The position numbers were made by a program, and so were the translations under genes. A stretch of DNA of 62,062 bases, the filler included, from Babesia bigemina (lineage: Eukaryota), in NCBI RefSeq assembly GCF_000981445.1. It is 10 parts of 10 records of this genome, joined end to end, with 100 filler letters (N's around TTAATTAATTAA, not from the genome) between each part and the next. Parts side by side here need not be neighbours in the genome. Positions count along the whole stretch, not along the records: positions 13,253 to 18,973 come from NW_012236999.1; 9 more parts are not named here. One strand, written 5' to 3'. The notes under the pieces are model-generated. The model was not told the DNA's origin. It worked only from the letters and a program-made list of their open reading frames with translations, and did not search any database. Numbering within the stretch: the first letter of the stretch is position 1; the number at the start of each line of letters is the position of its first letter. Of this stretch, positions 1 to 62,062 are shown one piece after another.

Positions 1-1436
1 AGTCATTCCTAGATATCAATGTCCAATGAGAATAAAACGAGTTCAATCCACTTCGTAGAGCAAGAGGTTCGTCCAGATGGTATTTCAGTGTCACCTCTCC
101 CCGGGCCATTTGGGACACATCTAACGCAAGGGCATCGCCAGCGATAGCATTGCCGTACAATATTTCGTCGTAAATATCTACATCATAAGATGCAACCAGT
201 TGACGCAGCTTAATCAAGTCTTTTGGCCAAAATTTAGTTTCATAATCATATATGTACGGCAGCTGGGAGAATGAAGTGCGTGGGGTATCGTCAGTAGATG
301 CCGAGCTTATGGCCTGTATTGGAAATTTTATGGTCAAGGTGCTACCAGGATGTAGCACCACCGAACACCACGGCCCAGTGATAGGAAGCATACGGTTTCG
401 GAATATTTTGCTAGCAATATCGCAAACGTAATCGGTTCTCATTCGAATCTCTATCTTGGCCTTCAGCTGACCTGTTTCCGCATCGACGCACCGGCATTCG
501 CCATTGATAGGTGATAATGCCAAGCCATTAAAGTATCGCGCAACGACCCATTTCCCACTCTTTTCGAAATCATTATATAAATGTGGTGTAGTAACAGTCG
601 CAACTTCGTCACTCTTGTTAATGAGAGACATCATGCAATCAGCAAGTTCAATTAGGCCTTAGCAAACGAAACCTATGGGCGATAAGGACATAGGATCCGC
701 CACACATGAAACTGTTCCGGTATCTAGGTCTATGGAAACCTCATTTTCCACATCAAACAGAGGCGAGGGACGGCTTCCACAGCCTTGAAGAGGTAGGTGC
801 ACGGTTCCTCTGTTAAAAAAATACACCCAATCCCGTTCGTATTTGCGCTATCTCTTCAGTAAATGGCGTTTCTGCAGTCCAAGGAAGTGTACCTGGTTGA
901 GTAGCACTAAAGCTGTTAAGGTGACGCTGCACGGTATAGCTCAAAATCAAATCTCTCGGACCGCAAATAAATATCAAGCGGCGTTCATTAATTGCAAACA
1001 CTTCATGAATTGATAAGTCCAAATGCAAAACCGTTTGCGACTGATTAGATTCTATCCAGAAGAGTGTATACTCGGATGCTGAGCGCACCACATTAGAAAG
1101 AGCAACGGAACAAAAAATGCCACGTTCATTCACGTAGGTATTGAGTCGATTGTTTTCATCTGCAGTTGGCTGGGGATGCCAGACATAATCAACGCCGTAT
1201 ACTTGGCGTGGACATATCACAGTTGCAGAGGAAAGATTATCAATATCCATGTGGCAGGTAGCAAGAGCATTGTTGGTAAGTAGCTCATACGGATATCCAA
1301 AGTCGCAATTTAATGAGTTCAGGCAGCTAATCCGATATAACCATATCGTGCTGAATGCCCACAAATATCTCGCCACAAGAAAGGCACCCATTGTGACGAA
1401 CGGTATTGCGCTGCTCTGTAAACGAATTCGTTTCAT
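1..1436 (-). pseudogene. Disrupted Babesia 6-Cys-like/secreted surface protein gene (runs off the window start)
   Basis: ORF 813-1436 has a hydrophobic N-terminus and Cys motifs. After a T7 run (~815-821) coding continues in another frame as NRGTVHLPLQGCGSRPSPLF...IGFVC*GLIELADCMMSL...GECRCVDAETG...PWCSVVLHPGSTLTIKFP to base 1, with an in-frame TAA at 659-661. Family assignment is from recalled motif similarity only. Confidence 0.65.
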
Positions 1437-3179
1437 ATCACTACAGTTTTCAATAACACTAAATGTGAATAAACGAGTACAAGTGTGGCTAAGGTGATCA
1501 AAGGTTTATTGCTTATGGCAATAACCCTGCAAGGATGTCAGCAGCTGTCTGGATGCTCACCGACGAAATTTCCTTCATATCTCCAACCATAACAATCATT
1601 TGACACATGGGTCAGATGCAACAAGAGGCTTTAAATATTCGTGTTGATGTATAATATATTAGAATGGTAGTATATATGCTGTTGGCGGTAGTATCGCCTC
1701 AAATGTTTAGCGATCGTATCGGATGGGAGATAATCGGCGAAATAGTACCATAACCATCTTAACAATCGACGTTATCTTCCAATATGAATTAATGGATACA
1801 AAAAGACGAAATACGCATTTGTTGGAGGCCTGTTGAAGGAACTCAATTGGCAGACTATCAGCTAGGAGACGGTGTTAAAGCCGGCAACCTATGTTATGGG
1901 GAACATTAAAGCCAGATACGGCTATGCCTCTCTAAATGACCATCATTACGAACATTTATACGCGTATTTATGGATTAGACCGTTGAAGTGCGGCGAAATG
2001 GCGGAGCAACGCACATCCAAAATCGATAGCCTGCGCGGTTTCCTGGTGAACCAGACCAGGTGGGAGGACAATGTCAGCAAATGGTCATCGATACCACGGG
2101 TAGGAGTGAAGATGGTAGACTAGTATTTGCCAGTTTGGTGAGGCTTAGGTAGATCATCGTCTGTGAATCCCATCCTGAGACGGCTATTGAGGCAGATGTT
2201 GCGGCAGTGTAGCAGATCACCCTCGAAGGCGCAATCTCCGTCGTAAACTATAAAGTGTCCGAAAGTTATGCTTGTTTGCAATGGTGGACACAACCTTTCC
2301 AGCCACTCTGATGTTTCCCTGTAGAACACATCGGCTTTAGAAATGACATCGGGTGGTGGGCGTCTTGGCGTATTAAAAACTGGCTTATTCAAAATATGCA
2401 GATTAATTCACATTTATCATAGTAAGGAGTGTAATTAGTGTGTTCCAACACAATAGTCAGCCAGCGTATACGGTGGAGCCCACTTGACGACTCACTTGCT
2501 GCCACCAATGTTGTGTTAGGCATGGTGCCACATGTATTCCATATGATATCTGCCAATAACATGAATGCTGCACTTTTCATGATTATTGTTGCATCCTCGT
2601 ATTAATATTGATATGCGTAGTTATTTTGCAAGGATGACACTTGGGTAACAGACGTACCAGATAGATGAGCAGCGTGACTCATATCAAAATCAACGTTAAA
2701 TAAAACCATCGAAACAACGCTATGAAGCGCCATGTCGATTGGTACCATGATGGCATAACAGTTTGTGGGAGGAGTTGCGTATAAACTGCTACTTTGATCT
2801 CCCTCCATCAATGGTTGTATGTCCGGCCAGGTCTATGTGGTGAAGCTGATACCCACTAACGAGATCGACGCTCCACTTTACAAATAACGCAGTATAGTGT
2901 ATCATAGTTAATCTTCCGGTAGTGTATAATGTGCCACCTGGTTACACTGTTTTCGGCCTGGTTTCCGCATTTACCAGGATAGCACCTCACGCAGTTAGTT
3001 TAGGCCACAGGTTCCACTTCATGATAGTTCTGGGAATGTTTCACATCGCTTCAATGGAGCAGTGCAGTTACGTCCAGGACCGCTCCACGGGTTATAGCAT
3101 GTAGAGTATCCATACAACCCAAACAGAGCAAACCGTCCAATGCAGGATACATTCGTGTATGCAGCTTTAAGACAAAGTA

Positions 3180-3182
<3 letters not shown>

Positions 3183-3215
<33 letters not shown>
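3183..3215. repeat. (AT)n microsatellite
   Basis: Perfect AT dinucleotide run of about 33 bp. Confidence 0.95.
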
Positions 3216-3219
<4 letters not shown>

Positions 3220-3699
3220 CAGGGAATCTTCTGCCGGTAGAATGACACTACGCGTAGGTGTTAACATGCTTTACACCAAATAGGCATTCCGGATTTCAAT
3301 GACTAGTTTTACTAAGATGCCCCCAAAGGCAGCTATAGTAACCCGTTCACTTGATAGCTAGCAAAGTAAAACATACCGTTATTTATAAGCTGCGTACGTT
3401 CCACTCAATATATGTCGGCTATACGAAGTGAAATGCTCTCACGTTGCAGCAAGAGCAGCCCAACGTGCACCCTTGCTAAGATTTAAAAGGCGCTGAGAAC
3501 CGTGTTTAACACGATCTGATTGACTCTGTGAAGTGGGCAGATTGCGTAAGTAAATCTGACAATCACTACATTTCATAAATTAAAGATGCCTCGTGACAAC
3601 TCGTTGAAGGGTATATAATGTGGAGCTGGGCTGAGAATATGCGCGTGCTAAACTTTTTTCACAGTACATCTGCGATACCAACTCAGTATAGGGCCCCAA

Positions 3700-4409
3700 A
3701 TCAAGCGGGGGGCACAACTCATCTGCAACACTCGTTTATCCACGCATCCCAACATACTGACGACATTTGACGCACTGATTCTGAAGCGGCAGTCTATTTA
3801 GCTATAACTTACGGCATTCAACACCTCTAGCTTAGGCTCATCATCACAAAATGACAACCACCTCCTCGCTGTATCGCAAGTCGTGTTCAGCAAGGACGGT
3901 GGCCCTCTGTATAACATTGACGCGATTCCCCCAAAATCCGCAGCGCTGTCCTTCGGCTTTCTAAACATTATTCAGTCCGTTGCTTAAGAACTGCAAGCAG
4001 ACTTGTACTGGTCTGGCACTCTGATACCCTCCAAGAACTTCTCAAAAACATTAACAAATTTACTTAAGGTCTCTGTGATTTTCTCAGTATTTGAGTCCAT
4101 GGGATTGACGAAATCGGTAAAGTTTTTTCAACCATAGTTTTAATGAATTTACCCAGCATATCGCTAGCTGGCCAGATGTCCCTATGCTACTGGTTCCCGT
4201 GAACCTCATGGAGATAAGTTTATATTCTCGTAAGATAAATGCTTCTTAGCTTCCTGAGGTTTATGTAGGCGGTGGTATGAGAGAAATTTCTGAATTGCTC
4301 CAACGATGGTCTTTAAGTTGTTCTCGCCATAAGTTCCCTTCAAAGCCACCAACCAGTCAATGCCCTCCTTGAGATTGTGAGGAGCTTCAGTCAACACATT
4401 GTACACCAT
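3700..4409 (-). pseudogene. Short ves-related gene remnant (MVYxxLTEAPxNLKEGIDWL family)
   Basis: N-terminus MVYNVLTEAPHNLKEGIDWLVALKG. Downstream broken-frame remnants read KITETLSKFVNVFEKFLEGIRVPDQYKSACSS*AT, GIASMLYRG and LNAVSYS*IDCR...GCVDKRVL, colinear with the short ves-like Babesia proteins as I recall them. Several stops and frameshifts; 3' end approximate. Confidence 0.75.
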
Positions 4410-4992
4410 TTTGTGATGTGTCCTTAATTTGCGTTATTGAATACAGCAATGGATATAACCCCCTAGTGTCTCAATGGCGCACCTTCATACGTTTGTGGAT
4501 CCGCAAAATAATGCCACAAAGGCACGCCATGAACTCGATAAAGGACAATAGTTATAGCACAGTCTCAACAACATAACTAAACAGATTTTCGAAGTACTCC
4601 AGTGTCTACATGATGGATGATTTGTTTCCTGGATGGTATTATCCCCTTCCAATGGTAGTGAACGTTACGGACAACCTGGAAGCTTTGGTTACGAATACGC
4701 CGTATGCAACACCTCTTCTAGACTTGAATGAAAAATACACACTGCGATAAACGAGTTTGATACCGGAGCATGCAGAGAATGATGATACCGATGGGATCGT
4801 CGGCAACACCTCATTCAACCGCTTGACAATGTCGGATCTCGATGTATCGTCTTATACGTTTTTGTGAAAAGCATCAGACACAGCTTTAGCACGATTACTT
4901 TTCATACTGATAGCTGGGCATGCTCATAATACACGTTTCCTACACAACGCAGCAGTTAAGTTCGTATTCATAGCCACAGATGATCTATAATT

Positions 4993-5092
4993 NNNNNNNN
5001 NNNNNNNNNNNNNNNNNNNNNNNNNNNNNNNNNNNNTTAATTAATTAANNNNNNNNNNNNNNNNNNNNNNNNNNNNNNNNNNNNNNNNNNNN
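4993..5092. other. Artificial contig linker N44-TTAATTAATTAA-N44; identical linkers at 13153-13252, 18974-19073, 25299-25398, 31589-31688, 38874-38973, 45746-45845, 52439-52538, 59809-59908
   Basis: Identical 100-bp spacer nine times, with stop codons in all six frames. Confidence 0.98.
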
Positions 5093-6520
5093 GCTGCCGT
5101 GACCATGTCATCGCTGCCGTGACCATGTCATCGCTGCTGTAACCATTTCATCGCTGCCGTGACCAGTCATCGCTGCCGTAACCATGTCATCGCTGCCGTA
5201 GCCATGTCATCGCTGCCGTAACCTAGACATCGCTGCCGTGACCATGTCATCGCTGCCGTAACCATTTCATCGCTGCCGTGACCAGGGATCGCTGCCCTAA
5301 ACCTGTTATCCCTGCCGGAGACATGTCATCCCTGCCGTAAACCAGACATCCCTGCCGTGAGCATGTCATCCCTGCCGTGACCATGTTATCGCTGCCGTAA
5401 GCATGTCATCGCTGCCGTGACCATGTCATCGCTGCCGTGACCATGTCATCGCTGCCGTGAGCATGTCATCGCTGCCGTGAACATGTCATCGCTGCCGTAA
5501 CCATGTCATCGCTGCCGTGACCAAGACATCGCTGCCGTGACCATGTCATCGCTGCCGTAACCATGTCATCGCTGCCGTGACCATGTCATCGCTGCCGTGA
5601 CCATGTCATCGCTGCCGTAACCATGTCATCGCTGCCGTGACCAGTCATCGCTGCCGTGACCAGTCATCGCTGCCGTGACCATGTCATCGCTGCCGTAACC
5701 ATGTCATCGCTGCCGTAACCATGTCATCGCTGCCGTGACCATGTCATCGCTGCCGTGACCATGTCATCGCTGCCGTAACCATGTCATCGCTGCCGTGACC
5801 AGTCATCGCTGCCGTGACCAGTCATCGCTGCCGTGACCATGTCATCGCTGCCGTAACCATGTCATCGCTGCCGTAACCATGTCATCGCTGCCGTAACCAT
5901 GTCATCGCTGCCGTAACCATGTCATCGCTGCCGTGACCATGTCATCGCTGCCGTAACCATGTCATCGCTGCCGTAACCATGTCATCGCTGCCGTAACCAT
6001 GTCATCGCTGCCGTAACCATGTCATCGCTGCTGTAACCATTTCATCGCTGCCGTGACCATGTCATCGCTGCCGTAACCATGTCATCGCTGCCGTAACCAT
6101 GTCATCGCTGCCGTGACCATGTCATCGCTGCCTTCACCATGTCATCGCTGCCGTAACCATGTCATCGCTGCCTTCACCATGTCATCGCTGCCGTGACCAT
6201 GTCATCGCTGCCGTGACCATGTCATCGCTGCCGTAACCATGTCATCGCTGCCGTGTCCATGTCATCGCTGCCGTAACCATGTCATCGCTGCCGTAACCAT
6301 GTCATCGCTGCCGTAACCATGTCATCGCTGCCGTAACCATGTCATCGCTGCCGTAACCATGTCATCGCTGCTGTAACCATTTCATCGCTGCCGTGACCAT
6401 GTCATCGCTGCCGTAACCATGTCATCGCTGCCGTAACCATGTCATCGCTGCCGTAACATGTCATCGCTGCCGTGACCATGTCATCGCTGCCGTCACCATG
6501 TCATCGCTGCCGTGACCATC
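5093..6520 (-). repeat. 20-bp tandem repeat array (GCTGCCGT[G/A]ACCATGTCATC on +), about 70 units
   Basis: Directly visible, with occasional 18/19-bp variants; truncated by the gap. Confidence 0.97.
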
Positions 6521-6625
6521 AACTTGGTCACCACTTTGGTCACCACGTTGGTCGTGGCATTGGTCAGCACGTTGGTCAGCACTTTGGGCAACACTTTGGT
6601 CAGGTGGTAGGTCACCACATTAGTT
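6521..6625 (-). repeat. 12-bp repeat (GTG[C/G]TGACCAA[A/C/T] in gene orientation)
   Basis: Degenerate TTGGTCAGCAC/TTGGTCACCAC units on + strand. Confidence 0.85.
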
Positions 6626-6743
6626 AACTATTACACAACCACATACAACGTTTAATGAGTGATACAAAACATTAGATTACAATCCGTTAAATAGGTGAGT
6701 AGGTGATGTTAGGTGAGTGTAGACAGTAAACACGTGAGTACGA

Positions 6744-9700
6744 TTATGGCTGCAGGTAAAACACTCTGTTAAGCTTGTTAACACGCGCAGCGGCGAGTAG
6801 CGACTGAGCGGCGATACGATGTGATGAGGGACTATGCAAATGCGATTTGATGTGGAGCAGGTCTAGGCGGATGACCATGATGTGGAGGAGGTAGAGGAGA
6901 GAGAGTAGCCAGAGTGCGACGTTGAGCCAGATGAAGGGGGCGCGGATTGTAAAAATGAATTTGTCGCACGTGTCGAATAGGTCGGTGAAATACTTGGACT
7001 CCAATACGTTCCTCAACTGAGTGCAGAAATTGGAGCACAGTTTTTCTTTTGATTTCATATTCAATGCGATAACGTTGCCAAATGAGAAACCATATCTGTA
7101 GAATGTAGGTGCGACACCTTTGCACTTAACCATCGAATCGCATTTACAGTGTGGGATTTCAGGCTTTTTGTCAACTTTCTCGGTGAGACCATGTTGTCCG
7201 CGTTTGCACTGTCTACTGTTGAGGCAGTTACGGCAACCCCAATCTTGGCAATTAATATTGCAGAAGTCTTGGTATAAATTGTTGAGCAACGTCCAGAAAT
7301 TCCAAGGTAAGTACACTGCCCAGGACAAGTAGGTGTCCGAGTGCGCTTTGGCAACATAATAATATGAATCAGCACATAGGGAAGACATGTAAGGAGCGCA
7401 ATCTACATTTTTCTTGTCGCTACATATGTCACCCGTTGTGAGGTTCTTTACGTGGTTATGCTCGCAACTGCTATGCTTAGTATAACCGGAACCATACGCG
7501 TTAGTTATAGCGTCGGTTAGCTCATTAGGTTGGTCAACTAGATGAATGGACACGTTTTTAATGGACTCTTCGAATGCTGTTTGCACGTCATTTTTGTTGA
7601 GGTTGTCATTATCATACCACCCGCCAACAAGTGACAACGCGAAACCAAAGTGCTCTGGCACACTGGACGGCGGCTTAGGCAAGAGAGTGAACAGCGTCTC
7701 AACTTTTCGGATGCTGAAGAATGAATCGAGTATGGCACATATATCTTTGCCAGTTTTTATGCTACCAGAGAATCCTCTGAATCCAAGGGGAGTCATGCAC
7801 GGTATACCTTTCTTTAAGGTGGAAGGGCAGGTGGCACATTCGTATTTGCAACCAATTTTAGTGAGGTGATGCGGTAAATGCCCGGGCAAGCAATCATTCA
7901 AATAGGACATAAGTGGTGAATTTGGTTGGCAGTTTACTTTGCTGTTTGCCTGGCACTTTGGTTGGCCTGTTACTTGGTCTCTTGAGTGCTCGGTACACTG
8001 CGATTTGCCCATGGGAACATCCATCCCGTACTGACAATCGCGCCATCCCAGATGATTGGAACGGTACTTGCACTGATTTCGCAGGAATTTAAGCGGAGGG
8101 AAGAGCCTACGAAGTACGTCGAGGAACATGTCAAGGCAGCCTTCACCGTCTTGCGGGTAATAGAAGTTGAACGAATTGTTGGAGTAATCGCAGCCGTACA
8201 CTGTCTGAGCGTCGCCGGTACCAGCAATGCAGACGACGGTGTCATACGCTTTGGAGCATACCTCCGTTACGGCTCCTTGTACGCTGTTGTACGTGATCTT
8301 ATCCGGATAGGCTTCAAGGGATGAGCTGTCGTCGACGAACGATACACTGAATTCCTCCTCTTCCTTTTTATTCAAACCGTCGATAATTCCGAGCGTGGTT
8401 ACGTCTCTCATATCCGTATACACGGGATGATGTGGGAGACCCGAAAGCCATACGAGCATCTCATACACGGAACATGGTTGTCTTCTTGCCTGTAAAGTGG
8501 ACAGATAACATACTTCGTTGTACTCATTGACGTGACTGAGCAGGCAGTTGAGGAGGTCAAAGAAATCGAAGTTGTGCTTTTTAACTTTTTCGCCTTCTTC
8601 ATCCTCTTCGTTCGATTCACATTTTAGAAGGTGTTGAGCAATAACTTGGTCGTCGCCGAATTTCGTAGCATTGAGCTTACTATGAATGTTTTTGCCTGTG
8701 AAATCTCTCGATGGGAAGTTTAACTCCCCTTCCTTGGAATCCTTGTTTCCTGCGACCTTATAGCCACAGCGTTTCATGAATTGGCCGAGAGGATTATCGT
8801 CTTCACCATCCATTTCACATATTAATTTGCGCCTCCAGTCACCGTCACACTTATAATTCAACTTATCGAGATCTTCGTGGAGGATGTTGACAATGGTCAG
8901 AAACACTCTAACGCAATTTTTGCCAAGGTCGTTTAATTCACTTGTAAACGTTCCATTCCAAGAGAAATAAACAGCTGGGTCACCGTCGTACTTGTTCACA
9001 TACACCCGCTCCATCTCCTGCACAAACCCCTGCAGCCCCTTTTTGACCGCATCGAGCAGCTCCGGGTGCCGGGGGTTGGCGAAGGCGGAGGGGGTGAGAG
9101 CGGTGAGGGAGGTGGAGAGGGTGGTGAGGAGGGAGGTGAATTTATTGTCGAAATTATACTTTTTATCATCCTTTTGAAGATGTCCAAGTAATTTGTCGAA
9201 GTGTTCTTTGATTTTGGTTAGCTGTATATATGGGTCCGTGGTTTCATTGGTGGTTGCAGGTTTGATCGTATTCTTGACTTGCGCTTTGATATACTCTACA
9301 AGTGGATCGAAATAGTGCTTGCATTTTTCTGTTGCATAATTAAATTCATTTATGCCCGTGAGTTCCGTAAGCTTTCCACGATTGTGATTCATGTACCAGA
9401 GCAGGCACTTGATACCGGATGCTCTGTCTTTGTCGATTATGTTGCGAATCTCGGATTTCTGACTGTCGACAATATTTTTTAATTCTTCGAGTTCCTTCTT
9501 TTTACGGTTGGCGTACAACCATTGAGCTCTTGCCTCTATGTTTTTGGTCGTTATGCTGAATTCCTGCTTCACACGCTCTGCAATTTCTCGCATGGCTTCT
9601 CTTGCTTCGGCTTGCAATACGGAGGTGTAGAAAGCGTTGGCCTTGGTAACTATGGTATTCAAATCGTTTGGCGCATCACCTTCATCGCCAATACCTAGGA

Positions 9701-12008
9701 TGTTCGCAATGCGCTTTTCAATCTCCGTAAGACCCTTTACGGCGGTCTTGTCTTTCCACTCCCCGGTACTTTGTATGCCTTGACTTAAAAAGTCATTTAA
9801 CGTTGTAATGACGTCGTGGCCGACATTATCTTTTTGCAACTCTCCTTGGAGCGCTGTAAGCTCGGCAGTAAGCATTTTGAAATCGTGTGCGATGCCCTTT
9901 ATGTATTTAACGATAAGCATCTTGGCATTGCGAAGTGCCCCGAGTAGGTCGCTGACATAATGTTTCATCTTGGCGACTCTTACTGCATCTATGAGTGATT
10001 GAAATCTAACTTGAAGTGACGTAATCTGATGCTTCACGTCCAGTAAATTATGCGGGAAGCCAGAATCGGGATGTGAAATCGCGGCTGCGAACGCTTTAAT
10101 TTTTGCGATTGGTGCTGCAGCGTCATCCACTGCGGTAGTGAGTGCCTTCTTAATTTCGGATGCAAATGTGGCATTAATGCTGGTAACCTCTGTGTTAACC
10201 GCGTTTATAGCTTCGTCAACTTTCCCTGCAAAATTGGGATGATCAGAGACGTTCTTGCCTTTTTGGTCAATCGCTACTGCTTTCTGGAACCTGGCAAATA
10301 TGGTGTTTTCGTTTTTATCTGAAGACATTAAATCTTTAAAGTACTTCACCGTTGGATATTGTCTCTCGTCCAATTCTTTAAAATCTTCATTAGCTGTCTC
10401 AATAGCATTCTTAAGACCGTCAATGTCTTCTCGTTTAAGCTTTTCAAGCATTTTTTTAATAGACTTATCTTTCTGACCTACAACCGCCTCGGAGAGATTT
10501 CCAATCGCATCATAAACATTATGAAGCAACATTTCAAATTTTTCTTGCATACCAATCAGTTCTAGTCCTTTCACGTGAAATGATACCATATTCAATTTTT
10601 GTTTCAGGTCACCTGTAATTTCTCTATTAAGTTCTTTAATGTTCTCTACATTGTACGTGGCTTGACGTATCACCTCCTCTGCTGACTCCTTCAGCGTCTT
10701 TAAATGACGTTCGGATTTGCTGCACGATTCATCTAGCGCCCTGCTATTGCTTTCCGCTTCATTTAGCAGACCATCTACTGTAATTAATTTAGCTGATACT
10801 TGTTTTTCCGCTTCTTTTTGCACTTTATCAGCATCAGCTGCAATTTTTTTCACATGTGCTTCCAACCTATCATGGACCTGTTGTGCCTTCTGTTTGACCT
10901 GTTGAATAACTTTTGTAGCTTCCTCGATCCACGACTTCAAGTCCGCATCAACTTGCGCCAACTTATCTTTCACATTGGTAATCGGCTTTTGTATCTGCTC
11001 GTTAAACGCTCCTTCAATTTCATTTCCCATTCTAATAACTCGAAAATTAACGAAATCCTTAACTTCCTTCTCCAGCTTTGTGAGCTCCGCCGCCGCCGTC
11101 TTGTTCAACTCCTCCAAGTCCCTATTCCTTGCGTCCTCCCGAAAGGTCTTCGTTGCCTGCAACAGCATGTTAATAGGACATTTCAACTTATCTTTAAGTT
11201 TGGAGTCTATGTCTACTAAGGCGCCTTCGGCGCTCTTCACCTTGGATAGATAATCGTCGGCCCGCGTAGTCCACTCGTTGATCTGTTGGTCGATAGGTTT
11301 TTGTGGCGTTGATTGATCTTTTATGTGCTCTCCAATTTCTGTTTTTATGTTTTCAATGGGCGTAGTAACTAAGTTATTTTTCTCTCTTACTTTCTCTCCA
11401 TACCCCTCCAGCCACGCCTTCACCGCGCCGACAGCATCCACAAGCCCATCACGCCCGGAGCCAATTGAAGATTGTAACATGCTAATAACTGTATCAATTT
11501 TATCTCCACTGATATCTTTATCGTACGTTCTAACTGCATCATCATCTTTCACTGCATCAAACACCCCCAGCAAAAATCCCATCACCCCGTCACACAGCCT
11601 GTCCAAGTCAGAATACACAATCCCAGTGCCGTCGTAGCCTTTGGAGTCAGCGTTGAAGCCGAGGAAAGTCTCAAGGCCAGTGCAGAGGTTATTAAGCAAT
11701 TCAGTTGGATTATTTTTGTTTCTTTCATTTGCTTTTTCAAAGCTCTTAAGTTTCTCTATCTGCTGAGTGATGCTCTTACAATTCGAAGGATCTTGACAAT
11801 CATGAGAATTATGATACTGATTTTCACAGCTTTTACACTGTTTATATTGCTTATTAAGGATATTTAAAGCTTTCTCAGCGGCTTTCTTAACACTCTCACT
11901 TTCACCAACAAATCCTCCAAGCTGACCAGCAAGCTGACCAAGCTGGACAATCTTCTCTTCAACAGACTTAAGAGCCTGGGACTTGGGAGAAGGGTAAAAG
12001 GGTGACAA
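6744..12008 (-). CDS. ves1: ves-like variant erythrocyte surface antigen, tail class A; no in-frame ATG until DGVMGFL
   Basis: 1754-codon open frame with LGQLAGQLGGF, NLCTGLETFLGFN..KGYDGTGIVYSDLDRLCDGVMGFL, coiled-coil region, Cys-rich C-half, TM (PFIWLNVALWLLSLLYLL) and HIKSHLHSPSSHRIAAQSLLAAARVNKLNRVFYLQP tail. Confidence 0.88.
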   Translation of the reverse strand: MSPFYPSPKSQALKSVEEKIVQLGQLAGQLGGFVGESESVKKAAEKALNILNKQYKQCKSCENQYHNSHDCQDPSNCKSITQQIEKLKSFEKANERNKNNPTELLNNLCTGLETFLGFNADSKGYDGTGIVYSDLDRLCDGVMGFLLGVFDAVKDDDAVRTYDKDISGDKIDTVISMLQSSIGSGRDGLVDAVGAVKAWLEGYGEKVREKNNLVTTPIENIKTEIGEHIKDQSTPQKPIDQQINEWTTRADDYLSKVKSAEGALVDIDSKLKDKLKCPINMLLQATKTFREDARNRDLEELNKTAAAELTKLEKEVKDFVNFRVIRMGNEIEGAFNEQIQKPITNVKDKLAQVDADLKSWIEEATKVIQQVKQKAQQVHDRLEAHVKKIAADADKVQKEAEKQVSAKLITVDGLLNEAESNSRALDESCSKSERHLKTLKESAEEVIRQATYNVENIKELNREITGDLKQKLNMVSFHVKGLELIGMQEKFEMLLHNVYDAIGNLSEAVVGQKDKSIKKMLEKLKREDIDGLKNAIETANEDFKELDERQYPTVKYFKDLMSSDKNENTIFARFQKAVAIDQKGKNVSDHPNFAGKVDEAINAVNTEVTSINATFASEIKKALTTAVDDAAAPIAKIKAFAAAISHPDSGFPHNLLDVKHQITSLQVRFQSLIDAVRVAKMKHYVSDLLGALRNAKMLIVKYIKGIAHDFKMLTAELTALQGELQKDNVGHDVITTLNDFLSQGIQSTGEWKDKTAVKGLTEIEKRIANILGIGDEGDAPNDLNTIVTKANAFYTSVLQAEAREAMREIAERVKQEFSITTKNIEARAQWLYANRKKKELEELKNIVDSQKSEIRNIIDKDRASGIKCLLWYMNHNRGKLTELTGINEFNYATEKCKHYFDPLVEYIKAQVKNTIKPATTNETTDPYIQLTKIKEHFDKLLGHLQKDDKKYNFDNKFTSLLTTLSTSLTALTPSAFANPRHPELLDAVKKGLQGFVQEMERVYVNKYDGDPAVYFSWNGTFTSELNDLGKNCVRVFLTIVNILHEDLDKLNYKCDGDWRRKLICEMDGEDDNPLGQFMKRCGYKVAGNKDSKEGELNFPSRDFTGKNIHSKLNATKFGDDQVIAQHLLKCESNEEDEEGEKVKKHNFDFFDLLNCLLSHVNEYNEVCYLSTLQARRQPCSVYEMLVWLSGLPHHPVYTDMRDVTTLGIIDGLNKKEEEEFSVSFVDDSSSLEAYPDKITYNSVQGAVTEVCSKAYDTVVCIAGTGDAQTVYGCDYSNNSFNFYYPQDGEGCLDMFLDVLRRLFPPLKFLRNQCKYRSNHLGWRDCQYGMDVPMGKSQCTEHSRDQVTGQPKCQANSKVNCQPNSPLMSYLNDCLPGHLPHHLTKIGCKYECATCPSTLKKGIPCMTPLGFRGFSGSIKTGKDICAILDSFFSIRKVETLFTLLPKPPSSVPEHFGFALSLVGGWYDNDNLNKNDVQTAFEESIKNVSIHLVDQPNELTDAITNAYGSGYTKHSSCEHNHVKNLTTGDICSDKKNVDCAPYMSSLCADSYYYVAKAHSDTYLSWAVYLPWNFWTLLNNLYQDFCNINCQDWGCRNCLNSRQCKRGQHGLTEKVDKKPEIPHCKCDSMVKCKGVAPTFYRYGFSFGNVIALNMKSKEKLCSNFCTQLRNVLESKYFTDLFDTCDKFIFTIRAPFIWLNVALWLLSLLYLLHIMVIRLDLLHIKSHLHSPSSHRIAAQSLLAAARVNKLNRVFYLQP

Positions 12009-12012
12009 GGCA

Positions 12013-12069
12013 CAAGTTATTGTAATGGTTTATAGAGGTCATAGCGGTATTATGGCGAGGTGATTCAAG
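12013..12069 (-). promoter_or_regulatory. Conserved ~57-bp cassette leader (CTCGAATTACCTCG..TA.TACCGCTATGACCTCT.TA.ACCA....AATAACTTG); copies at 14327-14383, 19991-20047, 20126-20182, 25927-25983, 36300-36356(-), 39013-39069, 58551-58604, 58683-58739, 61956-62011
   Basis: Same element between the 22-bp array and every visible ves 5' end; function inferred. Confidence 0.7.
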
Positions 12070-13152
12070 GGATGTAGAGTGGAGTAAGGGGCGATGTAGA
12101 GTGGATAAAGGGGCGATGTAGAGTGGGTTAGGGAGCGATGTAGAGTGGATAAAGGGGCGATGTAGAGTGGGTTAGGGAGCGATGTAGAGTGGGTTAAGGG
12201 GCGATGTAGAGTGGGTTAGGGAGCGATGTAGAGTGGGTTAAGGGGCGATGTAGAGTGGATAAAGGGGCGATGTAGAGTGGATAAAGGGGCGATGTAGAGT
12301 GGGTTAGGGAGCGATGTAGAGTGGGTTAAGGGGCGATGTGGAGTGGACAGAGGAGCGATGTGGAGTGGATAAAGGAGCGATGTGGAGTGGGAAAAGGGGC
12401 GATGTAGAGTGGGTTAGGGAGCGATGTAGAGTGGATAAAGGAGCGATGTAGAGTGGATAAAGGGGCGATGTAGAGAAGGTTAAGGGGCGATGTAGAGTGG
12501 ATAAAGGGGCGATGTAGAGAAGGTTAAGGGGCGATGTAGAGTGGATAAAGGGGCGATGTAGAGTGGGTTAGGGAGCGATGTAGAGTGGATAAAGGGGCGA
12601 TGTAGAGTGGGTTAGGGAGCGATGTAGAGTGGGTTAAGGGGCGATGTAGAGTGGATAAAGGGGCGATGTAGAGTGGGTAAAGGAGCGATGTGGAGTGGAT
12701 AAGGGAGCGATGTAGAGTGGGTAAAGGGGCGATGTAGAGTGGATTAAGGGGCGATGTAGAGTGGATAAAGGGGCGATGTAGAGTGGGTAAAGGAGCGATG
12801 TGGAGTGGATAAGGGAGCGATGTGGAGTGGATAAAGGAGCGATGTAGAGTGGGTAAAGGGGCGATGTAGAGTGGATTAGGGAGCGATGTAGAGTGGATTA
12901 GGGAGCGATGTATAGTGGATAGAGGAGCGATGTAAGGTGGGTAAAGGAGCGATGTGGAGTGGGTTAGGGAGCGATGTGGAGTGGATAAGGGAGCGATGTA
13001 GAGTGGGTTAAGGAGCGATGTGGAGTGGATTAGGGAGCGATGTAGAGTGGATAAAGGGGCGATGTAGAGTGGGTTAGGGAGCGATGTAGAGTGGATAAAG
13101 GGGCGATGTAGAGTGGATAAAGGGGCGATGTGGAGTGGATAAGGAGCGATGT
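12070..13152 (-). repeat. 22-bp tandem repeat (CCACTCTACATCGC[C/T]CC[T/C]T[T/A]A[T/C] in gene orientation) upstream of ves gene
   Basis: GAGCGATGTAGAGTGGGTTAGG / GGCGATGTAGAGTGGATAAAGG units on + strand. Confidence 0.97.
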
Positions 13153-13252
13153 NNNNNNNNNNNNNNNNNNNNNNNNNNNNNNNNNNNNNNNNNNNNTTAA
13201 TTAATTAANNNNNNNNNNNNNNNNNNNNNNNNNNNNNNNNNNNNNNNNNNNN

Positions 13253-14326
13253 ATCCACATGGCCCCTTATTCCATTCCAATTGGTCCCTAACCCAATTTA
13301 CATCGTCCCTAATCCACTTTACATGGGTTCCTAACCCAATTTACATGCCCCTTAACCCATTCAAATGGCTCCTTAACCAGTTCACATGGCCCCTTATGCA
13401 TTCCACATCGCTCCTTTATCCACTCTACATCGCTCCCTAACCCACTTACATCGCCCCTTACCCACTCCACATCGCCCCTTATCCACTCTACATCGCTCTT
13501 TATCCACTCTACATCGCCCCTTATCCACTCTACATCGCCCCTTTATCCACTCTACATCACCCCTTAACCCACTCTACATCGCCCCTTTGTCCACTCTACA
13601 TCGCTTCTTTATCCACTCTACATCGCCCCTTTATCCACTCTACATCGCCCCTTAACCCACTCCACATCGCTCCCTAACCCACTCTACATCGCCCCTTTAC
13701 GCACTCTACATCGCCCCTTAACCCACTCCACATCGCCCCTTACCCGCTCTACATCGCTCCCTTACCCACTCTACATCGCCCCTTTATCCACTCCACATCG
13801 CCCCTTTATCCACTCCACATCGCTCCCTAATCCACTCTACATCGTCCCTTTATCCACTCTACATCGCTCCTAACCCACTCTACATCGCCCCTTTATCCAC
13901 TCTACATCGCCCCTTTATCCACTCCACATCGCTCCTTTATCCACTCTACATCGCTCCCTAACCCACCCTACATCGCCCCTTTATCCACTCCACATCGCTC
14001 CCTAACCCACTCTACATCGCTCCCTAACCCACTCCACATCGCTCCCTTATCCACTCTACATCGCTCCTTAACCCACTCCACATCGCCCCTTAACCCACTC
14101 TACATCGCCCCTTAACCCACTCCACATCGCCCCTTACCCGCTCTACATCGCTCCCTTACCCACTCTACATCGCCCCTTTATCCACTCCACATCGCCCCTT
14201 AACCCACTCTACATCGCTCCCTAACCCACTCTACATCGCTCCCTAACCCACTCTACATCGCCCCTTAACCCACTCCACACCGCTCCGTTATCCACTCTAC
14301 ATCGCCCCTTAACCCACTCTACATCC
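13253..14326 (+). repeat. 22-bp tandem repeat array
   Basis: CCACTCTACATCGCCCCTTTAT / CCCACTCTACATCGCTCCCTAA units; first ~150 bp degraded at the contig end. Confidence 0.96.
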
Positions 14327-14353
14327 CTCGAATTACCTCGTCTTATTACCGCT

Positions 14354-17300
14354 ATGACCTCTTTAGACCACAATAATAACTTGTGCCTTGTCACCCTTCA
14401 CTTCCCTTCTTCCACCTCCTGCCACTGCCCTGACCATGTGCCGCCTAGGGAGCCTGGCAAGAAATTTGACAAAATTTAAAACCTTAAAATTACCTCAAAT
14501 AACAACCCTACTAACATCCTTAATAACCTCTGTTCCGGCCTCGAAACCTTCCTCGGCTTCAATCCATCCTCCAAAGGCTACACTGGCCAGGGGATTGTCT
14601 ACTCTGACTTGGATAGGCTTAGTGACGGGGTGATGGGATTTTTGAGTGGTATTCTCAGTAACATCAAAGAGCATTTAGGGCAGCATAAAAATGAAATAAA
14701 TATTGCAATTGAAGCTCTTAAGCAAAATAAACACGCCGGTAAAAACGGTTTTAATGTTGCGATTGTAAAGGTGGTCGCAGGGGTGCGGGGGTATAATGGT
14801 AATGTAAAGTCTTCTAATGAAGCAGTGAAAAAACCAATTGAAAAACTAAAAGAAGATATGAAGAAGTATACAAAAGGAAAATTAGATGAAATTAAAGATG
14901 ACGCAGACGTCGGTGATTCTGACCTTTCTGATGCTGTTACCGGAATTGGTAAAAAGTACAATGAGTTTATTAACTCAACTTTTGAAGTGCTGACTGCGTT
15001 GTCAAAAGCCGAAGAAGGCAGCAAAGCAATCAGTGATCTCAATCATAATTGTAAGAATAAAATTATTAATGCTGAAAAGACAATCAGGCATGAGTATGAT
15101 ACACTACAGATGACGTTTCAGAATCAATACACAGACTTAGAGAGATGTATTAATAGTGTGAATAGACATTTCAGTGCTCTTGAGCAACGGGTGAATAGTC
15201 TGGCAAGAGATCAAATTACAAAACTGGTAGATGAGATTAAAAAAGAATTGAGTAAACGCAAGGCGGATATAGAAAGCGAAAAAAATAAGTTAAATACATG
15301 GTTGAATGATACGACAGCAACAAATGATTCGAAATCAGAAAAAGAGGTACTTGAGGACAATTGCTCCAATGTTACGAAGGGTGTGGCTACATTCTCGGTG
15401 CAATATACAACGGTCAATACACAACTTAGTGCCATTAAAAAAGTTGTACAGGATACTGAAGGGACGGACAAACTTGAGACTTTTGTTGAGCAGATCGCAG
15501 TTGCAGCTCAGCAGGTTGGTAATGATTTGGGAAATCATATTAACACCTTGAATGACTGGATGCAGAAAGCCAAGCACGCCGTGACAAATGCTAAAGGAAA
15601 AATGGAGCAGATTGTAAACCTTTTGGAAGATAAACAGGAAAACGGAAAAAAAAGTGATATTAGTAAGGCGGCCACGGAATTACAACAAAAAGCGCAGTCC
15701 CTTCTGACATCCATGAAGGGGGCCAAAAGTGAATTGAGCCGTTTGGTGGGTTCATTACCCAAAACCCTTGATACCATTTTGAAACCATCCATTGCCGCCG
15801 ATCTAAAGGATCTTAGAGATGGAATTAGAAGGAAAGTCGTGGAGTATTTCGAAGAGTTAGGGCTGGCGAAATTCGGTGAAGCGGCAGGGAATACATTCGG
15901 TGGTAATGTTCAGATGCTGAAGTTGAATGGCCGGTTTAAGGATTGGCTTGAAGCGTCCGGTAAAGGTGGACTCAAATTAAAAAATTCCTCCAACAACCTG
16001 ATAGAACACGCATCGTATGCACGAAAGGCACTACTATACGCATTGGATTCACTAAATGCAAAACTCGACACAGACCATGGTAAATCTGGTTTCAACGCAA
16101 TGCGAGAGGACGTTGATGGTAAGATAGATGAGGAGTTTGGCGCAGAAAACAGTCCGTTGAATAATGCTGAAAAAAATCACATGAAAGCTTATAAAGGAAC
16201 TCAGGAGCAGGTGTCGCAGAAGATTAAGCAAATCGAGACCGACGTAAATGATAATCATTTCAAAAAATTCGATGATGGCCAGATTGCAAAAATTGATGAA
16301 GGAGTACTAACGGAAGCCCTCAGAAACGTTAATGACGCCATCGGTGGCTTCACCAATGCCCTTAGAGAGCTCATCGATACGAAAAGTGATCATAGCACCA
16401 ACATGAAATATTATCTCACGAGGCTTGATGATATGCTTTGCGATAAAGGCTATACAGCCTCTCATCGTCTGTCAGGCACGTCGGTCCAAGGTTTTGAAAA
16501 CATTACGGCACAGATCGCCAACCTTAAAAAAAACGATCTGGATACAAAAAGCGGCAGAATCTATGATAAGATCAGCACCGTCGCCAAACAAGTATCATCA
16601 CTTGAAGAAGCTTCCAAAAAAACCACTGTACCCGACGAGACGCTGATAAAGCTTGTCGACAGCCTGCCCGACGATATGGGTAAGCTTAGTTCAAGTATTG
16701 AAGGATCAATTCAGGTAATTGAAGAAGTTAATAATAAGTTAGGAGCATGGTTGATAACTGTCGCAGCATACATTGAACGCCTTAAGGAAGTCGGAGAGCG
16801 ACATATTCACCATTTTGCCACTAAGCTTAAACAAGAAATATCGCTCACATCATCCGCCATTACCACCGAAATTCGAAAACGTTACGTTCGCTGTGTAAAA
16901 AGACAACTTCGATATTTTGCCGACACGATCACCAGCGAGCTTAGCGAGCTGCCCACCCTCATTGACACTGACCGACACATCGGCTTTAAAGGCTTCATGG
17001 AGAAGTTTTATGGCGATTACGTCGATACGTTGAATGATGAGAATATTAAAAAACTCAGTGATCTTGCCACGGCGGCGACCGACTCACCTGCGCAGAAGAA
17101 ACAAGCGTTCGAAAAATTATCCTCCGCCTTCGCTGCCTTCTACCTCCCACTCAACAAGTATCTCCTCGAAGAAATTACACGTGTAAACGAGTCTGAGAAT
17201 AATAAGAAGAATCCCGTTGCCACTGATAAACAACTGTATGGACGTCAGCTCTTCCGAATTTATGACTCATTGAATGAGTTAACCACCCACATTAAGCAAA

Positions 17301-18973
17301 GGCATAGGTATGATTGCATGGTACCCGGGATGCTTGATAAGCTCGGCGCTGCAATTGACGGACTGAAGCCGGACGGATTCTCTCAGCCTAGTACGCCGAT
17401 CATAGATTGTGTCTCCAGCGGTTTTACCAGCCTCGTCTACGAACTGCGTAAAGCGTACACATCGGTGTATGATTCCCAACAGTTCGATAGTAAACTGGTT
17501 GAAGAGACCGGTACCGAAGTCGTCTACAGCACCAAGGTCTATCGGATAGAGGAGTTGACAACGTACGGCCGGAAGTGCGCCAAAGTATGTCTCAGCATTG
17601 TGCCCATTGTGACCGACGCACTAAGTGACCTCAAAGAGAAGCTTGACAACGAAGACGGGAAGTGGAAGAAATATAAGATATATAATTCCGGTGAATCCCA
17701 CCACAGCCTCCATCGGCTGTTCTTCACTGACCACGGTTACGATCCTGGTCTAGCTGTTAACGCCGAGCATGGCGAGTTGAATCATAGAGATGAGTGTATA
17801 GGTGAGCGTATTCTGCGTCATCTTAAAACAGGTGCTAAAGCCTTGTTCACTTCCAGTTCCACCAAGCACCCTTCCAGTCCGGTTACCGATGACATTGCCA
17901 TAGAAGAGGTCCACGAGGGTGGCGTGATTGCAGATCTATTTGCCCACCGTAAGACATACATGGAAGTCTGCCACTTAATTCACATCGACAAACCAAGAAC
18001 GCCATGTAATGTCTACGAAATGTTAGTTTGGCTGACTGGGTTACCACATCATCAGGTTTATGGCAAATTGGAGGACCATATTAAGACGCGTTGCGTTAAG
18101 CCCAAAACACTGCAGCACTTGGAATACAGCAAACTACACAATACAGAACTGAGGCTGGAACAGACTTCGATGATAACGGCACACGTTATAATGCAAACAA
18201 TCGAGAACGTCTGCACAAATGCACCTACGCTCCTCACCACGATCCTCGGCACCGGAGATGAGTTAACCGTCTATGCGTCTGACTTCTCCAACAATGCGCT
18301 CAGGTTCACGTACCCAACCAGTGGTGAAGATTGCCTGCATACGTTCTTAGACATTCTCCGCCGGCTGTGGTCCGTTCTCAGATACTTGGAAGGGCAGTGC
18401 GGTCACCCGTCATCAATCTACGGATGGCGTGACTGCCAATACGGCAAGGCAGTCGACCACTCAAATTGGCAGTGTGAGGACCACCCAAGAAAGAAACCAA
18501 CGTGCCAAGCAAATTTCCAACCAAAGTGCCAGGCAGCGTGCCAACCAAACACCCAAGCAAATTGCCAGCCGGCTTCTCCGTTGATGAGCTACTTCAACGA
18601 CTGCCTACCAGGCCATCTGCCTCACAGGTTGGAATCAATCGGTTGCAAATCAGAATGTAAAACGTGCTCCCCAAAATCGAAGGGGCAGCCCTGTTTGACG
18701 CCACTTGGTTTCAGAGCTTTCTCCGGCTCCACAAAACCCGGCAAGGTGCTCTGCAAAATCCTGGATCAATTCCTGAATTCCGATGACGTTTCATGCTTAT
18801 TTGCACTGGCGCAGAGTCCACCGGCGACATTGGCGGAACATTTCGGCTTTACTTTGTCGCTGGTGAAAGGGTGGCATGAGAGTACTAGAAAATTACAGAA
18901 CAATGGGTTCCAATCAGTGTTTATAAAATCATATATAGCAATCTATAGTCTCTACAGGAGACGGTACACTACT
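14354..18973 (+). CDS. ves1: ves-like gene, 3' truncated by gap; leader ATG 14354 in frame but TAA at 14477-14479
   Basis: MTSLDHNNNLCLVTLHFPSSTSCHCPDHVPPREPGKKFDKI*NLKITSNNNPTNILNNLCSGLETFLGFN, then open frame to the gap with SPLMSYFNDCLPGHLPH and CLTPLGFRAFSGS motifs. Confidence 0.85.
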
Positions 18974-19073
18974 NNNNNNNNNNNNNNNNNNNNNNNNNNN
19001 NNNNNNNNNNNNNNNNNTTAATTAATTAANNNNNNNNNNNNNNNNNNNNNNNNNNNNNNNNNNNNNNNNNNNN

Positions 19074-19990
19074 CTTTACCCACTCTACATCGCCCCTTTA
19101 TCCACTCTACATCGCTCCTTTATCCACTCTACATCGCTCCTTTACCCACTCTACATCGCTCCCTAATCCACTCCACATCGCCCCTTTATCCACTCTACAT
19201 CGCCCCTTAACCCACTCCACATCGCCCCTATATCCACTCCACATCGCTCCCTAACCCACTCTACATCGCCCCTTAACCCACTCTACATCGCTCCTCTACC
19301 CACTCTACATCGCTCCTTTACCCACTCCACATCGCCCCTTAACCCACTCTACATCGCCCCCTTATCCACTCTACATCGCCCCTTTATCCACCCTGCATCG
19401 CTCCCTAATCCACTCTACATCGCCCCTTTATCCACTCCACATCGCCCCTTACCCACTCCACATCGCCCCTTACCCACTCCACATCGCTCCTCTATCCACT
19501 CTACATCGCTCCTCTATCCACTCCACATCGCCCCTTAACCCACTCTACATCGCCCCTTATCCACTCTACATCGCCCCTTTATCCACTCTACATCGCTCCC
19601 TAACCCACTCTACATCGCCCCTTTATCCACTCTACATCGCCCCTTTATCCACTCTACATCGCTCCTTTATCCACTCTACATCGCTCCTTTATCCACCCTT
19701 CATCGCCCCTTAACCCACCCTACATCGCTCCCTAACCCACTCTACATCGCCCCTTATCCACTCTACATCGCTCCCTAACCCACTCTTCATCGCTCCCTAA
19801 CCCACTCTACATCGCTCCTTTGTCCACTCTACATCGCTCCTTTATCCACTCTACATCGCTCCTTTACCCACTCTACATCGCCCCTTAACCCACTCCACAT
19901 CGCTCCCTACTCCACTCTACATCGCTCCTTTACCCACTCCACATCGCCCCTTTACCCACTCTACATCGCTCCCTTATCCACTCTACATCG
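19074..19990 (+). repeat. 22-bp tandem repeat array
   Basis: Same unit as 13253-14326. Confidence 0.97.
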
Positions 19991-20226
19991 CTCGAATTAC
20001 CTCGCTGTAATACCGCTATGACCTCTATAAACCATGCCAATAACTTGTCCCTTGTCACCCTTCCCTTCCCTCTTCCACCGCTTGCCACTGCCTTGTCCCA
20101 TCATGTTTACCCTAAGTCCACATCCCTCGAATTAGCTCGTCTAATTAACGCTATGACCTCTATAAACCATTATAATAACTTGCTGATACTGACCATTCTC
20201 TTACTGACGATGCTACTAAGAAAGCC

Positions 20227-23200
20227 TTGCAGGACATTGAGTCCAAGCTCATTAGCCTTGGTCACCTTGCTGGCCAGCTTGGAGGATTTGTTGGTGAGGG
20301 TGACAGTGTTAAGAAAGCCGTTCAAAAAGCTTTAGATATCCTTAATAAGCAGCTTAAAGAGTGTCAAAACTCTAAAAATAATCTTCCAAATTCTCATGTT
20401 TGTCAAGATCCTCCGAATTGTCAGAGCATCAAGGAGAAGATGGAGAAACTTAAGAGCCTTAAAGAAGCAAATGAAAACGACAAAAATAATCCAAATGAAT
20501 TGCTTAAAAATCTTTGCACTGGCCTCGAAAAATTCCTCGGCTTCAACAAAGATTCAAAAGGCTACGACGGCAGTGGTATTGTGTACTCGGATCTGGACAG
20601 GCTGTCTGACGGGGTGATGGGATTTTTGAGTGGTGTTCTCAGCAACATCAAAGACCATTTAGGGCAGCATAAAACACAAATTAATGAAGCTATTGAAGTA
20701 CTTAAGCAAAATAAACACGCCGGTAAAAACGGTTTTAATGATGCGATTGGACAGGTGGTCGAAGGGGTGGGGAGGTATAATACTGCCGTCTCAGTGTCTA
20801 ATAATCTCGTCAAACAAGAAGTAAAAAAACTCAATGATAAGGTAAGTGATGCATTTTTGAAAAGCGTAGATAATGTTTTAGCAGAGATGAGAGATAAGCA
20901 GAATAATCTGATACCGTACCAAGATAAGCAAGTCGAGCAGGCTGTCGGACAGATTGATGCCAAGTTGGAAGAGTGCAAAAAAAATGCTACAGCATTTATT
21001 AATATCACAGACACTGAACGTAGCGTGATTAAAACATCAATTAATGACTTAAATAGCGATTTGAAACATAAGCTTGAGAACGTGCGTAGGACAGTTGAGT
21101 ATGAGAGCGAGCGGCTGGGGAGGGTGAAGGAGCAGGAAAGCAAGGAGTTGAAAAAGACTATTGAGAAGATTGGTGAAGTGATGCGCACTTTGAAAGTGGA
21201 TGTGGATTGTAAAATCGGTGAGGATGTGAGAGCGTTTGTAAGTGCGTTGAAAAAGAAAGTTACGCCTATTAAGGAAAGTTTGACTGATGCTAATAGCAGA
21301 CTTGCAAAGTACGTTTTCAGCTTGGAACAGTGGATTGTTAATGCGGAAAAAATTATGAGCGATGCAGAAAAACAGGTTAACATAATATTGTCGCAGATTG
21401 AAGAAAATAATCCGCACAAAATTCCTAAACAGATCAACGAGGCGGCGGAGCAGATTGGGTTAGCTGCGCATCAGCTTTTTGATGTTGGTAATGCTGCGAC
21501 GGATAAGGTGGGAGAGGAAGTTAAACAGGCGTTAGAAGCCTTAAAGACAATGAACAATGCGCTTAAGTATGATCTAGGCAATGTGAAACATGAATTACAA
21601 ACCAAGGTCAATGATGTAGTCGAGGCTATTGTGTCGCTTGGGAGACAGTTTAACGACGGTAGCTCTGTGCTCGGCCGCGATACGAGCGATTCAGCCGCCG
21701 CATACGTAGACAAAAAAATCAAACAGGTAACAGACATGCTCGAGGAGCGTCTACGGTGGGATGATACGAGTAGTTCACGATTCCCAGGTTTGGGAAATGG
21801 AGAGGTGAAACTTGAAAAACTATCGATGTATAATAAGCACGTTAAACAGAATGACTTATCGACCGATAAGCCGCTTGAAGGTCTCCTTCCAGATGCCATC
21901 AAGAATATTCAAACCCAGGTGGAAAATGCTATGCAAGCTGCCGCAGATCCATTCAGCGGAATTCAATCGCTCAGCTCTAAGATCACCTACAACCTCCAAG
22001 CATTGTGTGACGCAATCAGGAAAGCTGCCGACACCGATAAGGAAAGCGTTAAGAAGAAATTGACCGAGTTGAAGGAAATTTACTTCGCCAACTATGATCC
22101 TGAGAAACCTAAGGAGGGCACGAATAGCATTAAGAAAATACAATATGATCTCGAAAAATTACGTGATCCCGTGTCTGAGGCCCTCAAAGGCGCCACCGAC
22201 CTACTTGACTCATACTTAGCCAAAGCCGATGAACACTACACTCAACTAATTTCAGACCACGTCAAAAAGGACATCCAAAAAGCCACCGACAAACTCACCA
22301 CCCACGCCCGCAAAACGTACGTCGAGTCCATCAAATTCCTGCTCACGGAGTTTGCCGGCAAGGTGAGGACTGAGTTAAGGGATCTGCCCAGGGAAATTGG
22401 TGCGGACTTGAAGATTGGATTTAAAGGGTTCATGAAAGACTTCCACGTTCCTCTGACTAATGATTTGAGCAGCAATGATTATACTGTTCATAAGTTATCA
22501 TACGCCTTTAAGCTCTGTTTCGGGCCATGGCAAATGCTGCTGGAACGTGAGATCGACAGAGTGGATAAGGAGGAAAGGAAAAGAAAGAATCGCGCGCCGA
22601 CAGTTTCTGAGGTTACGTACACTAAAAAGCTTAAATCTGTTTTCGGCGCACTCGATGACGTGCTCATGCACTTCACCGGCAAGAATGGGTACGACCACGA
22701 GACGCACGGAAAGCTTGACAAGCTCGAAGCTGAGATCGTTGGACTTAAACCAGAAACTTTCGCCAAGCCGAACACCGCCATCCTCGACAGCATCGCCGCG
22801 GGACTCACCAAATTTGTTAGTGAGATGAGAAGCGTCTATGTATCAAAGTATGATCGTGCGTTGCTTACCGATGATTTGACGACTAACCATCGGATTAAAG
22901 TCACAAGCGAAAAATCTGAGGATACGTATGATTTAACAGCGTACGGCAAGAAGTGTTCGAAGGTGTGTCTCACCGTGTTTTCGATTCTTTTTAATGCTTT
23001 GGTCGAGATGAGGACAGTATGCGGTCAGGTTGGGAATGTCAAGAGAATCTATGCGTCAACCAGCGACAAAAAGAATCCGCTCGGTGATTTCTTCAAGTCG
23101 AATGGTTACGATGTTGCCACTGACTCTTTGAAGCAGGACGGTGAATTGCGTAACCATGGGGAGTGTAGGAGCCATAACCTCTTGGAGCTGCTTGTTGCTC

Positions 23201-25116
23201 CATTTCCTGTATTTGATAAGCGATCGTCGCAGGATCACTCCGGATTACTTAAGGATCTATTCGACTACCTCCACCTTTACTACCAAGTCTGCCACCTTTC
23301 CACCACCACGTCGAGGAAGCACCCGTCCTCCATCTACGATATGCTGTGCTGGCTTGCCGGACTAACGTATAGTACCGTGCACCAAGAATTGACACTTCAT
23401 GGTTTCGATAAGCTATTCAAGAAGCCTGAAAAGGTACCCGCACCAGGCGATGACCAAAAGGCTGTCACTGTCGTAACGGAAAATGATGATAACCTGGACA
23501 GCGACGTCCCTCTCCGTGTTGAGGCGGAAGGTTCCTTAGATGCCTATCCAAAAGCAATCACACCGTCAATGTTAACCGACATCCTTCCTGAAGTGTGCAC
23601 CTATTCCGAAATTGTTCTGATCGCGTTGCTGGGTCACGGTCACGGTGACGGGATTTACGCCTGCGACTTCAACACCAACCCGCAAGGCTTCCAGTATCCC
23701 ACCAACATGGACACCTTAGTGTGTATGCTATGCGAAATCGTAAACCGCCTGTACAACCAACTGTATTTCCTGTTAGATCAGTGCAAACGTTCAACTTCGA
23801 TGAGTGGCTGGCGTGAGTGCGAATATGGTCAAGGCGTCGGTGGCTCGGGTTGGCGGTGCAATGACCTAAGCTGCGGCGATTGCAACAGCGCCGAGAAATG
23901 CAAAAGGCACCCAAGGTGCGGCGTAAAATCACCTCTACAATCTTACTTAGAGGACGGGTTACGGGGCTTCCTACCGCATAACCTAGATGGGAACTCCGGC
24001 AAACTCAACTGCCCGGTCAAAAGCCATACCGACGGGCCATGTACAACGCCCATGGGCTTCAATGATATATCAACCGTGGCATCGCACAGGTACACTGGCA
24101 GGCATATTAGAGATGTGCTTGCTGCGTTCTGCGGCACTGCGTCATCTCCCCTCACTGCCCTGTGCTCTATGCTCCGTTGTGTGCTGCCCAGTGCTCCCAA
24201 AACATTTGATCAGATGTTCGCATTCTTCCAATGTTTGCTTGTCGACTGGAATGATCAGAGATTTAAATCACGTATAACGCACAGAGAAGAGGCGTTCAAC
24301 AGTGCCGTCATTGCTGCAAATTTTGAAAATCCCAGTACCCAGCTGGAAATCGCGCCCATGTTTGGAACTACAAGCCACAAATTCGGTAAGCATGCTGATG
24401 GTGCTCTCTACTCCCTGTTAAGCTGTAATCCGAGTTCCAACTCATCTCACGTCTGTGGTCCTTACATGAAGCCTATATGCTCCGAAGTCAGCACAACGTT
24501 CACCGTGAAGCACGCCGATCGGTATCTGTCATCCGTCCTGTATCTGACAGAATCATTCTATAATGTGCTTCAGCAATTGTTTGAGGAGTGCAATAGCAAG
24601 TGTGGCAAACCGGGGACTAGATGCAGTACGCAGAGCTGCGCAAAGGGCTGTGAAAGGCAACAGATAAAAAAAAGAAGTGCCGACCCGAGTCACGATCACG
24701 CCTGCATTTCTGTTGTTAGCTGCCAGTCGACGCTACCCATATTGTACAAGTATGGCTTTATATTCAACGACGCAGAATCGCTAAATGGAGCCAAGCGTAT
24801 CAACACCAAAAGGACGTGCGTTGAATTTTGCAAGACATTAGGGAATGTTGTCAAACAAGGAAGCGTGCTCTACAACCTTGTGCATAGAACAATTCCAGAA
24901 TTTCTATTCACCATCCGCGCCCCCTTCATCTGGCTCAACGTCGCCCTCTGGCTCCTCTCTCTCCTCTACCTCACCAACATCATGGTCATCCGCCTCGACC
25001 TGCTCCACATCAAATCGCATTTGCATAGTCCCTCATCTCATCGTATAGCTGCTCAATCACTCCTTGCCGCTGGACGTGTTAACAAGCTTAACAGAGTGTT
25101 TTATCTGCAACCATAA
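20227..25116 (+). CDS. ves1: ves-like gene, tail class A; leader ATGs out of frame
   Basis: 1629-codon frame: KALQDIESKLISLGHLAGQLGGF, NLCTGLEKFLGFN, CGVKSPLQSYLEDGL, TM, ...GRVNKLNRVFYLQP. Confidence 0.88.
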   Translation: MQDIESKLISLGHLAGQLGGFVGEGDSVKKAVQKALDILNKQLKECQNSKNNLPNSHVCQDPPNCQSIKEKMEKLKSLKEANENDKNNPNELLKNLCTGLEKFLGFNKDSKGYDGSGIVYSDLDRLSDGVMGFLSGVLSNIKDHLGQHKTQINEAIEVLKQNKHAGKNGFNDAIGQVVEGVGRYNTAVSVSNNLVKQEVKKLNDKVSDAFLKSVDNVLAEMRDKQNNLIPYQDKQVEQAVGQIDAKLEECKKNATAFINITDTERSVIKTSINDLNSDLKHKLENVRRTVEYESERLGRVKEQESKELKKTIEKIGEVMRTLKVDVDCKIGEDVRAFVSALKKKVTPIKESLTDANSRLAKYVFSLEQWIVNAEKIMSDAEKQVNIILSQIEENNPHKIPKQINEAAEQIGLAAHQLFDVGNAATDKVGEEVKQALEALKTMNNALKYDLGNVKHELQTKVNDVVEAIVSLGRQFNDGSSVLGRDTSDSAAAYVDKKIKQVTDMLEERLRWDDTSSSRFPGLGNGEVKLEKLSMYNKHVKQNDLSTDKPLEGLLPDAIKNIQTQVENAMQAAADPFSGIQSLSSKITYNLQALCDAIRKAADTDKESVKKKLTELKEIYFANYDPEKPKEGTNSIKKIQYDLEKLRDPVSEALKGATDLLDSYLAKADEHYTQLISDHVKKDIQKATDKLTTHARKTYVESIKFLLTEFAGKVRTELRDLPREIGADLKIGFKGFMKDFHVPLTNDLSSNDYTVHKLSYAFKLCFGPWQMLLEREIDRVDKEERKRKNRAPTVSEVTYTKKLKSVFGALDDVLMHFTGKNGYDHETHGKLDKLEAEIVGLKPETFAKPNTAILDSIAAGLTKFVSEMRSVYVSKYDRALLTDDLTTNHRIKVTSEKSEDTYDLTAYGKKCSKVCLTVFSILFNALVEMRTVCGQVGNVKRIYASTSDKKNPLGDFFKSNGYDVATDSLKQDGELRNHGECRSHNLLELLVAPFPVFDKRSSQDHSGLLKDLFDYLHLYYQVCHLSTTTSRKHPSSIYDMLCWLAGLTYSTVHQELTLHGFDKLFKKPEKVPAPGDDQKAVTVVTENDDNLDSDVPLRVEAEGSLDAYPKAITPSMLTDILPEVCTYSEIVLIALLGHGHGDGIYACDFNTNPQGFQYPTNMDTLVCMLCEIVNRLYNQLYFLLDQCKRSTSMSGWRECEYGQGVGGSGWRCNDLSCGDCNSAEKCKRHPRCGVKSPLQSYLEDGLRGFLPHNLDGNSGKLNCPVKSHTDGPCTTPMGFNDISTVASHRYTGRHIRDVLAAFCGTASSPLTALCSMLRCVLPSAPKTFDQMFAFFQCLLVDWNDQRFKSRITHREEAFNSAVIAANFENPSTQLEIAPMFGTTSHKFGKHADGALYSLLSCNPSSNSSHVCGPYMKPICSEVSTTFTVKHADRYLSSVLYLTESFYNVLQQLFEECNSKCGKPGTRCSTQSCAKGCERQQIKKRSADPSHDHACISVVSCQSTLPILYKYGFIFNDAESLNGAKRINTKRTCVEFCKTLGNVVKQGSVLYNLVHRTIPEFLFTIRAPFIWLNVALWLLSLLYLTNIMVIRLDLLHIKSHLHSPSSHRIAAQSLLAAGRVNKLNRVFYLQP

Positions 25117-25239
25117 TCGTACTCACGTGTTTACTACCTACACTCACCTAGCATCACCTACTCACCTATACAACTAATTGTTGTCTAATGTTTTGAATCA
25201 CTCATTAACCGTTGTATATGATTGTGTAATAGTTAACTA

Positions 25240-25298
25240 AAGTGTTGACCAAGGTGCTGACCAACGTGCTGACCAATGCCACGACCAAAGTGCTGACC
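25240..25298 (+). repeat. 12-bp repeat start (truncated by gap)
   Basis: GTGTTGACCAAG GTGCTGACCAAC units. Confidence 0.85.
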
Positions 25299-25398
25299 NN
25301 NNNNNNNNNNNNNNNNNNNNNNNNNNNNNNNNNNNNNNNNNNTTAATTAATTAANNNNNNNNNNNNNNNNNNNNNNNNNNNNNNNNNNNNNNNNNNNN

Positions 25399-25925
25399 TC
25401 GCTCCTAATCCACTCCACATCGCTCCCTTATCCACTCTACATCGCTCCCTAATCCACTCTACATCGCCCCTTATCCTCTCTACATCGCTCCCTAACCCAC
25501 TCTACATCGCCCCTTAACCCACTCTACATCGCCCCTTTATCCACTCTACATCGCTCCCTAACCCACTCTACATCGCCCCTTATCCACTGAACATCGCCCC
25601 TTTATCCACTCTACATCGCCCCTTAATCCACCCTACATCGCCCCTTTATCCACTCCACATCGCTCCCTAATCCACTCCACATCGCCCCTTTACCCACCCT
25701 ACATCGCCCCTTTATCCACTCTACATCGCCCCTTCACCCACTCTACATCGCTCCCTAACCCACTCTACATCGCTCCCTAATCCACTCCACATCGCCCCTT
25801 TATCCACTCTACATCGCCCCTTAACCCACTCTACATCGCCCCCTTATCCACTCTACATCGCCCCTGTGTCCACTCTACATCGCCCCTTAACCCACTCTAC
25901 ATCGCCCCTTTATCCACTCTACAAC
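25399..25925 (+). repeat. 22-bp tandem repeat array
   Basis: Same unit. Confidence 0.96.
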
Positions 25926-25953
25926 CCTTGAATTATTTCGCCATAATACCGCT

Positions 25954-28900
25954 ATGACCTCTCTAAACCATAGCAATAACTTGTGCCTTGTCACCCTTCA
26001 CTTCCCCTCTTCCACCTCTTGCCACTGCCCTAACCATGTGCCGCCTAGGGAGCTTGACAAGAAATTTGACAAAATTTAAAACCTTAAAAACACCTCAAAT
26101 AATGACCCTACTAACCTCCTTAATAACCTCTGCACCGGCCTCGAAACCTTCCTCGGCTTCAATCCATCCTCCAAAGGCTACACTGGCCAGGGGATTGTCT
26201 ACTCTGACCTTGACAGGCTGTGTGACGGGGTGATGGGATTTTTGTATCAGGTGCTTAAAGATGTCAGCGAGAAACAGCCTTACGAAACAGGTAAGAAATT
26301 TATAGATACATTAATTAATGATCATTTAGAGCCTAATTTGAATCTAGGTCACGATGGTTTTTGCAAGGCGTTTCCCACATTAAGCCTGAACGTCGACAGG
26401 TACAATAAGCAAGTGAAGTCGTCGAATGAAAGCATTAAGAATAAAATAAAGAATTTCGGTAGAGAAATGCAGCAACTTAACAAAACGGTAAGTGAAATTT
26501 CAATTGATAATTCTCTTGCAGATGACGCCGAGCAAAGTGGACTGAACGAGGACTTGGTGAAGAAGAGCTTGGCAGATTGTCAGCGGAAAGCTGAAAACTT
26601 CACTAATGACTTAGATGTCCAAAATAGCCACAATAGCAACAAAGACGCAATTAATGATTTTAACGAAAAGTTGCGTGACAAAATTGTGAGTGTCCATCAG
26701 ACGCTGGTGCATGAAAAAAATCGGCTGAGCGAGTTAGCGAAAAAGGAGGAAGAGAAGTTGGCGGCGACTAAGGATAAGATTACTGCCACTCTTGATGGCG
26801 TCAAAAGCAAGGTCAACGATCACATTTGCAAGGAAGTAAATACTCTTGTCACGCACTTCACGAAAAAAATTCAGGTCATTTTGCAGAAGCTCAACGATAT
26901 CAATGGTCAGCTGAAGACATACATCGGTGAGCTGGAAAGGTGGATCAGGGATGCGGAGAGTTCCGTCATTACTGTCCAAGGGCATTTGGATATCATACTG
27001 AAAGAGTTTGATAAGGAGGATAAGAGCATTAAACCGGAGAAAATACGTGAAGAAGCCAAGAAGCTACAGTCAGCGGGCGATAACCTGTTTGCGCTTGCGA
27101 GAGAGGCGAAGAATAAAGTAATCGAGGAGGTGAAAACAGCGCTTGAGGCTGTAAGAACGATGGACGGGGAATTGAAAGAGGATCTGTATAAGGTGAAGCA
27201 GGCAATTGAAGGGCAGGTAAAGGAGATTAAAAGTAATATAGGGGAACTCGGTAGAAAATATATTAGTGTTGGAGACACTGCTAAAACTCTGGAAGAGATA
27301 TTCGTAAAGTTTAGGGATCAGGTTAAGAAAATTCATGGAGGGCCAAGGAACGAAAGTGGTATTGGTGCAATGAAAAGTAAAACAAACAGTTATGGCGCGA
27401 GTTTCACAATGAATTTTTGGGGTGACGTTTTAAAAAAATGGTTGGACGATATTCTGGGAACGGAGCCTACGAGAAGGGGTGAACCGCGGAAAAAAGGGTA
27501 TCTTGAGGATTATCTCACTGTGTATGCTGGGGGCTATGTCAAGAATAATACAGATGTGAAGTTTAACTCCGGTAAAAACCGTGAAGATGAAATCATCAAA
27601 GTTCTTAAGGAGCAGATAGAAAAAAAATTCACGGAAGAGGCATCTGAGGCCGGTGATCTGATTAATCAAAAAATTAGAGAAGCCAAAGGCGCCGCTCAGA
27701 AAAACCTTGAAGCTATCCAGAGTGGTTGCAATGTTTTTGCCACGAGAATAGGTGAGAAGCTTCATACCAAGGTTGCAGAGATTGTTGGAGCAGTAGAAGA
27801 TGTACTTGTGGGAAATAGGCAAGGTGCCACTAAAAAAAATGATCTATTATACGCGGTCGAAGTAACGCTCCTAGTGCTTCACTCAAAAGTCAGGCAAGCT
27901 GCTAAAGAACTCCACTCATTCGCCCTCGACCCCAAAGTGTCTAGTAAGCCTGAGACCAGTATAGCAGCTTACTTGGACGACGCGTTTGCTGTGGCTGATG
28001 AGTTCTACGATAACCTCAAAACGTCACTTAAAGATACTGCTGCACAGAATAAAAACCACGTCAAAGCCGTGGACAATGCTATCTCGGCAATAAGCGCTGT
28101 GACTACCAAGCACATCGGGACTGATCCGTTAACAGGTGGCGGCGATTCGATCGATAAAATATCTGGTCTCGGTGAAGCAGGGTTTTTGAAATATAAAATG
28201 CAAGTTAAAGAAGACAGTATAGCCACATCCGCCGGCGACATAGAAAACCTAGATGGAACCCTTCCTAAAGCGATCAAGAACATTAGGGATGAAATTAAAG
28301 CTATTTTAAAAATGATCGAACCTGAAAAAACCCTCACCGGTGGCACAGATGAGATAAACGCTGAAACCTTTAACGATCCATTCAAAAAAATAACCGACGA
28401 CCTGGAATCCCTGTGCACGACCATCAGAGAGGTTGGAGGCCACGCCCGAGACAACCTAAGACTTTTGAAGAATACGTATTTTAGCGAAACATCAAATCTC
28501 AGAGGTAGTATATACAAAATCAAGCAAGATCTCACCGATCTGCAGAAGAGTTTGGAGACTGGTCTGATTAAAACTACCACGGATGTCTTGAACGGCATGA
28601 TTCCAACTCGAGACGCCACCATCACGTTGCTTGACAACCAAGTTCAACAGGAGGTTAAGATTGCTAGGAACGCTCTAAACATCCACGCGCAGAAGCAGTA
28701 CATTGAGTCACTGAAAGAGCTGCTGACGGCATTCTCTCGAAAGGTCCAAAAGGAACTCGAACTTTTGCCGAGAGACATTTCACGTGACTTAACCCTTGGT
28801 TTCAAAGGTTTTATGACGGCATTTGAACGGGATTTCATTACTAACGAAAAGTCAATTAGAGGTATTAGAGACATGAACCCTAAGTTCACACCTCAAAAGG

Positions 28901-31428
28901 AGTCCCTGCTAAGCCAGGCTGCTTCCAAATTCTTCGGTAGCGTCAACAGATTTCTGCATGATTTGCATAAACAGCAGGACTTTACGACGGACTTTGAGAA
29001 AATTCAGCCAACGCGTGAGGCGCTAGCTAAGTTGTTTGGAGAACTTGTCGGTTCACAACACTTCGATCATGTCTTCACCAAAAACCTCGATGCCCTCAAT
29101 AATGCCATCACCTCCTTCAAGCCCGCTACCTACGGCGAAGCCAAGTGCCCCTCACTCCTCAATGCTCTTAAAGCTGGCTTCACCCCTCTCGTCAAAGAGC
29201 TCAAGAAGGCATACGTTTCAACGTATTCTTTGAGGACCATCGAATGGGAGAAACTCACCGAGGCGGAAAGTAGAAACTACGCCAAAATCTGTTGGACCAT
29301 CACGCCCATCTTATACGACGCTCTAACTGAACTCAAGAATAGACTTGAATACAGCGGTTGGGATGGCCACAAAATCTATCACCCAGCTGACGGCACCTCA
29401 AGCCTCCACGCTCTCTTCTTCCGCGACAACGGGTATGACGTCCGTCGTCCTGAGAACGCTGAGCACGGCGAGCTGAATCACAGACAAGACTTCAATGGTA
29501 GCAGCATTCTCAAACACCTAAACAATAAAACGCATAATTTGTTCAGTCATCTGTCATCTCCCGTCACCGACATTCCTCAATCGACATCCGGGTCGGACGA
29601 GCTTGATGTAACCATCGCGGAGGAAAGTGGTCTCATCCGAAAACTCTATGATTTCTTAAAGACGTACTTCAGAGTCTGCCACCTTACCCGTGTTGACAAA
29701 CCCAGGGCTCCGTGCTCCGTTTACGAAATTCTCGTCTGGTGCAACGGTCTGCAGTTCAACCCCGTGTACGGCAAACTGATGAAGCACATTGAGTCTGAGT
29801 TCATGAAGGAGGACAAGCTGAATCCAGGTTCAAAGAAGCTGCAGCCTTTCGATGCGCACCCATCTCGCTTCCATCACACTGACGTTAACGAATATCTGTA
29901 CAAGGTCTCATCTGACTCCCACGCCGTCCTCACCGCTATCCTAGGCCACGGTCACAAGGACGGAATTTACGCCTGTGATTTCTCCAGCAACTCGCTGAAA
30001 TTAGATTACCCTACCAGCATGATTCAGCTGCTGTGTACGTTGTTCGACCTGCTCAAGCGCCTCTACCACCAGCTGTACTTCCTGATGCAGCAGTGTCAAC
30101 TTACAACTCAGCTCAGCGGCTGGAGGGAGTGCCACTACGGCAGGTACATCGGTGGGTCCGGCTGGCAGTGCAACACGAAGCAGTGCCCTAAGCAAGACTG
30201 CGACCAACGGCATGACCAAAGTGGCAACCAAACGGGTGGCCAATATCCCAACTGCGGCGTCAAGTCGCCACTGCAATCGTTCTTGGAGGACGGTTTGAAA
30301 GGCCACCTGCCGCATTCGGTTACGGCTAGGGGATCCAGTCTGTCATGTGGCACGTGTGGTAGTACACCTGGTATGCCGTGCCGAACTCCGATGGGCTTCG
30401 CTGACATCGGTGCCACCGCGTCGCATACGATGATGGGCCGCAATATATGCGAGGTGCTTTACGATTTTTGTGGCCGTCCTAACTCCCCTCTCACTAGACT
30501 GTGCAGTTACCTCAACTGCCTTTTGCCTAGTGCGCCGAAAACGCTGGCGGACATGTTCAGCTTCTACCATCACCTCACCGATCGCTGGGGTATGCACGGT
30601 AACAAACACAAGAAAGAGGCATTTGAGGAGAAAGTTAAAGCAGCTAATTTCGGACGTCAGTATAATGAGCTGAACGTCTACCACTTATTTACCCCTAGTC
30701 ACTCGGCATTGAAGAAGGGCCACTCCGATGGTAGCCTGGGCAGTCTCGTATGCTTATCAAGGGAAGCCATCGTATGCGGTCCTTATCTGCGTCCCATCAG
30801 TCACACCATCTACGAGACGTTCTCGTCAGAACACGCCGATAAGTATCTGTCCTGGATTGTCTATCTGACGGCATCGTTCTACGATCTGCTGAAGAAACTG
30901 TATGATGAGTGCAATTCCAAATGCGGTTCCAGGGGATCGAATTGCCATGAAAAGGCGTGCATCAAAGATTGTAGAACTACATCCAAACATGATCCACCAC
31001 GATATCACGATCCCAAATGCAAATCCATTGTAAAGTGCAATTCCACGCTGCCGACATTGGCGAAGTACGGCTTCGTTCTCGGCGATCCAGAGAGGCTGAA
31101 CGGAAGTGCAGGCATTGAGAAAAAACGCACGTGCAGAGATTTCTGTACAGTATTCGCGGAGTCATTTGAGAAGGACTCACATCTTGTGCAGTTATTCAAA
31201 GCCATTGATAATTTCATGTTCACCATCCGCTCACCGTTCCTGTGGATGACCGTGGCGCTCTGGTCACTATCCCTCTTCTACCTCATCTGCGTAATGGTTG
31301 GCAGGCTGGATGTGCTCCACATACGCTCACACCTGAGGATACCGTCATCGCACAGGATAACGGCGCAGTCATTGTTGGCTGCAGCGCAAGTCGGAAGGCT
31401 TGCCAAGATATCCTACCTGCAACCGTAA
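25954..31428 (+). CDS. ves1: ves-like gene, tail class B; leader ATG 25954 in frame but TAA at 26077-26079
   Basis: MTSLNHSNNLCLV...KKFDKI*NLKNTSNNDPTNLLNNLCTGLETFLGFN, then open frame to HIRSHLRIPSSHRITAQSLLAAAQVGRLAKISYLQP. Confidence 0.88.
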
Positions 31429-31688
31429 TTGTAATCACGTCTGTAATTCACAGTAACTCACGTAACTACTCACCTACTCACCTAACCGACAAACGTAGTC
31501 TAATGTTTTTGATTACTCTAGCGCAACCTGTGAACTAAATAGCACCTAGATTAGGTTACGACTGAACGACCAAGCAAAGTGCTAACCTNNNNNNNNNNNN
31601 NNNNNNNNNNNNNNNNNNNNNNNNNNNNNNNNTTAATTAATTAANNNNNNNNNNNNNNNNNNNNNNNNNNNNNNNNNNNNNNNNNNNN

Positions 31689-34600
31689 TCATCGAGAGGC
31701 TGATAGGGTCAGCACGTTCAGCCGCAGGGTGCCTTTCGCCGTTACCACCATGATTGCTATTGTAGGCGTTACTCAGCGCGTTGGTGAGTTGTGCGGTGTC
31801 GTTATACAGGGCAATCGATTGTTCTTTAATGCACTCTTTCACCCACGTCAGAGGCAAAGGAACTATTTTGCTATGCCAACCCTTCGTGAGGGATAACGTG
31901 AATTCAAAGTGTTCCGGCAATGTGGATGGCGGTTTGGGTATGACGCAGAGTAGCGTTGTAAGATGGGCGTTGGCAAAGAATTTGGTCAGCACGTTACATA
32001 TGTCTTTCCCTGTTTTCGTGGATCCCGAGAAACCTCTGAATCCAAGCGGTGTTAAACACGGCTGCCCAGGCAGGTTTTTAGGGCACGTTGAACAGGATGA
32101 TTTGCAGTCAACATTGGTAACATGATGCGGTAAATGACCAGGAAGACTGTCTTTTAGGTACGACATCAACGGAGACGTAGGTTGACAATCAACTTTGGTT
32201 TTGGAGTGATCACTGCAGTGCCAGTTGGAAGAGTCGATAGTTGTGCCGTAGCGGCACTGATACCAACCGTACTCGGACGCCATGTTTCTACAACGGTTAT
32301 GCAAGAATCTGAATACAGGTAATAATCGACGAAGTAATTCGATCAACATGGTCAGACAATCCGCAGCTGATGATGGGTAAACGAAAGAAGGTGCGTTGCA
32401 GTAGTAGTCAACTGCGTACATTGAGTACGCATCTCCGTAGCCAACAACAGTTGTGAGCACTGTGGGAGCAAGGGACGTAATATGCGTTATTGCATCATGT
32501 AAATCACTGCGCTTAATTTTCTGTGGATAGGCATTCAAGGTATTTGGAGTTTGATCTTCTAGAGAGATGCCGTCTAAACTAATGCTCTCCGTTTTTGCCT
32601 CTTTTGGCTTGTCGAATAGGTCGGCGAAATCATCCGACATGAGGTCGAGATATACAGCGTTGTATGGCAAGCCGCTAAGCCAACGGAGCATTTCATATAT
32701 GGAACATGGGCGGCGAGTTGAGGAGAAAGTGGGTAGTTGACAGACACGGTAATAGGTGGGAAGGTAATCGTACAAGTTTTGAAACGCGTTTTTAGTATCT
32801 TCACGAGAATTGTAAACATGACTGAAACCTCCGACAAGTGTACTATATATGTGCTTACCGTCGCATTCTGCCTTGTTACGCAGCTCCCCGTTCTGGTGGG
32901 AATCGTGATTAGATACAGTGTAACCGCAATTGCTTAAGAACGTGCCCATACTGCTGCCTGAATATATTCTACGGTTGTGCCATTTGGAGATGCATTGGTT
33001 CTTTAAATAGCTCAGGTCTTCATGCATCATTTCAAAGATGGACATAAACACCTTGGACAACTGAGTGCCATACGGCGTTAATTTATCTTTTTCCACGAGC
33101 TCAGCACCGAACGTCTCACTATCATACACGCTCACGTACGCCTTGGCTAGCTCATCGTGCAACGCCTGCACGCCCGTTTTAAGACACTCGAGCAGGGGGT
33201 TGCTCTCTTCGGCGTAGGATGCGGGGCGGATGAGACTTAGGAGAGTAGCGACTGATGACAGATTATTTTTGAAATTGCTATCGTACTTGGTAAGGCCGGT
33301 AAGAAGAGCGTGAAACGCGTTTGAGAATTTGGAAATGTAATCAGCAGGCATGATGTCGGTATTGGTGTTGAGTCTGTCGAAGAAATCGGTGAAAAAAGGT
33401 TTGGCATTAAAAACCAAGGTAGACACATCACCGTCTTCAGGTACATAGGTTACCAATCTACTGGATTCTAGCGCGGTTTGAAAGACGTTCATGAAACCTT
33501 TGATACGTTTTTCGCCGTCTTTCTCGATCTCGGTGGGCAGGCCGTCAAGTTCGTTAATTGTCTTGGTGGCGAACTCTTGTAGCTGTAACTTCATGAATAC
33601 AACATATTTTGTTTGCATAATTTCTGTGATTGCATTCTTGGCGCCACCAACTTGTTCAGTAACAAACGTGTTCAGTTGGCTAATTAAGTCACTGCATTCA
33701 GATTTGACGAAAGCATTTATTGACCCTGTCGTAGCGATCAAGGGATGCAGCTGAATACTTTGTAATGCATTGAGATCATCTCGGAGTTTTCGAAGAGTTT
33801 CAGGAATGTCTGCCGTTTTCGTTGATATTAATGCTTTTATTTTGTTCAATTTAGCCTTCGCACTGTCGAAATCACTGTCGGCTGCTTGTATTATTGCATT
33901 ACAGAGTGACTGTAACGTTCCATGAACAATCTCATTTGCGCTTCGAGTTATTTCGTTAGCATTTGCCTGCTCAGTTTCGACGGCAAGTTGAATGGGCTGC
34001 AAAACTTCGTTGCCCAGTTTCCGAACTTTTCCATATACTGTTTGTTGCTCGGCACCGTGACTTTTTTCTCCTATCTGCACGACGTATTCTGCCATTTGTT
34101 TTCTAAACTTATCAGGATTACTCAGATAGTTTTCCAACTGTACGCCTATTTCACCTCTGAGGTAGTCGCTAGATAGCAGTGTACTGAGCTCTTTGATTTT
34201 ATTTTTGACTACTCCTAGTTCAGTTTCGATCTTGTTGCCGTACAAGGAGTCGGCGGCGCCGTTAGTCTGCCTGCCGAATTCAATGATGTCCGCTATAGCA
34301 CCCTCCAAGTTATTTCCAAGATTATATTCCTCATCACCGTCATCCTCCTCAGAATCGCCGATAAACGATGGAATCTCCAGAGAGATGCCTTTGGCAACGC
34401 CTAACAGTTGGTAGAGAGTAAGCTGAACGGCGTTCGTGAGAAGGTACTTATTTTTGCTGCTTTCTCTTGCGTTGGTTAATATACCACTGTCACCTTGCTC
34501 GACCTCTTTCGTTATCTTGTCGGCGAAAGTATCATTATACTTTGTCACGTCTTGCTTAATCTTCTGTTGCAGCTTCTCCGCAAAAGTTATACAAATGACA

Positions 34601-36329
34601 TGAACTCTGTCAACATGCCTCGCAATCTCAGTTTCGCCAGTAGGGCTCTGCGCCATTTGCACAGATTCATCAATAATATCAGTTCCCTTCTTAATCATTT
34701 CAACGATAACTTCACTGATCTTGCCAATGAGTGCTTTGTAATATAATGCACCGCCAAGACTCTCGTCTCTATCTTGTTTTTTATAAGCACCTTTTATAGC
34801 GTTATGCTGATTGTCGCTTACTACATATTTACCAATCCATGCATTCACAGGGTCGTGTTTTAAAATGTCAACAATCCATCCCTCTACTATAGCCTCAAAA
34901 GCATGCTTGTCAGTAAAATGGCCGGCATATTTGCCGACATTCTGAACAATCTGCTGAAGCTTTCCTTGCTTCGCCGGACCCTTCTTCGTCAAACCTTCAA
35001 CAAGCTGTTTGATTTTCTCTTTAAGACCCTTCCAATTCTTCATAACACCGCCTTTGCCGTTATCTCCTACATTGTATTTAATCAGTGTGAAGCAATCCTG
35101 CGCCTCTTTTACATACTTCTCAATTATCTCTTGAATGCTCTTCTTCAGCACCTGCAAATCTCTTTGAATCTTCACGTCCAATCCACCCACCGCATCAGTA
35201 ACATTTTTGACTAATGAACCTAGCGCACTCTTGGCAACTTCGTAGGCTTTATACAGAGCTAATGCTTTGTCCTTCAATTTTTCGACGGCTAATATTACAT
35301 CGTCTTTATTCCGCTTTCCATCACTACCACTGGCTTCTTTTACAACTTCCGTTACTTTCGTTAACGCCTCATCAACGACAGCCGCTGCTTTTTCCATCCA
35401 TTTTCTCAACTCGTCAACATACTGTGCTAACCAGCCGTCAACTTCCGTAATTTTCTGTTTGAGTTCTTCAATTTTAACATATATGCCATTAGCAAATTCG
35501 CCGATTTTTTTCTCAGCGGTTTCATTAATTAAATTGTCAGCAAGATTTAGCTGAATACCTACCAACTCCATCTGTGCTAATAAATCACCCTTCTGTTGCT
35601 TATATATTGCACTCAGCCTTTCACGCTGGTATCTAATTATATCAGTCGCGTGATTTACATCATTTTCTATTTCATTTCGAAGATCCTTAATATTATTGTT
35701 TTTTTGGGTGTCCATGTCGCGACAATACTGCTCCGCCTTCTGGATGCACTCCTCAACTTTACTATCAATTTGGCTGATATTGTTGTGATCATTATAAGTT
35801 GCAACAGCAGCCGGTATTTTCTTCATGTAATTACATAACTCATTGATCGCGTTCTGAACACTCGCATTTGACTTTTTAACTCCCTTATTATACCCCCCCA
35901 CCCCTTTAACCACCTTTCCAATCGCAACACTAAAACCGTTTTTACCGGCGTGTTTATTGGTGTCAAGTAGCTTAATTACAGGTGTAATTGTCTCTTTATG
36001 CTGCCCTAAATTGCCTTGGATGTTACTGAGAACACCACTCAAAAATCCCATCACCCCGTCACACAGCCTATCCAGGTCGGAGTACACAATCCCAGTGCCG
36101 TCGTAGCCTTTGGAAGATGGATTGAAGCCGAGGAAGGTTTTGAGGCCAGTACAAAGGTTATTAAGGATGTTAGTAGGGTTGTTATTTAAGGTAATTTCGC
36201 ACATTTTATTTTCATCAAATTTCTTGCCAAGCTCCCTGAGCGGCACATGGTCAGGGCAGTGGCAAGAGGTGGAAGAGGGAAGAGAAGGGTGACAAGGGAC
36301 AAGTTATTGTTATGGTTTATAGAGGTCAT
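31689..36329 (-). CDS. ves1: ves-like gene, 3' truncated by gap; leader ATG (36329) shifted out of frame by a 1-bp deletion near 36280
   Basis: Open frame from CHCPDHVPLRELGKKFDE...NNLCTGLKTFLGFN through SPLMSYLKDSLPGHLPH to the gap. Confidence 0.85.
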
Positions 36330-36357
36330 AGCGGTAATATGGCGAGGTAATTCGAAG

Positions 36358-36592
36358 GATGTAGAGTGGATTAGGGAGCGATGTAGAGTGGGTTAGGGAG
36401 CGATGTAGAGTGGGTTAAGGGGCGATGTAGAGTGGGTAAAGGGGCGATGTAGAGTGGGTAAAGGGGCGATGTAGAGTGGATAAAGGGGCGATGTAGAGTG
36501 GATTAGGGAGCGATGTAGGGTGGGTAAAGGGGCGATGTAGAGTGGGTTAAGGGGCGATGTGGAGTGGATAGAGGAGCGATGTGGAGTGGATA
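36358..36592 (-). repeat. 22-bp repeat array (complete, about 11 units)
   Basis: GCGATGTAGAGTGG units on +. Confidence 0.95.
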
Positions 36593-36616
36593 ATAATCAT
36601 CACTCTGGTCACCACT

Positions 36617-36897
36617 GTCATCGCTGCCGTGAGCATGTCATCGCTGCCGTGACCATGTCATCGCTGCCGTAACCATGACATCGCTGCTGTGTCCATGTCA
36701 TCGCTGCCGTGACCATGTCATCGCTGCCGTGACCATGTCATCGCTGCCGTAACCATGTCATCGCTGCCGTGACCATGTCATCGCTGCCGTAACCATGTCA
36801 TCGCTGCCGTGACCATGTCATCGCTGCCGTGTCCATCTCATCGCTGCCGTGACCATATCATCGCTGCCGTAACCATGACATCGCTGCCGTGACCACC
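36617..36897 (-). repeat. 20-bp repeat array (about 14 units)
   Basis: GTCATCGCTGCCGTGACCAT units. Confidence 0.95.
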
Positions 36898-37067
36898 AAC
36901 TTGGTCACCACGTTGGTCGTGGCATTGGTCACCACTTTGGTCAGGTGCTTGGTCACCACGTTGGTCAGCACGTTGGTCAGCACTTTGGTCACCACGTTGG
37001 TCATGGCATTGGTCAGCACTTTGGTCAGCACTTTGGTCAGCACATTAGTCAGCACCTTGGTCAGCAC
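36898..37067 (-). repeat. 12-bp repeat array
   Basis: TTGGTCAGCAC[G/T/A] units on +. Confidence 0.9.
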
Positions 37068-37196
37068 TTTGCCTGGTTGCTAGGTCAACACGTTGCCTGG
37101 TTGCTAGCTTACCACGTTGCTTGTGTGCCAGCTTAGCACTTAACCTGTCGGTTAGCTTAGCACTTTGCCTGGTTGCTAGCTTAGCACTTAGCTTGG
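37068..37196 (-). repeat. 24-bp repeat (CAAAGTGCTAAGCTAGCAACCAGG in gene orientation)
   Basis: CACTTTGCCTGGTTGCTAGCTTAG units on +. Confidence 0.85.
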
Positions 37197-37336
37197 TCGT
37201 TCACTCATCATCTAATCTTGGTGCTATCTAGTTCACAGGTTGCCGCTAGAGTAATTCGAGACATTAGACTACGTTTGTTGGTTAGGTGAGTAGGTGATTC
37301 GCTAAGTGAGTGTAGTGATTAGAAACGTGAATACAA

Positions 37337-38860
37337 TTACGGCTGTAGATACGATATCTTGGCAAGCCTTCCGACTTGCGCTGCAGCCAACAGCGATTGC
37401 GCCGTTATTTTGTGCGATGACGGTATCCTCAGGTGTGAGCGTATGTGGAGCACATCCAGTCTGCCAACCATCACGCAGATGAGGTAGAAGAGGGACAGTG
37501 ACCAGAGTGCCACGTTGAGCCATATAAACGGCTGCCTGATTGTGAAAATGAAGTCATCAATTTTTCTAATAAGTTCGACAAGTATAGACTCCTTATTAAA
37601 TACCTCTTTGAATGCCGTACAGAAATTTTGGCACGTGCGTTTTTTCTCGAGTCCATCCTTCCCGTTTAACTTGGCTTGCTGTAGAAACACGAACCCGTAT
37701 TTTGACAAAGTCGGCAGTGCTTTTCTGCATTGGACTATAGATTTACAATCGGTATGATGTTCCTTTGGGGTTGGCGGTTTTCTATGCCTTGGACAATCCT
37801 TAACACAGCATGTCGTTAAGCAGTTGGATCCCTTTGGACCGCAGTTAGAGTTGCACTCGTCATATAACTTTTTGAGTAAATCGTAGAATGTCTCAGTCTG
37901 GTAAACAATCCATGATAGGTATTTATCGGCATATTTAGCTGCATATATATTTCTGATTTCGCTATTGATGGGATACAGATATGGCCCACATACGACCGAT
38001 TCTCTTGATGTGCATACGAAACTGCCGAGACTACCGCTCGAATGCCCCTGCCACACTGCGGAGTGACTAGGGGAAAATAGGTTATGCACTTTGAGCTCAT
38101 CATATTTGTTCTCGAAGTGCGCTGCGCTGACGGCTTTGTTAAATGCGCCCTCTCTATGTTCTCTATCCTGCGTGGTCCAGCCGTATATATAATTATAATA
38201 GAACGCGAACATGTCGCCTAGCGTCAGCGGAGGTTTTTGCATGAGACATATAATGCAAGCGCATAGTGAGCGGAGGTGAGATTTTTCACCACAGAAATCT
38301 CTTAGAATCTTTCTGAGATCGGCGCCCGTTTTCGTATGCGATGCTAGTTCACTGATATCACAAAAGCCCATTGGTGTCTTGCACGGCAGGCCGCGGTGAT
38401 TGGACACAGTGCAGTCCAGCTTGCAACCTGGCTTTTTGAACTGGTGTGGTAGGAAACCTTGTAGGCCGTCCTCTAGGTACGATTGGAGTGGCGATTTCAC
38501 ACCGCACTTGGGGTGTTGGTCACCCATTTGCTCATGAATTTGGTCGCGTGTTTGGTTCTTCGTTTGGTCGCATATTTGGTTGGCACATTGCTTCTCATTA
38601 CACTGCCAGTCCGATCCAGCGACATACCTACCGTACCAACAATCAGCCCATCCACCGCTCTCACGGCCGTTCTCGCACTGACTGCATAGGAATCGGAACT
38701 GGTGATACAGTCTTTCTAATATATCCGCGAGTAAATCAAAGCACGCAGCGGCGTTGCTGGGATAATCGAAGTTTTCCGCGTTGGTGTTGTAGTCAACTGC
38801 GTAACGTCCACCCGCGTGGCCGTGACCCATGATGGCAGTAAGAACCGAGTGGGCGTGCAA
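37337..38860 (-). CDS. ves1: ves-like gene 3' part, tail class B (5' truncated by gap)
   Basis: GHGHAGGRYAVDY, CGVKSPLQSYLEDGL, TM, ...QVGRLAKISYLQP. Confidence 0.88.
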   Translation of the reverse strand: MHAHSVLTAIMGHGHAGGRYAVDYNTNAENFDYPSNAAACFDLLADILERLYHQFRFLCSQCENGRESGGWADCWYGRYVAGSDWQCNEKQCANQICDQTKNQTRDQIHEQMGDQHPKCGVKSPLQSYLEDGLQGFLPHQFKKPGCKLDCTVSNHRGLPCKTPMGFCDISELASHTKTGADLRKILRDFCGEKSHLRSLCACIICLMQKPPLTLGDMFAFYYNYIYGWTTQDREHREGAFNKAVSAAHFENKYDELKVHNLFSPSHSAVWQGHSSGSLGSFVCTSRESVVCGPYLYPINSEIRNIYAAKYADKYLSWIVYQTETFYDLLKKLYDECNSNCGPKGSNCLTTCCVKDCPRHRKPPTPKEHHTDCKSIVQCRKALPTLSKYGFVFLQQAKLNGKDGLEKKRTCQNFCTAFKEVFNKESILVELIRKIDDFIFTIRQPFIWLNVALWSLSLFYLICVMVGRLDVLHIRSHLRIPSSHKITAQSLLAAAQVGRLAKISYLQP

Positions 38861-39039
38861 AACAACATTTGGCNNNNNNNNNNNNNNNNNNNNNNNNNNN
38901 NNNNNNNNNNNNNNNNNTTAATTAATTAANNNNNNNNNNNNNNNNNNNNNNNNNNNNNNNNNNNNNNNNNNNNTAAACCACTCCACATCGCTCCCTAACC
39001 CACTCTACATCCCTTTAATTACCTCGCCATAATACCGCT

Positions 39040-42000
39040 GTGACCTCTTTAGACCACAATAATAACTTGTGCCTTGTCACCCTTCCCTTCCCCTCTTCCA
39101 CCTCTTGCCACTGCCCTGACCATGTGCCGCCTAGTGAGCTTGACAAGTAATTTGACAAAATTTTGAACCTTAAAATTACCTCAAATAACAACCCTAATAA
39201 CATCCTTAATAACCTCTGCACTGACCTCGAAACTTTCCTCGGCTTCAATCCATCTTCCAAAGGCTACGACGGCTCTGGGATAGTGTACTCTGACCTGGAC
39301 AGGCTGTGTGACGGGGTGATGGGATTTTTGAGTGGTGTGCTTGATGCGGTGAAAGATGATGATGCGGTTAAAACGTATGATAAAGATGATGATAATAACA
39401 TTAATACAGTTATTAAGAAATTACAATCTCAAATTGGCTCCGGGCGTGAAGGGCTTGTGGATGCTGTCGGCGCGGTGAAGGGGTGGTTGGAGGGGTATGA
39501 TGCTACCTTAACTGAAAAAACGGAAAACGTATTAGGGCCTTTGAAAAGTATAGATAGAGATATAGATGATCACAAAACATTGTTAGACACTTTGAAAAAT
39601 AGAGAGTATGATGCTGTTGCTCAGCAGTTGATGCAATGGGCTGACTCTGTCAATAGCTTAGTGACACAACCCAAATCATCTTTAGATTCACTTAGAGACT
39701 TAGATCCTAACCTCAAAAATAAGTTAGAAACCAACGTCCTCGTAATTTTTAATAGTGTTAATACATTTGTAGAATCCACGAAACTTGACTATAGCGACTT
39801 GGTGGCGGTAGCCAGTAGTGTCGATAGAGACCTTACAACGCTTCAAAGTCAGATTAGTAGCACAGTTACAGAACAGGTCAATGTACTTAAGGAAACGGTG
39901 ACTAAGGGTATTGACGGTCTTCGTAGGCTAGTAAAAGAAGAACTTGAGAGGAAGGTTAAGCTTTTGACTGACACAGTCTGGAAGTTGCACATTGTTCGAC
40001 AAAACATTAAGAAGTCCGTTGATGTAATTAATGTAAAATTTGATAAGAAAAGCACCTCTCCAAATACAGTGCCTGGGGCCGTGATTTTGGCGAATGGCAT
40101 TCACACGGCAGCTCAGCAGATCGAAGGTATAAATAAGCTCGGTGGTTTATGGGCAGACATTGAAGCGGCGCTTAAGAGGTTGACTGGTGAAATTGCAAAT
40201 GGTGATGTCGCGGGTGACCATTCTGGTATGCTGTATGAAGTTGTAGACGGTGTAAAGCTATATGCTAAAATGTTCGTATCGCAATGTCAGGAGGCCATTG
40301 ACGAGATGGTTAGCAAGATTGTTACGAATGATGGAGACAGAGGGTATATCTTCACGTACGTTGGCGGTCTCAAAAGGGAAAAAGTAATTACAGGTCCACT
40401 TAGCGGTAAGGGGACTACTGAAATTGCTCCTCAGGTAGCACATTTTGTTCAGAGCGCAATTACGGATGCACTAAAAAAAATGCCAAAACTTCCTATGCAA
40501 CTTGGATCAAACACCACAGTAGACGGTAATCTCTCCGATATTAGAAATTATCTTGTCAATTACGCGAAGCAAGTAATGCTTCAGGAGACCAATATAGTTT
40601 TGGCCGTCGAGAAACAAATGGAAGAAGATCCGGAGTTTCAAGCCTCAAATCCATTTGGATCTGGATACAGGTCATATCTCAGATGGAGTGTGGATGCTGC
40701 GCTCACGGCGGTGTATTTGGCCGTTACGGGTGTGGCTGAGGAACTCAATAATTTCATAATAACTACTCATGTTGGTTACATAGCGACTGCAATAACTGAG
40801 ATTACTGGTCTTGGAAAGAAACTTCAGCCATTAGTCGAAAATCATATAAATCCAATTAAAAATATGGTCTCCACCGACGTTACTCTTAAGGCTAAGAACC
40901 TCAGCGATGGTCTAGCGTATATTATTGACTCAATTAGTAAGGAGATTGATACCATTAGCAGTATTTTAGAAGACAAAAAAGACAGAAAAAATACAGATGA
41001 CAAAAAACTCGTAGGTGTGAAGAATCAGATTGATAAGAAGGTCAACGATCTCAACCAACAAGTGACCTCTACCCTTGATGCACAAGTTAGTGCATTAAAA
41101 GAGGACACGCTAGAGAAAGCCACTAATCTCTGCCAAACCACAATCACCTCAAAAGTTACCAGCGAAAGTGCCACCGCCAAGAAAAGCATTAAACACGAGG
41201 CCCTGAGAATGTTTGCGGACACCAAAGAGAGAGAGTTCGAGGTGCTCAAAGGATTGGTCACTGAGAAAAATGCAGAGATTGATGCCATTATTCAGAAAGA
41301 TTTGGAGAGCGGACTGAAAGGGATGATAGGCAAAATGAAGGCGAATGACACCTATCTCGACACTCTGCAAACGCAAACGGAACTACGAACAGCTACCCCC
41401 CAAGTCAGAATGTACCTAGATGTGCTGCTCCAATACGTCGAAGATCAAGTTAGAATCTCAACCGCACAGCAAACGAAGAAAGACACTGTTGCGTCCACCA
41501 AAATCGCTGACGTGAAAGCCGTGCTCGGCCTCCTGCTCGACGACCTCTCCTCGAATCACTTTGATCATACATTCTCCCGTAATCTCGTTGATTTTACTAA
41601 CTCACTTAGCGCACTGCAACCATCTAAGTTTACTGGCCATAATCATCCGGAGTTGCCTGATGCCATGAGAGGTGGACTTCGGAAGCTTGTAGGTGAACTT
41701 GGGAGGGCGTATGTCAGTAGGTACGATGGCTCGCCGGCAATCACCGATTGGTTGTTAAAAGACCCTAAGCAGCAAAGCGCTCAAAAAGCACAGGACTCCG
41801 ATCAAAATATGATTCTGACGACAAATGGGAAGAATTGCGCGAAGGTGTTTTTGACGTGCGTGACGATGCTTTTTAATGAGTCGCATCATTTGTTCTACCA
41901 CGGCGGTAAAGAGTGGCGTAAAATTCGTGTACAAACGAAAACTGATAATGATGTGAATGACCTACAGAAATATTTACTAAAATCCGGTTACCAAATTCCG

Positions 42001-43956
42001 AGTCTCATCAACGAAAACAACACCGGTCGAGATGTCGCGGTGCGTTTAAGTAGAGTGTTCAGAAATCATGGTGAATTCAATAGAGAGCCTACCGACTTTA
42101 AATCTTGGGAAGACTACAAAGAGTACTATAGACACGGTAAAGGTATTCTATTGAAACTGTTCACCCACCTAAACGAATACTACGAAGTCTGCCACTACGG
42201 TACCATGTTCGCCACCAAGCAACCGTCGAGCGTATACGAAATGCTGCTATGGTTGTCCGGTTTTCCATACAATCCTGTCTACCAACCGTTGTCATTTAAC
42301 GGATTCAGTGAGCTGTTTGAGAAGGAGGAGAACAACGCTGCTAACAGTGAGGGGGACGAAATCTTGCTTGAAACCGACGACGCCGATAGTCTGCCTGCCT
42401 ACCCGGAGAACATCACCGTTGGAGGAATATCAGGCATACTGACGGAAGTATGCCATCAGGCTCACGACGTACTTACATCTATACTTGGCCATGGACACGC
42501 GGACGGAATATATGCGGTGGACTTCAACACCAATTCTCAAGGGTTCTCGTATCCCTCTCGCTACGGCCAATGCATTGATATGCTGGTAGACATCTTGCAT
42601 CGTCTTTACCAACAGCTCTACTTCGTATACTGCCAATGCTGCAACGACGAAATCTGTTCCGGGTGGCGGGGTTGTTTGTATGGCAATGCAATCGGTGGGT
42701 CAGATTGGAAGTGCAACTCAAAGCAATGCGCTGACCAAAAGTGTAACCAAAAGGTCAACCAAACGTGTGAGTTACACCCTAAGTGCGGTGTAAAATCCCC
42801 GTTACAGTCATACTTAGAGGATGGTTTGCCGGGTTTTCTACCACACCCATTTAAGAAACCAGGTTGTAAACTAGAATGCACTGTGTCCAACCATCGCGGC
42901 ATACCGTGTAAGACGCCAATGGGCTTTACAGATATAAGCACTATGGCATCGCATACTCAGATAGGTGAACATCTTAGGAAGGTGCTTGCAGAATTTTGTG
43001 GAAAACAGGGTAGTCCACTTACGAAACTTTGTGGTTACTTCAACTGTCTGTTACAAACGCCTCCGCAGACTCTCGGCGATATGTTCGCCTTTTACTACAA
43101 TTTCACCAATCGCTGGAGCATGGGTAATAGCGAGCATAGGGAAGCAGCATTCAACACTGCGGTGAACAATGCAAACTTTGGCGTTAATTATGAAGAGCTA
43201 AAGGTTTACTACATATTTTCCTTTAGTCACTCAGAAGCGTGGACGGGGCATTCTGCTGGTAGCCTGGGAAGTCTCGTATGCTTATCAAGGGAAGCCGTCG
43301 TATGCGGTCCTTATCTGCGTCCCATCAGTAACGCCATCTACGAGACGTTCTCGTCAAAACACGCCGATAAGTACTTGTCGTGGATTGTCTATCTGACGGC
43401 GACGTTCTACGATCTGCTGAAGAAATTGTACGATGAGTGCAATTCCAAATGCGGTGCCAGGGAATCAAATTGCCATGAAAAGGCGTGCATCAAGGGGTGT
43501 CCAACTACAACCATACAAGATCCGCCACGATATCACCATCGCGACTGCAAATCCATTGTGAAATGCAATTCTACGCTGCCGACATTGGCGAAGTACGGCT
43601 TCGTTTTCGGCGATCCAGAGAGGCTGAGCGGGAGTGAACGACCGCAAACGAAACGCACGTGCAGAGATTTCTGTGATGTATTTGCGGAGGCATTTGAGAA
43701 GGACTCACATCTTGTGCAGTTTTTCAAAGCCATTGATAATTTCATTTTCACCATCCGCGCACCGTTCCTGTGGGTGACCGTCGCACTCTGGTCACTATCC
43801 CTCTTCTACCTCATCTGCGTAATGGTTGGCAGACTGGATGTGCTCCACATCAAATCACACCTGAGGGTACCGTCATCGCACAAGATAACTGCTCAATCAT
43901 TGTTGGCTGCAGCGCAAGTCGGAAGGCTTGCCAAGATATCGTATCTACAACCGTGA
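39040..43956 (+). CDS. ves1: ves-like gene, tail class B; leader ATG changed to GTG (39040) and TAA at 39148-39150
   Basis: Open frame from 39151 (FDKILNLKITSNNNP..NLCTDLETFLGFN) to ...GRLAKISYLQP; preceded by 22-bp repeat remnant 38974-39012. Confidence 0.88.
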
Positions 43957-44114
43957 CCATCGTCACATTTGTAATTCACAACATCTCACGTAACAACTCA
44001 CTTAGCGAATCACCTACTCACCTAACCGACAAACGTAGTCTAATGTCTCGAATTACTCTAACGGCAACCTGTGAACTAAATAGCATGTAAATTAGGTGAT
44101 GAGTGAACGACCAT

Positions 44115-44706
44115 GCAACGTGCTGAGCTAGCAACCAGGCTAAGTGCTAAGCTGGCACCCAGGCAACGTGGTAAGCTGGCATCCAGGCAAAGTGCTGAGC
44201 TGGCAACCAGGCTAAGTGCTGAGCTGGCAACCAGGCAAAGTGCTAAGCTGGCAATCAGGTTAAGTGATAAGCAAGCATCCAGGCAAAGTGCTGAGCTAGC
44301 ACCCAGGCAAAGTGCTAACCTAGCACGAAGGCAAAGTGGTAAGCTAGCACCCAGGCAAAGTGCTAAGCTAGCAACCAGGCAAAGTGTTGACCTAGCAACC
44401 AGGCAGAGTGGTAAGCTAGCAGCCAGGCAAAGTGATAAGCTGGCAATCAGGTTAAGTGATAAGCAAGCATCCAGGCAAAGTGCTGAGCTAGCACCCAGGC
44501 AAAGTGTTAACCTAGCATCCAAGCTAAGTGGTAAGCTAGCAACCAGGCAAAGTGCTAAGCTAGCAACCAGGCAAAGTGCTAAGCAAGCACCCAGGCTAAG
44601 TGTTGACCTAGCAACCAGGCTAAGCGTTAACCTAGCACCCAGGCAAAGTGCTAACCCAGCACTCAGGCAAAGTGCTAAGCAAGCAACCAGGTAACGTGAT
44701 AAGCTG
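44115..44706 (+). repeat. 24-bp tandem repeat array (about 24 units)
   Basis: CAAAGTGCTAAGCTAGCAACCAGG units; source of the RQSAKLAT ORF. Confidence 0.95.
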
Positions 44707-45056
44707 GCGGATGAACCGTAATTTGGTTGTTGCGTTGAGTTGAGGGTTGACTGTGAGAGGTGTCCGCGTTGTCCATTGAGTCAGTGTCACGTGAGGCTAG
44801 GTGATTGGTAGCTAACGTAGGCGGCCGTGAGGGCCGCGGCGGGTGACCTAAGTCGTGTGTTGCGAGTCACTGGCAGGGTGGCGTAATCCGCGTTGGCCTG
44901 GTTGAATGGCGTTTATAGGCAGCAATGTAGCGATTGTTAATATCACATTTAGGCACGTAGCCGACACGCTCCGCCAGTACGGCGCCGATACCGCGGCTCG
45001 TAGCACGGTGCTGCTGCACTGTGGGAGTTGAGCGCACGGGGCTCGCTGCAATTTTA

Positions 45057-45197
45057 ATGGCGTTGCGAATAGTGAATAATTTAAAGTGGCTCTTGCTGCT
45101 GATCACATGCGTCGCGTCAGGGCAGCTGTGGTATCCCGGGCAGCGTGGGTGTCGGTGGCCTGGGCTGGGGGGACACAGGGGTGAGGGTGAGTGTTGA
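45057..45197 (+). pseudogene. Signal-peptide-like first exon of a decayed gene (MALRIVNNLKWLLLLITCVASG...)
   Basis: ATG at 45057 followed by a hydrophobic stretch. The paralogous copy at 47915(-) reads (ACG)ALRIFNNLK*QLVLITCVASGVAVVSWAVWVSVARAGG; the two copies differ by a 1-nt indel after VASG. Confidence 0.5.
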
Positions 45198-45199
45198 TG

Positions 45200-45745
45200 A
45201 GGGGACTGGGAGCGGCAGTGGTACGTGTTGCAGTTGGTGAGTGCGTTGCTAGGTGATTGATATGTTCGCAGGCTGAGGGGACTGGGAGGGGCAGTGGTAG
45301 TGTTGTAATTGGTGAGTGCGTTGCTTAGTGATTGATATGTTAGCAGGTTGAGGGGACTGGGAGGGGCAGTGGTAGTGTTGTAATTGGTGAGTGCTGCTTG
45401 AGTGATTGATATGTTTGCAGTTGAGGGGACTGGGAGCGGCAGTGGTAGTGTTGCATTTGGTGAGTGCTTTGCTAGGTGATTGATAAGTTTGCAGGTTGAG
45501 GGGACTGGGAGCGGCAGTGGCACGTGTTGCAGTTGGTGAGTGCTTGCTTGGTGATTGACATGTCTGCAGGTTGAGGGGACTGGGAGCGGCAGTGGTACGT
45601 GTTGCAGTTGGTGAGTGCTTGCTTGGTGATTGACATGTCTGCAGGTTGAGGGGACTGGGAGCGGCAGTGGTACGTGTTGCAGTTGGTGAGTGCGTTGTTT
45701 GAGTGATTGATATGTTTGCAGGCTGAGGGGACTGGGAGGGGCAGT
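45200..45745 (+). repeat. ~75-bp tandem repeat, each unit a GTGAGT...TTTGCAG intron-like 35-mer plus a ~40-nt G-rich segment
   Basis: GTGAGTGCGTTGCTAGGTGATTGATATGTTTGCAG|GTTGAGGGGACTGGGAGCGGCAGTGGTAGTGTTGCAGTTG repeated about 7 times. Confidence 0.92.
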
Positions 45746-45845
45746 NNNNNNNNNNNNNNNNNNNNNNNNNNNNNNNNNNNNNNNNNNNNTTAATTAATTA
45801 ANNNNNNNNNNNNNNNNNNNNNNNNNNNNNNNNNNNNNNNNNNNN

Positions 45846-46045
45846 GTTAGGGAGCGATGTGGAGTGGATTAGGGAGCGATGTAGAGTGGATAAGGGGCGA
45901 TGTGGAGTGGGTTAGGGAGCGATGTAGAGTGGGTTAGGGAGCGATGTAGAGTGGGTTAGGGAGCGATGTAGAGTGGGTTAGGGAGCGATGTAGAGTGGAT
46001 TAGGGAGCGATGTTGAGTGGGTTAGGGAGCGATGTAGAGTGGATA
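45846..46045 (-). repeat. 22-bp repeat array, GGGTTAGGG-rich variant
   Basis: GGGTTAGGGAGCGATGTAGAGT units on +. Confidence 0.95.
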
Positions 46046-46080
46046 ATAATCACCACTTAGGTCTGTTGCTTGGTCACCAC

Positions 46081-46450
46081 TGTCATCGCTGCCGTGACCA
46101 TGTCATCGCTGCCGTGACCATGTCATCGCTGCCGTAACCGTGTCATCGCTGCCGTGACCATCAACTTGGTCAGCACTCTGGTCATGGCATTGGTCAGCAC
46201 GTTGGTCACCACTTTGGTCAGCACGTTAGTCAGCACATTGGTCAACACTTTGGTCAGCACATTGGTCAACACTTTGGTCAGCACGTTAGTCAGCACATTG
46301 CTCACCACTCTGGTCAGCACCTTGGTCACCACGTTGGTCATGGCATTGGTCAGCACTCTGGTCATGGCATTGGTCAGCACTTTGGTCATGGCATTGGTCA
46401 GCACTTTGGTCATGGCATTGGTCAGCACATTGATCAGCACATTGGTCATC
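46081..46450 (-). repeat. 20-bp repeat (46081-46160, 4 units) plus 12-bp repeat (46161-46450)
   Basis: Directly visible units as in other cassettes. Confidence 0.92.
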
Positions 46451-46547
46451 AACGCAATCATTACTGTCTACAACATTAGATGCCAGTTGCCAGTTAGGTG
46501 ATCGGTGGGATTTGGATTACGATCTTTGCGCTAACAAATTACTGAGT

Positions 46548-46709
46548 TCAGCTGTAGAACGCGATGCAGAAGGGTATCTTGCGTACGAGGAAATCGCGGA
46601 TGTTGCGGCCCACCGGGAAGCGGAAGATGCACAGGTCGAGCAGGATGATGGCGACGATGATGCCAACGATGACGGCGGCGATGGCTTGGGGGGCAGGTGC
46701 TAAGTCACC
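46548..46709 (-). other. Start-less TM/cytoplasmic-tail coding segment (APAPQAIAAVIVGIIVAIILLDLCIFRFPVGRNIRDFLVRKIPFCIAFYS*)
   Basis: 54-codon frame with a clear TM helix and basic stop-transfer residues, no ATG, TTAG candidate acceptor ending at 46700. Confidence 0.65.
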
Positions 46710-46790
46710 TCACTGCTCATGTGATTGATCGTCAACGCAATCACTACTGTCTAGCATATTAGACTTCAGTTGCCAGTTGGGTTATTGCGA

Positions 46791-47225
46791 TCAGCTGCGC
46801 AGTAGATACCGCACCCTGTGGAACGGCCGGACGCGGAAGTAGATCATGACGCAGATGATGACGATGATGAGGGCGACGGGGACGATGATGTAAGGGGCGG
46901 GGTTGGTGATAGGCTGTTTACCGGTTTGCTGCTCAGCATTGGGGAGAGAGGGGGAACCGGGGGCAAGGCCGGCATGGGAGGAAAGGGTGGCATACTGGGT
47001 ACGTACAGATTCTACATTGCGTGCATTTCTACGACAAAAACAGGAACAATAAGAATTACATTTTATACAACCTTCAGAATGGCATTGATCGTTCATTTGC
47101 CGCTCATAGTAAGTATTGCGACATACAGGACATTTTCCTCTACAGGATATACAAGTCATGTAGCAGCATCTACAATAGTTCTTTTGACAATCTGTACCAC
47201 ACTTACACCGTTCCTCTCTCCCCAT
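46791..47225 (-). CDS. Small Cys-rich protein with C-terminal TM helix
   Basis: 144-aa ATG-initiated ORF: CKCGTDCQKNYCRCCYMTCISCRGKCPVC..., TM YIIVPVALIIVIICVMIYF, then RVRPFHR. Confidence 0.7.
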   Translation of the reverse strand: MGREERCKCGTDCQKNYCRCCYMTCISCRGKCPVCRNTYYERQMNDQCHSEGCIKCNSYCSCFCRRNARNVESVRTQYATLSSHAGLAPGSPSLPNAEQQTGKQPITNPAPYIIVPVALIIVIICVMIYFRVRPFHRVRYLLRS

Positions 47226-47229
47226 CTTC

Positions 47230-47770
47230 CCGCTCCCCTCCCACTCCCCTCAACCTGCAAACATATCAATCACCTAAGCAGCACTCACCAACTAACACGT
47301 ACCACTGCCGCTACCAGTCCCCTCAACCTGCAAGCATATCAATCACCTACGCAAGCACTCACCAACACAACACGTGCCACTGCCGCTACCAGTCCCCTCA
47401 ACCTGCAAGCATATCAATCACCTACGCAAGCACTCACCAACTGCAACACTACCACTGCCGCTCCCAGTCCCCTCAACCTGCAAACATATCAATCACCTAG
47501 CAACGCACTCACCAACTGCAACACTACCACTGCCGCTCCCAGTCCCCTCAGCCTGCGAACATATCAATCACTCAGGCAGCACTCACCAACTGCAACACGT
47601 AACACTGCCGCGCCTAGTCCCTCAACCTGCGAACATATCAATCACCTAGCAAGCACTCACCAACTGCAACACGAACACTGCCGCTCCCAGTACCCTCAGC
47701 CTGCAAACATATCAATCACTCAAGCAACGCACTCACCAACTACCACGTACCACTGCCGCTCCCACTCCCC
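47230..47770 (-). repeat. ~75-bp intron/mini-exon-like repeat array (paralog of 45200-45745)
   Basis: CTGCAAACATATCAATCACCTAGCAACGCACTCAC units on +. Confidence 0.92.
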
Positions 47771-48287
47771 TCATGAACACTCACCCTCACCGCTGTATCC
47801 CCCCAGCCCGGGCCACCGACACCCACACTGCCCAGGATACCACAGCTACGCCTGACGCGACGCATGTGATCAGCACCAACTGTCACTTTAAATTATTAAA
47901 TATTCGCAACGCCGTAAAAATTGCAGCGACCCGTGCGCTCAACTCCCACAGTGCAGCAGCACCGTGCTACGAGCCGCGGTATCGGCGCCATACTGCCGGA
48001 GCGTGTCGGCTACGTGCCTAAATGTGATATTAACAATCGCTACATTGCCGCCTATAAATGCTACCTAACCAGGCCAACGCGGATTACTCCACCCTGCCAG
48101 TGACTCGCAACGCACGTCTAGGTCACCCGCCGCGGCCCTCACGACCGCCTACGTTAGCGGCCAATCACCCAGCCTCACGTGACACTGAGTCAATAGGCAA
48201 CGCGGACACCTCTCACAGTCGACGCACAACTCAACGCACCAGACAATCAACGTGCCACAACACGCACCAAATTACGGTTCATCCGCC
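47770..48287 (-). other. Conserved ~500-bp unique segment (paralog of 44706-45200) with a broken signal-peptide exon
   Basis: Strongly similar to the reverse complement of 44706-45200; same position relative to a class B ves 3' end. Confidence 0.8.
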
Positions 48288-48686
48288 AGCTTAGCACTTA
48301 GCCTGTGTGCTAGCTTATCAATTTGCCTGGTTGCTAGGTTAGCACTTTGCCTGTGTGCTAGCTTAGCACTTTGCCTGGTTGCTTGCTTACCACTTAGCCT
48401 GGGTGCTAGGTCAACACTTTGCCTGGTTGTCAGCTTATCACTTTGCCTGTGTGCTAGCTTAGCACTTTGCCTGAGTGCTAGCTTAGCACTTTGCCTGTGT
48501 GCTAGGTTAGCACTTTGCCTGGGTGCTAGGTCAACACTTTGCCTGTCTGCTAGGTTAGCACATTGCCTGGTTGCCAGTTTATCACTTTGCCTGGATGCTA
48601 GGTTAGCACTTTGCCTGGTTGCTAGGTTTGCACTTTGCCTGTGTGCTTGCTTAGCACTTTGCCTGGGTGCTAGCTCAGCACTTTGC
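48288..48686 (-). repeat. 24-bp tandem repeat array
   Basis: TTAGCACTTTGCCTG[G/T]GTGCTAG units on +. Confidence 0.95.
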
Positions 48687-48832
48687 ATTGTCGTTTAGTG
48701 ATAACCTAATCTAGGCGCTATTCAGTTCACAAATTGCCGCTAGAGTAATTCGAGACATTAGACTACGTTTTTCGGTTAGGTGAGTAGGTGAATTATTACG
48801 TGAGTTGATGTGAATGACAAATGTGAATACAA

Positions 48833-51800
48833 TTACGGTTGTAGGTACGATATCTTGGCAAGCCTTCCGACTTGCGCTGCTGCCAACAATGACTGCGCCG
48901 TTATCCTGTGCGATGATGGTATCCTCAGGTGTGAGCGGATGTGGAGCACATCCAGTCTGCCAACCATTACGCAGATGAGGTAGAAGAGGGATAGTGACCA
49001 AAGTGCGACGTTGAGCCATATAAACGGCTGTCTGATGGTGAAGATATATTTGTCGCACTCCTTGAACAAAGCTGTGAAATGTGTTGATTGCAGTACATTT
49101 TTCAGTTGTATGTAAAAATGATGGCAGTAACTCTTACTGCTATCGCCGTGCAATTTAGTCGAATCGCCAAATGTGAATCCGTAACTGTAGAAGGTACTAC
49201 TTACACCGCGGCATTCGACAAGTCCACGACACTGACAGTTCTCAATGCCGTGCTTACCGCGAGAACATTTGGTGCCATGCGTACAACGACTGCATCCCCA
49301 GTCGCGGCAGGAGATATTGCCGAATGAGTCCAGCAGTGATTTCAAGCAATCGTACAATGCCAATGGTAAATAGAGAGCCCATGAAAAATACAGTTCTGAA
49401 TGCTTCTCGGCGAGATAGGTGTATGAATCCTCGCATAGAGATTTAAGATACGGAGCGCAATGAAGCTTATCGCTACTAGCAAACGTACATGGCGTCGATA
49501 CCGAAAGCGTGGACAGGTCGGCTTCTGAGTATTTGGCATGTCTGGAGCTGTCGTGGCTGCGATAAGCTTTCTGAAGCGCATTCGTGAAGTCACTCGTGTC
49601 CTTGTACAGTTCAATAGACATCTCTTTAATCGCCGTTTCAAATGATGTTTTGACGGCACTGTCGTTGACGCCTTTGCTATTCTCCAGCATACGCACTAAT
49701 GTAGATACAAACTGGTAGTGTTCTGGTAACGTAGATGGCGGTTTGGGCATCAAGCAAAGCAACGATGAATATTGCACATCGAAGAAGAATTTGGTTAGCG
49801 CTTTGCATAAGTCTTTACCTGTCTTCATACTACCTGAAAAGCCACGGAAGCCGAGAGGAGTAATGCACGGTTGCCCAGGGAGAACCTTAGGACACGTCGC
49901 ACATTTGGCCTTGCAACCGATGCTGCTTACCTGGTGAGGCAAGTGGCCGGTAAGGCAATCGGACAAATAAGACTGAAGTGGCGACGTTGGTTGGCACTTT
50001 GCCTGGCACTTTGGTTGACCATCTGCTTGGCACGCTGCTTTGCCCGTTGAGTGATCATTACACTGCGATTTGGATGACTCTACGCCTTTACCGTACCAAC
50101 AGTCGGACCAACCGCGATGTTCGGCAGTCAACTCACACTGACTGTGCAAGAAGTTGAGCGATGGCAATAAACTACGGAGGATGTCAAGCAGCATTTGTAG
50201 GCAGTCGTCGCCTTTGGACGGGTAGTGTAGATTTAGTGAATTACTGCAAAAGTCGACGGCGTACATGGAGTACGCGTCTCCGGTGCCGAGGATTGCAGTC
50301 AGCAGATCGTAGGATCTCAGACAGAGGTGGCGCACTGCCTTTACGCTATTGCCATACGTGATGTTACTCGGGTACGCGTTCAGGTATAAGGAATCTGGCG
50401 TGACTAGCGTGAACTCATGGTCCTCGCCGGCTTCCGTCGTTTGCTTCTTTGGATCCTCGAATAACTCACTCATCGTGTCACGCAACAACGCATCATATAC
50501 AGAATTGCACGGCAACCCACACAACCAGCACAGCATTTCAAACACGGAAGATGGTTGTCGCTTCGCAGCGAAAGTGGACTGGTGACAGACTTCATAATAT
50601 GTTTCGATGCAGTTGTGCAGAGTTTTAAGTGGACCGTTGTCCTTATCAGCATCATGATGTCTGTAGACACGGCCATCGGCATTCTTAACGAGGCTTTTGT
50701 AAACATGCCAGCCTAGCATACCATCTCCGTTCCGCAACTGGCCGTCTTGTATGTCCTTGGATACGACGTATCCGTTGTTGCCGAGAAAGTGTCCGATTGG
50801 TGTCGATTGATTTATCTTGTCAGACCTCCACATGGTACCGGAGTACTTCCTCACTGTGTTCAACACATTGTATGACGTCGAAACTACGGTCAAGCAGACC
50901 TTACTTAACTTGGTTCCGTACGCTGTTAATTTCCCTTTTTCTTCAAGGTTAGCACCAAACCTCTCACTGTCGTAGGTCGAGATGTACGCATTGTTGAGCT
51001 CCGTTGCCGAAGTCGTGAAACCGTTCTTCAGAGCATTGAGAAGCGAAGGGGTATTCCCTTCACCATATAATGAAGGCTTCAATTCACTGAGCGTTACTTT
51101 CAGCGCCGATAGATTTCGAGAAAACTCGTGATTGAAGTACTCCGAAGTGACAAGATCTCCGAACAACTTAGCCAGCGCGTCACGTGTTGGCTTAATTTTT
51201 TCATAGTCCGTTTTGAAGTCCGGCTGCTTCTCTAGATCATGCAAAAACCTATTTAGGCTTCCAAAGAACTTTGCTGCCGCCTGACTCATTGGTGATTTTT
51301 CTTGCGCAACGGGCTTAGGATTTATGTCTTTGATGGTCTTGATTGACTTTTCGTGCGTTACGAAGTGCTTCTCAAATTTCTTCATGAACCCCTTGTAACC
51401 GATGTCCAAATCGTCGGTGATTTCCTTAGGTAGAGGCGCCAACTCCTTCTCGGCTTTCTCCGCGAACTCTAGCAGAATGGCTTTCACTGACGTGACGTAG
51501 TTCTTGTTGACTTGGGTGATGAGATCGTTCTGGGCTTCTTCGACGTTGGAGCTTACTACGCCTCTGATTGACGTGATTGTTGCCTGGGCTGTTGGATCGG
51601 CGCTGGTGAGGAAGTTCTCAGCATCCCTGATTGCAGCGCTTAAATCAAAGGTTTGTAGCTCACCAAGTTTGTTCTTAATACGCGCCAATTTCTCCTTTAT
51701 CGTCGTATTGAGCAATGCCCTGAGATTATCCACGCCGTATGTGCCTTCAGTTTTGATGGCCTCGCAGAGCTGTGTGAGATTCTCCTTCACCGCTTCGAAC

Positions 51801-52438
51801 TGTTTGAGAGCTGCCTCATCAAAGGTGGTGAGGATTCCCAGGTTATCGGTAACCTGGGTTTGTATGTCACTGAGAGCGTTGGTGATGTCTTGCTTGATGG
51901 TCTCGAGGCCCTTGGTGGATGCTTGATCAGGCCAGGTTTCATTATTGGCAAAGCCGGCGTCATGCAGATCTTCCAATCTGTTGATCACGTCCTTCTTGTC
52001 ACTGTTGAGCAAGATGTTATTTCGAAGGTTGGTGAGCTCAATCCCAATGTTGCCGATGCCACCGGTGATTGTGATGCTTCTGTTCAGACTGTCTTGATGC
52101 AATTGCCGAATAGCAGTAGTGATCGTTTGGAGGCCAGACACTTTACCAGTTCCGTGTGATCTCCAATTCGACGTATCACCAAGACCGTTGCTTAGCAAAA
52201 CCATGTAATCTTTGATACCATTTTTGTCACCGCTGTAACCGCTAGGAGTATTGCCGTTGTTCTTGCTCTTATCAATGAACCAAGCGGCCTCCTTCAGCTC
52301 ACTTATAATCGTAGTTACATGCATTTTAACAGCTTTCTCAGCATCATCAATAGCGCCATTCGTGAGTCTTTGGGCAGTTTGTTCTTTATCTCTGAAAGCC
52401 TCCAGTTTCTCGAAATCTTTAAGCGCGCCATTAACGTT
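48833..52438 (-). CDS. ves1: ves-like gene, tail class B, 5' truncated by gap
   Basis: Frame open from the gap (NVNGALKDFEKL...) to ...QVGRLAKISYLQP; SPLQSYLSDCLTGHLPH and CITPLGFRGFSGS motifs. Confidence 0.88.
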   Translation of the reverse strand, partial: NVNGALKDFEKLEAFRDKEQTAQRLTNGAIDDAEKAVKMHVTTIISELKEAAWFIDKSKNNGNTPSGYSGDKNGIKDYMVLLSNGLGDTSNWRSHGTGKVSGLQTITTAIRQLHQDSLNRSITITGGIGNIGIELTNLRNNILLNSDKKDVINRLEDLHDAGFANNETWPDQASTKGLETIKQDITNALSDIQTQVTDNLGILTTFDEAALKQFEAVKENLTQLCEAIKTEGTYGVDNLRALLNTTIKEKLARIKNKLGELQTFDLSAAIRDAENFLTSADPTAQATITSIRGVVSSNVEEAQNDLITQVNKNYVTSVKAILLEFAEKAEKELAPLPKEITDDLDIGYKGFMKKFEKHFVTHEKSIKTIKDINPKPVAQEKSPMSQAAAKFFGSLNRFLHDLEKQPDFKTDYEKIKPTRDALAKLFGDLVTSEYFNHEFSRNLSALKVTLSELKPSLYGEGNTPSLLNALKNGFTTSATELNNAYISTYDSERFGANLEEKGKLTAYGTKLSKVCLTVVSTSYNVLNTVRKYSGTMWRSDKINQSTPIGHFLGNNGYVVSKDIQDGQLRNGDGMLGWHVYKSLVKNADGRVYRHHDADKDNGPLKTLHNCIETYYEVCHQSTFAAKRQPSSVFEMLCWLCGLPCNSVYDALLRDTMSELFEDPKKQTTEAGEDHEFTLVTPDSLYLNAYPSNITYGNSVKAVRHLCLRSYDLLTAILGTGDAYSMYAVDFCSNSLNLHYPSKGDDCLQMLLDILRSLLPSLNFLHSQCELTAEHRGWSDCWYGKGVESSKSQCNDHSTGKAACQADGQPKCQAKCQPTSPLQSYLSDCLTGHLPHQVSSIGCKAKCATCPKVLPGQPCITPLGFRGFSGSMKTGKDLCKALTKFFFDVQYSSLLCLMPKPPSTLPEHYQFVSTLVRMLENSKGVNDSAVKTSFETAIKEMSIELYKDTSDFTNALQKAYRSHDSSRHAKYSEADLSTLSVSTPCTFASSDKLHCAPYLKSLCEDSYTYLAEKHSELYFSWALYLPLALYDCLKSLLDSFGNISCRDWGCSRCTHGTKCSRGKHGIENCQCRGLVECRGVSSTFYSYGFTFGDSTKLHGDSSKSYCHHFYIQLKNVLQSTHFTALFKECDKYIFTIRQPFIWLNVALWSLSLFYLICVMVGRLDVLHIRSHLRIPSSHRITAQSLLAAAQVGRLAKISYLQP

Positions 52439-52538
52439 NNNNNNNNNNNNNNNNNNNNNNNNNNNNNNNNNNNNNNNNNNNNTTAATTAATTAANNNNNN
52501 NNNNNNNNNNNNNNNNNNNNNNNNNNNNNNNNNNNNNN

Positions 52539-55500
52539 CTGCAAAAAAAACTAAGAGACAATGTACAGAGGGTGGAATTGGAGGTTGAAAAGTTTTCAAA
52601 AGCTGCTAGCAACACTGAGTTGAGAGCGTTGCTGAAGGAGGGAGAGATGGAGTTCAAAAGCTTAAAAGATAGCGTAAAAGAAAAAGTGCTTAACCGCGTA
52701 CACGAAATGGGAAATGAAATTGAAAGACAGTTTAATGCACAAATTGAGAAACCGATAAAGAATGTTGATATAGAACTGAAGAAGGTCAAAACAGATTTGC
52801 ATGGTTGGATCCAGAAAGCGGAGGGTGCCGTAAACGCAGTAATATGGAGGTGCGATCAGGTATTGGAAAAAGTTAAAGAAAAAAGTCCAGGTCCTATGAA
52901 AACTCCAATTGGAATGGCAGCTGAGAAATTGCAGTCTGAAGCACTTAGGCTGCGTGATGCAGCGGAGCAAACTGTATCGGCGGTTAAGGTAAAAGTTGAA
53001 AATGCTGAGTTTCAGTTGAAAATCTTGAATAATTCTCTCAAGAAAGATCTCGCCAATGTAAAATGGGAAATTATGAAGAAAATAACGGGCGTTAAGACGG
53101 CGATTGGATATCTCCATAACACTGTTACCGGCAACGTGGGACTAGTGGATGTGAAGAACAAAAAAATTGAGAAGGTGATAGAACATATTAAGAATGCTGT
53201 TGAGGGAATAAAGGGGCATGTTGGTGATTCAAAAAAACCTGAATACAACAACCCAAAGGATGTAAGCATATATTACAATTGGGATGATATCAGAGAAACC
53301 ATTGGCGACTATGTCGCTAAGATTAAAGGTGAAAAGGGCAAAGGTGCACTTCACAATACCGAAGGTCTTACTCAAATAGTTACTGGTATAGGTGAGTATG
53401 CAAAGGCCTTTGGCGCTTACCTGGAGAGTCAGGTTCATAGTAAGTGGTTAAATGAAATCGTTGAAGAAAAAGACGGTGCGTTGAATAATCAGATTTATTC
53501 GTACGTTTACAGTAAATCAGAAATATCTGGCGTCGGTCACAATGAGAAAGCTGCAAAAGTTAAAAGAGCGATTAAGAGTGCACTTCCAGGTGTTATTAAC
53601 GGACTAATCGAACAAGTTGCTATGGAGTCCGGTGTAAAAAGCGCGACAACGGAAGACATCGCTAATACATACAAGACATTTGTTGAAGAAATTAAGAATA
53701 AGATTGCAGATGACTCACTTGTTAAGGCGGCGGTGTTGTTAGTTGAGGGCGAGTTGGGAGTAGGAAACAGTAATCCGGATACTCCTACATACAATGCGTT
53801 GAAATATGTGCTCTACACAATCCTTAAGTCATTGGAAAACAGCATTCAACGAATTGCTTCCGAGATTAACAAATTTGCCGATGACGCTAAAATAGCCACC
53901 CTTAATACGATTATAGCAAACGTTGACAGAATCAGAGAGCAAGTTGACAACAGACGTAAACTCGACTACGAAAAATACCTCGGCCATAAAATCGACACGG
54001 CGTTGAAAGCAGCTCACGAAAAAATTAAAACGCTGCATGATAATCTTGGTGTGGCGCTTGACCCAGGTTCTACCGATGACAACCCTAGTAACGCTAAATT
54101 AGTCGATCAAGCAATTGACTGCATGAAGGAGACGCTTGATACACAACTGCCGTGGTATGCAAGCAGTCATGTTGATACAGGATTCCCACTTCTGCAGAAT
54201 GGTGAAGTTTCCCTTCAGACATTGACGACATACGAAAATGCTAAAGACGGCACAGGCGTAAGGAAGACGCTAGAGACAGCAATCAAGGATATTGAAGACA
54301 AAGGGCTGAGAAAACTGGAACTCATCGGTCGAAACCCAAGTCCTGGAGTTAATATGATTGACGAGCAAACCTTCACGTCTCAGGTCACCATTGTCAAAGA
54401 ACAACTAGCAGTGCTTGCTGGGTTGGTTAAGAGAGGCGAGGGAACAAAACCAGCAGGAAACGACGAAAATGGTATGCAAGATTACTTGCAAGATTTAAAA
54501 GAGCTGTTTGGAGATCGTGAACACAAACTCACTACAACAGGTTTCAAAGGTTCGACTGTGAAAGGCCTCGAAAAAATTTGGAAGCACGCTCTCACTATAC
54601 TTGGTAATGATGCGAATGACAGCAAGCCTAACACATTGTCCACGATAATTCATAAAGCTACCAATTTCTACACGTCTGTCATCGCTCCCGCAGCTACCGA
54701 AACCATCAACGGAATCAAGGTTTTCATCGAAGAGCAAGTTGCCGCAAAAATTAATAGTATTCAAGAAACAGCCAGAACTGTATATTATCTGAAAATTACC
54801 GACATGTTTCATACGATGCGGAATAGAGTTACTACCAACATAAATACAATTAATGAAAAAATTGCTGAAAACTTGTCCACCGGCGTAAAGGGATTATTTA
54901 AAAATATGCATACGCACAAAACCATCATAGATACTGTCGCCAGTAAATCTGATTTTGTCCCCGCCTCCATCCAGTTTTGCCCCTTCCTCACCAAACTCAT
55001 CGACTACGTGAATGGCGATGTTAAGAAAATCGACGAAAATTTCGGCCGTATCAGCAATCTCAACATTCATGTCAAAAACCTCTTCCTCGGACTATCAGAA
55101 TTCAAACATTTTAACAACGAAGTCTCCCTCCGCCTCTCCACCCTCTCCTCCGCTACCTCCGCCCTCGACCCCCAAGCGCTCCCGGACGCAGGACGGCCCG
55201 TGCTCAGGGCGCTGCAGCAGGGGATGATGGGATTCGTCGGAGAGCTGGGGAAGGGGTATGTGAATAGGTATGATGGAGGTGAAAGTATTAAAGAGTGGGT
55301 TAAAAGAGACGGTGAAAAAGATGTTTTGACGCCTGAAGGAAAAAATGGCGCTAAGGTGTTTTTGACGCTGCTGGAGATACTGGGTCATGACCTAACGATG
55401 CTGAGGAATGAATGCAAGCTAAATTGGAAAAAACAGAAAGTATGTCTTAAGAAATCGAACGGAAACCGCTATGAACTTGGTCGCTTCCTCAAAGATTGCG

Positions 55501-57554
55501 GTTACGGAGTGCCAAGCCAGGAAGGCAAGCAGGACGATGAGTTGAAGTGGAAAGATGAGTGGACCAGTGAGAAAATTGTTAGCAGACTGGAAACGGTTAT
55601 TAAAGCGGCCGAGACAGTTACACATCTTCAAAAGTGTGAGACAAATCTGAATGAACATCGTACACCAAAGAAGACAAATAACATTGACATCTTCGACATC
55701 ATTGAATGTATCATGTCTCACCTTAAAGAGTACTACCGCGTTGGACACCTAGCCACATTAAACGCGAAGAAACATCCGTTATCTATTTACGACATGTTGC
55801 AATGGCTCACCGGCATTCCGAATAATCCCGTGTATGTAGATTTGTCTGCCGACGGTTTCGATAGCCTGTTCGATAAGCCTAAAGCGGACTCCACAGACAC
55901 CGAAGACGGTGATATCACTGTTGATCCCAACGTCGAATCGTTGAATACTTACAAGGAAACAATCACTCCAGTGTTACTATCAGGTGTATTAACAGAGGTA
56001 TGCGCACAATCGCATTCGGTGCTCACCGCCGTGCTAGGTCACGGCCACGCGGGAGGTCGTTACGCCTGTGAGTTCAACACAAATACTGACGGCTTTATGT
56101 ACCCAAGTGACATGAACGCGCTAATCTGTATGATGTTCGAAATTGCAAAGCGCCTTCACCACCAGCTCTATTTCTTGTATCGGCAGTGTCATGATGGCAC
56201 TGACCTCAGCGGTTGGTCCGACTGTTGGTATGGTAATTCAATTGCCGGATCATCTTGGAAGTGTAACACCATCCAATGTCCAAACCAAACGTCCAACCAA
56301 ATGGAGAACCAAAAGCACAACCAAAGTTGTGACCAAAAGTGTAACCAAACAGCTAACTGCGGACTCAAATCTCCTCTTCAATCTTACTTGGAAGATGGTC
56401 TTCACGGCTTCTTGCCTCATCAACTCAAAGTTGAAAGGGGGCAACTTGTATGTTCAGTGAAGCACTCTAATATGCCTTGTAAGACTCCCATGGGATTTGC
56501 CGATATTAGTTACATGGCATCGCATAGGCAGCAGGGTAAGCATCTAAAGGAAGTGCTATTTGACTTCTGCAGCGAGGAATGGTCTGCTCTAAGTAGGCTT
56601 TGCGGTATTCTCAACTGTTTGCTGCCCAGCGCCCCCAAAACGCTGCAAGACATGTTTGGGTTCTACAATACGTTCCTCAGTGGATGGAGTAAGACTGTGG
56701 AGCGTGAGTTCAACAAAGCGGCAAGTGAGGCAAACTTCAATCGCGATAATGCATCGTTGGAGATCCGACCAATATTCAGCAGCAGCGATCATGGTGAATC
56801 AAACAACATGCCGCATCTTAAAGGTGATCTTTATTCTCTCGTTAACTGTAAGTATAGTACCAATGCTCACCCAGCGTATCCATGCGGCCCGTATTTGCGG
56901 CCAATGTGCTACTATAGCTGCGGCATCTTCGCGGCGAAGCACAATGACAAATATCTCTCTTGGATTGTATACTTGACAGAGACATTCCACAATCTGTTAG
57001 AGCAGTTGTACAACGATTGTTGTAAAAATTGCGGGTCCTCAACATCCAAGTGCCGTGTTAGCAAATGTGCCGATGGTTGCGGAGCGAAGGCCAAGCCAGA
57101 CAATCTAGTCGCCACCCACAAGGAGACGTGTAATTCAATTGTACACTGCAAATTAATGCGGCCGACCTTATTCAGATACGGTTTCGTATATAGAAACATA
57201 CGCAGCTTGAGTGGCGTTGATACAGTACAAGCTAAACGCACATGTAAAGATTTCTGTGACGCGTTAGAAAAGGTTATTAACAAGCAAGAAAAATTACACC
57301 GTGCGCTAGCCGAATTAGTATATCGCACAATTCCTAATTACCTGTTCCAGATCCGCTTCCCCTTCATGACCTTAACCCTTTCCCTCTGGCTCCTCTCTTT
57401 GCTGTACCTCCTCCACATCATGGTCATCCGCCTCGACCTGCTCCACATCAAATCGCATTTGCATAGTCCGTCGAGTCATCGCATAGCTGCTCAATCACTG
57501 CTCGCTGCTGCACGTGTTAACAAGCTTAACAGAGTGTTTTACCTGCAACCATAA
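52539..57554 (+). CDS. ves1: ves-like gene, tail class A, 5' truncated by gap
   Basis: Frame open from the gap (LQKKLRDNVQRVE...) to ...ARVNKLNRVFYLQP; CGLKSPLQSYLEDGL. Confidence 0.88.
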   Translation: MQKKLRDNVQRVELEVEKFSKAASNTELRALLKEGEMEFKSLKDSVKEKVLNRVHEMGNEIERQFNAQIEKPIKNVDIELKKVKTDLHGWIQKAEGAVNAVIWRCDQVLEKVKEKSPGPMKTPIGMAAEKLQSEALRLRDAAEQTVSAVKVKVENAEFQLKILNNSLKKDLANVKWEIMKKITGVKTAIGYLHNTVTGNVGLVDVKNKKIEKVIEHIKNAVEGIKGHVGDSKKPEYNNPKDVSIYYNWDDIRETIGDYVAKIKGEKGKGALHNTEGLTQIVTGIGEYAKAFGAYLESQVHSKWLNEIVEEKDGALNNQIYSYVYSKSEISGVGHNEKAAKVKRAIKSALPGVINGLIEQVAMESGVKSATTEDIANTYKTFVEEIKNKIADDSLVKAAVLLVEGELGVGNSNPDTPTYNALKYVLYTILKSLENSIQRIASEINKFADDAKIATLNTIIANVDRIREQVDNRRKLDYEKYLGHKIDTALKAAHEKIKTLHDNLGVALDPGSTDDNPSNAKLVDQAIDCMKETLDTQLPWYASSHVDTGFPLLQNGEVSLQTLTTYENAKDGTGVRKTLETAIKDIEDKGLRKLELIGRNPSPGVNMIDEQTFTSQVTIVKEQLAVLAGLVKRGEGTKPAGNDENGMQDYLQDLKELFGDREHKLTTTGFKGSTVKGLEKIWKHALTILGNDANDSKPNTLSTIIHKATNFYTSVIAPAATETINGIKVFIEEQVAAKINSIQETARTVYYLKITDMFHTMRNRVTTNINTINEKIAENLSTGVKGLFKNMHTHKTIIDTVASKSDFVPASIQFCPFLTKLIDYVNGDVKKIDENFGRISNLNIHVKNLFLGLSEFKHFNNEVSLRLSTLSSATSALDPQALPDAGRPVLRALQQGMMGFVGELGKGYVNRYDGGESIKEWVKRDGEKDVLTPEGKNGAKVFLTLLEILGHDLTMLRNECKLNWKKQKVCLKKSNGNRYELGRFLKDCGYGVPSQEGKQDDELKWKDEWTSEKIVSRLETVIKAAETVTHLQKCETNLNEHRTPKKTNNIDIFDIIECIMSHLKEYYRVGHLATLNAKKHPLSIYDMLQWLTGIPNNPVYVDLSADGFDSLFDKPKADSTDTEDGDITVDPNVESLNTYKETITPVLLSGVLTEVCAQSHSVLTAVLGHGHAGGRYACEFNTNTDGFMYPSDMNALICMMFEIAKRLHHQLYFLYRQCHDGTDLSGWSDCWYGNSIAGSSWKCNTIQCPNQTSNQMENQKHNQSCDQKCNQTANCGLKSPLQSYLEDGLHGFLPHQLKVERGQLVCSVKHSNMPCKTPMGFADISYMASHRQQGKHLKEVLFDFCSEEWSALSRLCGILNCLLPSAPKTLQDMFGFYNTFLSGWSKTVEREFNKAASEANFNRDNASLEIRPIFSSSDHGESNNMPHLKGDLYSLVNCKYSTNAHPAYPCGPYLRPMCYYSCGIFAAKHNDKYLSWIVYLTETFHNLLEQLYNDCCKNCGSSTSKCRVSKCADGCGAKAKPDNLVATHKETCNSIVHCKLMRPTLFRYGFVYRNIRSLSGVDTVQAKRTCKDFCDALEKVINKQEKLHRALAELVYRTIPNYLFQIRFPFMTLTLSLWLLSLLYLLHIMVIRLDLLHIKSHLHSPSSHRIAAQSLLAAARVNKLNRVFYLQP

Positions 57555-57677
57555 TCGTACTCACGTGTTTACTACCTACACTCACCTAGCATCACCTACT
57601 CACCTAACCTATGAATTGTGCTTTAATCTGTTTTATCACTCATTAACCGCTGTATGTGATTGTGTAGTACTTAACTA

Positions 57678-58550
57678 AAGTGCTGACCAATGTGCTGACC
57701 AACGTGGTGACCAATGCCATGACCAACGTGGTGACCAACGTGTTGACCAATGTGCTGACCAATGTGCTGACCAACGTGCTGACCAAAGTGCTGACCAAAG
57801 TGGTGACCAAGGTGCTGACCAAAGTGCTGACCAAAGTGGTGACCAAGCACCTGACTAAGTTAGTGGTCACGGCAGCGATGACATGGTTACGGCAGCGATG
57901 ACATGGTCACGGCAGCGATGACATAGTTACGGCAGCAATGACATGGTCACGGCAGCGATGACATGGTCACGGCAGCGATGACATGGTGGCCAAAGTGGTG
58001 ATTATCATCCACTCTTCATCGCTCCCTAATCCACTCTACATCGCCCCTTAACCCACTCTACATCGCCCCTTTATCCACACTACATCGCTCCCTAACCCAC
58101 TCTACATCGCTCCTTAACCCACCCTACATCGCTGCCTTATCCACTCCACATCGCCCCTTTATCCACTCCACATCGCCCCTTATCCACTCTACATCGCTCC
58201 CTAACCCACTCTACATCGCCCCTTTATCCACTCTACATCGCCCCTTAACCCACTCTACATCGCTCCTCTATCCACTCCGCATCGCCCTTTACCCACTCTA
58301 CATCGCTCCCTAACCCACTCTGCATCGCTCCTTTATCCACTCTACATCGCCCCTTTACCCACCCTTCATCGCTCCCTTATCCACTCCACATCGCCCCTTT
58401 ATCCACTCTACATCGCTCCCTTATCAACTCTACATCGCTCCCTTATCCACTCTACATCGCTCCCTAACCCACTCTACGTCGCCCCTTTACCCACTCTACA
58501 TCGCTCCCTAACCCACTCTACATCGCCCCTTAACCCACTCTACATCGCCC
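57678..58550 (+). repeat. Complete intergenic repeat stack: 12-bp (57678-57863), 20-bp (57864-57987), junction, 22-bp (58008-58550)
   Basis: All three arrays contiguous between two head-to-tail ves genes. Confidence 0.95.
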
Positions 58551-58783
58551 AAATTACCTTGTCATTATACCGCTATGACCTTCTTAAACCATTTTAATAA
58601 CTTGTGCCTTGTCACCCTTCACTTCCCTCTTCCACCTTTTGCCACTGCCATGTCCCATCATGTTCACCCTAACTCCAAATCTCTCTAATTACTTCGTCTT
58701 ATTAACGCTATGACCTCCATTAAACATTATAATAACTTGCTGATACTGACCATTCTCTTACTGACGATGCTACTAGAAGAGCC

Positions 58784-59805
58784 TTGAATGACATCCAGTC
58801 CAAGTTGCAGCAGGTTAAAAAGCTTGGAGAGAGTCTTAAAGGATTGACTGAAGAAAACAGTTGTAAAAATCTCTTAGAGAATTTATGTTCCGGCCTCGAA
58901 ACTTTCCTCGGCTTCAACTCTGACTCCAAAGGCTACGACGGCAGTGGTATTGTGTACTCCGACCTGGACAGGCTGTGTGATGCAGTGATGGGATTTTTGT
59001 ATCAGGTGCTTAAGGATGTCAGCGAGAAACAGCCTTACAGTGTGGGTAAAACAACGTTAATTAGTGCGACTAAAGAGATTAGAAAAGAAATTTGGAATGG
59101 TCATGAAGCTTTAAAAGGTGTATCCAAAAGGTCACCGGTAAAGTGTCGGCATACAATATGAGTGTTATGAATTGCAATGATAGTTTGAAAAATCTAATCG
59201 AGAAGTTGATAGATTACTCAAAAACCGACGGATCGTTGATGAAAGGCGTTAAAAGCATTGATGCTGATAAAGTGACTGGGACGTCTGGGAACGACGCACA
59301 GGTGTACCAGACTGAAAAGTTGCTGCTAAATTGCATTACATACATAAAAAAATTCAACAGCGATATAGATACAAACAAGCCACAAAACAAAAAAATTAGA
59401 GAGGCACTCAACGATCTTAATTACAAGCTGCGTGACAAAATAGACACTGCTCGTAATGTTATAAAATATGAGACTGAGCGTTTGACCAAGTTGTCGGCAA
59501 AGGAGTCTGACGATTTGGGAACAATGAAAGAATTAATATCGACAAAACTTGAAAACGTCAAAAGCTGCGTGAATGATAATATAGATAAAGATGTAAAATT
59601 GTTGGCGGACAGATTAAAGGAGGCGGTTAAAATAATTTTGGTTTTGCTTGAAAAAATTGATACGAATTTGACTAAGTATGTTGGCGAATTGGAAGCATGT
59701 ATCAATAGTGCGGACAGTATGATTAACAGTGCAATGGAAGGGATGCAGAAGATGGAAAGAAAAGAGATTGGCAGATCGCAACTAACGAATTTACACGTCG
59801 ACTGA
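58784..59805 (+). pseudogene. ves1: ves-like gene 5' part with a frameshift near 59120-59143; ends at the contig edge
   Basis: RRALNDIQSKL...NLCSGLETFLGFN..YQVLKDVSEKQPY in one frame, continuing as VTGKVSAYNM... in another. May be a sequencing error. Confidence 0.7.
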
Positions 59806-59967
59806 CGTNNNNNNNNNNNNNNNNNNNNNNNNNNNNNNNNNNNNNNNNNNNNTTAATTAATTAANNNNNNNNNNNNNNNNNNNNNNNNNNNNNNNNNNNN
59901 NNNNNNNNGCAAATTCAGCTTTGAAACCGAATTTCCCTGGGGGGTTTTTGCATCAAATCATTTCGAT

Positions 59968-60609
59968 GTGCGTGTGGTGTTTTTAAGGATATTCCCGGCC
60001 ATTATTTGTCGGGGTTGTTTTCATATCGGAGACGTTTTGGGATTGCTCAAACAGTTGTATGAACAGTGCTGCCGTAACTGCAATAAAGTAGGGTCACGAT
60101 GTCATGACAGAAGTTGTGTCAATGATTGTCAAGTAAACAAATATTATGCTTCTCCGAAACCCGAATACATCGATAACATTAGGCATGAATATGCTTGCGG
60201 TTCCATTATTAATTGCCGCGCTACCCATGCAGCTATATATGCATTGGGGTTCACTTTTGGTAGCCCACATGAACTGAGCGGTGAAAAAGAGAGGAAAACA
60301 AAACGCACGTGCCAAGATCTCTGCACCGCGCTGAAACACATATGCTCCGACGGTTCTGTGCTCGCACGACTTGTCCATGAATATATTCCCAAATTCCTGT
60401 GGGAAATCAGGGAGAAATTCTTCTGGACCACTGTCGCACTCTGGCTCCTCTCTCTCTTGTACCTCATCCACATCATGGTCATCCGCCTCGATCTCCTCCA
60501 CATCAAATCGCATTTGCACTCACCATCATCGCATCGCATCGCTGCTCAATCACTACTTGCCGCGGCACGTGTTAACAAGCTTAACAGGGTGTTTTATCTA
60601 CAACCATAA
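59968..60609 (+). CDS. ves1: ves-like gene 3' end, tail class A (5' truncated, low-quality start)
   Basis: LYEQCCRNC...KRTCQDLC, TM, ...ARVNKLNRVFYLQP. Confidence 0.85.
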   Translation: MRVVFLRIFPAIICRGCFHIGDVLGLLKQLYEQCCRNCNKVGSRCHDRSCVNDCQVNKYYASPKPEYIDNIRHEYACGSIINCRATHAAIYALGFTFGSPHELSGEKERKTKRTCQDLCTALKHICSDGSVLARLVHEYIPKFLWEIREKFFWTTVALWLLSLLYLIHIMVIRLDLLHIKSHLHSPSSHRIAAQSLLAAARVNKLNRVFYLQP

Positions 60610-60732
60610 TCGTACTCACGTGTTTACTGTCTACACTCACCTAGCATCACCTACTCAACTAACTTATGAATTGTTGTTTAATCTGTTGTATTACTCATCA
60701 ATCGTTGTATGTGATTATGTAGTAATTAACTG

Positions 60733-61955
60733 ATGTGCTGATCAAGATGCTGACCAAAGTGGTGACCAATGTACTGACCAAGGTGGTGACCAATGCCATG
60801 ACCAACGTGGTGACCAAGATGCTGACCAAAGTGGTGACCAATGTACTGACCAAGGTGGTGACCAATGCCATGACCAACGTGGTGACCAAGATGCTGACCA
60901 ATGTGTTGACCAACGTGTTGACCAATCTGCTGACCAAGGTGCTGACCAAGGTGCTGACCAACGTGTTGACCAAGGTGCTGCCCAAAGTGTTGACCAATCA
61001 CCTGACCAAAGTGCTGACCAATGTGCTGACATGGTCACGGCAGCGATGACATGGTTACGGCAGCGATGACATGGTTACGGCAGCGATGACAGTCACGGCA
61101 GCGATGACATGGTTACGGCAGCGATGACATGGTCACGGCAGCGATGACATGGTCTCGGCAGCGATGACATGGTCACGGCAGCGATGACATGGTCACGGCA
61201 GCGATGACATGGTCACGGCAGCGATGACATGGTCACGGCAGCGATGACATGGTCTCGGCAGCGATGACATGGTCACGGCAGCGATGACATGGTCACGGCA
61301 GCGATGACATGGTCACGGCAGCGATGACATGGTTACGGCAGCGATGACATGGTGACCAAAGTGGTGATTATTATCCACTCTACATCGCCCCTTAATCCAC
61401 TCTACATCGCCCCCTAACCCACTCTACATCGCCCCTTTACCCACTCTACATCGCCCCTTTATCCACTCTACATCGCCCCTTAACCCACTCTACATCGCTC
61501 CCTAACCCACTCCACATCGCCCCTTTATCCACTCTACATCGCCCCTTATCCACTCTACATCGCCCCTTAACCTTCTCTAATCGCTCCCTTATCCACTCTA
61601 CATCGCCCCTTTCACCACTCTACATCGCCCCTTTCACCACTCTACATCGCCCCTTCATCCACCCTACATCGCCCCTTAACTCACTCCACATCGCCCCTTA
61701 ACGTCCTCTAATCGCCCCTTAATCCACTCTACATCGCTCCCTAACCCACTCTACATCGCCCCTAAACCCACTCTACATCGCCCCTTAATCCACTCTACAT
61801 CGCCCTTTTACCCACTCTACATCGCTCCTTTACCCACTCTACATCGCCCCTTAATCCACTCTACATCGCTCCCTAACCCACTCTACATCGCTCCTTATCC
61901 ACTCTACATCGCCCCTTTACCCACTCTACATCGCCCCTTTATCCACTCTACATCT
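60733..61955 (+). repeat. Complete intergenic repeat stack: 12-bp (60733-61030), 20-bp (61027-61352), junction, 22-bp (61373-61955)
   Basis: Same order as 57678-58550. Confidence 0.95.
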
Positions 61956-61982
61956 CTCGAATTACCTCGTCTTATTACCGCT

Positions 61983-62062
61983 ATGACCTCTTTAGACCAC
62001 ATAATAACTTGTGCTTGGTCACCCTTCACTGCCCTTCTGACTGAGTCCATCGACTGGTTGAT
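61983..62062 (+). CDS. ves1: Start of next ves-like gene (MTSLDHIITCAWSPFTALLTESIDWL...), runs off window
   Basis: Leader followed by ESIDWL, the ves N-terminal motif also seen as EGIDWL at ~4350-4370. Confidence 0.6.
   Translation, partial: MTSLDHIITCAWSPFTALLTESIDWL

What the first reader, a model, noticed from the sequence alone, without database searches (positions are those of the whole stretch)
14354..14640. Seven of eight visible ves 5' ends lack a usable start although the bodies stay open for up to ~1750 codons
Seen: 14354 and 25954 have an in-frame ATG killed by TAA at codon 42; 39040 has ATG>GTG plus TAA at codon 37; 36329(-) is shifted by a 1-bp deletion; the leader ATGs before 12008(-), 20227 and 58784 are out of frame with stops just upstream. 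Yet the blocks LGxLAGQLGGF and NLCxGLExFLGFN..KGY.G.GIVYSDLDRL are kept at protein level, usually upstream of the first in-frame Met (DGVMGFL). The TTG/GTG starts in the ORF track are not credible in a eukaryote. Inference: the copies are 5'-incomplete donors whose coding content is selected only after recombination, or splicing, onto a 5' end supplied elsewhere.
Basis: partly seen in the sequence, partly recalled or inferred. Interest (0 to 1): 0.82.

Follow-up and report, generated by a model that had tools for sequence, protein, structure and literature searches.

The report
Start-less Babesia antigen gene archive
In this cattle blood parasite, many copies of its variable surface-antigen gene sit head to tail behind short DNA repeats with their normal front end missing but their long reading frames intact, which likely makes them a silent library copied by recombination into a few complete genes to keep changing the parasite's coat.

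Summary
The lesions are real. The window is ten joined contigs carrying Babesia bigemina-like ves1b copies. All 7 readable 5' ends lack the canonical N-terminus (LTDCPENLRE) and are fused at different depths to one leader behind a 22-bp repeat array; 6 of 7 bodies stay open for 1,447-1,731 codons. The leader is not under coding constraint (pN/pS 0.75; linker 0.84), but the 36-codon NLC..DGV block upstream of MGFL is (0.24, CI 0.11-0.43). In three copies no splice acceptor lies between the last stop and that block, so splicing cannot explain it. In a C-terminal census, 70 of 79 labelled homologs with a readable 5' end lack the canonical start; placed ones lie mostly at chromosome ends. Their 5' segments best match two full-length genes (P0025, P0039; 31 of 36). 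Best reading (0.6): a subtelomeric donor archive used by gene conversion. Main rival (0.2): direct translation from MGFL. Corrections: two copies have an earlier in-frame ATG, one body is broken, and 15 homologs have an in-frame leader. Donor use was not observed. Donor pseudogenes were proposed for B. bovis; this architecture was not found in my searches.

The parts
13334..14325 (+). 22-bp tandem array (about 45 copies; C-rich, G-poor on the gene strand) upstream of the leader
14326..14353 (+). conserved end module between the array and the leader ATG, found before every leader in the window
14354..14437 (+). ATG-bearing leader, codons 1-28; no detectable coding constraint
14438..14524 (+). 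linker, codons 29-57, coding-derived but drifting (pN/pS 0.84); holds TAA at 14477-14479
14525..14632 (+). conserved NLC..DGV block, 36 codons, under coding constraint (pN/pS 0.24) though upstream of the first in-frame ATG; inferred 5' homology anchor
14633..18973 (+). ves1b-like body from MGFL, open for 1,447 codons up to an assembly gap
6744..12042 (-). cassette; leader out of frame, enters near residue 124 of P0025; body open 1,612 codons from MGFL
12071..13152 (-). 22-bp array upstream of the 12042 cassette (separate contig from the 14354 cassette)
20018..25116 (+). cassette with doubled leader (20018, 20153), out of frame; in-frame ATG at 20440; body open 1,499 codons from MGFL
25954..31428 (+). 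cassette of the 14354 type, TAA at codon 42; body open 1,731 codons; one C-terminal hydrophobic helix
31689..36329 (-). cassette of the 14354 type, leader frameshifted; in-frame ATG at 36204; body open 1,454 codons up to a gap
36330..37336 (-). complete 1,007-bp spacer between head-to-tail copies: 3' flank, then 24-, 12-, 20- and 22-bp arrays
37337..38873 (-). 3' part of the upstream ves copy (5' end beyond the contig)
39040..43956 (+). cassette of the 14354 type, GTG in place of the leader ATG and TAA at codon 37; body open 1,545 codons
48833..52438 (-). 3' part of a ves copy (5' end beyond the contig)
52539..57554 (+). 3' part of a ves copy (5' end beyond the contig)
57555..58574 (+). complete 1,020-bp spacer: 3' flank, then 12-, 20- and 22-bp arrays
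58575..59808 (+). cassette with doubled leader (58575, 58710), out of frame; body frameshifted near 59100
59909..60609 (+). 3' end of a ves copy
60610..61982 (+). complete 1,373-bp spacer: 3' flank, then 12-, 20- and 22-bp arrays
61983..62062 (+). leader joined at ESIDWL (about residue 15 of the canonical protein); cut by the window end

Best explanation
These are 5'-truncated ves1b copies in head-to-tail, repeat-spaced arrays that likely act as a silent donor archive whose sequence is translated only after gene conversion into a full-length ves1b gene. Shown: the truncation at several depths, the shared non-coding leader behind a fixed series of repeats, the open bodies, the coding constraint on the block upstream of MGFL, and tract sharing with a few full-length genes. 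Inferred: the copies are silent; the NLC..DGV-MGFL block and the conserved C-terminus serve as 5' and 3' homology anchors (the repeats possibly too); the recipients are the full-length genes closest to the archive (P0025 and P0039, then P0016 and P0126); selection on the recombinants keeps the bodies open while the leader and linker, which are never carried into a working gene, drift.
For: (a) pN/pS is 0.24 for the block (7 copies; 24 of 41 variable columns at third positions, p 0.0008) against 0.84 for the linker and 0.57-0.90 for the leader in its three frames. (b) In 15 homologs with an intact in-frame leader, replacements in leader and linker are no more conservative than random base changes (mean BLOSUM -0.93 and -1.22 vs -0.65 and -0.36) while those in the block are (+0.11 vs -0.70). 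(c) 0 stops in 9,288 codons of 6 bodies, against about 11-13 expected per body if they had drifted as far as the linker. (d) Entry points near residues 15, 124, 128 and 232-254 of P0025. (e) The canonical N-terminus lies on chromosome-size contigs in 22 of 24 cases, the non-canonical in 8 of 64. Published coordinates put same-strand runs of such genes 0.8-1.3 kb from the assembled ends of chromosomes 2 and 3. (f) 31 of 36 truncated 5' segments best match P0025 or P0039, and the LGxLAGQLG module is in 16 of 36 of them but in only 1 (P0025) of the 20 canonical genes tested. (g) P0016, P0025, P0039 and P0126 have 21-26% of their length in rare exact 15-mers shared with truncated copies; the other 20 canonical genes have 0-11%. 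The classes intermix on a C-terminal tree. (h) In a published proteome of another isolate, peptides are spread thinly over 20 chromosome-end genes, as a mosaic would give. (i) Segmental gene conversion from non-transcribed donors is established for B. bovis ves (PMC6630957).
Against: No conversion event, transcript or expression site was observed. The direction of exchange is unknown: full-length genes could be the source and the arrays the sink. The block's low pN/pS could be imported from working genes by conversion without the copies ever donating. The block-versus-leader contrast within the four colinear copies alone is not significant (Fisher p 0.09). P0025 has the longest 5' segment, which favours it as best hit. 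Most of P0025's middle has no exact match among the 127 truncated proteins held. 2 of 7 copies have an earlier in-frame ATG, and 7 of 70 non-canonical census proteins have an intact in-frame leader. The proteome signal on array genes fits direct expression equally well. Database N-termini are gene-model predictions whose DNA I could not see.
Confidence: 0.6

Rival explanations
1. The copies are expressed in place as N-terminally shortened VESA1 proteins, starting at the MGFL ATG (or an earlier ATG where one exists), with the leader ATG as an upstream ORF.
For: All 7 copies have the MGFL ATG with a purine at -3 in the two contexts printed; 43 of 79 census proteins are annotated from it. Open bodies are what direct selection gives. 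VESA1 is described as having no N-terminal signal peptide (PMC6630957). Peptides were assigned to 12 genes whose non-canonical start I hold, including the doubled-leader gene BBBOND_0300010 = P0022 (iBAQ 11,090).
Against: It does not explain coding constraint on 36 codons that would be 5' UTR in 5 of 7 copies. The three complete spacers are 1.0-1.4 kb and almost all tandem repeat. The MGFL Met is an internal conserved residue of full-length genes. The proteome is from another isolate, with 1-7 quantifying peptides per gene and no unplaced genes in the table.
Confidence: 0.2
2. The arrays are a subtelomeric sink: truncated duplicates generated and overwritten by ectopic recombination, with no donor role.
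For: One body (58710) is frameshifted. A shared 5' cap of about 280 nt sits on bodies only 27-31% identical among the four colinear copies, so parts move freely between copies. Exchange direction is untested.
Against: Truncated copies outnumber full-length ones about 5 to 1 (127 vs 24), and 20 of 24 full-length genes share little exact sequence with them, so there is no visible source for so many diverse open frames. B. ovata proteins show the same two classes (15 canonical of 72).
Confidence: 0.12
3. Splicing (a short first exon from the leader, or a missed upstream exon) or assembly error accounts for the apparent lesions.
For: Babesia ves genes have short 5' introns in B. bovis (PMC4066756). 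Frame-restoring GT-AG pairs exist arithmetically for 12042, 20018/20153, 36329 and 58575. Several database models appear to splice the leader into frame. The window is a draft of short contigs.
Against: No AG lies between the last stop and the block in 14354, 25954 and 39040; there are 0 GT-AG solutions for 58710 and no pair common to all copies. No canonical first exon is found in the three complete spacers. The same TAA is in two copies, and the short C run is in several leaders, which argues against read error.
Confidence: 0.08

Closest known systems
Babesia bovis ves1 segmental gene conversion (LAT and non-transcribed donors)
   Same: Homologous gene family. Donor-to-expressed-gene conversion is established (PMC6630957 passages), and truncated ves1 genes were proposed as 'functional pseudogenes' (PMC2034396 passages).
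   Different: B. bovis ves1 are described as scattered, largely head-to-head alpha/beta pairs, not subtelomeric tandem arrays (PMC4413850 passages). Here the copies are head-to-tail, repeat-spaced, near full length and lack only the 5' end.
Babesia bigemina BbigVes1b (PMC4066756)
   Same: The 14354 body aligns along its length to BBBOND_0303890 (P0034), 25% identity, E 2e-100; same C-terminal membrane-anchor type.
   Different: The 11 of 18 proteome rows labelled BbigVes1b whose sequence I hold all have the canonical N-terminus; the chromosome-end genes are labelled 'hypothetical' or 'undefined' there. The sections I read do not mention 5' truncation, the leader or the repeat spacer.
Trypanosoma brucei silent VSG archive
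   Same: Subtelomeric arrays, repeats upstream of each copy, copies that cannot be expressed in place, and mosaics by segmental conversion (PMC4528486 passages).
   Different: Unrelated protein. Most VSG array genes carry frameshifts or truncations, whereas here 6 of 7 bodies are open and the damage is confined to the 5' end. Repeats at a recipient locus were not testable.
Pneumocystis msg-I with UCS/CRJE
   Same: Subtelomeric genes lacking promoter and protein start, expressed only after recombination with a locus that supplies them (PMC5676039 passages).
   Different: msg-I genes all begin at one fixed 33-bp in-frame junction, use a single-copy UCS and point towards the telomere. Here the entry depth and frame vary, there are many full-length genes, and the placed homologs read away from the assembled chromosome ends.

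Membership tests
ves1b (B. bigemina VESA1b) | conserved C-terminal domain with a single transmembrane helix | tested here: met
   8 C-termini align; one hydrophobic peak near the end in the 26080 ORF, as in P0034 and P0025
ves1b (B. bigemina VESA1b) | homology over the length to a labelled BbigVes1b protein | tested here: met
   E 2e-100, 25% over 1,514 columns to P0034 = BBBOND_0303890, labelled BbigVes1b in Table S1; MGFL-start homologs are in a published VESA list
ves1b (B. bigemina VESA1b) | canonical N-terminus (LTDCPENLRE[AS]IDWL), a feature I derived from labelled members | tested here: not met
   absent from 7 of 7 readable copies; 61983 keeps only ESIDWL. The copies are filed as 5'-truncated ves1b-like copies, not as complete genes
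ves1b (B. bigemina VESA1b) | Pfam VESA1_N (PF12785) | tested here: inconclusive
   no hit in 8 window proteins, nor in the canonical B. bigemina proteins scanned; 1 of 8 homologs (B. ovata P0070) had a short hit. The model does not cover this subfamily
B. bovis-type LAT pair | head-to-head pair sharing a bidirectional promoter | tested here: not met
   within contigs the copies are head-to-tail; the apparent divergent pair 12042/14354 spans an assembly spacer
silent donor cassette archive (VSG/msg-I-like mode of action) | copies lack the normal protein start | tested here: met
silent donor cassette archive (VSG/msg-I-like mode of action) | tandem arrays at chromosome ends with upstream repeats | tested here: met
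   repeats and tandem order in the window; chromosome-end position shown only for placed homologs; telomere repeats not checked
silent donor cassette archive (VSG/msg-I-like mode of action) | sequence exchange with complete genes | tested here: inconclusive
   shared exact tracts and an intermixed tree, direction unknown
silent donor cassette archive (VSG/msg-I-like mode of action) | not transcribed or translated in place | not testable with these tools
   no sequencing run was listed
silent donor cassette archive (VSG/msg-I-like mode of action) | conversion into an expression site observed during switching | not testable with these tools
   needs clonal switch lines
Pneumocystis msg-I/CRJE system | one fixed in-frame junction element shared with a single-copy upstream sequence | tested here: not met
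   junctions at four or more depths and in three frames; 24 full-length genes

The most novel reading that the evidence does not exclude
B. bigemina, and probably B. ovata, run a trypanosome-style two-tier system: more than a hundred start-less, repeat-flanked ves1b cassettes at chromosome ends feed a few dedicated recipient genes (the MRHVPKK-start P0025 and P0039), and these mosaics, filed as hypothetical proteins so far, make up most of the VESA1 that is expressed.
Probability: 0.35. Interest if true: 0.82.

Novelty: new variant of a known kind. Interest (0 to 1): 0.63.

Why it matters
How B. bigemina varies its erythrocyte-surface antigen is unresolved: few of its ves1 genes are in B. bovis-type pairs (35%, PMC4066756). 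If the arrays are a donor archive, the repertoire is larger than the labelled one, the MGFL-start and spliced-leader gene models in databases are mostly annotation artefacts, and two named candidate recipient genes make the switching mechanism directly testable by long-read sequencing. It would also be another convergent case of the subtelomeric silent-archive design, in a genus that a 2014 review described as lacking subtelomeric gene families (PMC4413850).

Tried and rejected
No whole genome is held for the window. RNA test: no RNA holder was listed for window 19995-25200, which is no evidence either way; read laying was therefore not possible. Pfam gave only coiled-coil-type matches below the curated cut-offs for the window proteins. 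Earlier findings: 3 look-ups, nothing shown. Supplement searches for expression values of named genes found no rows in PMC10975891 and only a gene list in PMC9531838. Rejected: a divergent promoter pair at 12042/14354 (assembly spacer between them); one common cis-intron; uniform recoding by read-through or frameshifting (the lesions differ in kind and place; inference); the leader as a selected N-terminus (note that the first 10 codons in the ATG frame gave 0.40, CI 0.13-1.05, so weak constraint there is not excluded). Body pN/pS of 0.37-0.66 is not used as evidence because windows were chosen by amino-acid identity. The 'keeps NLC' flag was wrong for 14354, 25954 and 39040 (it picked a leader motif); re-tested those three directly. 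The C-terminal tree is a quick search on mosaic sequence and shows only that the classes intermix.

Full report
What the window is. N-TTAATTAATTAA-N spacers at nine places split it into ten contigs of 2-8 kb, so only relations inside a contig count. The long ORFs hit proteins labelled Babesia bigemina and B. ovata. The 14354 body aligns to BBBOND_0303890 (P0034; 25% over 1,514 columns, E 2e-100), which PMC4066756 labels BbigVes1b and names as one of two co-dominant expressed VESA1B. The copies are ves1b-like.

Checking the observation. Ten leader modules occur, two cassettes having a doubled leader. Six of seven bodies are open: 1,447, 1,731, 1,545, 1,454, 1,612 and 1,499 codons from MGFL, 0 stops. 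The seventh (58710) breaks near 59100. Two copies have an in-frame ATG upstream of the conserved block (36204(-), 20440), and LGxLAGQLGGF is in only two copies. The eighth 5' end is cut by the window.

Anatomy. Wherever a contig shows it, the order is: stop codon, conserved 3' flank, [24-bp array], 12-bp array, 20-bp array, 22-bp array, end module, leader, body. Three spacers are complete (1,007, 1,020 and 1,373 bp). A short-word tblastn with four canonical N-termini found in the window only ESIDWL at 62037 and a different, decayed ves-like gene at 4409(-). Against the 321-residue N-terminal region of the full-length protein P0025, the window's copies enter near residues 15 (61983), 124 (12042), 128 (20153), 246 (58710) and 229-254 (the four colinear copies). 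They are nested 5' truncations joined to one leader, in all three frames.

Where coding constraint begins. From window DNA: the 36 codons upstream of MGFL give pS 0.383, pN 0.094, ratio 0.24 (codon bootstrap 0.11-0.43; 7 copies), with 24 of 41 variable columns at third positions (p 0.0008). The four colinear copies alone also give 0.24 (0.07-0.49). Their linker (codons 29-57) gives 0.84 (0.39-2.52). The first 48 leader bases give 0.75, 0.90 and 0.57 in the three frames; 39 bases upstream of the ATG give 0.89; the C-terminal 60 codons give 0.34. The direct block-versus-leader contrast in the four copies is weak (p 0.09). An independent test agrees: in 15 database proteins with an intact in-frame leader, leader and linker replacements look like random base changes while block replacements are conservative (12 of 18 vs 19 of 54 with BLOSUM at or above 0, p 0.03). 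So the leader ATG is probably not a selected start even where it is in frame, and the block is selected although 5 of 7 copies have no in-frame ATG before it.

Splicing. Frame-restoring GT-AG pairs exist arithmetically for some copies, but none is shared by all, 58710 has none, and 14354, 25954 and 39040 have no AG between their last stop and the block. Splicing cannot bring that block into frame in those three.

Genome-wide picture, from proteins only. A search with a C-terminal query, which does not favour any 5' end but samples mainly one C-terminal subtype, returned 98 proteins; 4 B. ovata rows were dropped. Of 94, 15 were fragments or began downstream. The other 79 were 9 canonical, 7 with an in-frame leader of the 14354 type, 10 with other leader-derived starts, 43 starting at MGFL and 10 at another internal Met. 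Among 88 proteins from the two N-terminal searches, 22 of 24 canonical ones lie on chromosome-size contigs against 8 of 64 others. Placed non-canonical genes have tags mostly at chromosome ends. B. ovata proteins show both classes (15 canonical of 72); their DNA was not seen.

Candidate recipients. Of 24 canonical proteins, four (P0016, P0025, P0039, P0126) have 21-26% of their length in rare exact 15-mers shared with the 127 truncated proteins held (three of which are the window's own). The other 20 have 0-11%; truncated-to-truncated median is 28%; P0025 has 43 partners. Of 36 truncated proteins with at least 60 residues before the block, 24 best match P0025 and 7 P0039 (P0025's longer segment favours it). 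Both begin MRHVPKK and lie on unplaced contigs of 10.7 and 8.4 kb. Direction of transfer is not shown.

Expression evidence. No sequencing run was available. In the published proteome of another isolate, all 11 of the 18 rows labelled BbigVes1b whose sequence I hold are canonical. Twenty rows for chromosome-end genes, labelled hypothetical or undefined, sum to iBAQ 28,077 against 14,119 for the 18 labelled rows; one mixed group row (7,484) is left out of both; 12 of the 20 have a non-canonical start in my set (20,479). These are the rows my term searches showed, not the whole table. No unplaced gene appears in the table. So array-type sequence appears to be translated in some form. Thin peptide support across many genes fits a mosaic made at a locus missing from the table, but it also fits direct expression or misassignment.

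Mechanism. Most likely (0.6) the arrays are a silent archive. The conserved block and C-terminus would anchor gene conversion into full-length genes; selection on recombinants would keep bodies and block coding while leader and linker drift. The four colinear copies share a cap whose linker differs by only 13-15% on bodies only 27-31% identical, which shows that the cap moves between copies by recombination. Rivals: in-place translation from MGFL (0.2), a non-functional sink (0.12), splicing or error (0.08).

Literature seen. PMC4066756: outline, passages, sections 13, 21, 22 (part 1 of 2), 23, 25, 26, supplementary legends and searched rows of Table S1; figures, including the gene-model figure and the RNA-seq figure S3, are not held and may bear on intron structure and on expression of the arrays. 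Passages only: PMC5660447, PMC6630957, PMC10463595, PMC2034396, PMC4413850, PMC5676039, PMC4528486, PMC10975891 (plus a supplement search) and PMC9531838 (plus supplement searches and part 4 of 5 of Table S5, where 33 B. bigemina rows, several of them MGFL-start genes, are listed as VESA). Six searches gave no paper whose title, abstract start or read passages describe 5'-truncated, repeat-spaced ves1b arrays in B. bigemina. The library lacks most subscription papers. Donor use of truncated ves genes was already proposed for B. bovis, and B. divergens ves were described as subtelomeric tandem arrays.

Verdict. A real, well-delimited feature and a new variant of a known design; the mechanism is inferred, not observed. 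Interest 0.63.

Noticed in passing
window 3900-4409 (-): Decayed ves-like gene with a canonical-type start (MVYNVLTEAPHNLKEGIDWL) in an A-rich ATG context; stops and frameshifts after about 67 codons; next to ordinary genes on contig 1.
   Followed up: partly
window 46791-47249 (-) and about 46550-46700 (-): Inside one spacer, two 3'-end gene fragments: a Cys-rich stretch ending in a hydrophobic helix and short tail, and a second hydrophobic-helix tail. They resemble ves1a-type C-termini (recalled, not tested).
   Followed up: no
window 45198-45745 (+) and 47238-47773 (-): 75-bp tandem repeat whose unit holds GTGAGT and TTTGCAG, i.e. splice-donor- and acceptor-like words (consensus recalled); possibly a repeated mini-exon/mini-intron remnant.
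   Followed up: no
window about 47780-48280 (-) and about 44705-45198 (+): Non-repetitive stretch of about 500 bp between the 24-bp and 75-bp arrays in two contigs; the only sizeable unique spacer sequence seen.
   Followed up: no
window 20018-20152 and 58575-58709: Doubled leader: a 135-bp unit (leader plus degenerate repeat end) precedes a second leader; the same doubling is seen in database proteins P0022, P0040, P0046, P0054.
   Followed up: partly
window 3' flanks after 6744, 25116, 57554, 60609 vs 31428, 37337, 43956, 48833: Two C-terminal subtypes (…NKLNRVFYLQP and …GRLAKISYLQP) each travel with their own 3' flank; the 24-bp array follows the second subtype.
   Followed up: partly
window 12071-13152, 13334-14325, 19074-19993, 58007-58548: The 22-bp arrays are strongly strand-biased (48% C, 5% G on the gene strand in the three measured), which could favour secondary structure or R-loops; untested.
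   Followed up: no
window 5093-6519: Unusually long 20-bp array (about 72 copies) downstream of the 12042 cassette.
   Followed up: no

What the first reader, a model, noticed from the sequence alone, without database searches (positions are those of the whole stretch)
57554..58784. Stereotyped repeat-flanked ves cassette array: candidate silent donor archive for antigenic variation
Seen: three contigs span gene-to-gene (36329-37337 on -, 57554-58784, 60609-61983). All show the same head-to-tail order: YLQP stop > conserved 3' flank > [24-mer] > 12-mer > 20-mer > GTG(G/A)TGATTAT(T/C)ATCCACTC junction > 22-mer > 57-bp leader > next ves. Every other contig end fits part of this order. Known: Trypanosoma brucei silent VSGs sit between upstream 70-bp repeats and a conserved 3' end, Pneumocystis MSG donors begin at a conserved junction element (CRJE), and Babesia bovis varies ves1 by segmental gene conversion into an expression locus (LAT) with head-to-head ves1 alpha/beta. 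Inference: this is a different, VSG-like architecture in which the repeat stack and leader give 5' homology and the tail gives 3' homology for conversion into an expression site. I do not know of a description of this repeat stack but cannot confirm novelty.
Basis: partly seen in the sequence, partly recalled or inferred. Interest (0 to 1): 0.9.

Follow-up and report, generated by a model that had tools for sequence, protein, structure and literature searches.

The report
Headless ves1b gene archive in Babesia
In the cattle parasite Babesia bigemina, many surface-antigen (ves1b) genes sit head to tail, lack their start and are separated by a fixed stack of short repeats; they likely form a silent parts store whose pieces would be copied into intact genes to change the infected red cell's coat.

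Summary
The window is ten joined Babesia bigemina contigs; nine carry ves1b genes, and three span tail > flank > (24-mer) > 12-mer > 20-mer > junction > 22-mer > leader > next ves. The leader is fused at four different points inside the coding sequence, and its ATG cannot reach the body in 7 of 8. The bodies stay open and show purifying selection. Among public B. bigemina models, 61 of 86 are truncated, on small contigs and scaffold ends. One interior gene shares 816 identical residues with a leader-type cassette, starting right after a conserved 5' block. The dominant expressed ves1b in two published datasets is an intact gene. Best reading (0.55): a silent donor archive with crossovers in conserved coding blocks. 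The VSG-like role for the repeats is unlikely, since copying them in would delete the start. Against: sharing with intact genes is rare (3 of 1,800 pairs), and neither direction nor switching is shown. Not found in six literature searches. New variant of a known kind; interest 0.65.

The parts
52539..57554 (+). ves1b cassette body (c9a), open from the contig edge to the tail-A stop
57417..57554 (+). conserved post-transmembrane tail, type A; likely 3' homology block
   Evidence: 85-92% nt identity among 4 type-A tails, 58-65% to type B
57555..57676 (+). 3' flank type A
   Evidence: alignment of 8 flanks
57677..57846 (+). 12-mer array
57864..57987 (+). 20-mer array, nested in the 12-mer array
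57995..58014 (+). junction: 12-mer remnant meeting the 22-mer
58007..58548 (+). 22-mer array, C-rich on the ves strand (GC skew -0.8)
58549..58623 (+). leader 1; its ATG is out of frame with the ves body
58624..58684 (+). short ves remnant plus one degenerate 22-mer; likely scar of a deleted cassette
   Evidence: same in c4; nested form also seen in a contig of run X1
58685..58739 (+). leader 2, fused to ves coding sequence at DTDHSL
58740..59808 (+). start-less ves1b cassette c9b, with a frameshift near 59140
58874..58990 (+). conserved 5' coding block (LCxGLETFLGF..GIVYSDL..VM); likely 5' crossover zone
   Evidence: pN/pS 0.24 over 7 cassettes; breakpoint
59909..60609 (+). 3' end of a ves1b cassette (tail A)
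60610..61954 (+). spacer: flank A, 12-mer, 20-mer, junction 61361-61380, 22-mer
61957..62062 (+). leader fused at ESIDWL; lacks only the first ~16 ves1b codons
   Evidence: joint also in contigs of run X2
36304..37336 (-). spacer with flank B, 24-mer, 12-mer, 20-mer, junction, 22-mer, leader
31689..36303 (-). start-less cassette c6a, frameshift next to the leader
37337..38872 (-). 3' part of cassette c6b (tail B)
6744..12029 (-). complete start-less cassette c2 (1761 open codons, tail A)
14480..18973 (+). start-less cassette c3, stop next to the leader
20179..25116 (+). complete start-less cassette c4 (double leader, tail A); a mosaic of public cassettes
26080..31428 (+). complete start-less cassette c5 (tail B), stop next to the leader
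39151..43956 (+). complete start-less cassette c7 (tail B), stop next to the leader
48833..52438 (-). 3' part of cassette c8 (tail B)
46449..48290 (-). optional insert after the 24-mer: conserved block, 75-mer array, start-less Cys-rich/transmembrane ORF 47249-46791 and a second transmembrane-tail piece

Best explanation
These are head-to-tail arrays of B. bigemina ves1b genes that lack their start but keep open bodies, and they likely act as a silent archive whose segments would be copied by gene conversion into intact ves1b genes. Shown: start-less cassettes, a fixed spacer, open bodies under purifying selection, mosaicism, and one long tract shared with an interior gene. Inferred: a break in an intact, promoter-bearing ves1b is repaired from a cassette. 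The 5' crossover falls in conserved coding sequence (the GIVYSDL block, or ESIDWLIQV for the longest cassettes), and the 3' crossover in the Cys-rich domain or the tail. Inferred: the arrays lie near chromosome ends; the repeat stack pairs cassettes with each other, drives gain, loss and shuffling of whole cassettes, and helps keep them silent, as Plasmodium rep20/TAREs are thought to. Inferred: the variable 5' truncations come from deletions that start in the C-rich leader region and stop short of the GIVYSDL block. Switching among the intact genes in place is probably the first tier of variation; the archive would be the second.
For: (1) None of 8 window starts has the LTDCPENL N-terminus; four different fusion points; the leader ATG is out of frame or stopped in 7 of 8, and c10 runs off the contig. 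(2) Lesions cluster beside the leader (4 of 4 in the c3/c5/c6/c7 class), yet c2, c4, c5 and c7 are open for 1601-1782 codons to the tail, at mean 34% pairwise protein identity among 8 bodies. (3) pN/pS is 0.24 in the 5' block, 0.64 in the leader-proximal stretch and 0.33-0.62 in the last 500 codons. In 4 of 6 cassettes the block lies upstream of the first in-frame Met, so it could be translated only after transfer. (4) Of 86 public B. bigemina models, 61 are truncated (all ending YLQP/A; 51 of at least 1400 aa) and 25 are intact-type, 22 of them on chromosome-size contigs. Truncated chromosomal ones carry end-of-scaffold tags. (5) Interior gene BBBOND_0310230 and leader-type cassette P0155 differ upstream of the block, are identical for 816 residues right after it, then diverge. 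Intact P0122 shares a 73-105-residue tract with cassette P0065. (6) 45 of 72 truncated sequences share a near-exact tract with another sequence; c4 and c7 are patchworks. (7) In a C-terminal tree intact and truncated genes intermix; at least 6 label changes are forced. (8) Published proteomics lists 18 ves1b rows; the 12 in my set are all intact-type, and none of 8 truncated end tags appears. In a published RNA-seq table the top ves1b I checked is intact (98-310 CPM); 1 of 8 truncated end genes passes the filter, at 1-2 CPM.
Against: Sharing between intact and truncated genes is about 8-fold rarer than among truncated ones (3 of 1,800 versus 35 of 2,556 pairs; pairs are not independent), and only 2 of 25 intact genes take part. 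Only 2 of 25 intact genes have the cassette tail types A or B, against 50 of 61 truncated. The labels cluster on the tree (9 changes versus 15.6 shuffled). BBBOND_0310230 has a decayed N-terminus and no tail, so it may be a dead end or an assembly chimera, and protein identity gives no direction. 18 of 21 intact genes also fail the RNA-seq filter, and reads came from another strain, so silence of the cassettes in particular is not shown. 'Truncated' for public models rests on gene models; at least 12 of 59 start in the leader itself, the rest at internal Mets. In 5 public models the leader ATG runs in frame into the body. Only 120 of 281 hits of the first search were listed.
Confidence: 0.55

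Rival explanations
1. Graveyard: chromosome-end duplication copies ves1b genes without their 5' ends; the repeats expand as satellites, and the cassettes swap among themselves but add little to expressed antigens. Variation comes from switching among the intact genes.
For: Rare intact-truncated sharing; distinct tail types; expressed ves1b are intact genes in both datasets; frameshift in c9b.
Against: Dead copies should resemble living sources and collect stops throughout. Here the truncated pool is larger than the intact one, c3/c5/c6/c7 share one truncation joint but have very different open bodies, and lesions pile up beside the leader.
Confidence: 0.22
2. The cassettes are real genes expressed in place as N-terminally shortened proteins from the leader ATG or an internal Met, with the 22-mer and leader as promoter and 5' UTR.
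For: Bodies are open; the leader ATG is in frame in 5 public models and in c10 up to the contig end; several ves-sized genes on unplaced contigs show 0.5-5 CPM in blood stages.
Against: The leader ATG fails in 7 of 8 window copies; the fusion point varies; the block upstream of the first Met is conserved as protein; low counts may be cross-mapping from expressed mosaics.
Confidence: 0.12
3. One reading: an expression site carries the same repeats and leader upstream, and whole cassettes are copied in between the repeats and the tail.
For: Stereotyped, strongly skewed repeats before every cassette; conserved tail and flank; 70-bp repeats and the C-terminal domain serve so in T. brucei (PMC6152948 passages).
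Against: VSG donors bring their own start (recalled); these do not, and most would give no protein behind a copied leader. The mapped breakpoint is in coding sequence. Array genes point away from the scaffold end (3 of 3 with coordinates).
Confidence: 0.08

Closest known systems
BbigVes1b family of B. bigemina (PMC4066756)
   Same: Same gene family; that paper reports recombination, 0-3.3% orthology at conserved loci, and 37-44% of loci unassembled, mostly subtelomeric.
   Different: In parts 2-7 of 10 that I read, it does not separate intact from start-less copies and describes no repeat stack or leader.
B. bovis LAT with segmental gene conversion (PMC6630957, PMC2034396)
   Same: Conversion of expressed ves genes from silent donors; truncated ves1 were proposed as functional pseudogenes.
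   Different: B. bovis ves are mostly interior head-to-head pairs; here the donors are head-to-tail, uniformly start-less and punctuated by a fixed repeat stack.
Pneumocystis msg-I with UCS and CRJE (PMC10622565)
   Same: Subtelomeric open cassettes that need an upstream start; crossover in a conserved coding junction; mosaics.
   Different: msg-I all begin at one 33-bp junction and use a single promoter; here there are four or more fusion points and about 25 intact genes.
Trypanosoma brucei VSG archive with 70-bp repeats (PMC6152948)
   Same: Upstream repeats, conserved 3' end, many defective silent copies.
   Different: The upstream repeat here abuts a truncated coding sequence and likely cannot prime a productive switch.
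Plasmodium falciparum TARE1-6/rep20 beside upsB var (PMC8989538)
   Same: An ordered stack of short subtelomeric repeats upstream of variant genes, tied to heterochromatin.
   Different: One stack per chromosome end before intact var genes; here the stack recurs between cassettes. No sequence relation was tested.

Membership tests
BbigVes1b | Homology to annotated B. bigemina ves1b proteins | tested here: met
   99% to a B. bigemina protein and 40-50% to many others; several of these tags are labelled ves1b
BbigVes1b | Cys-rich C-terminal domain, one hydrophobic segment and a conserved tail | tested here: met
BbigVes1b (intact gene) | N-terminal M..LTDCPENL start | tested here: not met
   0 of 8 window starts
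VESA1 (Pfam) | Match to a VESA1 profile | tested here: inconclusive
   No VESA family hit for window ORFs or for known intact ves1b
VSG-type 70-bp-repeat cassette | Repeat array upstream of silent genes | tested here: met
   22-mer before 8 of 8 starts
VSG-type 70-bp-repeat cassette | Donor carries its own start behind the repeat | tested here: not met
VSG-type 70-bp-repeat cassette | Same repeat in the expression site, with breakpoints in it | not testable with these tools
   no genome held
Pneumocystis UCS/CRJE | All donors begin at one conserved junction | tested here: not met
   four fusion points; all keep the GIVYSDL block
Pneumocystis UCS/CRJE | Single-copy upstream start | tested here: inconclusive
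   25 intact-type models, but two unplaced ones share a 26-residue start and cassette-like bodies
B. bovis LAT | Head-to-head ves1 pair with a short shared promoter | tested here: not met
   3 of 3 gene-to-gene contigs are head to tail
B. bovis LAT | Segmental mosaicism of ves sequences | tested here: met
Subtelomeric repeat (TARE-like) | Location next to telomeric repeats, in heterochromatin | tested here: inconclusive
   end-of-scaffold tags and coordinates; no telomere tract seen and chromatin not testable

The most novel reading that the evidence does not exclude
B. bigemina has a dedicated ves1b expression site that supplies a constant start (the MRHVP-type N-terminus), and whole cassettes recombine in at ESIDWLIQV or the GIVYSDL block: a Pneumocystis-like system in an apicomplexan. 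P0121 and P0122 lie on separate small contigs, are identical for exactly 26 residues (to the end of ESIDWLIQVR, where the longest cassettes begin), have cassette-like bodies, and would be two switch states of that site. B. ovata would share the design with another C-rich repeat.
Probability: 0.22. Interest if true: 0.85.

Novelty: new variant of a known kind. Interest (0 to 1): 0.65.

Why it matters
How B. bigemina varies its surface antigen is open; a 2022 paper calls the role of its VES proteins unknown. If true, most of its ves1b repertoire is a start-less archive now annotated as 'hypothetical protein', with defined crossover zones that make switching directly traceable by PCR and long reads. 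It would change ves gene counts, explain the near-zero ves1b orthology between strains, and add an apicomplexan case of convergence on cassette-type antigenic variation.

Tried and rejected
No genome is held, so genome-wide co-occurrence of repeats and ves could not be tested. The run search listed no RNA holder, which says nothing on expression; contig depths were not used. Splicing of a distant first exon onto the cassettes: AG sites at the joints are inconsistent, and in c3, c5 and c7 a stop follows the candidate site; not favoured. The 75-mer units look like mini exon-intron pairs but do not keep a frame. Strict G-quadruplex motifs are absent from the 22-mer (0 with loops up to 7; 2-3 with loops up to 12), so no G4 mechanism is claimed. 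Rfam: 0 hits in 57300-62062. Pfam: no curated hit. The atlas gave only scores under 0.8 for the insert ORF, and the wider search for it never ran because the queue was full. P0121 and P0122 are absent from the published RNA-seq table; this is uninformative across strains. Three look-ups of earlier findings were empty. The B. ovata GFF supplement could not be read; it would give array layout there.
Full report
Source and layout. The window is ten contigs joined by N-linkers. A search with residues 900-1645 of the contig-4 ORF gave a 99% match to a Babesia bigemina protein and 281 hits, 120 of them listed, all named ones from B. bigemina or B. ovata. Several hit tags are labelled ves1b in published tables. 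No whole genome is held.

The observation. Contigs 6, 9 and 10 run from one ves stop to the next ves in the order flank, optional 24-mer, 12-mer, 20-mer, junction, 22-mer, leader. The junction occurs 4 times against 0 in 100 shuffles. There are two linked versions: tail A with flank A goes straight to the 12-mer (c2, c4, c9, c10), and tail B with flank B is followed by the 24-mer (c5, c6, c7, c8). The 20-mer array is nested in the 12-mer array. The 22-mer is C-rich on the ves strand (skew about -0.8). Exceptions: contig 1 has no ves1b, and contigs 7 and 8 carry an insert after the 24-mer. Contigs from two other public runs cover leader, 5' block and tail, and show the leader joined to ves at several points.

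Intact ves1b models begin M..LTDCPENLRE(S/A)IDWLIQV. None of the 8 starts in the window does. The leader is fused at ESIDWL (c10), near PKSQALKS (c2), at DTDHSL through a nested second leader (c4, c9) or at SSTSCHC (c3, c5, c6, c7). Its ATG is out of frame or stopped in 7 of 8; c10 is in frame for the 26 codons visible. All four SSTSCHC-class copies have a lesion beside the leader, yet c2, c4, c5 and c7 are open for 1601-1782 codons to the tail. c9b has a frameshift near 59140, and the last codons of c3 before the contig edge were not resolved. pN/pS is 0.24 in the 39-codon GIVYSDL block over 7 cassettes, 0.64 in the leader-proximal stretch over 4, and 0.33-0.62 in the last 500 codons over 21 pairs, with synonymous sites near saturation. 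The block lies before the first in-frame Met in 4 of 6 cassettes.

The wider family. Of 86 public B. bigemina models in hand, 25 are intact-type (22 on chromosome-size contigs, 3 on small ones; two with mis-called starts were moved to this class by eye) and 61 are truncated. At least 12 of the first 59 truncated models begin in the leader itself. Truncated chromosomal models carry tags at scaffold ends (0200030, 0300020, 0300060, 0313950, 0314030-50, 0400020), and at least 14 of the last 26 models of chromosome 3 are labelled ves1b (placed by accession order). Three end genes with coordinates point away from the scaffold end; scaffold ends are not proven telomeres. In B. ovata, 40 of 66 models are truncated, and three mis-joined models read from one ves tail into a truncated next gene, one of them through a low-complexity Thr/His/Pro stretch that fits a C-rich repeat. 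This is inference from protein only.

Exchange. Near-exact tracts of at least 40 residues, outside the tail, link 35 of 2,556 truncated pairs, 5 of 300 intact pairs and 3 of 1,800 mixed pairs; 45 of 72 truncated sequences have a partner. c4 resembles P0154 over residues ~100-350 and is identical to P0002 from ~900; c7 holds a 147-residue piece of P0046. BBBOND_0310230 has its own, decayed N-terminus and is identical to leader-type cassette P0155 for 816 residues starting just after the block. P0122 shares a tract with cassette P0065. A tree of 81 C-terminal halves (17 sequences left out for lacking the anchor motif or the tail) mixes the two classes, with 9 changes, at least 6 forced, against 15.6 for shuffles. 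The pools are therefore connected but mostly separate; only 2 of 25 intact genes have tail A or B. P0121 and P0122, on small contigs, share their first 26 residues and have cassette-like bodies; only the first five residues are distinctive, so this is a modest lead.

Expression, from papers. In the proteomics sheet of PMC4066756, 18 rows are labelled ves1b; 12 are in my set and all are intact-type. Unplaced models may not have been labelled. In the RNA-seq table of PMC9806345 (another strain mapped to the reference, 1 CPM filter), 3 of 21 intact chromosomal tags pass, the top one at 98-310 CPM. 1 of 8 truncated end tags passes, at 1-2 CPM. 23 genes on unplaced contigs pass; those of ves size show 0.5-5 CPM. 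This fits one dominant intact gene, but it does not show that cassettes are more silent than unused intact genes.

Mechanism. Shown: start-less open cassettes, fixed spacers, mosaics and one long shared tract. Inferred: cassettes are donors, crossovers use conserved coding blocks, and the repeats serve pairing, array turnover and silencing. A conversion primed in the 22-mer or leader would carry the truncation into the recipient, so the VSG-like role is unlikely. The nested leaders in c4 and c9 look like deletion scars, which suggests how the truncations arise. Odds: archive 0.55, graveyard 0.22, expression in place 0.12, VSG-like 0.08.

Literature. Searches found no description of this stack or of start-less ves1b arrays; most subscription journals are not held. 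Seen: PMC4066756 parts 2-7 of 10 and supplement passages; PMC5660447 passages and 60 of 81 supplement rows; PMC9806345 passages and supplement rows; PMC10463595 passages and section 14; PMC6630957 passages and part of section 7; PMC2034396 passages and part of section 11; passages only of PMC10622565, PMC9500797, PMC8989538 and PMC6152948. Figures were not visible. Truncated ves as donors was already proposed for B. bovis, and B. caballi expresses one dominant ves1c near a telomere. Recalled, from no call: that VSG donors carry their own start, and that VSG and msg genes point toward the telomere.

Verdict. Real, and more specific than reported: a new variant of a known kind, interest 0.65. 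The donor role is plausible but unproven.

Noticed in passing
window 46449-48290 (minus) and 44706-45745 (plus): Insert after the 24-mer: a conserved ~500-bp block, 75-mer units that read as a ~40-nt exon plus a 34-36-nt GTGAGT..CAG intron without keeping frame, then a start-less Cys-rich transmembrane ORF and a second transmembrane tail. Its only homolog found is BBBOND_0313960, inside the chromosome-3 end array. Possibly a second cassette type.
   Followed up: partly
window 58906-58927 and 11643-11664: A primer of the standard B. bigemina SpeI-AvaI diagnostic PCR matches the conserved 5' ves1b block (2-3 mismatches). The paper's best genome match, LK055252.1, carries a ves-sized gene between the accessions of two cassettes. 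The diagnostic target is likely ves1b.
   Followed up: partly
window 57555-57610 and the other 3' flanks: Several ACTCACCT copies, which read as splice-donor consensus on the antisense strand and resemble the 75-mer motif; could be a protein-binding site or an antisense transcript.
   Followed up: no
window 13253-13400: The 22-mer array starts with degenerate 21-mer units; many units hold CCCTAA-like hexamers on the strand expected for telomeric C-strand sequence (Babesia telomere unit). Telomeric origin not tested.
   Followed up: no
window ~4000-4409 (minus), contig 1: A ves-type start (EGIDWL class, recalled as ves1a/ves2) followed by early stops; no repeat stack in the ~580 bp upstream.
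   Followed up: no
window 5093-6519: The 20-mer array reaches 72 copies here against 4-16 elsewhere, so array lengths vary widely or are mis-assembled.
   Followed up: no
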